A stretch of DNA of 32,000 nucleotides from Nostoc sp. PCC 7120 = FACHB-418. Its GTDB lineage: Bacteria; Cyanobacteriota; Cyanobacteriia; Cyanobacteriales; Nostocaceae. Under the pieces are notes generated by a model. It was not told where the DNA came from and ran no database searches. It saw only the letters and a program-made list of their open reading frames with translations. Location: contig NC_003272.1 of the NCBI RefSeq assembly GCF_000009705.1, positions 2,610,001 to 2,642,000 of the forward strand. The letters run 5' to 3'. Both the position numbers and the translations under genes were made by a program. How positions within the stretch are numbered: position 1 is the stretch's first letter; every line of letters begins with the position of its first letter. Shown one piece after another: positions 1 to 32,000 of the stretch.

Positions 1-844
1 CTTGAATTTGAATTGCACCACCACTATCTTGCATGGGGATACTACCAGTATTAACTAAAGTTCCAGCCGCAAGCCTGATATCTCCAAAATTTTGTACACC
101 TGAATATCCAGCAGCGTAAGCATCATCAACTTGGCTGAGGCTGACAAAACCACCTCCAGTAACGCTACCTAGCTCAACTCTCCCCCCTGGCGCTTCCAAA
201 AGACTACTTTCTAATAATAAATTCCCACCGATTAATCCTAAAGTTCTGCCATTTCCTACTTGCAATCCCAAAGGTAAATCAGCAACAATCGGCTGTTCAA
301 TATTTCCCGGACTATCACCAAATTGTAACCCTACAGGAACATTTACTGTTAATAAAGAAGTATTATTATTAGTAGTTGCATTAAATTCTAACCCATCAGC
401 AAACTTGATACTATTTGCAGTCGTCGCCACAAAAGAACCACCAATATTTAAACTAGCATTTGCCCCAAAAATTATGCCCTGGGGATTAATCAAAAACAAA
501 TTAGCTCTACTACCTGAGGCGGCTGTAATCAAACCATCAATATAACTATGTGAGCCACCAGTAATTCTAGTAATAATGTTTCGCACTGCCAAATTGTGGT
601 TAAAAATAGCAACATTTCCTGTAACATTGCTAGTTAAAACAGAAAAAGAAAATTCCCTAAAACTATGAAATAAATTTTCTCCCCTTTGAGTACCTCCCTC
701 AATTACTCGGATGTTCCCTACAGGTCTAACAATAGAGTTAGTAGGAAGCGTATCATCAGGAATAATTTCTGCTTTTGCGGCTGTAAAGTTTAATAAACAT
801 AATGAAATACTGATGTTCCCGATTAAAAACTTAAATTTGGCCAT
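1..844 (-). CDS. Filamentous-haemagglutinin-type (TPS / haemagglutination-activity domain) exoprotein, N-terminal part only; the gene runs off the window start
   Basis: Absent from the ORF track because it is truncated by the window edge. Minus-strand translation from ATG 844..842 gives MAKFKFLIGNISISLCLLNFTAAKAEIIPDDTLPTNSIV...EGGTQRGENLFHSFREFSF...NLFLINPQGIIFGANASLNIGGSFVATTANSIKFADG. This shows a signal peptide plus the NLFHSF, INPxGIxFG and GGSFxxTT motifs typical of TpsA secretion domains. Confidence 0.8.
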   Translation of the reverse strand, partial: MAKFKFLIGNISISLCLLNFTAAKAEIIPDDTLPTNSIVRPVGNIRVIEGGTQRGENLFHSFREFSFSVLTSNVTGNVAIFNHNLAVRNIITRITGGSHSYIDGLITAASGSRANLFLINPQGIIFGANASLNIGGSFVATTANSIKFADGLEFNATTNNNTSLLTVNVPVGLQFGDSPGNIEQPIVADLPLGLQVGNGRTLGLIGGNLLLESSLLEAPGGRVELGSVTGGGFVSLSQVDDAYAAGYSGVQNFGDIRLAAGTLVNTGSIPMQDSGGAIQIQ

Positions 845-901
845 ATTTTTCACAAAATCAAATAAGAATAATTACAACTAATATCTGATTTGTGTGAAAA
901 A

Positions 902-914
902 AAACGGACTTTAT
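902..914 (-). promoter_or_regulatory. Single copy of the AAAGTCCGTTT box (the motif found downstream of each AraC gene), upstream of the TPS exoprotein gene
   Basis: The plus strand reads aaacggactttat, which is the reverse complement of ATAAAGTCCGTTT. This is an exact 13-nt match to 14765..14777. It lies about 60-70 nt upstream of the ATG at 844 on the gene strand. Confidence 0.35.
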
Positions 915-1113
915 TTTAGGGTTATTTATATTTTTTAAATCAATTATTTATAAGAGGATGTTTGCAAAGTTACTCTCTCTCTACAATTTTTGTCCTGTAC
1001 TTAGTACTGGCCATTGCTTCTTGATACGTAGATAGTAGCTTTTGTCTCTCGAAAATTCCCCACTGAATCATTTAGAATATATCAACAAACATATGATTTA
1101 CAAAAATAACACT

Positions 1114-1350
1114 ATGAGCAGTAACCTCTTACAACGCATTACCTACAATCCCGAAATTTGTCACGGCAAGCCTTGTATAAGAGGACTTCGTTATCCTGTA
1201 GAATTGATTCTGGAATTACTTAGCGCAGGCATGACACCAGATGAAATCTTAGCAGATTATGACGATTTAGAGCGGGAAGATATTTTTGCGGCTCTGCAAT
1301 TTGCTGTGCGTCTTAGCCAAGTTAAAAGTATACATAAAATTGCTTCATGA
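1114..1350 (+). CDS. DUF433-family protein (putative antitoxin of a DUF433/DUF5615 pair)
   Basis: ITYNPEICHGKPCIRGLRYPVELILELLSAGMTPDEILADYDDLEREDIFAALQFA matches the DUF433 core. I prefer the ATG at 1114 over the TTG at 1042 used by the ORF track. The stop overlaps the next gene start (ATGA at 1347). Confidence 0.75.
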   Translation: MSSNLLQRITYNPEICHGKPCIRGLRYPVELILELLSAGMTPDEILADYDDLEREDIFAALQFAVRLSQVKSIHKIAS

Positions 1351-1700
1351 GATTTCTGGTTGATTCTCAATTACCTGCTCGACTTGCTCGATTCCTAGAA
1401 TTTGCGGGTTATGACACAATTCATACAAGAGATTTGCCTAATCGAAATGCTACATCAGATATAGAAATTAACGCGATATCAATACGAGATGAGCGCATAT
1501 TAATTACGAAGGATTCTGATTTTTTAAATTCTTTTTTAACGATTCAAAAACCGTTTAAATTATTACTTATAACAACAGGTAATATTAACAACTTAGAATT
1601 AGAAGCATTATTTGCAGCTAACTTAAAAGCTTTGGTCGAATTATTTGAGAGTCACTCCTATATTGAAATGAGTCGTGATTCAATTATTGCTCACCTGTAA
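1347..1700 (+). CDS. DUF5615 (Mut7-C / PIN-like) protein, putative toxin partner of DUF433
   Basis: MRFLVDSQLPARLARFLEFAGYDTIHTRDL...SDIEI...RILITKDSDF is the typical DUF5615 layout. The 4-nt overlap with the upstream DUF433 gene suggests translational coupling. Confidence 0.7.
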   Translation: MRFLVDSQLPARLARFLEFAGYDTIHTRDLPNRNATSDIEINAISIRDERILITKDSDFLNSFLTIQKPFKLLLITTGNINNLELEALFAANLKALVELFESHSYIEMSRDSIIAHL

Positions 1701-1962
1701 TTAAAACTGTACCTGTGTACACTGTTAGTCCATCTAAACGAGACGCACTACCAGAGAGAAACTTGTAGAAGTAATGTTGTAAACCTTGTGCGATCGCAAT
1801 AGAAATTATAATCCAGAAACCAAGGCTATCAGACAGACGAAAAAAAATCTCGCTCGATAAAAACCCTAGTAGGACTTTCACTGCTTATATCTTGAGAAAA
1901 TTTGAGCAGCGACTTAGAGCGATCGCGTCATAACCTGACACCCAAACAACTATACAGAACTA

Positions 1963-1984
1963 TTGATAAATACTATCATTAAGG
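1963..1984 (+). promoter_or_regulatory. Fur-box-like / conserved promoter motif upstream of AraC gene 1
   Basis: TTGATAAATACTATCATTAAGG recurs as TTGCGAAATAGTATCATTAAGT (8196..8217) and TTGAGAAATAATATTATTAATT (13723..13744), each upstream of an AraC paralogue. The core GATAAATACTATCATTAAG matches 13/19 positions of the classical Fur box GATAATGATAATCATTATC. Confidence 0.4.
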
Positions 1985-2057
1985 TAGTTACTTAATTACC
2001 CCTCCCTAAATTCATAACCAAAAAGTCAATTGATAACTGCCCACTAAAATATTGCTT

Positions 2058-3053
2058 ATGACCATTACCCTAACCCTAGCGGAAGAAGAAGAACTATATG
2101 CACAGGCAGCGCAAAACAGTATATATAAATCTGCGTTGCCATTCTTTGAATCTTGGAGCGAAATACCCAAGCAACTCGGTAAAGGCTATATACAATGGAT
2201 TGAGGTATATCCCGAACTTTGGTTAAAAATAGAGGAATATCAATATAGTGATGATGTCATATTTCAATACCCGGAATCAGAGCATCCTTTGCAATTTAGT
2301 GTTTTGACTTCAGGGATATGTAGAGATAATTTTGGGCAAGTGGGAGGCGGTTATACAGCAATTTCTGGCGGCGGAATCCAACCTTCTAAGAATATTTTTT
2401 ACACTAAATCCCAGAAAATTGTCTCCGTTGACATCCAGATGCCACCGCAATTACTGGCGACTTTTTTCCCTGGTCAGGATGGAGAAATTCCTCCCGAATT
2501 GACAATATTTGCCAAGGGTGAAGATTGGCAAACACTAATTTTCCCGGAAGCGACAACGGCAGTTAATTTAGTTGCCAGGCAAATCATCAATTGTCCCTAC
2601 GAAGGAATGACGAAACGGATGTATTTGCAGGGAAAAGTCATTGAATTAATGGCACTGCAACTAGCTCCTATTCTTGCCGAACACAAGAAAAGCCAACCAT
2701 CCCCACGTTTGCGTAGAGAAACCATTGACTCTATTTATCAAGCCAGGGAAATTTTACTCTCTCGGCTAGAAAATACGCCATCATTACTGGATTTAGCGCA
2801 AACTGTAGGAGTCAGTGAAAGAACCCTTCGCAGGGGTTTTCAAGAACTATTTAACACAACGGTGTTTGGGTATTTAACTAACCAAAGAATGGAAAAAGCC
2901 GAAAAATTATTGTGCTCCGGTCAATTTCCTATCACAGAAGTGGCAATGATGGTAGGTTATTCGAGTTCATCGCATTTTACCGCAGCTTTCAAGCGTCAAT
3001 TTGGCATTACCCCTAGAGAATGCGCGGCTGGTAAATTGTCCGTTTGGCGATAA
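2058..3053 (+). CDS. AraC-family transcriptional regulator, PchR/siderophore-responsive type (cassette 1)
   Basis: The C-terminal double HTH reads LLDLAQTVGVSERTLRRGFQELFNTTVFGYLTNQRMEKAEKLL...VAMMVGYSSSSHFTAAFKRQFGITP. It sits directly upstream of a TonB-dependent receptor. I prefer the ATG at 2058 to the TTG at 2052. Confidence 0.85.
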   Translation: MTITLTLAEEEELYAQAAQNSIYKSALPFFESWSEIPKQLGKGYIQWIEVYPELWLKIEEYQYSDDVIFQYPESEHPLQFSVLTSGICRDNFGQVGGGYTAISGGGIQPSKNIFYTKSQKIVSVDIQMPPQLLATFFPGQDGEIPPELTIFAKGEDWQTLIFPEATTAVNLVARQIINCPYEGMTKRMYLQGKVIELMALQLAPILAEHKKSQPSPRLRRETIDSIYQAREILLSRLENTPSLLDLAQTVGVSERTLRRGFQELFNTTVFGYLTNQRMEKAEKLLCSGQFPITEVAMMVGYSSSSHFTAAFKRQFGITPRECAAGKLSVWR

Positions 3054-3075
3054 TAATTGCCGTTTGATGATAGAT
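3038..3075 (+). promoter_or_regulatory. Tandem direct-repeat box (GTCCGTTTGGCGATAA / TGCCGTTTGATGATAG) spanning the AraC-1 stop codon, candidate AraC operator for the TBDT-1 promoter
   Basis: CCGTTT occurs twice with a 20-bp period. The same arrangement occurs at the 3' end of AraC-2 (19-bp period) and just after AraC-3 (21-bp period). Confidence 0.45.
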
Positions 3076-3233
3076 TTTGCAGCTAACTCTCTTTTATACT
3101 CGGCGTTACCCAAGTTAATAATCTTTCGCAATAATTGTTGATTTTAGTTATTTAGTAAAGGATTAAGCAATTGAGGCTGAAGCTGGGTAGATTCCTTTGG
3201 TGGGGATGTGAGGAGTATCAATAGGGAGTAATT

Positions 3234-5825
3234 ATGAAGCGTTGCGACTTGACCGCAGGTATTCGTTTGTGGCTTTTTGTGAGTATTTGGGCATATTTGG
3301 CACAACCGGGATTAGCCGAGGAAAAGATACTCGATATACCCCAACTAGGAAACATAGACTTTCCTGCAACTAGCGCAAAATTATTGGTGCAAAAACCATC
3401 ACCAACCAATCCACCTGCAACAAGTGGCGAAGTTATTGGTATTACAGGAGTAAAAGCCAACCCCACCGAGAAGGGTGTGGAGGTGATTTTAGAGACAACC
3501 GCAGGGGATAAACTACAAGTTGCTAACCGCAGTACGGGGAATAATTTCATTGCAGATATCACTGGTGGGCAGTTAAGTTTACCTGATGGCAATGCTTTCA
3601 CCTTTAAGTCAGAAAAACCCATCGAGGGAATTACAGAAATTATAGTTACAAATATTGATGCGAATACGGTGCGGGTAACGGTGGTTGGTCAGAAAGCGTT
3701 ACCTGCGGTTGAGTTATTTGATGATAATACGGGGTTGATTTTTACCGTTGCATCTATGGCGACAACAGCCCAAAAACCAGAAGAAAAACCGGAGGAACAA
3801 CCCGCAGCGCAGCAGGATGACCCGATTGAGTTGGTGGTAACGGGGGAAGCAGATAGTTATCGTGTACCCAATGCAAGTGCAGCGACGCGGACAGATACAC
3901 CATTGCGGGACATTCCCCAGTCGATTCAGGTTGTACCGCAACAGGTACTCAAAGATCAGCAAGTTAATACCCTAAACGAAGCACTCCAAAATGTTAGCGG
4001 TGTGATTCAAACAGCTTCTAATTACTCTCAGTTTGCCAGTTTCACAATTCGAGGATTTAATTCTTTTGACCAAGGAGGTAATAATTTTACTAGAAATGGA
4101 TTGGGCTATCGTTTTGGAAGTCAAGGCACAAATTTTTCTAATATTGAACGCATAGAAGTTCTCAGAGGCCCTGGTTCAGTTTTATTTGGTAGTGGTAATC
4201 CTGGTGGTACTATCAATATTGTGACAAAACAACCACTAAGTGAACCTTTCTACTCTGTGGAAGCTGCAATTGGTAGCTATGATTTTTATCGAGGTGCAAT
4301 TGATTTATCTGGCCCGTTAGATGATTCTAAAACAGCACTGTATAGACTGAATGCGTCCTACGAGAAAGCGGATAACTTTGTCGATTTTAATGATCGAGAG
4401 AATTTTTCTGTTGCATCAACTTTGAGCTTTGCCCTTGGTGAAAATACAACTTTGACCCTAGACCAAGAATACAATAAGGTCAATCAGGGTTATTACAATG
4501 GTGTCCCGGCTGTTGGTACTGTGTTGCCTAATCTCAACGGCAGGATACCTCGTAACCGCAGCATTGGACAAGCAGATAGCACTTATAGCCCAGAAATTGT
4601 GAGAGTTGGGTACAACTTAGAGCATAAATTCAGTGAAGATTGGCTGTTGCGAAATGCCTTTTACTATTCACACTTTTACAATAAAACTAGAGATACTTAC
4701 TTCGCTAATGCTCTCGATCCTGACCAAAGAACATTACAGCGTGGTGTGCAAGATGCTGATGATAGGTATCAAACCTATGACCTCAGCACAAATGTTGTCG
4801 GTAAATTTTCCACCGGTTCTATCAAGCATCAACTTCTATTTGGTGTCGATTTGAGCAGATACGATCAATATCAGTCAGAATATGAGGGACGAACTGGTAC
4901 ACCGCTCGATCTTTTCAACCCAGATTATCGCCCAGAGAGGTTTGAGGTACTTTTTGCTGGTAACGAAGCTACATTAACAGATTCTTTGGGTGTCTACATT
5001 CAGGATCAAGTAACATTCGCGGAAAATTTTAAGTTACTTCTTGGTGGTCGATTTGATATCTTTGAGCAGACAAAAACAGATCGTCTCAGCAATACCGAAC
5101 AGTTTCAATCTGGAAGTGCCTTTAGTCCCCGTGTGGGAATTGTCTATCAACCCATTCCTCCTATTTCTCTGTATGCAAGTTACAGTCGCTCATTCACCCC
5201 AACTATTGGTAGAGCTTCTGATGGTGAGCAATTTGAACCAGGACGCGGTACTCAGTATGAGATAGGAGTTAAAGCAGATATTAACGAAAAACTATCTGCA
5301 ACGCTCGCTTTTTATGATCTTACTCGCTCGAATGTTACTACAAACGATCCTGCTAATCCAGAATTTTCCATTCAAACAGGGGAACAAAACAGTCGCGGTA
5401 TTGAATTAAACGTGGCGGGGGAAATACTTCCTGGATGGAACATCATTGCAGGATATGCTTATACAGATGCACGCATTACTCAAGATAATTCATTGCCAAT
5501 TGGCAATCGTTTAAACAATGTGCCAGAACATAGTTTAAGTTTATGGACGACTTATGAATTGCAAAAAGGTAATTTGCAGGGATTAGGTTTTGGACTAGGA
5601 TTGTTTTATTTGGGCGATCGCCAAGGAGATTTAGCAAATAGCTTTAATTTACCTAGCTATCTTCGCACCGATGCGGCTATTTTTTACAAACGCGATCGCT
5701 TTAGGGCTGCACTTAACATCAGGAATTTATTTGATCTGAAGTATTTTGAGTCAGCTTATTCTGATTTAACAGTTTATCCAGCAGAACCTTTAACTTTACA
5801 AGGGACAGTTTCATGGCAGTTTTAA
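3234..5825 (+). CDS. TonB-dependent siderophore receptor with AMIN-like N-terminal extension (cassette 1)
   Basis: 863 aa. It has a signal peptide, an N-terminal module GVKANPTEKGVEVILETTAGDKLQ...VRVTVVG, a P/E-rich linker, a TonB-box-like DPIELVVTGE, a plug (IERIEVLRGPGSVLFG...GGTINIVTK) and a barrel ending in the aromatic terminus TVSWQF. AGGGAG lies 6 nt upstream of the ATG. Confidence 0.9.
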   Translation: MKRCDLTAGIRLWLFVSIWAYLAQPGLAEEKILDIPQLGNIDFPATSAKLLVQKPSPTNPPATSGEVIGITGVKANPTEKGVEVILETTAGDKLQVANRSTGNNFIADITGGQLSLPDGNAFTFKSEKPIEGITEIIVTNIDANTVRVTVVGQKALPAVELFDDNTGLIFTVASMATTAQKPEEKPEEQPAAQQDDPIELVVTGEADSYRVPNASAATRTDTPLRDIPQSIQVVPQQVLKDQQVNTLNEALQNVSGVIQTASNYSQFASFTIRGFNSFDQGGNNFTRNGLGYRFGSQGTNFSNIERIEVLRGPGSVLFGSGNPGGTINIVTKQPLSEPFYSVEAAIGSYDFYRGAIDLSGPLDDSKTALYRLNASYEKADNFVDFNDRENFSVASTLSFALGENTTLTLDQEYNKVNQGYYNGVPAVGTVLPNLNGRIPRNRSIGQADSTYSPEIVRVGYNLEHKFSEDWLLRNAFYYSHFYNKTRDTYFANALDPDQRTLQRGVQDADDRYQTYDLSTNVVGKFSTGSIKHQLLFGVDLSRYDQYQSEYEGRTGTPLDLFNPDYRPERFEVLFAGNEATLTDSLGVYIQDQVTFAENFKLLLGGRFDIFEQTKTDRLSNTEQFQSGSAFSPRVGIVYQPIPPISLYASYSRSFTPTIGRASDGEQFEPGRGTQYEIGVKADINEKLSATLAFYDLTRSNVTTNDPANPEFSIQTGEQNSRGIELNVAGEILPGWNIIAGYAYTDARITQDNSLPIGNRLNNVPEHSLSLWTTYELQKGNLQGLGFGLGLFYLGDRQGDLANSFNLPSYLRTDAAIFYKRDRFRAALNIRNLFDLKYFESAYSDLTVYPAEPLTLQGTVSWQF

Positions 5826-5953
5826 TACTTAGAGGTGCTTGAGAATGACTTTAAGCTATTGATTTTTCTCTAGAATCTGCTGGGGATGATGTCAAAAACA
5901 AATTAATATCATCCCACAAGCATTTTATCTTTAAACTTGTCACAAAGAGCGTA

Positions 5954-6922
5954 ATGGGAAATCAGCTATGTCGTCTAAATAAGCCATTTTTAATCATGGC
6001 TATTTCCTTACTTTTAATTACTGCTTGTTATCAACCTGTTATCCAAAAACCTCATATTTCCCAACAGCATCCTGTGGAGTGTCGAGTTATTAAGCATGAA
6101 TTAGGTGAAACCTGTGTCCCACTTAAACCACGGCGCATTATTGCATTAGACCCAGAAAACACACTCGATCCCCTGGTAGCTCTCGGTATCAAACCGATTG
6201 GTTTTGGGTCTTATACGCACAAAGGAGAAGAATCTCTTCATGGCGTATCATTAGATGAAGTGAAAGGAGCTACGAATGTTGGAAATGCTTATCAGCCTTC
6301 ATTAGAAAAAATTTTGATGCTCAAACCCGACTTAATTTTATCGACAAATGCACATCAATATAAGTTATTAACAGCGATCGCTCCTACTGTTCCTGTACCC
6401 TACCCAAATTATACAATGCTAGTTGATCAGGCTTTCTTTAAAGAAAACCTGCGATATGTTGCTAAAATAGTTGGTAAGGAAGCAAAAGCAGAGGAAGTTT
6501 TAAATCAATACCAGATAAGAATTGAAGAATTAAAAAAACGTATAGGAAATCATCTGGAACAAGTAGAAATTTCCGTATTGTTTCATACTGGTGGTTATAT
6601 ATGGACAACCATTAAAGGTATTCAGCCAATTTCCCCAATTCTAACTGATATAGGGATACGTCATAAATTTGCACTTCCTGGTAATGGTGGGTGGAATCTC
6701 AGTATTGAAAAAATCGGTGAGTACGATTCAGATATTCTGTTTATAGTTGATGTTGACCGCAGAGGAGCAAGTTTTTATTTCCAAAATCCCATATTTAGCA
6801 GTCTGAAAGCATTCAAAAACAATCGAGTTTATTTTGTGGACAAAGTAGGATGGTATACGCTAGGTATATCAGGAGCTAATAAGACATTGGATGACTTGTT
6901 TAAATATTTGCCATACCAGTGA
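5954..6922 (+). CDS. Iron-siderophore ABC-type periplasmic substrate-binding lipoprotein (FecB/FhuD-like, cassette 1)
   Basis: It has a lipobox (LLLITAC) and the motifs PRRIIALDPENTLDPLVALGIKPIG and KPDLILS typical of cluster A-2 siderophore binding proteins. It sits immediately downstream of the receptor. Confidence 0.85.
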   Translation: MGNQLCRLNKPFLIMAISLLLITACYQPVIQKPHISQQHPVECRVIKHELGETCVPLKPRRIIALDPENTLDPLVALGIKPIGFGSYTHKGEESLHGVSLDEVKGATNVGNAYQPSLEKILMLKPDLILSTNAHQYKLLTAIAPTVPVPYPNYTMLVDQAFFKENLRYVAKIVGKEAKAEEVLNQYQIRIEELKKRIGNHLEQVEISVLFHTGGYIWTTIKGIQPISPILTDIGIRHKFALPGNGGWNLSIEKIGEYDSDILFIVDVDRRGASFYFQNPIFSSLKAFKNNRVYFVDKVGWYTLGISGANKTLDDLFKYLPYQ

Positions 6923-7023
6923 AAAAAGTAAACATTTACATCGCTTTTAGCTTTCCTAGAGTTCTTAAAAGCTACGAAAACCTCTTGATTTTGAATGCGA
7001 TCGCCAATCTTGTCACAGTGTAA

Positions 7024-7117
7024 CCCATCACCCCAACTGGATAAACACCTTGTGCGACATATCGATGAAAGCTAGAAAATGTGCGTTAATTTACAGCTTA
7101 GTGTTAGCGATCCCTGC
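7024..7117. repeat. Conserved 3' flank of the Rpn-like gene (copy A of 3)
   Basis: The segment AACTGGATAAACACCTTGTGCGA.ATA.CGATGAAA.CTAGAAA...TGCGTTA...TACAGCTTAGTG is shared with 11643..11771. The core CGATAAAAACTAGAAAATCTGCGTTAGCGTACAG is also shared with 12657..12757. Confidence 0.7.
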
Positions 7118-8002
7118 TTAAGAATTAGCATCCAACCCCGACAACCAAGCATCTAAATCAGCCATGCTGGTAAAATCAAGCAACGCCTCACCGAGATTTT
7201 CCAATTGTTCCAACGAAAGGGATTCAACCTGCGATCGCACTTCCTGCGGTAACATCCCTACACGTCGATTTAATTGACGCAAAACGAGCGATTTTTCTCC
7301 TTCTTCCCTTCCTTCCTCCCTTCCTTCTTCCCTTCCTTCTTCCCTTCCTTCTTCCTTGATTTCGCGGTAAACCCGTGTTTCTTTGAGTGTAATTCCTAAC
7401 ATCTCTTCGACCTCCCGTCGGCTTTTACCTTCAAATTTATAAACCATGATTGTCGTCAATAAATCTATGATGGCACGATTTTCTGGTTGAGGTACTTCCT
7501 GTTGACTTCTTGCTAGTAAGTATCTTGCTTCTTCGGTTGCACGATTTTCTTCCAGGGTAGTCAACACCATCAACCCAACCCACACAGGTAAAGAACGAAT
7601 ATCTCCTAACTCATCTAAATATATCCGATGTACCTGGGGGCTATTAAGTTGACTCAGGTAAGGACTAATATCAGTTTGTTCTAAGCTGTGGGATGGGTAA
7701 ATGATGACGATTTGTAAATTGCTAAACCTGTCACGGTTGCGATAAAAGTACAGATAGGTTTCTGCAAACACCCTTTCGTATAGTCTTTCATCCCGTTGAA
7801 ACTGCACCTCACAGAAGTAAACAACCCCAGGATTTTGATTTTGTGGAGGTAAAAATACACCGTCAATTTCAAATTTAGGCTCTTTAACAGCTACCGAATC
7901 AAATATATATTCATCTGCATTACTTGGTGGATTTGTCAATAACTCAAATAACAAACTGGGAGATTGTTGAAATAGTTTATAAAATATCGAATCTCGACGC
8001 AT
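7118..8002 (-). CDS. Rpn-family recombination-promoting nuclease / putative transposase-like protein (PD-(D/E)XK N-terminus, DUF4351 C-terminus), copy 1
   Basis: MRRDSIFYKLFQQSPSLLFELL...KFEIDGVFLPP...VYFCEVQFQRDERLYERVFAE...C-terminal LSLEQLENLGEALLDFTSMADLDAWL. It is about 90 percent identical by eye to 12758..13603. I prefer the ATG at 8002, which matches the start of the paralogue. Confidence 0.75.
   Translation of the reverse strand: MRRDSIFYKLFQQSPSLLFELLTNPPSNADEYIFDSVAVKEPKFEIDGVFLPPQNQNPGVVYFCEVQFQRDERLYERVFAETYLYFYRNRDRFSNLQIVIIYPSHSLEQTDISPYLSQLNSPQVHRIYLDELGDIRSLPVWVGLMVLTTLEENRATEEARYLLARSQQEVPQPENRAIIDLLTTIMVYKFEGKSRREVEEMLGITLKETRVYREIKEEGREEGREEGREEGREEGEKSLVLRQLNRRVGMLPQEVRSQVESLSLEQLENLGEALLDFTSMADLDAWLSGLDANS
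7298..7354. repeat. 12-bp coding tandem repeat, about 4.75 units, encoding (EEGR)5 in Rpn-like copy 1
   Basis: The plus strand reads tcc ttc ttc cct repeated, which is GAA GAA GGA AGG on the gene strand. Paralogue 12758..13603 has a single EEGR unit at the same place. Confidence 0.85.
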
Positions 8003-8195
8003 GGAAGATTGGCTTAAACCTGGGGGCATTTTAGCAGCAAATAGATGTTTAGCGATACGCGTTAGCTTCGCTACACTGCGTAAACGCGCAGCGTGTCCAT
8101 TGGCAAAGCCGCCAAAAAAGGGCTAGGACTTAGCGTCAAGCCTCCGGCTTATGCACACCAAGCAACAGAGTCGCCTAACTAACTTTCCTTATTAA

Positions 8196-8217
8196 TTGCG
8201 AAATAGTATCATTAAGT
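8196..8217 (+). promoter_or_regulatory. Fur-box-like / conserved promoter motif upstream of AraC gene 2
   Basis: TTGCGAAATAGTATCATTAAGT; see 1963..1984. It lies inside the TTG-extended ORF call but upstream of the preferred ATG at 8247. Confidence 0.4.
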
Positions 8218-8246
8218 TGAACTACTTCAGCAGTAATCATGGCACT

Positions 8247-9245
8247 ATGGCGATCGCACTCACACAACGCGAGGAAGAGGAACTTTGGGATGAAGCAGAA
8301 CAAACTAGTCTGCAACCTTCATCTATAGAACCATTTGAATTTTACGTGGAAATGCCGAGTTTTTTGGGAAGTGGCTATCATAAAGAAATTGAATTGCATC
8401 CCGAACTTTATCTGATAATTATTGATTGTGAGTACCGCGATGACTATGTACTCAAACGTCCAGCTTCAAATCATCCCTTGCAATTTGGTGTATTCCTCTC
8501 AGGAATAATTAAAGATGACGATAGTAGCTGGATTGGGGAAAGAAATGCGGTTATTTCTGGGGCTGGAATTCAACGGGAGATGAAGGTAAAACACTTTCAA
8601 TCTCCCCGGATATTGGGGATTAACATTGAGATGTCCCCTGATTTATTAGCAACTTTTTTCCCTGGAAAAGATGGAGGGATTCCCCCAGAATTAAAATTAT
8701 TGGCAAAGGAGGATGATTGGCAAACCTTAGTTTATCCAGAAATGACTCCAGCCGTAAGATTTTTGACACAACAAATATTTAATTGTCCCTATCAAGGAAT
8801 CACAAAACGAATTTATTTACAAGCGAAGGTGCTGGAGTTAATTGCTTTACAGGTATCTCCTCTCCTTACTGGTGAAGGATTTTCCCAACCATTACCATTA
8901 AAATCAGATACCATTGCCAGGATTCACCATGCCAAACAAATCCTTCTTTCTCGCTTAGAAAATCCTCCGTTGTTGATAGAATTAGCTGGGTTGGTGGGGG
9001 TAAGCGATCGCACTTTACGCAGAGGTTTTCGAGAATTATTTGGCACAACTGTATTCGGTTATCTTACTCAAATGCGGATGGAGAAAGCCGAACAGTTGTT
9101 GCGCGGAACTAATACGAATGTTGCCGAAGTTGCCAATTTAGTCGGTTATAGCCATCTTGGTCACTTTGCAGCAGCCTTTAAAAGAAAGTATGGCATTACA
9201 CCAAGTCAATGTTTGTTGGGTAAAAAGTCCGTTTCGGGACTGTGA
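8247..9245 (+). CDS. AraC-family transcriptional regulator, PchR-like (cassette 2)
   Basis: It is a paralogue of 2058..3053 (MAIALTQREEEELWDEAEQ versus MTITLTLAEEEELYAQAAQ) with the same C-terminal HTH pair. I chose the ATG at 8247 by alignment with paralogue 1. Confidence 0.85.
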   Translation: MAIALTQREEEELWDEAEQTSLQPSSIEPFEFYVEMPSFLGSGYHKEIELHPELYLIIIDCEYRDDYVLKRPASNHPLQFGVFLSGIIKDDDSSWIGERNAVISGAGIQREMKVKHFQSPRILGINIEMSPDLLATFFPGKDGGIPPELKLLAKEDDWQTLVYPEMTPAVRFLTQQIFNCPYQGITKRIYLQAKVLELIALQVSPLLTGEGFSQPLPLKSDTIARIHHAKQILLSRLENPPLLIELAGLVGVSDRTLRRGFRELFGTTVFGYLTQMRMEKAEQLLRGTNTNVAEVANLVGYSHLGHFAAAFKRKYGITPSQCLLGKKSVSGL

Positions 9246-9262
9246 TGCCGTTTGGGGATAGA
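9227..9262 (+). promoter_or_regulatory. Tandem direct-repeat box (GTCCGTTTCGGGAC.. / TGCCGTTTGGGGATAG) spanning the AraC-2 stop codon
   Basis: CCGTTT occurs twice with a 19-bp period. See 3038..3075 and 14770..14808. Confidence 0.45.
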
Positions 9263-9409
9263 CTCATAGATTGGCATTTCCTTACACTATTTGCTGTGAC
9301 TGTTAGAACTTTTATGCAATAAGCTGGCTGGATGGGACAGGCTTGCTGACTTTTATGTAAGGTTGCAAATCTGAAATTTTCCGGTTGGGTATGATGTGTG
9401 AGGATATCA

Positions 9410-11215
9410 ATGAAGCTAGATAGGTTGTGCCAAAGCCTGTTGTTAACCAGTGCGATCGCTATTTTAATCCCAAGTCCCGCCCAAGGTGAGGAAGTTGAAA
9501 CAGAAATTCGACAAGCCAAGCAAAATATTTCCCAACTGAGCGAAATTGAACTTCCTCCAACTAACGCTCGAATGTTGGTACAGACACCAACCAATCCCTC
9601 TACTCTCCAAGGCGATATTATACCTATAATGGGTGTGAAAGCTAATCCCACAGAGAAAGGTGTAGAAGTAATTTTAGAGACAGCCGCAGGGGATAAACTG
9701 CAAATCACAAATCGCAGTGAAGATAATAATTTTGTTGCAGATGTTTCTGGTGGGCAGTTGCGTTTACCCAATGGGGATGCTTTCACATTTAAGTCGGAAA
9801 AACCCATCGAGGGAATTACGGAAATTACAGTTACAAACATTGATGTGAATACCGTGCGGGTAACGGTAGTTGGGGAGAAAGCGTTACCTGCGGTTGAGTT
9901 ATTTGATGATGATATGGGGTTGATTTTTGCAGTAGCATCTACAGCCACATCTGCACAAACGCCGGAAACACCAACCGAAGAACAGCCAGCAACAGAGAAA
10001 CCTGAAGAACAACGCGCAGCCCAGCAGGATGACCCGATTGAGTTGGTGGTGACGGGGGAACGGGATAGTTATCGTGTACCGAATGCCAGTACGGCGACGC
10101 GGACAGATACACCATTGCGGGATATTCCCCAATCGATTCAAGTTGTGCCGCAGGAAGTATTGCGCGATCGCAATGCCCAAACTGTGTTTGAGGCAGTAGA
10201 AACCGTTAGTGGTGTTCTTGACGGTTCTAACAACTATGGCGCACCCGGTGGAACCAACATTATTAGAGGATTTATCTCATTTGACTCAGGAAGTTTACGC
10301 AACGGCTTTCGAGATTATGATTACTACTCCGTGTCATCTATCGGGACAATTGAACAAGTAGAAGTGCTAAAAGGGCCAGCCTCAGTTCTATTCAGCGCGC
10401 AGGAACCAGGTGGTGTTATAAATACTGTTACTAAGAAACCCCTCAGTACACCCTATTATAATGTCGCATTTCAAGCAGGTAATTATGGATTTTATCAACC
10501 AAGTATTGACTTATCAGGCCCATTAACAACAGATGGAAATGCGTTGTACAGACTTATCACCAGCCATCGAGGTACTGGAAGTTATATAGATTTTGTTAAT
10601 TCCAATACAACCACAATTGCACCCTCCATTACCTTAAAATTCGGAGAACGGACAGACCTAAATTTATCTTATGAGTACGTTAGATATTTTGCAGATAATC
10701 CAATATTTGAAGTTCCGCTACTTACCGATGGTAGCTTACCACCTCGAAATTTTTATTCTGCCTATCCTGATTTAGTCTTATCTGATATCACAACCAACAG
10801 AATTGCTCTAAATCTGAACCACGAATTCAGTGAAAACTGGAAACTTCGCAATAATCTGGCAATAGTTCTGAATCAAAGAACTTTGGCTCTTGCGTTGGTT
10901 TTATGGTGGAGCATTAAAATCACAGTTTTATAGAAAGGCTCAAAAACTTAAAACCCAGTCACAGCAATGAATGCAGGCTATCTTTGGGTTTTATTTATTA
11001 TTCTGTTCCATAAAATGAACTGAAGAGCCAGAACTTTAAACCGAACCATTTTTAACACCCTCATTGATGACCGCATTTTGACAGACTCATTTGCTTAAGA
11101 ATCTACTTCTTATGCAAATAACTACCTTGGACAAATAGACTTACTAGGAAACTTAAAAACTGGCTCAATTTCACACCAACTGTTAGCAGGCTTTGATGTC
11201 AACTACTTTGAGACT
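9410..11215 (+). pseudogene. TonB-dependent siderophore receptor, cassette 2, disrupted (MITE insertion, in-frame TAA, 3' deletion)
   Basis: The N-terminal 250 aa are nearly identical to TBDT-1. The reading frame is interrupted at 10885 by a 145-bp element. Receptor homology resumes at 11038 (NRTIFNTLIDDRILTDSFA*ESTSYANNYLGQIDLLGNLKTGSISHQLLAGFDVNYFETEYQ) with a TAA at 11096..11098. It ends abruptly near 11215, where binding-protein sequence begins. Confidence 0.8.
10885..11029. mobile_element. 145-bp MITE-like insertion inside TBDT-2 with an 8-bp target-site duplication
   Basis: AGAACTTT occurs at 10877..10884 and 11030..11037, flanking the element. The ends form imperfect inverted repeats: GGCTCTTGCGTTGGTTTTATGG versus the reverse complement of the other end, GGCTCTTCAGTTCATTTTATGG (18/22). 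Removing the element plus one duplicated copy restores a 52-residue spacing between the W.LRN and GSI.H motifs, compared with 53 and 52 in TBDT-1 and TBDT-3. Confidence 0.65.
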
Positions 11216-11217
11216 GA

Positions 11218-11379
11218 GTATCAAGCTTTTATTTTCAAAATCCCATGTTTAGCAGTCTAAAAGTAGTCAAAAACAATCGAGCTTATGTTGTCAGTCAAGA
11301 AAATTGGCGAGGGTTCGGTATGTCAGGAGTTAATAAAATATTGGATGACCTGTTTAAATACTTGCCCGAAGGTGGATAA
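11218..11379 (+). pseudogene. C-terminal fragment of the cassette-2 FecB/FhuD-like binding protein, fused by deletion to the receptor remnant
   Basis: It translates as SSFYFQNPMFSSLKVVKNNRAYVVSQENWRGFGMSGVNKILDDLFKYLPEGG*. The C-terminus of SBP-1 reads ASFYFQNPIFSSLKAFKNNRVYFVDKVGWYTLGISGANKTLDDLFKYLPYQ*. No N-terminal 270 aa are present. Confidence 0.75.
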
Positions 11380-11494
11380 CATCAATAATTAATCGATTAT
11401 GAAGAAAGCTGAGATGAAAATATAGCTGATTTATAACGTTAGCCTTCCCATTTCTGCGCGAATTGCCCAACAAACTCCCCATGTTCAGGCGAAT

Positions 11495-11590
11495 TTAATC
11501 GATTCCTTCGAGCAGTTCTGCTTTTTTAATGTGGGGTGCAGCCGCATACCGTCGTTCAAATTCCGAGCGAGTCAGGTGATCGCCATTTTC
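11495..11590 (-). pseudogene. Possible Uma2-family (DUF820) endonuclease N-terminal fragment
   Basis: The C-terminal residues of the 103-aa ORF read GDHLTRSEFERRYAAAPHIKKAELLEGID*. This resembles the N-terminal EFERRY...KAELIEG motif of Uma2 proteins. The rest of the fold is missing. Confidence 0.35.
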
Positions 11591-11642
11591 CAGAGTGCCA
11601 TTCGTTCTTGTAGGATGCGTTAGTCCAGCGTACCACATCACC

Positions 11643-11771
11643 CAATCCGTCCCCAACATCAACTGGATAAACACCTTGTGCGAAATACCGATGAAAACTA
11701 GAAACTCTGCGTTAGCGTACAGCTTAGTGCGATCGCCTACTAAATCCCCCGAAGTGGGAGCGATCGCACTC
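11643..11771. repeat. Conserved 3' flank of the Rpn-like gene (copy B of 3)
   Basis: See 7024..7117. It is followed directly by the 3' gene remnant at 11772..11891. Confidence 0.7.
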
Positions 11772-11891
11772 TTAAGAATTACCATCCAACCCCGACAACC
11801 AAGCATCTAAATCAGCCATACTGGTAAAATCAAGCAAAGCCTCACCGAGATTTTCCAATTGTTCCAACGAAAGGGATTTAACTTGCGATCT
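11772..11891 (-). pseudogene. 3'-terminal remnant (about 39 codons) of a third Rpn-like/DUF4351 gene copy
   Basis: TTAAGAATTACCATCCAACCCCGACAACCAAGCATCTAAATCAGCCATACTGGTAAAATCAAGCAAAGCCTCACCGAGATTTTCCAATTGTTCCAACGAAAGGGATTTAACTTGCGATC is near-identical to 7118..7237 and 12758..12870. Homology stops at about 11891. Confidence 0.75.
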
Positions 11892-11957
11892 AACTTAATA
11901 GATTATTGGCGATCGCAAATCCTGAGTATAGACGGCAATTATGCTTTCATTGCAGTT

Positions 11958-12332
11958 CTACCATTTGGCACAAGTATAGTTATTTAGGATATTTCCATCT
12001 TTACTCAGTAGGATATTATTACCTATTTGAGCATTTGCCGTAATAATTCGGTCAAAAGGATCGCGAGTCCAATTAATTGCCAAAGACATACTAATAATTT
12101 GGTTAAAGCTTTTATTGCATATCTGCAATTCAATCTGCTCAGATAGTTCAGCAATAATCGTATCTGGTTGATGTGTAATGCGTTTTATTTCGTATAAATA
12201 TTGTAACTCTAATCGAACAATTGCTGATATATAAATTTCATTATCATTAATTAAACTTTTAGCCAATTCACTTAATTTATCTGTCAAACCAGAATAAAGC
12301 CATACGACGACATGAGTATCAAGGTAAATCAA
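11958..12332 (-). CDS. vapC: PIN-domain ribonuclease, type II toxin VapC family
   Basis: MIYLDTHVVVWLYSG...ISAIVRLELQYLYE...DPFDRIITANA carries PIN acidic-residue motifs. It overlaps the upstream antitoxin gene by 14 nt. Confidence 0.8.
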   Translation of the reverse strand: MIYLDTHVVVWLYSGLTDKLSELAKSLINDNEIYISAIVRLELQYLYEIKRITHQPDTIIAELSEQIELQICNKSFNQIISMSLAINWTRDPFDRIITANAQIGNNILLSKDGNILNNYTCAKW

Positions 12333-12555
12333 TATTAATCTCCTGCTCCCAACTTATATTAACTAAATCATCGGGATTTCCTTGAATCACATCTGGCTTA
12401 AAAATCAAGTTTTTAAGTTTATCGGTTTTTTCCACAGGAACTATTTTAAATAGCTTACCATTTTTATTAATTTCTATGGGAATACCTGTTTCTACTACCT
12501 CATCTAATAGATGCTCAATATTATTACTCAATTCTGTTAATGTCACCTTTTTCAT
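12319..12555 (-). CDS. Phd/YefM-type antitoxin partner of the PIN toxin
   Basis: It is 78 aa. MKKVTLTELSNNIEHLLDEVVETGIPIEINKNGKLFKIVPVE is a typical Phd/YefM N-terminal fold signature. Its position and overlap with the PIN gene support the pairing. Confidence 0.7.
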   Translation of the reverse strand: MKKVTLTELSNNIEHLLDEVVETGIPIEINKNGKLFKIVPVEKTDKLKNLIFKPDVIQGNPDDLVNISWEQEINIDLP

Positions 12556-12656
12556 GGAGTTTCTTTGTGTGTTTAGTTTATTATCAGGTATCGCATAATA
12601 CGGTCAGCATCAGATGAACGACTGATCGCCATTAGTGTACTATCCTAATTATATAA

Positions 12657-12757
12657 CCGATAAAAACTAGAAAATCTGCGTTAGCGTACAGGTTCGTGTT
12701 AGATATCGCCCAGTCTCATAACTCTCCCTGCGATCGCTCGCGTAGAGGTATCGCTGC
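12657..12757. repeat. Conserved 3' flank of the Rpn-like gene (copy C of 3, core only)
   Basis: CCGATAAAAACTAGAAAATCTGCGTTAGCGTACAGGTTCGTG matches the cores of 7024..7117 and 11643..11771. Confidence 0.6.
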
Positions 12758-13603
12758 TTAATTACCATCCAATTCCGACAACCAAGCATCTAAATCAGCC
12801 ATGCTGGTAAAATCAAGCAACGCTTCACCGAGATTTTCCAATTGTTCCAACGAAAGGGATTCAACTTGTTGACGCACTTGCTGCGGTAATTCCCCTACAC
12901 GTCGATTTAGTAAACGGAAAATGAGCGATCGCGCTTCTACCTCACGTCCTTCTTCCTTAATTTCCCGGTAAACCCGTGTTTCTTTGAGTGTAATTCCCAA
13001 CATTTCCTCTACCTCCCTTTGGCTTTTCCCTTCAAACTTATAAACCATGATTGTCGTCAATAAATCTATGATGGCACGATTCTCTGGTTGAGGTACTTCC
13101 TGCTGACTCCTCTCTAGTAAATACCTAGCTTCTTCAGTTGCTTGTTCCTCATCAATTGTAGTTAACACCATCAACGCAACCCACACAGGTAATTGGCGAA
13201 TCTCTCCCAATTCATCTAAATATATTCGATGCACCTGTGGGCTATTAAGTTGACTGATGTAAGGAGTGATATCACTTTGTTCTAAGCTGCGGGATGGGTA
13301 AATGATCACAATTTGCAAATTACTAAATCTATCCCGGTTACGATAGAAATATAACCAAGATTCTGCAAATACTCTTTCATATAGTCTTTCGTCCTTTTGA
13401 AACTGCACCTCACAGAAATACACCACACCCGGACTTTGATTTTGTGGAGGCAGAAATACACCGTCAATTTCAAATTTTGGTTCTTTAACAGCTACCGAAT
13501 CAAAAATATATTCATCCGCATTAGTTGGCGGGTTTGTCAATAGCTCAAATAACAAACTAGGGGATTGTTGAAATAATTTATAAAATATAGAATCTCGACG
13601 CAT
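12758..13603 (-). CDS. Rpn-family recombination-promoting nuclease / putative transposase-like protein (DUF4351 C-terminus), copy 2
   Basis: It is 281 aa and a near-identical paralogue of 7118..8002, without the EEGR expansion. It is divergent from AraC-3, just as copy 1 is divergent from AraC-2. Confidence 0.8.
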   Translation of the reverse strand: MRRDSIFYKLFQQSPSLLFELLTNPPTNADEYIFDSVAVKEPKFEIDGVFLPPQNQSPGVVYFCEVQFQKDERLYERVFAESWLYFYRNRDRFSNLQIVIIYPSRSLEQSDITPYISQLNSPQVHRIYLDELGEIRQLPVWVALMVLTTIDEEQATEEARYLLERSQQEVPQPENRAIIDLLTTIMVYKFEGKSQREVEEMLGITLKETRVYREIKEEGREVEARSLIFRLLNRRVGELPQQVRQQVESLSLEQLENLGEALLDFTSMADLDAWLSELDGN

Positions 13604-13722
13604 GGAATATTTGCTTAAACCCTGGGAAGAATTTTAGCAGTGATAGATGTTTGCGTAGCGGTTTTTTTAGAGCGATCGCCTGGAAAATTTATTTTCTTCT
13701 TGATCGATTGCACGGTAAATTA

Positions 13723-13744
13723 TTGAGAAATAATATTATTAATT
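13723..13744 (+). promoter_or_regulatory. Fur-box-like / conserved promoter motif upstream of AraC gene 3
   Basis: TTGAGAAATAATATTATTAATT lies 17 nt upstream of the ATG at 13761. See 1963..1984. Confidence 0.35.
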
Positions 13745-13760
13745 ACGGAGTGCGATCGCC

Positions 13761-14768
13761 ATGACATTTTCAGAGCCAGTTTACTGGGACGTGGATCAGA
13801 AAGCTTATCGTGGCTTTGAAATGATGTATCAACAATCTGGGTCTGAAACAGTATCTAGATTACCAGAGTATATGGGAACAGGAGGCGATCGCGTTACTCA
13901 GCTACGCAACGGATTGGTTGTTTGCATTAGGGAAGCTCAACTGTGGCAACCTTTAAGATTAAAACAACAACATCAGTCTTCATTTCCGCTTACGGCAAAG
14001 TTTTATCTATCTAGTGGTTCTAGGGTAATTACCCCTGGTGCTGTGCATATCCCAGATGACTATGAAGAAACTACTGGTTGTAACTACATTTACCACCTGC
14101 CCAACATCTTAGAATACGAGGAATGGCGGGCAAAAGAAAAAATTCAAATGGTGATGATCTGTGCAGACATCAATTATTTTCAATCCTTCACCTCTGATAA
14201 TGAATTTCTGCCAGAACCCCTGCGGCGATTGATTGAATTAGATTCATCCGCGCAGTTTCATCAATCTTTAGGCAAAAACACTCCAGCCATCCAACAGATT
14301 CTTCAGCAAATCCTCCATTGCCCCTATCAGGGAATCACTCGACAAATGTATCTTGAAGGCAAAGCTCTGGAAATACTGACCTTACAATTTACCAATTGGA
14401 AAGAAACTTCTCATCACTCCGTTTCGCTAAAGTTACGCAAAGATGATATCGAGCGGCTATATGCAGCGCAAGAGATTTTGATTCGGACGATGAACAATCC
14501 CCCATCCCTGCTGGGGTTAGCCCGACAGGTAGGAATCAACGAGCGTAAACTAAAACAGGGATTTCGCCAAGTCTTTGGTACAACAGTTTTCGGCTACCTA
14601 CAGGACTATCGGTTGCAGCAAGCCCAAAAATTGCTCAAAAAACGGGAGATGTCAATTGCTAGCGTTGCCACAGCTATAGGTTATACCAATCCAGAAGCCT
14701 TCAGTGTGGCATTTCGGCGTAAATTTGCAGTCAGTCCCAAAGCCTATCAATTGGGTAAAAATCGATAA
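13761..14768 (+). CDS. AraC-family transcriptional regulator, PchR-like (cassette 3)
   Basis: The conserved central motif is HCPYQGITRQMYLEGKALEILTLQF. The C-terminal HTH pair reads LLGLARQVGINERKLKQGFRQVFGTTVFGYLQDYRLQQAQKLL...GYTNPEAFSVAFRRKFAVSP. Confidence 0.85.
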   Translation: MTFSEPVYWDVDQKAYRGFEMMYQQSGSETVSRLPEYMGTGGDRVTQLRNGLVVCIREAQLWQPLRLKQQHQSSFPLTAKFYLSSGSRVITPGAVHIPDDYEETTGCNYIYHLPNILEYEEWRAKEKIQMVMICADINYFQSFTSDNEFLPEPLRRLIELDSSAQFHQSLGKNTPAIQQILQQILHCPYQGITRQMYLEGKALEILTLQFTNWKETSHHSVSLKLRKDDIERLYAAQEILIRTMNNPPSLLGLARQVGINERKLKQGFRQVFGTTVFGYLQDYRLQQAQKLLKKREMSIASVATAIGYTNPEAFSVAFRRKFAVSPKAYQLGKNR

Positions 14769-14769
14769 A

Positions 14770-14808
14770 GTCCGTTTCACAAAGAAAAAAGTTCGTTTCA
14801 CAAAGAAA
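14770..14808 (+). promoter_or_regulatory. Perfect-phase tandem direct repeat GTCCGTTTCACAAAGAAA / GTTCGTTTCACAAAGAAA (21-bp period), candidate AraC operator for the TBDT-3 promoter
   Basis: Two 18-nt units differ at one position. They start 2 nt after the AraC-3 stop and about 110-145 nt upstream of the TBDT-3 ATG. Confidence 0.5.
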
Positions 14809-14915
14809 TCTTAGATATTAAATCCGTATAATTTTTTTTACTCACTTTTGCAAAAAATTATTAACTATCAGCTAACTAACCTGATCATGGTTGCGTAGCA
14901 AGGATGTATTGGTAA

Positions 14916-17477
14916 ATGAGTATGAAAATCGCTATTTTCCTGGCTGGGGCGTTAGCTCTGGTCGCTATTCAACCTGTCTGGGCAGAAAGTATCAACCAGA
15001 TGGAAGTGGAGGAACAAAAATCACTTACCGCCTCTGTTAAGAAAAGGCTGAGGACTGTTAAAGAGAAAGAATGGCTGGCGCAGGCAAATACAGCAGTTAT
15101 CCAGGTAACTGGCGTGAAAGCCAATCCTACTGACAAAGGTGTAGAGATACTTCTAGAAACTTCCCAAGGAGAAAAACTACAAATTACAAATCGTAGTGCA
15201 GGTAATAGCTATATCACTGATATTTCTAATGCACAACTACGTTTACCGAGTGGAGAATCCTTCACATTCCGCTCCGATAAACCAATTGCAGGTATTACTG
15301 AGATTACCGTCACAAATCAAGATGCTAATACTATCCGAGTCAGCATAGTTGGGGAAACCATCTTACCAACTGCCGAGTTGTTTGATAGTGATGAGGGATT
15401 AATTTTTGGTCTGACATCTGTGACAGCTTCATTACCACCCCAACAGCCAGAAACTCAGTCAGAACAGCCATCACCAGCAGCAGAAGAGCCAATTGAATTG
15501 GTGGTGACAGGGGAAAAAGATGGCTATCAAGTTCCTAATACTGCAACCGTTACACGAACGAATACGCCCATTATCGATATACCCCAGTCTATTCAAGTTG
15601 TTCCCCGTCAGGTACTCGAAGACCAACAAATTACCCGCGTTGATGATGCACTCCGCAATGTTCCTGGTGTACTTGGTAGTACCAACGCTTTTATCGGTAA
15701 TCAAATCACAATTCGTGGTTTTAGCACTTCTAACCTGCCGATTTTAAGAGATGGCTTTAGGATATACGAAAACTTCTCGTTTCAAGAAACATCAAATTTA
15801 GAGCGTATTGAAGTTTTAAAAGGCCCAGCTTCGGTGCAGTATGGTCAACTAGACCCAGGTGGGGTAATTAACCTAGTTACTAAAAAACCACTATCAGAAC
15901 CGTTTTACGAAATTCAGGCTCAATTTGGTAGTTATGGACTGATAAGACCCAGTTTTGATGTTTCCGGGCCGTTGACTGACGATGGTAAATTGCTTTATCG
16001 ACTGAACGCAACTTATCAACGGGAGGAAGGGTTTCGGGACTTTAATACAGAAACAGAAAGGTTTTTTATTGCCCCTAGCTTGACATGGAAGATTAGCGAT
16101 CGCACTAACGTAGACTTTTCCCTAGAATATCTCGATAGTACACGACCATTTGATACAAGTTTAGTAGCTTTTGGTAGGAGTGTGGCTGATGTTCCTTATA
16201 GTCGCGTTTTTAATGACCCTGATGACTTTATTGATACAAAATCTTTCAGTATCGCCTACAACTTAGAACATCGCTTCAGCGATAACTGGACTCTACGCAA
16301 TAGTTTCCGATATCTGCAACAAGATTTATTTACCCAAGCCACCCTGGCTGGTTCCCTCAATGAAACTACAGGGATTCTCACTCGCACCTATGCCCAACGC
16401 GAGTATAAATCAGATGATTACTCACTGCAAACAAATGTTGTCGGTAAGTTTACTACAGGTTCTATCAAACATACACTGCTAGCTGGCGTTGATTTTAATC
16501 GGGGTCTTCTCGATGATTTAGTCTTCAGAGGTACACGAACGACATTAAATATATTCAATCCAGTTTATGGAGTCCCTCCTAGAACAGATTTTTCCACATT
16601 ACCGCCAGCTACTCCATTTAAGAACGAAACAACTAGGCTAGGATTTTATCTGCAAGACCAAATTGCATTGAATAACCAATTTACTGTATTGGCTGGTTTA
16701 CGCTACGATACTGTTGATTTTAAAGATACTTTCACAGATGAAAGTAAATACGATAGTGCCTGGAGTCCAGTAATTGGTTTGGTTTATAAACCAGTGGAAA
16801 ATCTTTCTATTTACACCAGCTATTCCCGGTCATTTGTACCAAGTTTTTCCAGAGATGCTAACGGCGATTTTCTGCAACCGGAACGTGGCGCAGGATACGA
16901 AGTAGGTATCAAAGCAGAATTACTTCAAGGCAATCTTTTTGCGACATTAGCTTACTTCGATATTACCAAACAGAATGTATCCACAGCTGATCCTGACGTT
17001 TTGGGAGCATCCGTAGCCACTGGTGAACAGCGCAGTCGTGGTATTGAACTCAGCGCAGTTGGCACAATTGCACCAGGATGGAATATTATTGCTGGCTACG
17101 CTTACACTGATGCTGAAATTAGCAAAGATAACACTATAGCTGTGGGCAATCGCTTACCAGGAACTCCCAAACACAGTGCGAATCTTTGGACAACCTACGA
17201 AATTCAAAAGGGTAGTTTACAAGGCTTAGGTTTTGGACTTGGCGTTAATTATGTTGGTAAACGGTTCGGCAACTTTCAAAATGATTTTGAGGTGGATAGT
17301 TATTTTCTCACCAATGCTGCTCTATTTTATCGCCAAAATAACTGGCGAGTTGGACTGAATTTCAACAACATTTTTGACATTAATTATATTAGTAGTGCTG
17401 CCACATTGACCAGAACTCGCTCTATTGAACCAGGGCAACCATTTACTGTAGTTGGCTCAATTTCGTTGGAATTTTAG
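14916..17477 (+). CDS. TonB-dependent siderophore receptor with AMIN-like N-terminal extension (cassette 3)
   Basis: 853 aa. It has a signal peptide (ALVAIQPVWA), the module VTGVKANPTDKGVEILLETSQGEKLQ, a TonB-box-like EPIELVVTGE, the plug motif LERIEVLKGPASVQYG and the barrel terminus GSISLEF. Confidence 0.9.
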   Translation: MSMKIAIFLAGALALVAIQPVWAESINQMEVEEQKSLTASVKKRLRTVKEKEWLAQANTAVIQVTGVKANPTDKGVEILLETSQGEKLQITNRSAGNSYITDISNAQLRLPSGESFTFRSDKPIAGITEITVTNQDANTIRVSIVGETILPTAELFDSDEGLIFGLTSVTASLPPQQPETQSEQPSPAAEEPIELVVTGEKDGYQVPNTATVTRTNTPIIDIPQSIQVVPRQVLEDQQITRVDDALRNVPGVLGSTNAFIGNQITIRGFSTSNLPILRDGFRIYENFSFQETSNLERIEVLKGPASVQYGQLDPGGVINLVTKKPLSEPFYEIQAQFGSYGLIRPSFDVSGPLTDDGKLLYRLNATYQREEGFRDFNTETERFFIAPSLTWKISDRTNVDFSLEYLDSTRPFDTSLVAFGRSVADVPYSRVFNDPDDFIDTKSFSIAYNLEHRFSDNWTLRNSFRYLQQDLFTQATLAGSLNETTGILTRTYAQREYKSDDYSLQTNVVGKFTTGSIKHTLLAGVDFNRGLLDDLVFRGTRTTLNIFNPVYGVPPRTDFSTLPPATPFKNETTRLGFYLQDQIALNNQFTVLAGLRYDTVDFKDTFTDESKYDSAWSPVIGLVYKPVENLSIYTSYSRSFVPSFSRDANGDFLQPERGAGYEVGIKAELLQGNLFATLAYFDITKQNVSTADPDVLGASVATGEQRSRGIELSAVGTIAPGWNIIAGYAYTDAEISKDNTIAVGNRLPGTPKHSANLWTTYEIQKGSLQGLGFGLGVNYVGKRFGNFQNDFEVDSYFLTNAALFYRQNNWRVGLNFNNIFDINYISSAATLTRTRSIEPGQPFTVVGSISLEF

Positions 17478-17487
17478 GGCAGTGTTG

Positions 17488-18555
17488 ATGATGCTTAAAA
17501 GCTTGAGGGTTAACCGCATATTAAAGCTTTTGTTGCTGGCTATTTTCAGCAGTTTCATGATTATAGCCTGTGGCGATCGCCTGACTCAATATACTGTCAG
17601 CCAAAAAATCTCCCCCTCCACTGAATGCCAAGTTATTCAACATCAAGTGGGGGAAACTCAGGTATGTGGTCAACCTCAAAAAATTGTGGCACTGGGCCCG
17701 AATGTATTAGAAATTTTACTTGCTCTTGATGTACAACCAGTTGGTTTTGCAGATCATGTGCCATTACATCAAGGCAATTACGACAATCCTAGTCAGCAAA
17801 TTCCTTATTTGGGAGAGAGGGTAACTGGTGAGTTAATTAATTTAGGTCTTGCTTATACTCCTTCTATTGAGGCGTTACTCAAAATCAAACCCGACTTAAT
17901 TATCGGGAATGAATTGAATAGAAGTCAGTATGAAATGCTCTCAAAAATTGCTCCGACACTGCTATTTCCAAGATTTGATGCTCAACCTAATTTACTAGCA
18001 ATTTCTAAAATATTGGGACGCTCTGAAAAAGCCAAAAAAATATTAGCTGACAGCGATCAGCGATTAGCTATTGCTCAGAAAGCATTATCTGATATTGTGG
18101 CAAATCATCCTCAAGTATTAATGCTAGTGTCTCTTGGTCAGTCAATTTCCGAACAATTGCGTTTTCCCCGCCGTGATAGTTTCTGTGATTCTCTGGTGAC
18201 AAATTTGGGATTTAAATTGATGTCTCCTTCAAGTTTAGTTCCCGCAGATAAGAGTGTTCCACCACCACTTTCTATAGAAACATTACCCCAATTCAATAGT
18301 GCAGATTCAATCATCTTACTGGGAGCAAACTTTAGCCAGGTTCAACTCAGTGATGATAAATACTTTGAACCTCAGATGCAAAAACTCAAGCAGCAGTGGT
18401 CAGAAAATGCGATCGCTCAATCTCTGACAGCGAGTAAGGAGGGTCGAGTATATTTCATCCCGGCCTATCTCTGTCTAGGATTACCTGGGCCTATTGGTAC
18501 AGAACTTTACCTTCAGGAACTGCAAAAACAACTACTCTCCCCACAAGGAAAATGA
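17488..18555 (+). CDS. Iron-siderophore periplasmic substrate-binding lipoprotein (FecB/FhuD-like, cassette 3)
   Basis: It has a lipobox (FMIIAC) and the motifs PQKIVALGPNVLEILLALDVQPVGF and KPDLIIG. I prefer the ATG at 17488 to the TTG at 17452, which overlaps the receptor gene. Confidence 0.8.
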   Translation: MMLKSLRVNRILKLLLLAIFSSFMIIACGDRLTQYTVSQKISPSTECQVIQHQVGETQVCGQPQKIVALGPNVLEILLALDVQPVGFADHVPLHQGNYDNPSQQIPYLGERVTGELINLGLAYTPSIEALLKIKPDLIIGNELNRSQYEMLSKIAPTLLFPRFDAQPNLLAISKILGRSEKAKKILADSDQRLAIAQKALSDIVANHPQVLMLVSLGQSISEQLRFPRRDSFCDSLVTNLGFKLMSPSSLVPADKSVPPPLSIETLPQFNSADSIILLGANFSQVQLSDDKYFEPQMQKLKQQWSENAIAQSLTASKEGRVYFIPAYLCLGLPGPIGTELYLQELQKQLLSPQGK

Positions 18556-19565
18556 CAACTCAAAAACTCTTATCCGATTGTCAATTTTGCTCTGTTGTTT
18601 CCAAAAATAACGGTGAAGACCCTATTGGTACAGCGAATACCAGCGATAATTGGTTAGTTTTAGAAGCCGCACTACCCTGGACAGAAGAACACTTGCACAG
18701 CGATCGCATTCTCAGCCAGATTCACGATTTATTTCATGAATTAGAAAATCGCCACATCCCAGTTATACCAATTGCGATCGCACCTGATCGGGAATATTCT
18801 GTACCAGGATATGTCCGCGCCTTACACTACAAACGCCCTACAAAAAGCTTTGCTGAGTTTGAAAAGCAGGAATTTCTGATTCCTGAAAGCCAAATCGGTC
18901 AGTTTACGTCGGGTTTCTTAGAATACCCCAATGACCTAGATCAATTTCAAACATACCAACAGCCTAAAAATCACATCCGTGAAATCATGGTTTGTACCCA
19001 CGGAAATGTCGATGTTGCTTGTTCTCGGTTTGGCTATCCTATCTATCAAAATTTACGCCAGAACTATGCAGCAAAATCTGCTGGACAGTTAAGAGTTTGG
19101 CGATGTTCTCACATTGGCGGTCATCAATTCGCACCGACTTTGTTTGATCTACCCACAGGACAGTTTTGGGGACATATTGAACCAGAGATTTTAGATGTCT
19201 TAGTTTGGCGTAACAGTCCAGTCAAACAACTGCGTCAATTTTATCGGGGTTGGTCGGGAATGACAAAATTTGAGCAAATAGTTGAGCGCGAGATTTGGAT
19301 GCAACATGGCTGGGAATGGCTTCAATACCAAAAATCCGGTCAAGTATTAGCAAAAGATACAACTAATGATGAATGGAATGCAGATTGGGCAGAAGTTCGT
19401 ATTGATTTCACCTCTCCAGATAACAGCATCCAAGGTAGTTATTTAGCAAGAGTTGAAGCTTGCTCTCAGGTAATGACTGTTTTTAATTCTGGTAAAGAGC
19501 AACCTTTGGAAACTGTAAAACAGTATCGCGTCAGTCAATTGACTCAGCAACTCATTAATATATAG
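18552..19565 (+). CDS. Sucrase/ferredoxin-like (Suc_Fer-like) thioredoxin-fold protein with an Apd1/Aim32-type [2Fe-2S] ligand motif
   Basis: The N-terminus EDPIGTANTSDNWLVLEAALPW is typical of the family. It carries CTHGNVDVAC (C-X8-C) followed about 30 residues later by HIGGH (H-X-G-G-H). The start overlaps the SBP-3 stop (ATGA). Confidence 0.7.
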   Translation: MTTQKLLSDCQFCSVVSKNNGEDPIGTANTSDNWLVLEAALPWTEEHLHSDRILSQIHDLFHELENRHIPVIPIAIAPDREYSVPGYVRALHYKRPTKSFAEFEKQEFLIPESQIGQFTSGFLEYPNDLDQFQTYQQPKNHIREIMVCTHGNVDVACSRFGYPIYQNLRQNYAAKSAGQLRVWRCSHIGGHQFAPTLFDLPTGQFWGHIEPEILDVLVWRNSPVKQLRQFYRGWSGMTKFEQIVEREIWMQHGWEWLQYQKSGQVLAKDTTNDEWNADWAEVRIDFTSPDNSIQGSYLARVEACSQVMTVFNSGKEQPLETVKQYRVSQLTQQLINI

Positions 19566-19586
19566 CCCCAATTACCCATATTTACC

Positions 19587-20894
19587 GTGCGTATTTTCAT
19601 GATTCTCTGGTGCGGTCAGATCGTCTCTGCGATCGGTAGTGCCATGACTCGCTTTGCTCTGACTATTTGGGTTTGGCAATTAACTGGAGAGGTAACAACC
19701 ATAGCCTTATTCAGTTTCTTTTACCAACTTCCACTTATCTTTGTTTCCCTATTTGCTGGCGTTATCGTAGACCGTTATAACCGCAAGTATCTAATAATTT
19801 TGGGTGATACCAGCGCCATTTTATGTACCATCATTATTGGACTACTCTATGGCACTAACTCTTTACAAATTTGGCATCTTTACGCTTTAATTGCCATTTC
19901 CGGTTGTTTTGGACATATCCAAAATCTTGCCTATTCTGCCTCTATTCCCCTCATCGTGCCGAAACAGCATTATACTCGCGCTAGTAGTATGGCTTCCTTG
20001 ATTGAACACGCTTCAGCAATTATTGCCCCAGCCTTAGCGGGTATTCTCTATCCACTAATTGGTTTATTGGGGATTACTTTTATTGATATTGTTACCTTTA
20101 CTGTTGCCGCAGTTACGGCTTTTCTCGTATCCATCCCCCAACCGCAACAGACAGAAACTACTAACCAAGCAAGTGAAACCTTATGGCAAAAGTTAGCTTT
20201 TGGGTTTAAATACATCCTCTCACGACCTAGTTTACTGGCTATGGCGATCGCCTTTTCCTGTTTTTGGTTTGCCCACCAAATAGCAGAGACTATATTTCAG
20301 CCGATGATTCTCGCCCGTACAGGTGGTAACACCGAGATTCTAGGTGTGGTGATGACGGCGGCTGGTGTGGGTGGCGTGGTTGGCGGTTCATTTTTAAGTA
20401 TTTGGGGCGGATTTAAGCGGCGAACTCACGGAATGCTGCTTGGTTTTATTGGTACTGGTTTGAGTAAAATTGCCTTAGGCATAGGTCAAATACCCTTAAT
20501 TTTGATTGGTACTAGCTTTTGTTCTGCTTTCAACCTACCCCTATTATTTAGTTCCAATAGTGCCATCTGGTATGCCAAAGTAGAGCCAAATATCCAAGGG
20601 CGGGTTTTTGCGGCTGACCATACAATTGGCATGATTATTGGTACAATTGCCAGTTTAACTGCTGGGCCACTAGCTGACAGAGTGTTTGAACCAGCCATGA
20701 AACCAGGAGAACTTTTAGCATTTATTTTTAGCCCTGTCTTTGGGATTGGTGCTGGTAGTGGTATGGCTCTTTTATATGTAATTACCGCTATTTTTATTGT
20801 ATTAGTTGGTATAAGTGGCTATGCCTTCCCAACTCTGCGAAATGTGGAAGATATCTTACCTGACCATGATGTGGCGATTAATAAAGGTGATTAA
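19587..20894 (+). CDS. MFS transporter (MFS_3 / EntS-like topology), siderophore-associated
   Basis: It is 435 aa and hydrophobic throughout, with about 12 predicted helices. It has the loop motif VDRYNRKYLIILGD after TM2. It uses a GTG start and is the last gene of the cassette-3 operon. Confidence 0.75.
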   Translation: MRIFMILWCGQIVSAIGSAMTRFALTIWVWQLTGEVTTIALFSFFYQLPLIFVSLFAGVIVDRYNRKYLIILGDTSAILCTIIIGLLYGTNSLQIWHLYALIAISGCFGHIQNLAYSASIPLIVPKQHYTRASSMASLIEHASAIIAPALAGILYPLIGLLGITFIDIVTFTVAAVTAFLVSIPQPQQTETTNQASETLWQKLAFGFKYILSRPSLLAMAIAFSCFWFAHQIAETIFQPMILARTGGNTEILGVVMTAAGVGGVVGGSFLSIWGGFKRRTHGMLLGFIGTGLSKIALGIGQIPLILIGTSFCSAFNLPLLFSSNSAIWYAKVEPNIQGRVFAADHTIGMIIGTIASLTAGPLADRVFEPAMKPGELLAFIFSPVFGIGAGSGMALLYVITAIFIVLVGISGYAFPTLRNVEDILPDHDVAINKGD

Positions 20895-20920
20895 CAAGCT
20901 ATATCACAAGCTATATCAAA

Positions 20921-20945
20921 GGATGATGGAGCGATCGCATCATCC
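20921..20945 (+). terminator. Hairpin downstream of the MFS gene (8-bp stem GGATGATG/CATCATCC, HIP1-containing loop)
   Basis: The sequence is ggatgatg-gagcgatcg-catcatcc, 27 nt after the stop codon. There is no clear U-tract, which is common in cyanobacteria. Confidence 0.3.
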
Positions 20946-20962
20946 ATACACTTAATTAATGA

Positions 20963-21091
20963 TAGGACTTACGCATCCCGGTTATCTGTTGAGACTGGGT
21001 GTAAGGGGGTAAGGGTATAGGGGTGTCAATGTTTAAAACTCTTACACCCCTCTCCAAACCCTTGATTTTTCGTTTTCATGCGTAAGTCCTA
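20963..21091. mobile_element. 129-bp MITE with 13-bp terminal inverted repeats TAGGACTTACGCA and a 5-bp target-site duplication AATGA
   Basis: The left end taggacttacgca (20963..20975) and the right end tgcgtaagtccta (21079..21091) are perfect reverse complements. AATGA occurs at 20958..20962 and 21092..21096. Confidence 0.75.
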
Positions 21092-21202
21092 AATGATATA
21101 GATTCCTTATTGCTGATATCCTCATGATTGTTGTAAATTAACTATTAACACTTTCATAGTTAAGAATAACTCGCAATTTCTTACTAAAATTGCCGTTAAA
21201 GC

Positions 21203-22228
21203 ATGACAAATATCCTGACGGAAGAGCAAATCAATCAAATTGAACAGGAAACTTTAGAAAATTTAGAGGTATCTTATAATACTAAAGGTTTTGACCAAAT
21301 TCAGAGAGTCCGCAACAGCTTATGTGATACTTGTTGCCAAGTAGTTGAATTCCGTCCAGGATTAATTCTAGAAATTTTTGATGATTATTACTACCAGCAA
21401 GTTAGTAGTAAAGTTGATCACTATGGTGGTTACGTACTAACAGCTAAATTTTATTTATCAGGTAATCATCATGTAATTTGTCCAGGGATTCCAGGAGTTA
21501 CAGAAAATTATCAAGAAACAGTAGGGAATAATTACCTATTCTACTTACCTGATATTGAAGAAATAGAACAATATTTTGCAGGCGATCGCATCTATCTAAT
21601 TAAAATTTGTATAGACATAGATTTCTTTAAATCCTTCATCGATGGACTAGAGCATCTACCAAAACTGTTACAGCCTTTTTTAGAAAGTGACTTTCCATCG
21701 CTATTTCACCTTCCAGTCGGTAAGATTACCCTACCTATGCAGACAGCATTACAGCAAATGCTCAATGTACCCTATCAAGGGATGATACAAAAAATGTATC
21801 TTGAAGGCAAGGTATTAGAATTGCTAGCTTTGCAGTTTGCTCAACTGATAGAAACCGAGGGAGATAAACAACCCCTCATTAATCTCAAAACGGGTGATGT
21901 TGAGAAAATTTATCATGCCAAGGATATTTTAACCAAAAACTATGATCATCCTCCCTCATTAATTGACTTAGCGAAAAAAGTTGGTATTAATGACAACAAA
22001 CTAAAGTACGGTTTTCGTGAAGTATTCGGAACTACAGTATTTGGATATTTGCGTGACTATCGCCTAGACATAGCGCGAAAGTTGCTACAAGAACAAAAGC
22101 AGAATGTGAGGACTGTAGTCAACACAGTTGGTTATGCCAATCAAAGCCACTTCGCCGCCGCATTTAAGCGTAAGTTTGGTATTACTCCCCAAGATTGTCG
22201 GTTAGGTCGATTTTTAGAAAAGTGTTAG
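21203..22228 (+). CDS. AraC-family transcriptional regulator, PchR-like, orphan fourth paralogue
   Basis: The central motif is VPYQGMIQKMYLEGKVLELLALQF and the HTH pair reads LIDLAKKVGINDNKLKYGFREVFGTTVFGYLRDYRLDIARKLL...GYANQSHFAAAFKRKFGITP. No receptor gene follows it. Confidence 0.8.
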   Translation: MTNILTEEQINQIEQETLENLEVSYNTKGFDQIQRVRNSLCDTCCQVVEFRPGLILEIFDDYYYQQVSSKVDHYGGYVLTAKFYLSGNHHVICPGIPGVTENYQETVGNNYLFYLPDIEEIEQYFAGDRIYLIKICIDIDFFKSFIDGLEHLPKLLQPFLESDFPSLFHLPVGKITLPMQTALQQMLNVPYQGMIQKMYLEGKVLELLALQFAQLIETEGDKQPLINLKTGDVEKIYHAKDILTKNYDHPPSLIDLAKKVGINDNKLKYGFREVFGTTVFGYLRDYRLDIARKLLQEQKQNVRTVVNTVGYANQSHFAAAFKRKFGITPQDCRLGRFLEKC

Positions 22229-22267
22229 AGGTTGTTTGAAAAGTGGTTAAGGAAAAATCACCGAAGA

Positions 22268-22446
22268 GGCAGAGGGGAAGGGGGCAGGGAGCAGGGGGAA
22301 CAAGCCCTTCTCCTCTGCGCGGAGCGTACCACTTCGTGGAAGCAAGCTACGCGTAGCGTCTCGTAGGCCCCGCCCATAAGCGGGCGTTTTTACTGGGGCT
22401 GAGTACAAGCTCTGTCTCAGTTTTCTCCCTTGCTCCCTGCTCCCCA
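22268..22446. repeat. Nostoc-type dispersed repeat block bounded by imperfect inverted GCAGGGAGCA-rich arms
   Basis: The left arm gggggcagggagcagggggaacaag pairs with the reverse complement of the right arm, ggggagcagggagcaagggagaaaac. The interior contains gctacgcgtagcgtctcgtagg-type motifs. Confidence 0.45.
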
Positions 22447-22455
22447 TTTTCTTAA

Positions 22456-22608
22456 CGTGAGTTCGATAAATTTGGAAGAACCCCCTCTCCAAACCTCTCC
22501 CCGACGCGGGGAGAGGCTTAAAACCCTGATTATTTGGTACTCACTGATAGATTTTCAGCCCCTTCCCTTGTAGGGAAGGGGTTGGGGTTAGGTTCCGTCG
22601 AATTCACG
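22456..22608. mobile_element. 153-bp MITE-like element with 11-bp terminal inverted repeats (CGTGAGTTCGA / TCGAATTCACG) and a 9-bp target duplication TTTTCTTAA
   Basis: TTTTCTTAA occurs at 22447..22455 and 22609..22617. The terminal repeats match at 10/11 positions. The interior holds two hairpins (ctctccccgacgcggggagag and ccccttcccttgtagggaagggg). Confidence 0.65.
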
Positions 22609-22723
22609 TTTTCTTAAGTATTTCTTCGAGAGTTTCAAAATTAAATCGCATGAAAAATTCCGAATTACCACCAATCTCGACTGTATCTCTCGTCAAAGGT
22701 GATATTTACAGACACAAAGAGAC

Positions 22724-24202
22724 ATGGCACAGATGAATGGCACAATGATGCAATACTTCCACTGGTACATCCCTAACGATGGGAACTTGTGGAGTAAAGT
22801 TGAGGCTTCAGCACCAGAATTAGCAGATGCAGGTTTTACAGCCATGTGGCTACCACCAGCCTACAAGGGCTTTGCTGGGTCGTTTGATGTGGGATATGGT
22901 GTTTACGACTTATTTGATTTAGGTGAGTTTGATCAAAAAGGCTCGGTGCGGACGAAATATGGTACACGTCAGCAGTATCTTGATGCGGTTAAATCTCTGC
23001 AAACCCATGGTCTACAAGTTTATGCTGATGCGGTACTAAATCATAAGATGGGTGGTGATGCAGTAGAAACACCAAAAGCCACTCCTTTTCCTCAAGACGA
23101 TCGCCTGAATCCTAAAGGTGGGTTACAAGATATTAAGACCTACACTCATTATAATTTCCCTGGACGGCAAGGCAAATATTCTAACTTTGAGTGGCATTGG
23201 TGGCATTTTGATGCTGTTGATTATAACGAATATAACAGTGGCGATCGCAGCACAGTTTACTTATTAGAAGGTAAAAACTTTGACGACTACGTAGCCTTAG
23301 AAAAAGGCAACTTTGCCTATTTGATGGGTTGTGATCTGGATTTTCAAAATGAGTGGGTGCGCGGTGAAGTTACTTACTGGGGTAAGTGGTGTCTTGACAC
23401 TACAAAAGTAGATGGTTTCCGCATCGATGCTATTAAACATATTTCCACATGGTTCTTTCCTGAATGGATAGATGCACTAGAACGCCATGCTGGTAAAGAT
23501 TTATTTATGGTAGGAGAGTATTGGTATAACGATATTAATACTCTGCTTTGGTATGTTGATGCTGTTCGTGGCAAAATGTCAGTTTTTGACGTACCACTAC
23601 ATTACAACTTCCATCAAGCCAGCAAATCTGGAGGCAATTATGATATGCGCCGGATTTTGGATGGCACAATGATGCAACAACGTCCTACCCATGCTGTGAC
23701 ATTTGTCGAAAATCATGATTCTCAGCCTTTGCAAGCTTTGGAATCTGTCGTTGAACCTTGGTTTAAACCCTTAGCTTACGCCATTATTTTGTTACGACAA
23801 GAAGGCTATCCTTGTGTCTTTCATGCTGACTACTACGGTGCAGAGTATGAAGACTGGGGGAAAGATGGCAATCGTTACAATATTTTTATGCCGTCCCACC
23901 GTTGGATAATTGATAAGTTACTTTATGCACGTAAACATTATGCTTATGGGCCACAATACAATTATTTAGACCATTGGAATACTATTGGTTGGACACGCTT
24001 AGGTGATGCAGATCATCCTCAAGGAATGGCTGTGATTATGAGTGATGGTTCAGAAGGTATTAAATGGATGGAAGTTGGTAAACCCAATACTAAGTTTATT
24101 GACTTAACTGAACATATCAAAGAAGCTGTATATACCAATGAATGGGGCTGGGGTGAATTTCGTTGTCTAGGCGGTTCAGTATCTGTTTGGGTGCAAGCGT
24201 AA
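22724..24202 (+). CDS. amyA: GH13 alpha-amylase, cytoplasmic AmyA / Bacillus liquefying-amylase type
   Basis: MNGTMMQYFHWYIPNDGNLW...MWLPPAYKG...GYGVYDLFDLGEFDQKGSVRTKYGT...DAVLNHK...GFRIDAIKH...FMVGEYW...FVENHDS carries all four conserved GH13 regions. There is no signal peptide. Confidence 0.9.
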   Translation: MAQMNGTMMQYFHWYIPNDGNLWSKVEASAPELADAGFTAMWLPPAYKGFAGSFDVGYGVYDLFDLGEFDQKGSVRTKYGTRQQYLDAVKSLQTHGLQVYADAVLNHKMGGDAVETPKATPFPQDDRLNPKGGLQDIKTYTHYNFPGRQGKYSNFEWHWWHFDAVDYNEYNSGDRSTVYLLEGKNFDDYVALEKGNFAYLMGCDLDFQNEWVRGEVTYWGKWCLDTTKVDGFRIDAIKHISTWFFPEWIDALERHAGKDLFMVGEYWYNDINTLLWYVDAVRGKMSVFDVPLHYNFHQASKSGGNYDMRRILDGTMMQQRPTHAVTFVENHDSQPLQALESVVEPWFKPLAYAIILLRQEGYPCVFHADYYGAEYEDWGKDGNRYNIFMPSHRWIIDKLLYARKHYAYGPQYNYLDHWNTIGWTRLGDADHPQGMAVIMSDGSEGIKWMEVGKPNTKFIDLTEHIKEAVYTNEWGWGEFRCLGGSVSVWVQA

Positions 24203-24315
24203 AATATTTAGAACCCCAACCTCGCAATGCTGCTATGCGGTCGCACCCATTTTAAACACTTGTGGTAAATCCACTATTGCCTCATCTTCTCTAAAGATTA
24301 ACTCCAAAAAAGTTT

Positions 24316-25233
24316 ATGAACACTGAGCAAGACAATGGAAATCCGATTAAAGAAGCTATAGAATCCCCGCTCATAAAACTAAAAACTAAGAAAAAGAGCG
24401 CGAAAAAGATCAAAAAACTCAAGCTAAAAAAACACACGACTGAAGGTGAAGGAAGTTCTAAAATATCCAATCGGTTCTACGAAAAAGAAATAGCCAAACT
24501 GCAATTAGAACTGGTCAAAATGCAATATTGGGTAAAGTTTACAGGTGCGCGCATCGTCATTATTTTTGAAGGACGGGATGCCGCAGGTAAGGGGGGTACG
24601 ATTAAACGCATTGCCGAGCCGTTAAATCCGCGTGGCTGCCGTATCGTCGCTTTAGGCACGCCCAGCGATCGTGAAAAGACCCAATGGTACTTCCAACGCT
24701 ATGTAACCCATCTGCCAGCTGCGGGTGAAATTGTTTTGTTTGACCGCAGTTGGTATAATCGTGCTGGGGTAGAAAATGTGATGGGCTTTTGCACAGAAGA
24801 ACAGTACAAGCATTTCATGCAAGATTGTCCAGAATTTGAACGGATGTTGGTGCGTGAGGGCATCATTTTATTGAAGTATTGGTTTTCTGTTAGCGATGAT
24901 GAGCAAGAACGGCGCTTTCAATCGAGAACCACTGATCCAGCTCGGCGGTGGAAACTCAGTCCGATGGATCTCGAATCGCGCGATCGCTGGGTGGAATACT
25001 CTAAAGCCAAGGATCTCATGTTTGCCCATACCAATATTCCCGAAGCACCCTGGTTCACCGTCGAAGCAGACGACAAAAAACGCGCTCGCCTGAATTGTGT
25101 TCACCACATCCTCAGCAAGATTCCCTATGTGGATATGACTCCACAACCCCTGGAACTGTCTCCCCGGAAGTCTGCCGATAGCTATGTCAGACCACCTCTA
25201 AATGAACAGTTCTTTGTACCACAGATTTATTAG
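24316..25233 (+). CDS. ppk2: Polyphosphate kinase 2 (PPK2 family), with a Lys-rich N-terminal tail
   Basis: FEGRDAAGKGGTIKRI is the Walker A motif. LNPRGCRIVALGTPSDREKTQWYFQRYVTHLPAAGEIVLFDRSWYNRAGVE and RWKLSPMDL are the hallmark PPK2 motifs. Confidence 0.9.
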   Translation: MNTEQDNGNPIKEAIESPLIKLKTKKKSAKKIKKLKLKKHTTEGEGSSKISNRFYEKEIAKLQLELVKMQYWVKFTGARIVIIFEGRDAAGKGGTIKRIAEPLNPRGCRIVALGTPSDREKTQWYFQRYVTHLPAAGEIVLFDRSWYNRAGVENVMGFCTEEQYKHFMQDCPEFERMLVREGIILLKYWFSVSDDEQERRFQSRTTDPARRWKLSPMDLESRDRWVEYSKAKDLMFAHTNIPEAPWFTVEADDKKRARLNCVHHILSKIPYVDMTPQPLELSPRKSADSYVRPPLNEQFFVPQIY

Positions 25234-25237
25234 GTAG

Positions 25238-25411
25238 TCGTTTTTTGGTGTCGATTCACTTTCTCAAGTCCATGCCCAGATGCTGCGGCATGGAACAGGT
25301 TATTATCTGGCGAATCGACGAGGGATTGATACCCGAACAATTCAGAGTTATTTGGGGCATAAATCAGGTATAGATACCCGCAATGGATTGGTTGCCAGAG
25401 AGCCTGCTTGA
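25238..25411 (+). pseudogene. C-terminal remnant of a tyrosine recombinase / phage-type integrase
   Basis: The plus-frame translation is ...VHAQMLRHGTGYYLANRRGIDTRTIQSYLGHKSGIDTRNGLVAREPA*. It carries the H-x-x-R and LGH motifs of box II but has no upstream catalytic core and no start codon. The ORF-track entry 25230..25424 (-) is its antisense shadow. Confidence 0.6.
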
Positions 25412-25533
25412 AATGCACTTTCATATAGCAATTATTAAACCAATTTGCAATAGCCTGCGGCTACTCCTGCGGAGAACTCGCAGAGTAGGCTAACGCCAAT
25501 GCAATTCGCAATCAGAGCGCTAGTTGTTGCAAC

Positions 25534-26316
25534 TTAAATCTGCGAACTTTGCATGACTACAGTTCCAGTGGGACGAGAGACATTGGGGTTGGCCTCCAGT
25601 GTGACAATTAACCCAGAAAATTGTGGGTGAGAAAACTCTTGGTACATTTGAGGAGTGAATGGTAATTCAAGGGAAGCATTTCCCCAAGAATAGGGCTTGA
25701 CTTCACCACAGGGTAACTTCTCATTCTTCACTATTGTCCATAAAAAGTAGACATAACCAGGAGGTGGGGCGGGAAGATTTTGGAACACCATTACCGCTTT
25801 TTGTTGTTCAGGATTGATTACTATACTTCCTGAACTGTTACTGGTAGAGCTGACTGATTCAAAGGTATACAATCGCGTTTGGGAATTCTGGAGTAGGCTT
25901 TTAACCGCTTGGGCTTGGGCAAAATCCTGCTGTAAACGCTGGTTTTCTGCTGTGACAATACTTAGATTTTGTCGTAGCCGATAGTAATCGACCCCCAAAA
26001 GTAACACAAATAGTGCAGCAATACTACCAGCAATTCTTCTCCATCGCAGTGGCATTTGCTTAACTACAGTAGCCCGTGTAGTTGAGTTTTCAGCTTGTTC
26101 TAGAATTTTGGGGAGTAAATGGGCTGGTGCTTCTACCTCAGTGAAGCCATCTAGCACTTGTCGCAGAACTTCCTGCAAATCATCAACTTCGGCAATCAGT
26201 TCTGGATGTTCATCAAGTAACAGCCGAAATTCTTGGGCTTCTTCAGGGGTGAGATCATCGACGACAAACCCCGCAGCTAAGTTTTTGATATGTTCGGGAT
26301 CAAAAGATTTATTCAT
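25534..26316 (-). CDS. Anti-sigma factor, single-pass membrane protein with RskA-like extracytoplasmic domain
   Basis: The N-terminal anti-sigma helix region reads LAAGFVVDDLTPEEAQEFRLLLDEHPELIAEVDDLQEVL and the TM helix reads IAGSIAALFVLLLGV. Its start overlaps the sigma gene stop by 8 nt (TATGAATAA). Confidence 0.7.
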   Translation of the reverse strand: MNKSFDPEHIKNLAAGFVVDDLTPEEAQEFRLLLDEHPELIAEVDDLQEVLRQVLDGFTEVEAPAHLLPKILEQAENSTTRATVVKQMPLRWRRIAGSIAALFVLLLGVDYYRLRQNLSIVTAENQRLQQDFAQAQAVKSLLQNSQTRLYTFESVSSTSNSSGSIVINPEQQKAVMVFQNLPAPPPGYVYFLWTIVKNEKLPCGEVKPYSWGNASLELPFTPQMYQEFSHPQFSGLIVTLEANPNVSRPTGTVVMQSSQI

Positions 26317-26914
26317 AGATTGACAAATCAGAATCTAGTAAGATGCGCTTAAGTTTGAGTAATCCTTGGCGGGTAGAGGTTTTGACTGTACCTAGAGGGA
26401 TATCAATTTGTTTGGCAATTTCTGACTGACTTAATCCTTGGTGATAAGCTAGTTCGATTACTTGGCGTTGTTTTTCGGGTAGTTGGGCTAAAGCGTTGTG
26501 AATGCGCCCCGATCGCTCGGCAAAACTCGCCTGTTCAACAGGTGTTGGCTCTGGTGCGGCTTCATTTGTCATGGTTTGTCCCCACTTTTCCACAAGTTTG
26601 AGTTGTCTAGTGCGAGCGCGAATTTTGTCGATGGCACGCGATCGCGTTATTGTCACCAAATAGCGCACAAAAAAGCGACAATCAGGATTACTGGATGCTT
26701 TGCGCCACAGTGTGAGAAAAATTTCCTGGGTTAAGTCTTCTGCTTCTTGGGAATCAGCCAGAATTTTCAAAGCCAATCCATAAACTAAGCGACCATGACG
26801 ATTGAATAAAACACTTAATGCCGCCGAATCGCCATTTTTGAGTCCCACAAATAAAGCTTCATCCGTCACATCGGTAAGCCCTGTTAAAGTCGACTGGGAT
26901 TGTTTAGGCTCCAT
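26309..26914 (-). CDS. ECF-type sigma-70 family RNA polymerase sigma factor (SigG-like pairing with the downstream anti-sigma gene)
   Basis: Region 2 reads LVYGLALKILADSQEAEDLTQEIFLTLW. Region 4 reads LPEKQRQVIELAYHQGLSQSEIAKQIDIPLGTVKTSTRQGLLKL. Confidence 0.85.
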   Translation of the reverse strand: MEPKQSQSTLTGLTDVTDEALFVGLKNGDSAALSVLFNRHGRLVYGLALKILADSQEAEDLTQEIFLTLWRKASSNPDCRFFVRYLVTITRSRAIDKIRARTRQLKLVEKWGQTMTNEAAPEPTPVEQASFAERSGRIHNALAQLPEKQRQVIELAYHQGLSQSEIAKQIDIPLGTVKTSTRQGLLKLKRILLDSDLSIYE

Positions 26915-27065
26915 GCGATTTTTAACCCATATCTAAACTAATACAGTCGCCAGTTTTGCATACTTTTTCTGTCATCACCTCGCTCCACAACGTACATAGA
27001 GATATGTTTGCTTAAAAAAGCCGTCTATATAATATGACGACTGAGGGAGGCGATCGGATTTAGTG

Positions 27066-27082
27066 TTAGATGGGGATATTTG
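27066..27082. repeat. Left copy of the exact 17-bp direct repeat TTAGATGGGGATATTTG
   Basis: An identical 17-mer occurs at 31232..31248. The two copies bracket the toxin-antitoxin (TA)/defence island. Confidence 0.8.
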
Positions 27083-27112
27083 GATGGGGAGGGGGATGTA
27101 GGTTATAATTCG

Positions 27113-27367
27113 TCAGGCGGTGTCGTCACCATTTGCAGATTTTGGCATCGACTTAATTAATGCCCTGAGTACCTTATTAACAGATTCTGGCGTTGTAAAA
27201 ACTTCAGCAACATCTTCATCTAAAACCACAACTTTTAATAGTTGCTTTCCACCATGAGTTGCAAAACGATTTGGCTTTGCCTTTTTATAATCAAAGTGGT
27301 ACTCACCTAGAAGCTCATCATTTGCATTTTGTGACTCTTCAAAAGGCGTTTTGCTCATAGTCTTCAC
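27113..27367 (-). CDS. brnA: BrnA-family antitoxin
   Basis: It is 84 aa. The motif YHFDYKKAKPNRFA resembles the BrnA DFSKAKxNPxA signature. It overlaps the BrnT gene by 29 nt. Confidence 0.7.
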   Translation of the reverse strand: MKTMSKTPFEESQNANDELLGEYHFDYKKAKPNRFATHGGKQLLKVVVLDEDVAEVFTTPESVNKVLRALIKSMPKSANGDDTA

Positions 27368-27617
27368 GCTCTCTTCGAGTGGCTAAACGGGCGCTGATAA
27401 TACGAATGGCGTTAGGGCGTTCTGTGAACGAAATTATTAGCAAGCGATTGTTTTGAGAATGCCCAATAATAATCTCTCGCTTCTCACCCACTGAGTGAGC
27501 TTCATCATCAAAAATCACTGCTAGCACATTATCGAAGACAGTCTTGGCTTCTTCAAAGCTGACACTGTGCTTCTTGAGGTTAGTAGCTGCTTTTGACTCA
27601 TCCCACTCAAATTCCAT
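27339..27617 (-). CDS. brnT: BrnT-family (DUF497) ribonuclease toxin
   Basis: MEFEWDESKAATNLKKHSVSFEEAKTVFDN...HSVGEKREIIIGHS...IRIISARLATRREREDY matches the BrnT consensus closely. Confidence 0.8.
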   Translation of the reverse strand: MEFEWDESKAATNLKKHSVSFEEAKTVFDNVLAVIFDDEAHSVGEKREIIIGHSQNNRLLIISFTERPNAIRIISARLATRREREDYEQNAF

Positions 27618-27831
27618 GTCATCATCATAAGCGATCGCCTTTCATCACACACACTTTTATTTATCAAGGTTACGTCCGGTGGGAGCGATCGCTTTTCTCA
27701 AAGATGTTTAACGACAAAGTTGTGCGGCAGCAGATAAACTCGAACACCAACCGACAAACTTTGTACCGTCCGCACCAACGTATTGTTAGCTGGCTTACCC
27801 CACAGATAGCCTTCAAGTACGATTAGAGGAT

Positions 27832-28230
27832 TCAAGGCTGAAAACGAAGGTGTTGAAGAGCGCGCACCTGAGCAATGGTTTCAAAGTCACGATCATTATG
27901 GATCAAAAGCAAATTATTTTCCAGTGCTACTTGAGCAATACAGCAATCGATTGGACTACGAACGATAAGCCCTTGGCGGCGCAAGTCAAAATAGATGCGG
28001 GCTGCTGCTTGCCAAGACTGAACTGTGAGTTCAACGTAATTTTGTGTTTCGAGGTAAGTAGAAAGGAGAGTCCATTCTTGCTCGTTTAGGCTGCCTTGAA
28101 GTAATTCAAGCTGAGTGAATCGGGTGAGTAAAACTTCACGCTCGGCGATCAGAGTTTCAAGTTGTTGGCGAACTTGATCACTGCGATCGCGAAACACGCC
28201 AATCCAGACCGATGTATCAATCAGCAGCAT
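27832..28230 (-). CDS. vapC: PIN-domain toxin, VapC family
   Basis: MLLIDTSVWIGVFRD...ELLQG...IDCCIAQVALENNLLLIHNDRDFE. I prefer the ATG at 28230, which gives a 4-14 nt overlap with vapB, over the extended 169-aa call. Confidence 0.8.
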   Translation of the reverse strand: MLLIDTSVWIGVFRDRSDQVRQQLETLIAEREVLLTRFTQLELLQGSLNEQEWTLLSTYLETQNYVELTVQSWQAAARIYFDLRRQGLIVRSPIDCCIAQVALENNLLLIHNDRDFETIAQVRALQHLRFQP

Positions 28231-28429
28231 GACGAGTTTCACGCAGGGCTTTATGGTCAAAGTCAGGAGCGAACTGAATTTGCCCCGCGAGGTCGAGGAG
28301 ATTTTTTTTGCGGCGCGATCGCACGAGTTCTTGCAGAGCAAAGTTCACCAGTTCCTCTTGGCTGGCAAGGTTGGTCAGTTGGCTGGCTTCGTTAAGCAGA
28401 GACTCGTCAAGGTTAAGAATGATTTGCAT
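28217..28429 (-). CDS. vapB: VapB-type antitoxin
   Basis: MQIILNLDESLLNEASQLTNLASQEELVNFALQELVRSRRKKNLLDLAG is typical of the short type II VapB antitoxins found upstream of PIN toxins. Confidence 0.7.
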   Translation of the reverse strand: MQIILNLDESLLNEASQLTNLASQEELVNFALQELVRSRRKKNLLDLAGQIQFAPDFDHKALRETRHAAD

Positions 28430-28537
28430 GGAATGGGAATGCGAAGTAAGCACAATTATTCTTTTTACATCTTAACCTTATGGACAACCTACCTCAATTC
28501 ACGTATTGGTTAACTGGCTTTTTACCGTAGTTTTAAG

Positions 28538-29218
28538 CTACTTTCTTTGACGCAAAGCCCTTTCAAATCGCTCTGCTAAGACAACAGTCATAAATGGCTC
28601 CATAAATCCTCCAAAGAATGGAATTGAACGCATCATAGCTAACGAGACAAGCGTTGGATCAACAGACTTGCTAAGAACTCCTAAAATTGCACTTTCGGCG
28701 GCTTTACGAGTATATGAGCGACAGATAACATTCGCATTTTTCATATACACCTCAATTAGATCGGATGTATTATTTACAGAAATTAGCTCAAGGTAAACAC
28801 GGTCACCTGGATTCAATAGCTCAATGCTCAAATCAAGTTCGCTATTCTGACGCTGTAACTCACTAATTTTTCCAAAGCCGACTTCAGGTTCAGTCTTTAT
28901 GCTGTAGCCAACGATCTTGGCATTATTATCAAGTCGTACCAAAACTGGTTGATTTCCAACTGCTTGGTTTCCAGAATTGAAAACTTCGAGATTGAACAGA
29001 AAAACAGATGTTGTTTGTTCTCCTGCATATTTCACTTCTAATTTACTCCGAATCGTATCTGAAAATGTTAACAGCGAAGATGCGTCATTGATGACACAAT
29101 CAATTCGTCTAACTCGGCTTGTTTTTTGCCAGATGAATATGGACGCTGCTGCTGTTATTGCTGCTCCAACAACTCCACCAATAATTGCAGCAATCGTAGG
29201 GTTCTCATACCAATTCAT
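28538..29218 (-). CDS. Hypothetical membrane protein: N-terminal TM helix, beta-rich middle, hydrophobic/amphipathic C-terminus; family not recognised
   Basis: It is 226 aa. The TM helix is PTIAAIIGGVVGAAITAAASIFIW. The middle shows an alternating polar/hydrophobic pattern (KLEVKYAGEQTTSVFLFNLEVFNSG...LDLSIELLNPGDRVYLELISV). The C-terminus reads LVSLAMMRSIPFFGGFMEPFMTVVLA. It lies on the same strand as, and downstream of, the ThsA/ThsB-like genes. Confidence 0.5.
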   Translation of the reverse strand: MNWYENPTIAAIIGGVVGAAITAAASIFIWQKTSRVRRIDCVINDASSLLTFSDTIRSKLEVKYAGEQTTSVFLFNLEVFNSGNQAVGNQPVLVRLDNNAKIVGYSIKTEPEVGFGKISELQRQNSELDLSIELLNPGDRVYLELISVNNTSDLIEVYMKNANVICRSYTRKAAESAILGVLSKSVDPTLVSLAMMRSIPFFGGFMEPFMTVVLAERFERALRQRK

Positions 29219-29515
29219 CTATTGCATTACTCCTCATCACGTGAACATAAATTTCCAGCTAACGGCTAAAGTGAGCGGCAGTAGATGTGACCGAAACGAA
29301 GACGATGACTCTATACTATCCGCTCCACTGTTTTGTTAGCCCACGCTGAGTCATTATTGCTATGCTTCTGAGATTGATCGATTTCCATTAAAAATACTCC
29401 TTCGCACTTAATTGCAACTTCTTCATACAAAACAATGAATCCTCTAATTACATTCACTATTCCATTAGGGGACTTCACAAAAGTTAGGACGGTGTTTCAT
29501 AATCTTTGCTACAAC

Positions 29516-30115
29516 TTACAAACCATTCTTAGCCGATTTAATATCCAACAGGTTAATTCTGTCTATCTTGCTTTCATGTATAATAATGTGCAATTTTGCT
29601 GGATATTTAAACCGCATCTCACTAATTCTAAACGTCCAAAGCATTATCTTCAACAAGTCTTCATCACTGATGTTTTTGTGTTCTTTGATGCGTGTTATTC
29701 CTGAACCAAATATAGGAACTGAGACGCTCTTTTGTGCGTACACCCTATTAACCTTATCCCAAAATCTAATTAAAAAACCGAGATAATCTGGCATTGTCAA
29801 CCAAGCTCTATTTTGCTCATCAAACTTTGAGAATGCAGTCAAAAGATATTCGTTGTAAACACAGACAGTGCCAATACTATATCGTTTCTTCTTACCAAAT
29901 CTTCTAGCTGTATTTTCATCTAAAGTTTCATCATCATCGAACGAATAGTTCTCTATGTATTTGTCTAATTCGGATACAGGAATGTCAAGATGCTTGGCAA
30001 TGAAAATTCCATTGAGCGACTGTTGAGAAATTATCTTGTCATCGACCTGAGTATCAAAATACTCATTAAATGCAATGACTTTGAATCCAGGCTGCTTAAA
30101 AATGTTACCTTTTCT
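29516..30115 (-). CDS. ThsA-type Macro (DUF6430-like) domain module, open frame without a canonical start, +1 relative to the upstream 2TM ORF
   Basis: The frame is open from 30115 and translates as RKGNIFKQPGFKVIAFNEYFDTQVDDKIISQQSLNGIFIAKHLD...GKKKRYSIGTVCVYNEYLLTAFSKFDEQNRAWLTMPDYLGFLIRFWDKV...SVSVPIFGSGITRIKEHKNISDEDLLKIMLWTFRISE...KLHIIIHES. These motifs match my recollection of the Thoeris ThsA Macro family. The ORF track lists only the part after an internal TTG (29516..29842). Confidence 0.6.
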   Translation of the reverse strand, partial: RKGNIFKQPGFKVIAFNEYFDTQVDDKIISQQSLNGIFIAKHLDIPVSELDKYIENYSFDDDETLDENTARRFGKKKRYSIGTVCVYNEYLLTAFSKFDEQNRAWLTMPDYLGFLIRFWDKVNRVYAQKSVSVPIFGSGITRIKEHKNISDEDLLKIMLWTFRISEMRFKYPAKLHIIIHESKIDRINLLDIKSAKNGL

Positions 30116-30353
30116 TTACGGATACAATGCTTCCCTCAACATCTAGATTGACTTCTTCTAAGTAATTGGATTTAAGCCACAGAAAAGCATATATAATAAG
30201 TAGTATTGCTGCAAAAATGATGCCAAGTGTTAGTTTTACCTCTTTAGGTATCTCAACAAATATCAGTAGAAGAGAAAGCCCTACACTTATCCATGATGTA
30301 AATTCTAGGAATTGTTTGATAATTCTATTATCAAGCAAATTAACTTTGACCAA
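30105..30353 (-). CDS. Two-TM-helix N-terminal module of a ThsA-like effector (terminated by a frame change)
   Basis: It is 82 aa with helices WISVGLSLLLIFVEI and LTLGIIFAAILLIIYAFLW. The TTG start is preceded by AGGAGGAGG. It ends ...DVEGSIVSVKKR-TAA exactly where full-length TM-Macro proteins would continue into the Macro domain. Confidence 0.6.
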   Translation of the reverse strand: MVKVNLLDNRIIKQFLEFTSWISVGLSLLLIFVEIPKEVKLTLGIIFAAILLIIYAFLWLKSNYLEEVNLDVEGSIVSVKKR

Positions 30354-30421
30354 AGCCTCCTCCTAAACTTCAATTTTCTTGTTTTTTACCAAAGGCTGTC
30401 ATACCAACGGTTAAGACATTG

Positions 30422-30982
30422 TTATCGATAAAGATACACATCTGGTGTTGTTTTCGTGTTTGTCATGAAGTCATTATTTTTCAGCGACTCAGTAATAAGA
30501 TATTTATTCATCGGGACATGTAAAGTTGGAACTTTATTCATTGATTCCCTTAGTATCGGTAGCTTATTCCATAAATTCTTAATCTCGTCTTTTAAAGAGC
30601 CGTTATGCAAGAGGCTTTCCTTGGTATCGTAGTCGGGGTAGATCACAATTACCGGAAGTCCAAGTGAATTTATTCCGTAATCTATTTCCTCTTTTAGGGC
30701 GCGAGAATTTACTGTCCTTTCGCTGAGGAATAGGATCACGTTCTTTGAGTTTCTAAGACGTTCTCGGAGCCTTGGCTTCAAGGTTAACTCCCAGTCACTG
30801 CCATCTCGAACGCTGTAAGTTTTACTATGAGAGTCGTTGAAGGGAAAGGATGAGTCACTTCCTTTCCAAGTTCTCAGCAAATTGTAGTAAACAAAGTCCT
30901 TGGTTGCGTATGCGCCTAAAGCACTTTCATTAAATGGTTCAGCAACGTAGAAAGCACAGTAATTTCCGTTTTTGTATGACAT
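30422..30982 (-). CDS. TIR-like domain protein (DUF1863 / ThsB-like)
   Basis: MSYKNGNYCAFYVAEPFNES...FPFNDSHSKTYSVRDGSDWE..LKPRLRERLRNSKNVILFLSERTVNSRALKEEIDYGINSLGLPVIVIYPDY parallels the ThsB layout: beta-1 FFSFHY, then NTSVTCVLIGSQTFNRRWVRYEI...GNKIIGIHI. It includes the conserved Glu position. The ATG at 30982 is preceded by GAGGAA. Confidence 0.65.
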   Translation of the reverse strand: MSYKNGNYCAFYVAEPFNESALGAYATKDFVYYNLLRTWKGSDSSFPFNDSHSKTYSVRDGSDWELTLKPRLRERLRNSKNVILFLSERTVNSRALKEEIDYGINSLGLPVIVIYPDYDTKESLLHNGSLKDEIKNLWNKLPILRESMNKVPTLHVPMNKYLITESLKNNDFMTNTKTTPDVYLYR

Positions 30983-31048
30983 TCTTTCCTCAATACTGCC
31001 TTTGTCAATGAACAATGATGCTTAAATTAAGGCTCGGCTAACTACTTA

Positions 31049-31232
31049 TTATACCCAATGTTCCATCTAATCCCCTTCCATAAGTGTTTATACTGAACTG
31101 TTCTGTATAATACCCTAAATTCCAGTATTATACCGAATCTTTCCTTATAAACAACCTTTTTAAGTGGTTTATACGGAAAATATTCCATATAAATCTTCAT
31201 ACAGGGTTATTCAAAAGAACTATTCCGTATTT
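31049..31232. promoter_or_regulatory. Periodic array of inverted 10-bp half-sites (TTATAC.GAA / TTC.GTATAA) upstream of the ThsB-like gene
   Basis: The pairs are TTATACCCAA-tg-TTCCATCTAA (31049), TTATACTGAA-ctg-TTCTGTATAA (31088), TTATACCGAA-tct-TTCCTTATAA (31128) and TTATACGGAA-aata-TTCCATATAA (31169). Starts are spaced 39, 40 and 41 bp apart. Extra half-sites include TTCCATAAG (31076), TTCCAGTAT (31120) and TTCCGTAT (31223). Confidence 0.5.
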
Positions 31233-31248
31233 TAGATGGGGATATTTG
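31232..31248. repeat. Right copy of the exact 17-bp direct repeat TTAGATGGGGATATTTG
   Basis: It is identical to 27066..27082. It lies immediately outside the half-site array and 13 bp from a MITE. Confidence 0.8.
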
Positions 31249-31261
31249 ATTTTAAATAAAC

Positions 31262-31386
31262 CAGGACTTACGCAAGTGTCACAATCGATATTTGGTGCGT
31301 GACGCTATAAATCTCATGACTACGTTCAAATACTTTTGCAGCGTCACACACCCTACGTGAAAAATATGCCAGTTGCGTAAGTCCTA
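31262..31386. mobile_element. 125-bp MITE with the same terminal inverted repeat family as 20963..21091 ((C/T)AGGACTTACGCAA) and a 5-bp target duplication TAAAC
   Basis: The left end is caggacttacgcaa and the right end is ttgcgtaagtccta. TAAAC occurs at 31257..31261 and 31387..31391. The interior differs from the first copy and has its own inverted repeat (ggtgcgtgacgct / agcgtcacacacc). Confidence 0.7.
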
Positions 31387-31725
31387 TAAACTTAATAATT
31401 AATTGGGATGTTGGGAATTCGTCAACGTTTTTTTGCTAATTCAAGAACAGCGATCGCTATTGTAACTCAATGACTCTCCAGATACCGATATCAATGTTTG
31501 AAAATAAGTCTCCTGACCTTGAATGAGGAGTTCCCGAAAGATACTTAAATATCAAAACTTTAACACGAAGAAAAAAGTTTGAATTTAATTAAATCCAATC
31601 TCGATCATCAGTCGTCTTAGTAAACAGATGCGTCACAATTGACCACTCCAGTACCCATCTCAGGTCAGCATTGTGGCAGCATATTGCAAATTAAACAGTT
31701 TTAGTCTGAGAATAGGAAGAATTTT

Positions 31726-32000
31726 ATGCACAAACGCGCAAACTTCTTGCTCAAAATTTGTTTGAGCAGCCTGGTTTTTACTGCATCAATATTAGCAACA
31801 ACCACAGCCAGTATTTCTGCAACCGAAGCTAAATCATCAATTACAAAAGTTGCTCAGGTAAATCCATCTACTGCTACTAGCAACTCTGTAGGCGGGCCGT
31901 TAGCTAAAGAACTTCAAGGAAAACCAGTTGTAGTAGACGTGTTTGCTACTTGGTGTGCTGGCTGTAAGAATATTGCTCCTACTTTGTCACAGTTGAAACA
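31726..32000 (+). CDS. Secreted thioredoxin-like / TlpA-type thiol-disulfide oxidoreductase, N-terminal part (gene continues past the window end)
   Basis: MHKRANFLLKICLSSLVFTASILATTTASISA is a signal peptide. It is followed by GKPVVVDVFATWCAGCKNIAPTLSQLK with a WCxxC active site. AGGAAG lies upstream of the ATG. Confidence 0.75.
   Translation, partial: MHKRANFLLKICLSSLVFTASILATTTASISATEAKSSITKVAQVNPSTATSNSVGGPLAKELQGKPVVVDVFATWCAGCKNIAPTLSQLK

Follow-up and report, generated by a model that had tools for sequence, protein, structure and literature searches.

The analysed window is a 32-kb stretch of DNA that corresponds to the alr2175–alr2185 region of Anabaena/Nostoc PCC 7120, as placed by published primers. 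It contains a five-gene cassette on the forward strand. The first gene (13761..14768), which is probably alr2184 according to the numbering, encodes an AraC/PchR-type transcriptional regulator (Pfam HTH_18, E = 2.9e-22, and HTH_AraC). The second gene (14916..17477) encodes a TonB-dependent siderophore receptor (TBDT) with an N-terminal AMIN domain (Pfam AMIN, Plug, and barrel domains; TIGR01783, E = 5.5e-143), and the exact match of the published primer alr2185-F at position 15603 identifies it as alr2185. The AraC stop codon and the receptor start are separated by a tandem 21-bp direct repeat, AAAGT(C/T)CGTTTCACAAAGAAA (14767..14808, forward strand), a candidate operator of the AraC regulator. 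Analogous CCGTTT-containing repeats, spaced by about 21 bp, are located upstream of two other TBDT genes in the window.

The third gene (17488..18555) encodes a FecB-like periplasmic siderophore-binding protein (Peripla_BP_2, E = 3.7e-17). Its start is ambiguous, with a TTG at 17452 in the list of open reading frames and position 17488 in the gene calls (354–355 aa). The fourth gene (18552..19565) encodes a 337-aa Suc_Fer-like protein (PF06999) of the type of yeast Apd1/Aim32 and of CctD, a component of the homologous cyanochelin cassette CctA-D, which was described in a preprint of July 2026 that also reports this protein class as recurrent in cyanobacterial siderophore transport loci (bioRxiv 10.64898/2026.07.30.741596). 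The gene is translationally coupled to the FecB-like gene, as its ATG (18552–18554) overlaps the upstream TGA (18553–18555). The fifth gene (19587..20894) encodes a 12-helix transporter of the major facilitator superfamily (MFS), a homologue of CctC, and starts either with a GTG at 19587, 21 nt past the stop of the Suc_Fer-like gene, or with the ATG at 19599 picked by gene callers. The original prediction had read all these sequence features correctly: the 337-aa reading frame, its ligand motif, the ATGA overlap, and the MFS gene 21 nt downstream. No further open reading frames of at least 80 aa are present on either strand between 18552 and 20894, an Rfam scan of the window gave no match, and a promoter and terminator scan detected fewer sites than in shuffled sequence. 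The window includes two more TBDT-FecB units, both without a Suc_Fer-like/MFS pair, so the pair is not generally required.

The PF06999 domain covers residues 25–233 of the Suc_Fer-like protein (E = 9.2e-32; 111 bits against a cut-off of 34.9) and is its only Pfam domain; no DNA-binding or known sensor domain was found in the Pfam search. The protein contains cysteines 10, 13, 148, 157, 185, and 304, with no CC pair. Its ligand motif consists of C148-THGNVDVA-C157, followed by 29 residues and H187-I-G-G-H191. Of 88 aligned relatives from four phyla, all have C148 and C157, 87 have H187, and 86 have H191, and the CX8C...HXGGH ligands are also invariant in 93 cyanobacterial homologues (the homologue list comprised the best 120 matches). 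The AF2 model of the protein (pLDDT 91.7) can be divided into an N-terminal domain with C10-x2-C13, which is conserved in the cyanobacterial family, a central thioredoxin-like ferredoxin domain, and a C-terminal helix-plus-4-strand domain (residues ~235–337). The central domain matches the thioredoxin-like [2Fe-2S] ferredoxin of Aquifex (1F37/1M2A) with a probability of 1.0, a target-normalised TM-score of 0.66–0.68, and a modest E of 1e-3. A fold search with the whole protein returned the ferredoxin core only, plus weak PDI-like matches for the N-terminal part, and a sequence search of the PDB gave no match at E ≤ 1. The C-terminal domain, modelled alone as residues 235–337 (pLDDT 90.9), had no meaningful match in the PDB (best E 0.28, query-normalised TM-score ≤0.45). 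Since the sequence contains no signal peptide or hydrophobic segment (maximum 19-aa Kyte-Doolittle score 0.67), the protein is soluble and cytoplasmic.

The Pfam match, the conserved CX8C...HXGGH motif, and the thioredoxin-like ferredoxin fold support the original assignment of the protein to the Apd1/Aim32-type Suc_Fer-like class. To our knowledge, no physiological role has been agreed on for this family in any organism, and none of its bacterial members has been studied biochemically. The likeness to yeast Apd1/Aim32, compared via family (PF06999, IPR009737), motif (CX8C...HX3H), and fold, is accompanied by differences: the yeast proteins are eukaryotic, have divergent N-terminal domains, and are tied to redox stress, whereas the cyanobacterial family adds the conserved C10-x2-C13 and a C-terminal domain of ~100 aa. 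Yeast Apd1/Aim32 with the CX8C...HXGGH motif bind a bis-histidinyl [2Fe-2S] cluster (PMC8482512), and we infer that the Suc_Fer-like protein binds a [2Fe-2S] cluster via two cysteines and two histidines. Among the longer homologues checked, there are rare fusions to a methyltransferase or a xylose-isomerase-like TIM barrel, and none to a transporter, FAD, or FhuF domain.

The co-occurrence of Suc_Fer-like (SucFer) genes with TBDT/FecB genes, which the original prediction had suggested as a check, is widespread. In about 30 of 80 cyanobacterial genome loci, the gene belongs to or adjoins a TBDT/FecB/MFS unit, as it does in 13 of 17 lineages after collapse at 70% identity; the chance of a random PCC 7120 gene being within 5 kb of one of the 22 TBDT genes is estimated at roughly 4%. 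The typical cyanobacterial order is AraC-TBDT-FecB-SucFer-MFS, and plasmid pAQ7 of PCC 7002 carries SBP, TBDT, ExbBD, and SucFer genes. In Deinococcus, SucFer is positioned inside SBP-SucFer-permease-SBP-permease-ATPase operons in six of six plasmids, and its reading frame overlaps that of the adjoining gene by 4 nt in four of them. These operons hold ABC import genes only, without any MFS gene. A plasmid of Chondrinema (Bacteroidota) contains TBDT-permease-ATPase, SBP, and SucFer genes. The pairing of a binding protein with SucFer is the common core of the loci, which indicates that SucFer acts downstream of import. No FhuF- or SIP-type reductase family is present among the recurrent neighbour clusters of the SucFer loci. 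The recurrence of this synteny in many cyanobacterial orders, in Deinococcus, and on a Bacteroidota plasmid argues for a real, conserved functional link of the Suc_Fer-like protein to siderophore uptake. The median identity between cassettes is 60% for SucFer and 57% for the MFS protein versus 51% for the TBDT and 48% for FecB, with corresponding values of 51.5% and 44% versus 27% and 28% in the comparison with the Cct cassette, and this better conservation relative to the specificity components suggests that SucFer and MFS may form a substrate-general module.

In one large Nostocales clade, SucFer is part of an NRPS/PKS cluster, after two P450 genes, and again adjoins the gene for an efflux pump, probably of the MATE type (39 loci). 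This position, which makes the protein a possible biosynthetic electron donor and speaks against the reductase role discussed below, corresponds to an alternative in which the Suc_Fer-like protein serves siderophore biosynthesis as a redox partner or tailoring enzyme, such as a donor for a P450 or TauD-type hydroxylase, and its presence in uptake cassettes is a remnant of linkage to a biosynthetic gene cluster (BGC). Arrangements of the type PKS-MT-NRPS-P450-P450-SDR-SucFer-MATE occur in 46 of the 80 loci, P0112 is located between P450/methyltransferase and TauD genes, NRPS, aminotransferase, and methyltransferase genes often adjoin uptake-type loci, and one of the rare fusions mentioned above joins SucFer to a methyltransferase. 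However, the BGC context is confined to a single monophyletic clade, which represents two of the 17 lineages at 70% identity, and SucFer is translationally coupled to binding-protein and permease genes rather than to biosynthetic ones. The import-only operons of Deinococcus and the absence of NRPS, PKS, or NIS genes from the 32-kb window also argue against a biosynthetic role, which we consider unlikely.

The MFS protein has 12 hydrophobic peaks and scores 76 bits with MFS_3 (cut-off 27) and 88 bits with MFS_1 in Pfam. Its NCBIfam matches include TIGR00900 (E = 1e-52), Mef(A) (9e-24), and EntS (5e-21), and only efflux families were matched. The best matches are thus EntS/Mef-type DHA3/MFS_3 transporters, yet the protein scores far under every equivalog cut-off (EntS, 75 bits versus 324), and the assignment holds at the family level only. 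Judged by these matches, it is a distinct subfamily of the MFS_3/DHA3 efflux group and of the exporter type (EntS/Mef-like), with transport presumably directed outwards. The original prediction had favoured an FptX/RhtX-like single-component importer of ferric siderophores, replacing the ABC system, with the Fe-S protein reducing what this importer brings in. The alr2185 cassette is without ABC permease genes in the window and includes a PchR-type AraC regulator, and in 16 loci the MFS gene directly adjoins SucFer (gaps <300 bp), observations that all agree with such an importer. Nevertheless, the 12 NCBIfam families matched at E ≤ 0.01 do not include RhtX/FptX, a model that the library presumably contains. 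Periplasmic binding proteins serve ABC importers only, and one is always encoded beside the MFS gene, which implies an ABC importer. The MFS gene is found together with FecCD permease genes in Cct and in loci L021 and L083, SucFer occurs without it in Deinococcus, and CctA and CctB alone were enough for uptake in Synechocystis (10.64898/2026.07.30.741596). An importer function is therefore improbable, and the second option of the original prediction, an exporter or recycler of the siderophore, fits better.

The Suc_Fer-like protein is 51.5% identical to CctD (BAU16020, Leptolyngbya sp. NIES-3755 plasmid 2) over 98% of its length, and the MFS protein is 44% identical to CctC (BAU16019; E = 6e-113). 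Both cassettes encode the AMIN-TBDT, the binding protein, the MFS protein, and the Suc_Fer-like protein on one strand, but the order is SucFer-MFS in the alr2185 cassette and MFS-SucFer in Cct. Unlike Cct, the alr2185 unit is headed by an AraC gene, and its window lacks FecCD permeases, a DevBCA-like pump, and an adjacent siderophore BGC. The receptor and binding protein are 27% and 28% identical to their Cct counterparts, so the siderophore is probably different. The AraC, AMIN-TBDT alr2185, FecB-like, Suc_Fer-like, and MFS genes are best explained as one CctABCD-type iron-acquisition cassette, and because there are no biosynthesis genes nearby, it is probably a xenosiderophore ('piracy') cassette.

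The same five-gene order is found in Synechocystis PCC 6803, where pcrR-fhuA1-fecB2-sll1203-sll1204 is under the control of Fur and its last three genes are transcribed together (2021 paper, PMC8634477); by position, sll1203 would be the Suc_Fer-like gene and sll1204 the MFS gene. The link to iron uptake, which the original prediction regarded as novel, was thus already present in the 2026 preprint, with a like gene order in PMC8634477. The preprint likewise gives CctD and CctC no assigned function. A literature search for sucrase/ferredoxin-like proteins and siderophores returned nothing relevant, and under PF06999/IPR009737 the preprint was the only relevant work. In the only experiment that we found on a homologue of the Suc_Fer-like protein, CctD was dispensable for cyanochelin B-dependent growth after transfer of the cassette into Synechocystis (10.64898/2026.07.30.741596). 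Cyanochelins are photolabile, which is a caveat to this result, and a likely host paralogue in the fecB2-sll1203-sll1204 unit, assigned from the position of sll1203, could explain it. This possible reason for the dispensability of CctD is an addition to the preprint, as are the finding that Deinococcus and a Bacteroidota plasmid encode the same protein within iron ABC-import operons, the higher conservation of the Fe-S protein and MFS than of the specificity components, and the move of SucFer into NRPS/PKS clusters, beside a different efflux pump, in one Nostocales clade.

We know of no established cyanobacterial route for freeing iron from imported siderophores. The explanation that we prefer, with a likelihood somewhat short of even, is that the cassette combines reductive iron release by the Suc_Fer-like protein in the cytoplasm with subsequent expulsion of the free ligand by the MFS protein. 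The alr2185 receptor and the binding protein would hand the ferric siderophore over to an ABC permease whose genes are located elsewhere. We infer that, in the cytoplasm, the soluble [2Fe-2S] protein would then transfer a single electron to the ferric complex, either free or bound by the extra domains of the protein, and iron would be freed as Fe(II). The exporter-type MFS protein, presumably coupled to the Suc_Fer-like protein, would push out the iron-free ligand.

FhuF-type reductases, cytoplasmic [2Fe-2S] proteins tied to ferric-siderophore use, of which we take FchR of Bacillus halodurans to be an example, provide a working analogy for the Suc_Fer-like protein. There is no sequence relation, as the Suc_Fer-like protein has neither a FhuF Pfam match nor the C-C-x10-C-x2-C motif, and its predicted ligands are two cysteines and two histidines in a thioredoxin-like fold. 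It also has no Pfam or NCBIfam match to the FAD-binding and siderophore-interacting domains of SIP/ViuB/YqjH flavin reductases. A role as a ferric-siderophore reductase is plausible. The dispensability of CctD counts against it, as do the rare fusions to a methyltransferase or TIM-barrel enzyme and the association of the yeast relatives with redox stress and phenolic detoxification, not iron release. The Apd1 cluster has a rather high potential for the reduction of hydroxamate or catecholate complexes, which points in the same direction. We tentatively propose that CctD-like Suc_Fer proteins may be a third, unrecognised class of bacterial ferric-siderophore reductases, set apart from FhuF and flavin SIP enzymes by a bis-histidinyl [2Fe-2S] cluster and a thioredoxin-like fold, and used by cyanobacteria, Deinococcus, and some Bacteroidota, with the cyanobacterial form firmly tied to an efflux pump in a 'reduce-and-expel' module. 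If correct, this would give the Apd1/Aim32 family its first physiological function, and the module could be combined with any receptor/binding-protein pair. The question is directly testable, as the locus is in the genetically tractable model strain Anabaena PCC 7120 and has a probable twin in Synechocystis PCC 6803.

Instead of a reductase, the Suc_Fer-like protein might be an iron or redox sensor, modulating for example the AraC regulator, or an acceptor or chaperone for siderophore-delivered iron. The AraC gene heads most cyanobacterial cassettes, the protein has two extra domains and the conserved N-terminal C10-x2-C13, and histidine-ligated [2Fe-2S] clusters are typically labile or proton-coupled, properties that suit a sensor or chaperone. 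We nonetheless regard this reading as having little probability, because no AraC gene adjoins SucFer in the Deinococcus and Chondrinema loci, the protein is without a DNA-binding or known sensor domain, and its C-terminal domain gave no informative fold match. A further alternative, which we judge very unlikely, is a general redox role in stress defence or detoxification with only a loose connection to iron uptake, in which the protein would guard against redox-cycling catechol or phenolic ligands in the manner of yeast Apd1/Aim32, for which ties to redox quality control and a proposed breakdown of phenolic allelochemicals are described (PMC8482512). The Tsukamurella homologue would fit such a role, as it is encoded next to genes for a nitro/quinone reductase, PadR, and an efflux MFS and has no iron genes nearby, but it is just 26% identical. 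The cyanobacterial and Deinococcus proteins are encoded within operons for iron import, in which the reading frames often overlap.

The gene at 18552–19565 (+) encodes a 337-residue Suc_Fer-like protein (SucFer), residues 25–233 of which match Pfam PF06999 with an E-value of 9.2e-32. It lies in a cassette that also encodes an AraC regulator (13761–14768), a TBDT receptor (14916–17477), a FecB-like binding protein (17488–18555), and an MFS transporter (19587–20894, +). The features on which the original prediction was built are all present: the SucFer ATG at 18552 shares ATGA with the TGA of the preceding Peripla_BP_2 gene, and the ligand pattern consists of C148-THGNVDVA-C157, 29 residues, and H187-IGG-H191. 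The four putative cluster ligands are invariant among 93 cyanobacterial homologues and are kept in 86–88 of 88 sequences once relatives from Deinococcus, Bacteroidota, and actinobacteria are included. Neither a hydrophobic stretch nor a signal peptide was found in SucFer, which places the predicted protein in the cytoplasm.

The AlphaFold2 model of SucFer, calculated from the 93 homologues (pLDDT 91.7, pTM 0.89), comprises three parts. The N-terminal alpha/beta domain is preceded by a conserved C10-x2-C13 motif (window 18579–18590), which is located just ahead of the first helix and outside the Pfam domain. The motif is nearly invariant across cyanobacterial homologues; C10 occurs only in the cyanobacterial family, and C13 is retained in the Deinococcus and Chondrinema homologues. 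This CxxC may form an additional site for redox chemistry or metal binding. The central domain has as its top PDB match the Aquifex thioredoxin-like [2Fe-2S] ferredoxin (1F37/1M2A; probability 1.0, target-normalised TM-score 0.66–0.68), and NuoE/FdsG/HydC modules are also among its top fold matches. The C-terminal part (residues ~235–337) is formed by a helix and four long strands, is conserved in cyanobacteria and several Deinococcus homologues, and gave no informative fold match when its model was compared with the PDB. A sequence search of the PDB with SucFer identified no related solved structure. Two longer homologues (P0129 and P0245) combine the Suc_Fer-like domain with an N-terminal methyltransferase or with a xylose-isomerase-like TIM barrel, and are candidate fusions from gene calls.

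Relatives of SucFer were sought in one genome per species, which yielded 400 stretches, and the best 80 of these, all cyanobacterial, were analysed with 10-kb flanks. Since these 80 loci hold the closest relatives, the sample is biased towards the subfamily of the window protein. Neighbouring genes were assigned labels from their similarity to proteins of the window and from clustering all ORFs without supervision; where a cluster was not seeded from the window, its name comes from reading representative sequences and, for one locus, from precomputed Pfam hits. In 30 of the best 80 loci, SucFer is in or right beside an AraC-TBDT-FecB-SucFer-MFS or ...FecB-MFS-SucFer cassette, with hosts including Nostocales, Symploca, Crinalium, Oculatella, Lusitaniella, Egbenema, and Myxacorys. 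These loci often adjoin NRPS, aminotransferase and methyltransferase genes, or FecCDE. Another 46 loci, which group as one Nostocales clade by neighbour joining, have the order PKS-methyltransferase-NRPS-P450-P450-SDR-SucFer-MATE-SDR, in some cases with a type II thioesterase and a PvdQ/CcsQ-like acylase, and some are flanked by AraC-TBDT-FecB-ABC-Fur. Acylases of this type mark cyanobacterial siderophore clusters (2026 preprint); together with the flanking TBDT, FecB, and Fur genes, the acylase suggests that the Nostocales cluster is a siderophore cluster. It is widespread in the order (among loci L024–L085, e.g. L027 and L038). Collapsing the proteins at 70% identity left 17 lineages, of which 13 had the uptake cassette, two had the biosynthetic context, and two had other surroundings. 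For a random PCC 7120 gene, the chance that one of the 22 TBDT genes is no more than 5 kb away is by our estimate roughly 4%.

A search for relatives on plasmids by tblastn returned 30 records. In all six Deinococcus plasmids inspected, SucFer is within an iron-siderophore ABC import operon with the order binding protein(s), SucFer, permease, binding protein, permease, ATPase. In four of the six, SucFer and an adjacent gene overlap by 4 nt, and none of the operons has an MFS gene. A plasmid of Chondrinema (Bacteroidota) carries TBDT-permease-ATPase, binding protein, and SucFer, and Picosynechococcus PCC 7002 pAQ7 has binding protein, TBDT, ExbB, ExbD, and SucFer. In Leptolyngbya boryana, a binding protein-SucFer pair adjoins MFS and NRPS genes. 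The neighbourhood of a Tsukamurella homologue with 26% identity contains no iron genes. The shared core therefore consists of binding protein, ABC import genes, and SucFer, and the MFS gene is a cyanobacterial addition to it. Synteny with siderophore uptake genes, conserved in the 13 cyanobacterial lineages and the six Deinococcus plasmids, bears out the proposed iron link, and SucFer very probably has a role in acquiring iron through siderophores.

The association of the family with iron uptake, which the original prediction considered novel, has already been described. A July 2026 preprint reports that the CctD protein class (thioredoxin-like ferredoxin family, IPR009737) recurs in cyanobacterial siderophore transport loci; its cyanochelin B cassette also encodes the AMIN-TBDT CctA, the binding protein CctB, the MFS CctC, termed an exporter, and the permeases CctEF (doi 10.64898/2026.07.30.741596). 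Our literature search found no other paper linking the Suc_Fer-like family to siderophores. CctD (BAU16020), encoded on a plasmid of Leptolyngbya sp. NIES-3755, is 51.5% identical to SucFer over 98% of the length, and the identity is 44% for the MFS and CctC, 27% for the receptor, and 28% for the binding protein. Gene content and similarity indicate that the cassette in the window is one more example of the CctABCD type, with uptake functions only, and its host is a tractable model. When complete cassettes are compared, the Fe-S protein (54–66% identity) and MFS (52–79%) are likewise more conserved than the receptor (37–58%) and binding protein (26–51%), a difference that is more pronounced in the comparison with the Cct cassette, and an efflux pump, likely a MATE transporter, again follows SucFer in 39 loci of the BGC-embedded clade. 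The higher conservation and the recurring pump suggest that SucFer and its efflux partner act on a feature common to different siderophores.

The MFS gene starts as predicted 21 nt past the SucFer stop, at GTG 19587, or at ATG 19599 (33 nt), and encodes 12 hydrophobic segments. The protein matches efflux groups only (Pfam MFS_3, TIGR00900 (DHA3) with E = 1e-52, Mef macrolide pumps, and EntS), below all equivalog cut-offs. The proposal that it is an importer is unlikely, since a binding protein is always encoded alongside, MFS and FecCD permeases occur together in several cassettes, and receptor and binding protein were enough for uptake in the heterologous test of the Cct cassette. Just past the MFS stop (within 20894–21091) is a tandem 12-mer, ACAAGCTATATC x2, followed by a palindromic GCGATCGC (HIP1) hairpin at 20925–20944. 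A 14-nt perfect inverted repeat (20963–20976 / 21078–21091) around 101 nt looks like a miniature inverted-repeat element.

That SucFer is a reductase, as originally proposed, is a reasonable hypothesis. The ferric complex would be imported via the TBDT receptor, the binding protein, and an ABC permease from another locus, reduced by one electron by the [2Fe-2S] SucFer in the cytoplasm, and the free ligand would be exported by the MFS. SucFer would thus work like FhuF, yet it falls outside the FhuF family, as it has neither a FhuF domain nor a C-C-x10-C-x2-C motif. The model draws on the genomic association, the cluster chemistry of the family in yeast (PMC8482512), and the finding that the recurrent neighbour clusters of the best 80 of 400 loci include no FhuF or SIP genes. 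The P450 genes neighbouring SucFer in one clade and the candidate SucFer fusions to unrelated enzymes count against it. So does the observation that in Synechocystis CctA and CctB are by themselves sufficient to restore cyanochelin-dependent growth (doi 10.64898/2026.07.30.741596), from which it follows that CctD is not required in this host. Synechocystis 6803 has a Fur-regulated, co-transcribed pcrR-fhuA1-fecB2-sll1203-sll1204 unit (2021 study, PMC8634477), the order of which equals that of the five cassette genes; if sll1203 is a SucFer homologue, the host may have complemented CctD. As a whole, the sequence of import, reduction, and ligand export is tentative, falling a little short of an even chance.

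Two published primers for PCC 7120 genes, alr2175-F (4500) and alr2185-F (15603), have exact matches in the window (Mirus et al. 2009, PMC2771747), and the receptor at 14916–17477 is therefore alr2185; by numbering, the three genes after it would be alr2186–alr2188. Transcripts of alr2185 were detected only when cells in nitrogen-free medium were also starved of Fe or Cu (Mirus et al., PMC2771747). A tandem 21-bp direct repeat, AAAGT(C/T)CGTTTCACAAAGAAA (14767–14808), is located between the AraC stop codon and the start of alr2185, and similar CCGTTT-containing repeats, ~21 bp apart, are found upstream of the two other TBDT genes (3040–3075 and 9230–9262). The repeats 5' of the TBDT genes are candidate AraC/PchR-type operators. 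A second complete AraC-TBDT (alr2175)-FecB unit at 2052–6922 has no Suc_Fer-like or MFS gene; the pair is therefore accessory to only some cassettes within one genome. A truncated TBDT gene (9398–10933, +) encodes AMIN and Plug domains and no beta-barrel, and PIN and PhdYeFM toxin-antitoxin genes come after it. Two paralogous DUF2887/DUF4351 genes (7118–8029, − and 12758–13603, −) flank this region on both sides, which suggests that it was rearranged. A Thoeris-like ThsB_TIR defence gene is located at 30422–31015 (−; E = 8e-27), and the ORF at 29516–29842 (−), which matches the C-terminal half only of the ThsA_Macro profile (E = 6.5e-30), is possibly a ThsA that was disrupted or called with the wrong start.

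Follow-up and report, generated by a model that had tools for sequence, protein, structure and literature searches.

Type II Thoeris, in which a TIR-like ThsB is paired with a ThsA that joins two N-terminal transmembrane (TM) helices to a C-terminal Macro domain, is already well described. In the TM-macro system of Escherichia coli CFT073 (EcThsA; PDB 8V6Q/8V6R; Shi et al. 2024, PMC11204291), a 278-aa ThsA is accompanied by two thsB genes, and the model of effector oligomerisation presupposes that a single chain contains both the TM and the macro domain. E. coli macro domains bind ADPR and IAD; His-ADPR has been demonstrated for the Bacillus system only, where it is the signal of the type II Thoeris of Bacillus amyloliquefaciens Y2 (Sabonis et al., bioRxiv 10.1101/2024.01.03.573942). 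The thsA-thsB2 system of E. coli ATCC 25922 (Englert et al. 2026, bioRxiv 10.64898/2026.01.22.701046), likewise composed of a DUF1863 ThsB and a 2TM-Macro ThsA, requires both genes and the TM helices for defence, removal of one or both helices from ThsA abolishes protection, and the system arrests growth, with no NAD+ depletion and no cell death that could be detected. Type I Thoeris shares the logic of a TIR sensor that passes a small NAD+-derived signal to a separate effector.

We analysed a 32,000-nt stretch of the Nostoc sp. PCC 7120 chromosome (the window) and found, on its minus strand, a locus with the same architecture and gene order as the B. amyloliquefaciens Y2 system. It is very probably a canonical two-gene type II Thoeris system, thsB followed by thsA, in which the effector gene has been broken by one additional A and which would no longer be functional. 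The features of the locus are as follows.

29495..31055, minus strand: thsB-thsA cassette common to other cyanobacteria, recognised at the DNA level (78-89% nucleotide identity, ~1.56 kb)
30422..30982, minus strand: thsB, intact, 186 aa; TIR-like (DUF1863), sensor and signal synthase by homology
30105..30353, minus strand: 5′ fragment of thsA, an 82-aa ORF with two TM helices; TTG start after AGGAGGAGG, premature TAA at 30107-30105
30110..30113, minus strand: frameshift site, coding-strand AAAA versus AAA of the intact allele
29516..30115, minus strand: 3′ fragment of thsA with the entire Macro domain (residues 82-278 of the intact protein); open frame by translation

A preliminary description of this DNA had reported the three frames with their characteristic motifs and had proposed a Thoeris type II pair; the ORF list and the translations confirm the frames and the motifs, and Pfam, PADLOC and PDB matches uphold the family assignments. 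ThsB matches Pfam PF08937 (ThsB_TIR; E=7.2e-27) and PADLOC PDLC00421 ThsB (E=4.5e-77, residues 1-185 of 186), and it is similar in sequence to PDB 3hyn (E=1e-77) and to the Bacillus ThsB of PDB 9uv0, putatively the Y2 protein by its source names (E=2e-74, full-length identity 60%). The ATG start has GAGGAAA 5′ of it; an alternative TTG at 31015 would extend the product to 197 aa, and the homologues and the PADLOC model begin at the ATG. Among 59 homologues, E98/E99 and 43 more residues are invariant, and the protein shows no departure from the ≥90% consensus. The two glutamates (SRALKEEIDYG) align with the EE of 3hyn and 9uv0, so that the catalytic-Glu position pointed out earlier is indeed kept, and E99 would, by analogy only, be the catalytic residue. 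The sequence is identical to BAB73899.1 (Nostoc sp. PCC 7120). EcThsB2 (8v6t) is only weakly similar (E=4.5e-8) and belongs to another ThsB type, and tblastn found no ThsB of the window type beside the Enterobacter thsA homologue (L011); furthermore, a single thsB is present here, in contrast to the two of E. coli CFT073. In the window, thsB ends 68 nt before thsA begins.

The 82-aa fragment of thsA has hydropathy peaks at about residues 19-36 and 40-60, in keeping with the two TM helices assigned to it previously. Its frame and that of the 3′ fragment overlap at GTA AAG AAA AGG TAA with a one-base offset within the A4 run, and conceptual deletion of one A from 30110-30113 fuses both frames into a protein of 278 aa, the length of EcThsA and with the same numbering. 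The fused product matches the PADLOC TM-Macro ThsA model (PDLC00413) over positions 1-278 of 278 (E=7.2e-126), of which the 82-aa fragment covers 1-81, and Pfam PF20016 (ThsA_Macro) over 1-183/183 of the profile (E=3.4e-64). Enterobacterial ThsA homologues are ~72% identical to it at full length. The macro domain of EcThsA, which like the fused protein has two N-terminal TM helices, aligns without gaps (PDB 8v6q, E=1.3e-104), whereas that of B. amyloliquefaciens (Macro_amylo, PDB 8r66) is more distant (E=1.2e-47). Type I effectors combine a SIR2 NADase with SLOG and respond to 3′cADPR, both unlike this system, and no product of the locus matched SIR2 or SLOG in Pfam or PADLOC.

Ligand-contact residues were then mapped from two structural papers. 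The cleft residues D100, N114, S175, S217, T220, R221 and K262 are conserved; they include S217, T220 and K262 together with D100 and N114 of EcThsA, and N114, S175 and R221 are the counterparts of N133, S194 and R240, through which Macro_amylo contacts His-ADPR. The oligomer-interface residues R182, Q207, I219, R221 and K249 are the same in EcThsA, position 182 being variable across the family. D83 and F250 of EcThsA are replaced by N and Y, and D100/Y277/Q135 of Macro_amylo correspond to N83/H259/I116. Position 83 is D in 75/79 other species and N in 4/79; because the Asp contacts adenine N6 and its replacement is rare, ligand affinity or specificity could differ. Decay of ThsA before the frameshift was considered and rejected, D83N being the sole departure from the ≥90% consensus and occurring also in four other species.

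To place the additional A among related genomes, the alleles were compared across assemblies and sequencing runs. The window and its near-identical sister L001 align over 8485 nt with no mismatches and one gap, the thsA A-run. The sister assemblies carry AAA and an intact thsA, as does Fortiea (L005), the nearest relative, at 98% nucleotide identity; AAA is seen in L001-L004 and L095, and ERR1254310 is among the runs with this allele. An intact 278-aa protein (P0001/P0241; Anabaena sp. FACHB-709, BAY67822.1 and others), indexed in 127 collection blocks, has exactly the sequence of the conceptual fusion (100% identity). A reference-genome sequencing or assembly error, the organism truly having an intact thsA, would account for a one-base homopolymer change, a classic error type, that is the only difference in 8.5 kb, and private indels resembling errors do occur in some related JGI assemblies (L003, L004, L110). 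The AAAA allele, however, is present in 10/10 retrieved reference-free Logan contigs (L085-L094), each 100% identical to the window; these come from the SRR34939xxx series (SRR34939167-204) and SRR6049612, and the counts are of sequencing runs, which may share cultures. The 82-aa ORF is moreover found on one JGI contig and indexed in 30 collection blocks. With no fewer than 10 reference-free assemblies from other runs showing AAAA, the additional A is a real mutation and we give an error in the reference almost no credence.

In 80/80 related-species loci the ThsA match is uninterrupted and free of frameshift, one ending early only by a contig edge. Judged from these comparisons, the ancestral thsA is intact and the extra A is confined to one clonal lineage. 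TM helices in one chain with the Macro domain are found in the ancestral or sister allele (P0001/P0241) only and not in the window, where the additional A has cut them off into an 82-aa ORF of their own; the locus thus descends from type II Thoeris, and its effector gene is disrupted.

A second disruptive allele was found in other runs of the same clone.

29567..30058, minus strand: segment absent from the second thsA allele, an in-frame 492-nt deletion in the Macro domain

Its 114-aa product (P0243) is encoded on 24 contigs of five accession series; runs with the deletion are ERR3503006, SRR20172384-86, SRR32280514-24, SRR32409266 and SRR32993897. L100-L109 match the window on both sides of the missing segment and have AAA at the A-run, by which the deletion is a lesion of thsA independent of the extra A and arisen on the AAA background. 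The contigs retrieved for both disruptive alleles show no further difference from the window over 1-2 kb to either side. We left a 13-nt deletion allele on a JGI contig (L110) out of the tally of independent lesions, since the same contig has other private indels.

The preliminary description had regarded the split effector as foreign to the described architecture, and two polypeptides, a TM peptide and a soluble Macro protein assembling non-covalently, could in principle make up a functional effector. Both halves have kept open frames with no further damage, and the RefSeq model places a 195-aa macro protein at ATT 30103, immediately past the stop of the 5′ fragment, with AAGG a few bases 5′ of the ATT. 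The frameshift is very recent, and the lack of further decay is therefore uninformative. The Macro half has no canonical start codon ahead of residue 171, the first ones being TTG 29842 and ATG 29794 (asl2199, 92 aa). Furthermore, the split occurs in one clonal lineage only, the sisters and all the related-species loci having a contiguous gene, and deletion of TM helices kills defence in E. coli, where the TM/Macro link that the mutation breaks here is intact. The separate loss of the Macro domain altogether in a different lineage favours loss over redesign, and a working two-chain effector is accordingly regarded as most improbable.

Slightly better, and still very unlikely, is the prospect of a leaky frameshift, in which +1 slippage on A-AAA-AGG would supply a toxic effector in small amounts that the cell might tolerate. 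By sequence, a +1 slip at AAA in AAAA-GG restores the wild-type ...VKKGNIF...; tRNA-Lys would re-pair on AAA with AGG waiting in the A site, an arrangement that we take to resemble the +1 site of the Ty1 CUU-AGG-C type. Among the Arg codons of the window genes, AGG has the lowest usage (4.6 per 1000), but it is not very rare there, and the slip site is unconserved, being present in the mutant lineage only. An Rfam scan of 28000-32000 (E≤1) returned nothing, and this interval thus contains neither a known RNA element nor a known frameshift stimulator; at sites of this kind, ribosomes that slip spontaneously into the +1 frame normally do so at rates far under 1-2%. Low-level full-length ThsA may nevertheless arise by this route, or the Macro half by reinitiation at ATT 30103.

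Under the preferred reading, that of a canonical system with a broken effector, the intact ancestral pair would have acted as follows. Phage infection would activate the TIR-like ThsB, which by homology would convert NAD+ to an ADP-ribose conjugate, and the conjugate would bind the C-terminal Macro domain of membrane-anchored ThsA. ADPR and IAD binding has been shown in E. coli and His-ADPR in Bacillus only, so which conjugate serves as the signal in this system is inferred. ThsA dimers would then oligomerise and draw the N-terminal TM hairpins together, and the gathered hairpins would perturb the membrane or arrest growth, halting phage propagation. The additional A at 30110-30113 is predicted to interrupt this chain by shifting the frame at codon 82, leaving an 82-aa anchor peptide and a Macro domain without a canonical start. 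With the effector broken, the system has in all probability lost its function in the PCC 7120 strain, thsB still being intact.

We delimited the cassette by blastn of five other loci (L006-L010) against the window; the matches stop at 30989-31055 upstream and at 29495-29516 downstream. The same cassette is found in Fortiea, Pseudanabaena, Nodosilinea and several cyanobacterial MAGs, and a ThsB-like gene adjoins thsA in 75/80 species-level loci, which bears out the expected co-location in other genomes. The thsB-thsA cassette is horizontally mobile. That the host is a filamentous cyanobacterium was inferred correctly before: the window contains 35 HIP1 octamers, and exact protein matches link it to the chromosome of Nostoc sp. 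PCC 7120, but the presence of the cassette in other cyanobacteria contradicts the idea that this host is unusual. A plasmid megablast with 28400-31300 gave no match, and promoter and terminator scans gave counts equal to the shuffled expectation.

The downstream gene for a 226-aa membrane protein, previously listed as a feature of the system, was ruled out as a third Thoeris component: tblastn found it in 0/80 other Thoeris loci, window positions 27790-29260 are missing from Fortiea, and its homologues are solitary and in unrelated contexts. The protein had no PADLOC or Pfam match. Upstream of thsB, two repeat features were delineated.

31088-31178: cluster of four TTATACNGAA motifs
31263-31385: MITE-like hairpin element with 12-nt terminal inverted repeats

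These account for the periodic palindrome array of the preliminary description, of which the repeats themselves are real and a CRISPR-like or iteron array is not; Tandem Repeats Finder reported no array near the thsB-thsA locus. Both features fall outside the shared 1.56-kb cassette and are incidental to the system. The contrast in GC content of 32 versus 47% reported between the block and its flanks was overstated (thsA 33.8%, thsB 39.4% and shared cassette 36.0% versus 40.5% for the window; other genes 36-46%).

As a system, the locus adds little to what is known: crystal structures exist for 60-75%-identical homologues of both proteins, and the intact sister proteins are already named ThsA and ThsB in public databases. 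Its relevance lies in the genome that serves as reference for a major model cyanobacterium: the effector gene annotated there (asl2199 or the 195-aa fragment) is a presumably dead copy, and a live one is present in sister stocks; work on cyanophage susceptibility and censuses of defence systems that use this reference would miss or misjudge thsA. At least two independent, probably null alleles of thsA next to an untouched thsB provide a starting point for testing the cost of the TM-Macro effector, and the isogenic series of AAA, AAAA and the 492-nt deletion provides material for Thoeris tests in a cyanobacterium. It is possible, though we put it forward only tentatively, that thsA but not thsB has been lost repeatedly in cultured lineages of one clone because a costly TM-Macro effector is selected against without phage. 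If so, the cost would come from autoimmunity or from leaky activation by the intact ThsB, and 'wild-type' PCC 7120 stocks of different laboratories would differ in phage-defence genotype.

A literature search on Thoeris in PCC 7120, Nostoc and cyanobacteria and on asl2199, all2200 and all2198 retrieved no relevant experimental work. Its only hit was a microarray table, in which all2200 rises 2.35-fold (SD 2.13) on over-expression of sigJ; a paper describing PCC 7120 substrains resistant to phage makes no mention of the locus.

The Thoeris pair lies on the minus strand, where ORF lists and translations bore out the three reading frames of the preliminary description at the coordinates it gave:

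30422..30982, minus strand: thsB, 186 aa, ATG start preceded by GAGGAAA
30105..30353, minus strand: 5′ fragment of thsA, 82-aa peptide, TTG start preceded by AGGAGGAGG
30115 to the stop at 29516, minus strand: open 3′ (Macro) frame of thsA, the translation of which holds the Macro motifs quoted in that description

The 82-aa peptide has two hydrophobic helices (approximately residues 19-36 and 40-60), and its frame overlaps the Macro frame as GTA AAG AAA AGG TAA C ATT; removal of one A from the A4 run at 30110-30113 gives ...VSVKKGNIFKQPGF... and thereby a single 278-aa product. Profile searches against the Pfam and PADLOC models gave strong matches for both proteins: the 186-aa protein matched ThsB_TIR (PF08937; E=7.2e-27) and, across its full length, the PADLOC ThsB model (E=4.5e-77), and the 278-aa fusion matched ThsA_Macro (PF20016; E=3.4e-64, profile positions 1-183 of 183) and the PADLOC TM-Macro ThsA model (positions 1-278 of 278; E=7.2e-126). 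Comparison with the PDB found close relatives with solved structures for both ThsB and the ThsA Macro domain. The latter aligned without gaps and with identical numbering to 8v6q of Escherichia coli CFT073 (E=1.3e-104), with a further match to the Pseudomonas corrugata macro domain 8v6s; ThsB matched 3hyn and the Bacillus structure 9uv0 (60% identity over the full length), a protein named by NCBI ‘Thoeris anti-phage system ThsA activator ThsB'.

Contacts published for E. coli CFT073 ThsA (EcThsA; PMC11204291) and for the B. amyloliquefaciens Y2 Macro domain (Macro_amylo; bioRxiv 10.1101/2024.01.03.573942) were then mapped onto the 278-aa product, and conservation of ThsA was scored in 79 species-level homologues. 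The EcThsA contact residues D100, N114, S217, T220 and K262 are all kept, as are N133, S194 and R240 of Macro_amylo, which correspond to N114, S175 and R221 of the product; across the homologues D100, N114, S175, S217, T220, R221 and K262 are invariant or nearly so. Within the cleft, only the residue that contacts adenine N6 deviates: it is Asn in the product and in four other species and Asp in 75 of 79 (EcThsA D83, Macro_amylo D100). The interface residues R182, Q207, I219, R221 and K249 agree between the product and EcThsA, and four of the five are kept family-wide, position 182 being variable (Lys in 44 and Arg in 26 of 79). In the homologue alignment of ThsB, both E98 and E99 are invariant, and the protein agrees with the consensus at every position where that consensus reaches at least 90%. 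The catalytic and ligand-binding residues of the pair are thus conserved; together with the profile and structure matches, this shows that the assignment to type II Thoeris in the preliminary description was right, and demonstrates both family memberships alongside the adjacency of thsB and thsA.

The conceptual 278-aa fusion is 100% identical to intact database proteins (BAY67822.1, MBD2170086.1 of Anabaena sp. FACHB-709 and others) carrying the UniRef name ‘Thoeris protein ThsA Macro domain-containing protein'. Five contigs, four from JGI and one from ENA, have the intact allele in the same gene neighbourhood, and alignment of the window with a near-identical sister assembly over 8485 nt revealed no mismatches and one gap, namely the extra A. 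Fortiea sp. LEGE XX443, the closest other species (98% nucleotide identity), reads AAA, and thsA is unbroken there and in 79 further loci of related species, one of which ends early only at its contig end; since the gene is uninterrupted in all 80 loci, the ancestral gene was intact. The index of the sequence collection lists the 82-aa ORF in 30 blocks, and all ten retrieved reference-free Logan contigs (SRR34939xxx series and SRR6049612), each 100% identical to the window, read AAAA. This reproduction in independent assemblies excludes a sequencing error in the reference as the source of the split and establishes the extra A as genuine. The frameshift is therefore a real, very recent and lineage-specific mutation, and the split effector, which had been taken as a departure from the known architecture, comes down to a single base.

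By analogy with the named homologues, ThsB would sense infection and produce an ADPR conjugate from NAD+, the conjugate in B. amyloliquefaciens Y2 being His-ADPR (bioRxiv 10.1101/2024.01.03.573942); the Macro domain would bind it, upon which ThsA would oligomerise in the membrane, leading to membrane damage or growth arrest of the cells. In the published activation model, the macro-domain oligomer pulls covalently joined TM hairpins together (PMC11204291), and deletion of the TM helices from an E. coli type II ThsA abolished defence (bioRxiv 10.64898/2026.01.22.701046). The first canonical start of the Macro half is TTG 29842 or ATG 29794, and the RefSeq 195-aa Macro model is obliged to start at ATT 30103. 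Loss of function is expected on these three grounds, and we infer that the frameshifted effector is null and thsB orphaned in this strain. The Macro half has no start codon and the split is confined to one clone, both of which contradict the reading as a designed two-part effector. A leaky +1 slip on A-AAA-AGG would give back the wild-type ThsA sequence exactly, and of the Arg codons AGG is the one used least in the genes of the window (4.6 per 1000); however, an Rfam scan of 28000-32000 found no RNA element, and nothing points to slippage above background level.

A second lesion was found in a 114-aa product of the same 90% cluster as ThsA, encoded by 24 contigs that span five accession series; its DNA lacks exactly 492 nt in frame (window 29567..30058; seen in contigs L100-L109) and with them nearly the whole Macro domain. 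These contigs read AAA at the frameshift site, so the deletion is independent of the extra A. Retrieved contigs with either lesion have flanks identical to the window, except L104, which has a second one-base gap upstream, and thsB is called intact in all contigs that span it. No comparable truncated alleles on multiple contigs turned up in the clusters for ThsB and the neighbouring 226-aa protein. Taken together, these alleles hint at recurrent loss of the effector, with a possible ascertainment bias because they came from examining thsA itself. The JGI contigs L003, L004 and L110, which come from the same organism, have private indels (window 26246, 26343-26361 and 30020-30035) in genes for an rskA-like anti-sigma factor and an ECF sigma factor and in thsA; these may reflect mistakes in assembly or heterogeneous cultures and were left out of the evidence, and the 13-nt thsA deletion in L110 was discounted as a further lesion, given the other private indels of that assembly.

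The segment shared at the DNA level by cyanobacterial Thoeris loci spans only ~29495-31055 (78-89% nucleotide identity), and the following features flank it:

28538..29218, minus strand: 226-aa membrane-protein gene, N-terminal TM helix and hydrophobic C-terminus
31088-31178: TTATACNGAA motif cluster, copies at 31088 (+), 31101 (−), 31128 (+) and 31169 (+)
31263-31385: hairpin element with AGGACTTACGCA as its 12-nt terminal inverted repeats, folding at −51.9 kcal/mol (z −6.9)
27832-28453: VapB/PIN toxin-antitoxin pair
27113-27617: BrnT and 84-aa partner, toxin-antitoxin pair

The 226-aa protein, whose gene had been noted earlier as an extra one downstream, has no matches in Pfam or PADLOC, and its gene is missing at all 80 other Thoeris loci; in Fortiea the stretch corresponding to window 27790-29260 is lacking, and with it both this gene and the neighbouring VapBC pair. 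The protein belongs to an orphan family found mainly in cyanobacteria (60-100% identity in Nostocales, Microcoleus and Moorena), with a small number of remoter homologues outside them, and in three other genomes the homologues are solitary, lying by a helicase and GmrSD, by transposases or by TA genes. We therefore ruled it out as a Thoeris component; it is a neighbour, perhaps a mobile gene of the defence-island type that acts on its own. The upstream palindrome array likewise proved to lie beyond the shared segment. A second hairpin copy at 20964-21090 shares the 12-13-nt terminal inverted repeats (T)AGGACTTACGCA...TGCGTAAGTCCT(A) and has an unrelated interior, identifying the hairpin as a dispersed MITE-like repeat. 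The TTATACNGAA cluster, 106-196 nt upstream of thsB, is real: three direct copies are spaced by 40-41 nt, one pair forms a 23-bp palindrome (31088-31110), and the 32 kb hold no further copies (0.44 expected); it could represent an operator cluster or a repeat-element remnant. Nor is the filamentous host unusual, as the cassette also occurs in Fortiea, Pseudanabaena mucicola (ThsA 91% amino-acid identity), Nodosilinea and three cyanobacterial MAGs, with ThsA at 72% identity in Enterobacterales, and is a widely transferred module. The GC content of thsA (33.8%) and of the cassette (36.0%) is below that of the window (40.5%), which fits acquisition from elsewhere, albeit with a far milder contrast than the earlier figures for an AT-rich block.

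The locus is recognisable with standard HMMs, intact sister proteins are already named in public databases, and literature searches returned no paper describing the PCC 7120 Thoeris locus. It is an undescribed, pseudogenised member of type II Thoeris, unremarkable save for being broken; what remains of interest is that a model organism offers a thsA allele series, along with the hint that the effector has been lost repeatedly. Exact-sequence look-up identified BAB73899.1 of Nostoc sp. PCC 7120 as ThsB, BAB73898.1 (‘asl2199') as the last 92 aa of the Macro frame and BAB73897.1 as the 226-aa neighbour.

In the Fortiea contig (NZ_JADEXZ010000151.1), thsA is intact (96% amino-acid identity), thsB is represented by residues 141-186 only, with similarity stopping 257 nt short of the contig end, and Thoeris adjoins the BrnT/BrnA pair. 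In the window, a tight toxin-antitoxin run (26996-28453) directly downstream of the module forms a small variable islet between a thioredoxin/DsbD cluster and an ECF sigma/anti-sigma pair. The remainder comprises siderophore-uptake genes (TonB-dependent receptors, AraC regulators and binding proteins) and toxin-antitoxin pairs, with 35 HIP1 octamers in the window. The plus-strand TonB-dependent receptor ORF at 9398-10933 (AMIN and Plug domains) ends at 511 aa partway through the barrel, gives way to unrelated sequence and a PIN/antitoxin pair, and is probably a truncated pseudogene; its paralogues have 863 aa (3234-5825) and 853 aa (14916-17477). Paralogous DUF2887+DUF4351 genes at 7118-8029 and 12758-13603 (minus) alternate with the siderophore-receptor/AraC units, the former containing a 12-nt tandem repeat (TCCTTCTTCCCT, 4.8 copies) at 7298-7355.

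Follow-up and report, generated by a model that had tools for sequence, protein, structure and literature searches.

In the reference-type lineage of Nostoc sp. PCC 7120, thsA, the effector gene of a type II Thoeris anti-phage system, has very probably undergone a genuine 1-nt insertion, a very recent one that is predicted to inactivate the gene. The broken allele almost certainly belongs to the PCC 7120 reference lineage. PCC 7120 is the standard model for heterocyst studies and is used in work on cyanophages, including A-1L, A-4L, and AN-15. The locus lies on the minus strand of the window, the whole 32,000-nt stretch of DNA that was analyzed (contig NC_003272.1, positions 2,610,001 to 2,642,000), and is a two-gene type II Thoeris system in which thsB, encoding a TIR protein, is followed by thsA, encoding a two-helix membrane module and a Macro domain. 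We would guess the PCC 7120 locus tags of the two genes to be about all2198-all2201, and a literature search on Thoeris in PCC 7120 gave nothing usable. The relevant features, in window coordinates, are listed here.

30422..30982, minus strand: thsB (TIR-like sensor and signal synthase), intact, 186 aa.
30356..30364, minus strand: AGGAGGAGG, a Shine-Dalgarno-like element read from the sequence, with 2 nt between it and the TTG start of thsA.
30105..30353, minus strand: 5' thsA fragment, 82 aa, from TTG 30353 to TAA 30107..30105, ending ...VKKR*.
30110..30113, minus strand: AAAA run with one extra A (TTTT on the plus strand), AAA in sister genomes.
29516..30109, minus strand: 3' thsA fragment in the +1 frame with the Macro (signal-binding) domain; it starts at GGT, which encodes Gly82 in intact ThsA, and ends at the stop.
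30101..30103, minus strand: ATT start codon of the annotated 195-aa protein, 1 nt past the TAA of the 82-aa ORF.

The 82-aa ORF contains two predicted transmembrane helices, at about residues 18-35 and 41-60 as judged by eye, and its residues 1-81 are identical to those of intact ThsA (P0001/P0175, described below). At the junction the minus strand reads ...GTA AAG AAA AGG TAA, and the extra A falls at codons 81/82, that is, at the first Macro residues and directly after the membrane module. Behind a TAA at 30118..30116, the +1 frame stays open over 199 sense codons, beginning at 30115 and closed by the stop 29518..29516, and contains no ATG, GTG, or TTG over 91 codons, the first of these being TTG 29842. 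An earlier sequence-only reading of this DNA had described the stop, the A-run, the two frames, the ATT, and TTG 29842, and was correct on them in every detail.

Type II Thoeris systems pair ThsB, a TIR protein, with ThsA, which comprises two transmembrane (TM) helices and a Macro domain; the signal, histidine-ADPR, is produced by the TIR protein, and the TM module is believed to act by impairing the membrane (bioRxiv 10.1101/2024.01.03.573942). In the systems characterized so far, the signal made by ThsB is bound by the Macro domain. The 186-aa ThsB form, indexed in 180 blocks of the contig collection, matches Pfam ThsB_TIR (PF08937, E 8e-27) and PADLOC ThsB (PDLC00421, E 6e-77, model positions 1-178 of 180), and the longest ORF of thsB reaches TTG 31015 (197 aa). 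Removal of one A from the AAAA run yields a repaired ThsA of 278 aa, which confirms the earlier proposal that a one-A deletion restores the single-chain TM-Macro architecture. The repaired protein matches PADLOC ThsA from end to end (PDLC00413, E 7e-126, model positions 1-278 of 278) and, over residues 77-259, the whole of Pfam ThsA_Macro (PF20016, E 3.4e-64, model positions 1-183 of 183); the latter match starts in the upstream frame and therefore spans the frame junction. Residues 61-278 align gap-free across the junction with PDB 8V6Q (E 1.3e-104, approximately 75% identity by eye), and gap-free alignments are also obtained with the solved structures 8V6S (E 1e-104) and 8R66 (E 1e-47), the last being that of the Bacillus amyloliquefaciens Y2 Thoeris system (bioRxiv 10.1101/2024.01.03.573942). 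Such a match for a frame-split ThsA is, as judged from these alignments, far beyond chance, and the PADLOC ThsA, PF20016, and 8V6Q matches bear out the ThsA-like TM-Macro identity that had been suggested for the effector. Two defining features of type II Thoeris, a ThsB with a TIR-like domain adjoining thsA and a C-terminal Macro domain (PF20016), are found in the window; the third, two TM helices and a Macro domain on one polypeptide, is found in the AAA sister genomes and not in the window.

The commoner of the two alleles is AAA. Its product, P0001 (278 aa), is 100% identical to the repaired ThsA and occurs on four JGI contigs syntenic with the window. The alignment of contig L001 with window positions 19516..32000 (12,485 bp) has 0 mismatches, and its sole gap is the extra A at 30110; contigs L003, L017-L019, and L021-L023 differ from the window by the single A only, and L002 has the same single gap at the A-run plus a private variant. 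Assemblies with AAA comprise ENA Illumina ones (PRJEB12287), the Logan assemblies SRR31130751 and SRR10208182, and JGI contigs; a few of the JGI contigs have a private variant, and otherwise all of these match the window except for the one A. Several contigs of one JGI project are noisy (L034, L004), and the 3-A allele is independent of those. An intact, M-start form (P0175) is held in NCBI under BAY67822.1, HBW29573.1, MBD2170086.1 (Anabaena sp. FACHB-709), and MBD2261493.1, with the record name 'MULTISPECIES: macro domain-containing protein [Nostocaceae]'; the 127 blocks that index it include chromosome-size contigs (longest 6,412,411 bp). A scan of the metagenome contig collection for the 3A/4A gap pattern gave no hit, which is uninformative, as that collection evidently does not include these samples.

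The reference genome from which the window is taken is presumably an old, Sanger-era sequence, and the many otherwise identical assemblies with AAA raise the question of a homopolymer sequencing or assembly error, the real genome having AAA and an intact thsA. Taken by themselves, the four JGI contigs with AAA would speak for such an error; the 82-aa product in 30 blocks and 11 contigs that match the window exactly speak against it. Over 2.2-4.1 kb, and including the AAAA, these 11 contigs (L006-L016) show 100.000% identity to the window; their sources are nine runs in the range SRR34939167 to SRR34939190, SRR6049612, and JGI 3300004930. All are de novo assemblies of reads generated by others, in at least three unrelated data sets. 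Since AAAA recurs in independent de novo assemblies, it is not a one-off error. The 82-aa thsA product is indexed in 30 blocks and is called on at least 24 other contigs. Nor do the five wild-type and 58 phage-resistant Nostoc 7120 substrains that were resequenced in PMC10811720 depart from BA000019 at this position. That work lists many homopolymer differences from BA000019, as an error would predict, but these fall in runs of 6-9 nt, and none of the 123 differences of the five wild-type substrains from BA000019 (Table S2) lies at the thsA A-run; the argument is one from the absence of the site from a difference list, and a 4-nt run is not error-prone. A homopolymer error, the first of the explanations offered from the sequence, is thus extremely unlikely and is refuted by the exact recovery of the 4-A form in at least 11 independent contigs. 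Both alleles, as called from consensus contigs and assemblies, are real. The sequence-only reading had proposed comparing the length of the A-run in related strains; the comparison did find a 3-A run, but the inference tied to such a finding, that of a simple error, fails.

Homologs of ThsA indicate which of the two alleles came first. Among the best 120 of 2,961 matches, 119 are single-chain proteins of 273-296 aa, nearly all of them 278 aa, and the one exception is a 203-aa protein (P0050) from a broken Fortiea gene. The 98%-identical locus of that organism, Fortiea sp. LEGE XX443, carries AAA. The single-chain homologs together with AAA in Fortiea therefore make AAA ancestral and AAAA derived, and establish, at the level of sequence comparison, that the intact allele is the ancestral state. 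Nothing else distinguishes the haplotypes over 12.5 kb, and a second lesion is absent from the Macro frame, from which it follows that the insertion is very recent. It is best read as belonging to the history of a single isolate with its sub-lines, a probable recent inactivating change in one laboratory lineage.

The favored explanation for the split is thus a genuine inactivating 1-nt insertion, one of the alternatives originally listed and there described as a defense gene in decay; it is favored in that both alleles are real and the intact form is ancestral. A change of AAA to AAAA at codons 81/82 of thsA would halt translation after 82 residues and part the Macro domain from the membrane module, so that the signal-binding domain would no longer be tethered to the TM module. 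The system would still sense and signal, yet would not execute. Given this separation of the Macro domain from the TM module, defense should be lost or strongly reduced, and Thoeris defense in 4-A lines would accordingly range from severely crippled to abolished. Spontaneous +1 slippage on AAA-A might yield full-length ThsA, and reinitiation at the ATT might yield unattached Macro domain, in either case in trace amounts at most; any such Macro domain could do no more than sequester signal.

Reinitiation at the ATT raises the possibility that the split gene encodes a two-polypeptide effector, in which termination-reinitiation at ATT 30103 would supply a 195-aa Macro protein that assembles non-covalently with the 82-aa TM peptide. 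The ATT lies 1 nt past the TAA with AAGG upstream, and initiation there, which had been put forward from the sequence, is exactly what public annotation assumes: the 195-aa protein P0177 (MFKQPGF...; NCBI, UniRef), called on a 6,413,771-bp chromosome, is the Macro frame read from ATT 30103. A functional two-chain effector, the other half of that proposal, finds no support. ATT is a poor initiator, no naturally split family member occurs among the best 120 of 2,961 homologs, and the only other short form, the 203-aa Fortiea protein P0050, stems from a gene with a nonsense codon. The 4-A allele is moreover one mutation away from an isogenic intact gene, which leaves no time for adaptation to a split form. 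A two-chain effector is therefore very unlikely, and P0177 is, to judge from its frame, the 3' part of the frameshifted thsA, an annotation work-around and an artefact worth correcting.

Programmed +1 frameshifting at AAA-AGG-UAA, in the manner of prfB or Ty1, would yield full-length ThsA as a regulated product. The geometry of the site formally fits such a mechanism, as tRNA-Lys can re-pair on the overlapping AAA, and the shifted product would equal wild-type ThsA. In a slippery-site test AAA-A permits re-pairing and is followed by AGG, the least used arginine codon in the window genes (4.9 per 1000, 9.6% of arginine codons). However, AGG is uncommon rather than rare, an ordinary gene in the window has AAA AGG in frame as well, and the stop codon is not in the A site but one codon beyond it. 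A Shine-Dalgarno-like stimulator was sought upstream of the shift site, in GUAUCCGUAAAG, and none was found; local RNA structure at the site was not significant (fold z = -1.09). Nor is the split conserved, with essentially all of the best 120 of 2,961 homologs encoded in a single frame as proteins of approximately 278 aa and the isogenic sister genomes likewise encoding ThsA in one frame. A programmed shift, raised as a possibility from the sequence, consequently has next to no probability, being absent from the best homologs and the isogenic genomes and having no stimulator. Low-level spontaneous +1 slippage may regenerate exact wild-type ThsA, and nothing marks such slippage as programmed.

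Further lesions are found in thsA. The same clone has a third allele, in which AAA is accompanied by the in-frame loss of 492 bp (window 29567..30058) and which encodes a 114-aa product, P0176. The deletion is present in L020 and L024-L033 and in 24 Logan contigs in all, which derive from three SRA series (SRR32409264-282, SRR32280514-524, and SRR20172384-385). It is codon-exact (..NEY|IDRINLL..), shows no microhomology, and keeps 15 + 16 codons of the annotated 195-aa ORF, and on these grounds may be an engineered knock-out rather than a spontaneous deletion. The Thoeris locus of Fortiea sp. LEGE XX443 (L005, NZ_JADEXZ010000151.1, 1400..2400), 98% identical to that of the window, is independently broken. 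In its thsA, TGG is changed to TAG at Trp59, and NCBI calls a 203-aa, ATT-start Macro protein (WP_370568084.1). Homology in its thsB stops at L005 position 2143 (window 30563), from which unrelated sequence extends to the contig end; a Pfam search of this foreign sequence, which replaces the 5' part of thsB, gave no match. P0178 (124 aa), which with its 13-bp deletion might pass for a fourth allele, is considered unreliable: its contig, L034, is noisy and has several other small deletions and mismatches.

The pattern of lesions could fit relaxed or negative selection on the effector, on what is thin evidence. A stronger version of this idea holds that thsA has been recurrently selected for inactivation in cultured 7120-type strains, the effector being costly or self-activating, with the extra A as one of several independent knock-outs (the others counted being the 492-bp deletion and Fortiea W59* with its truncated thsB) and the 4-A allele perhaps attenuated through slippage; we regard it as unlikely. 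Reversible ON/OFF phase variation of thsA through the A-run, in which a polyploid cyanobacterium would balance the cost of the effector against phage pressure, is decidedly improbable. Both run lengths do occur in an otherwise identical genome, and thsA is disrupted in further ways within the clone and in a relative. Known contingency loci, however, have tracts of about 7 nt or more, whereas the thsA tract is only 3 or 4 A long; no sample among the contigs fetched appears under both alleles, and one insertion event accounts for the data.

Several other genes are found in the neighborhood of the locus. Directly downstream of thsA lies a 226-aa ORF with a hydrophobic N-terminus (28538..29218, minus strand), which has no Pfam or PADLOC match and is conserved across all 7120-type contigs as well as in roughly a dozen related cluster members. 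Two toxin-antitoxin (TA) pairs lie just downstream of the Thoeris genes, also on the minus strand: a VapB/PIN pair (28453..27832) and BrnT with an 84-aa partner (27617..27113). The Fortiea contig L005 is without the 226-aa ORF and the VapBC pair. Thoeris and the two TA pairs form a small defense/TA islet adjoining an accessory sigma factor gene, an ECF sigma gene that is paired with an RskA-type anti-sigma gene (26914..25534 for the pair) and that we take to be sigI = all2193 of PCC 7120. Private variants in this pair fall at window 26246 and 26343..26361: L002 has CCC for CCCC in the RskA-type anti-sigma gene, and L004 lacks 19 bp close to the 3' end of the sigma gene and has one SNP at 31859. 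These private variants may be assembly errors, because L034, of the same JGI series, is clearly noisy.

If reference-type lines are without a working Thoeris II effector, the strains held by different laboratories differ in an anti-phage system. Lines that keep an intact thsA include FACHB-709, the genome with BAY67822.1, and many sequenced cultures. Were this so, the thsA allele difference could alter the results of phage host-range and resistance experiments. Type II Thoeris could also be tested in a cyanobacterium with the 4-A and 3-A alleles, which already exist as an isogenic pair. The thsA split is thus of practical use to those working with PCC 7120 and its cyanophages, while biologically it would be an ordinary recent pseudogenization.

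Compared with known systems, the case is an ordinary strain-specific pseudogene in a known defense system and is not mechanistically novel. The site resembles the frameshift site of prfB (RF2) in the possible re-pairing of the P-site tRNA in the +1 frame, a slowly decoded next codon, and a nearby stop; it differs from prfB in having no conservation among orthologs (best 120), no upstream Shine-Dalgarno-like stimulator, and a stop one codon past the A site. With the solved ThsA proteins (8V6Q, 8V6R, 8V6S; 8R66) the window shares the 2TM + Macro architecture and an adjacent gene for a ThsB TIR protein, but its TM and Macro parts lie in different frames rather than on a single chain. The microevolution of Nostoc 7120 substrains offers a parallel in that a small indel separates otherwise identical sub-lines of one isolate (PMC10811720); in contrast to the differences reported there, the extra A in thsA is absent from the 123 and separates reference-like lines from other collection strains and lines. 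Closest of all is the thsA allele of the sister strains, which has the same synteny, 0 mismatches in flanking DNA (up to 12.5 kb), and a protein that is 100% identical once the extra A is removed, and which differs in having AAA where the window has AAAA.
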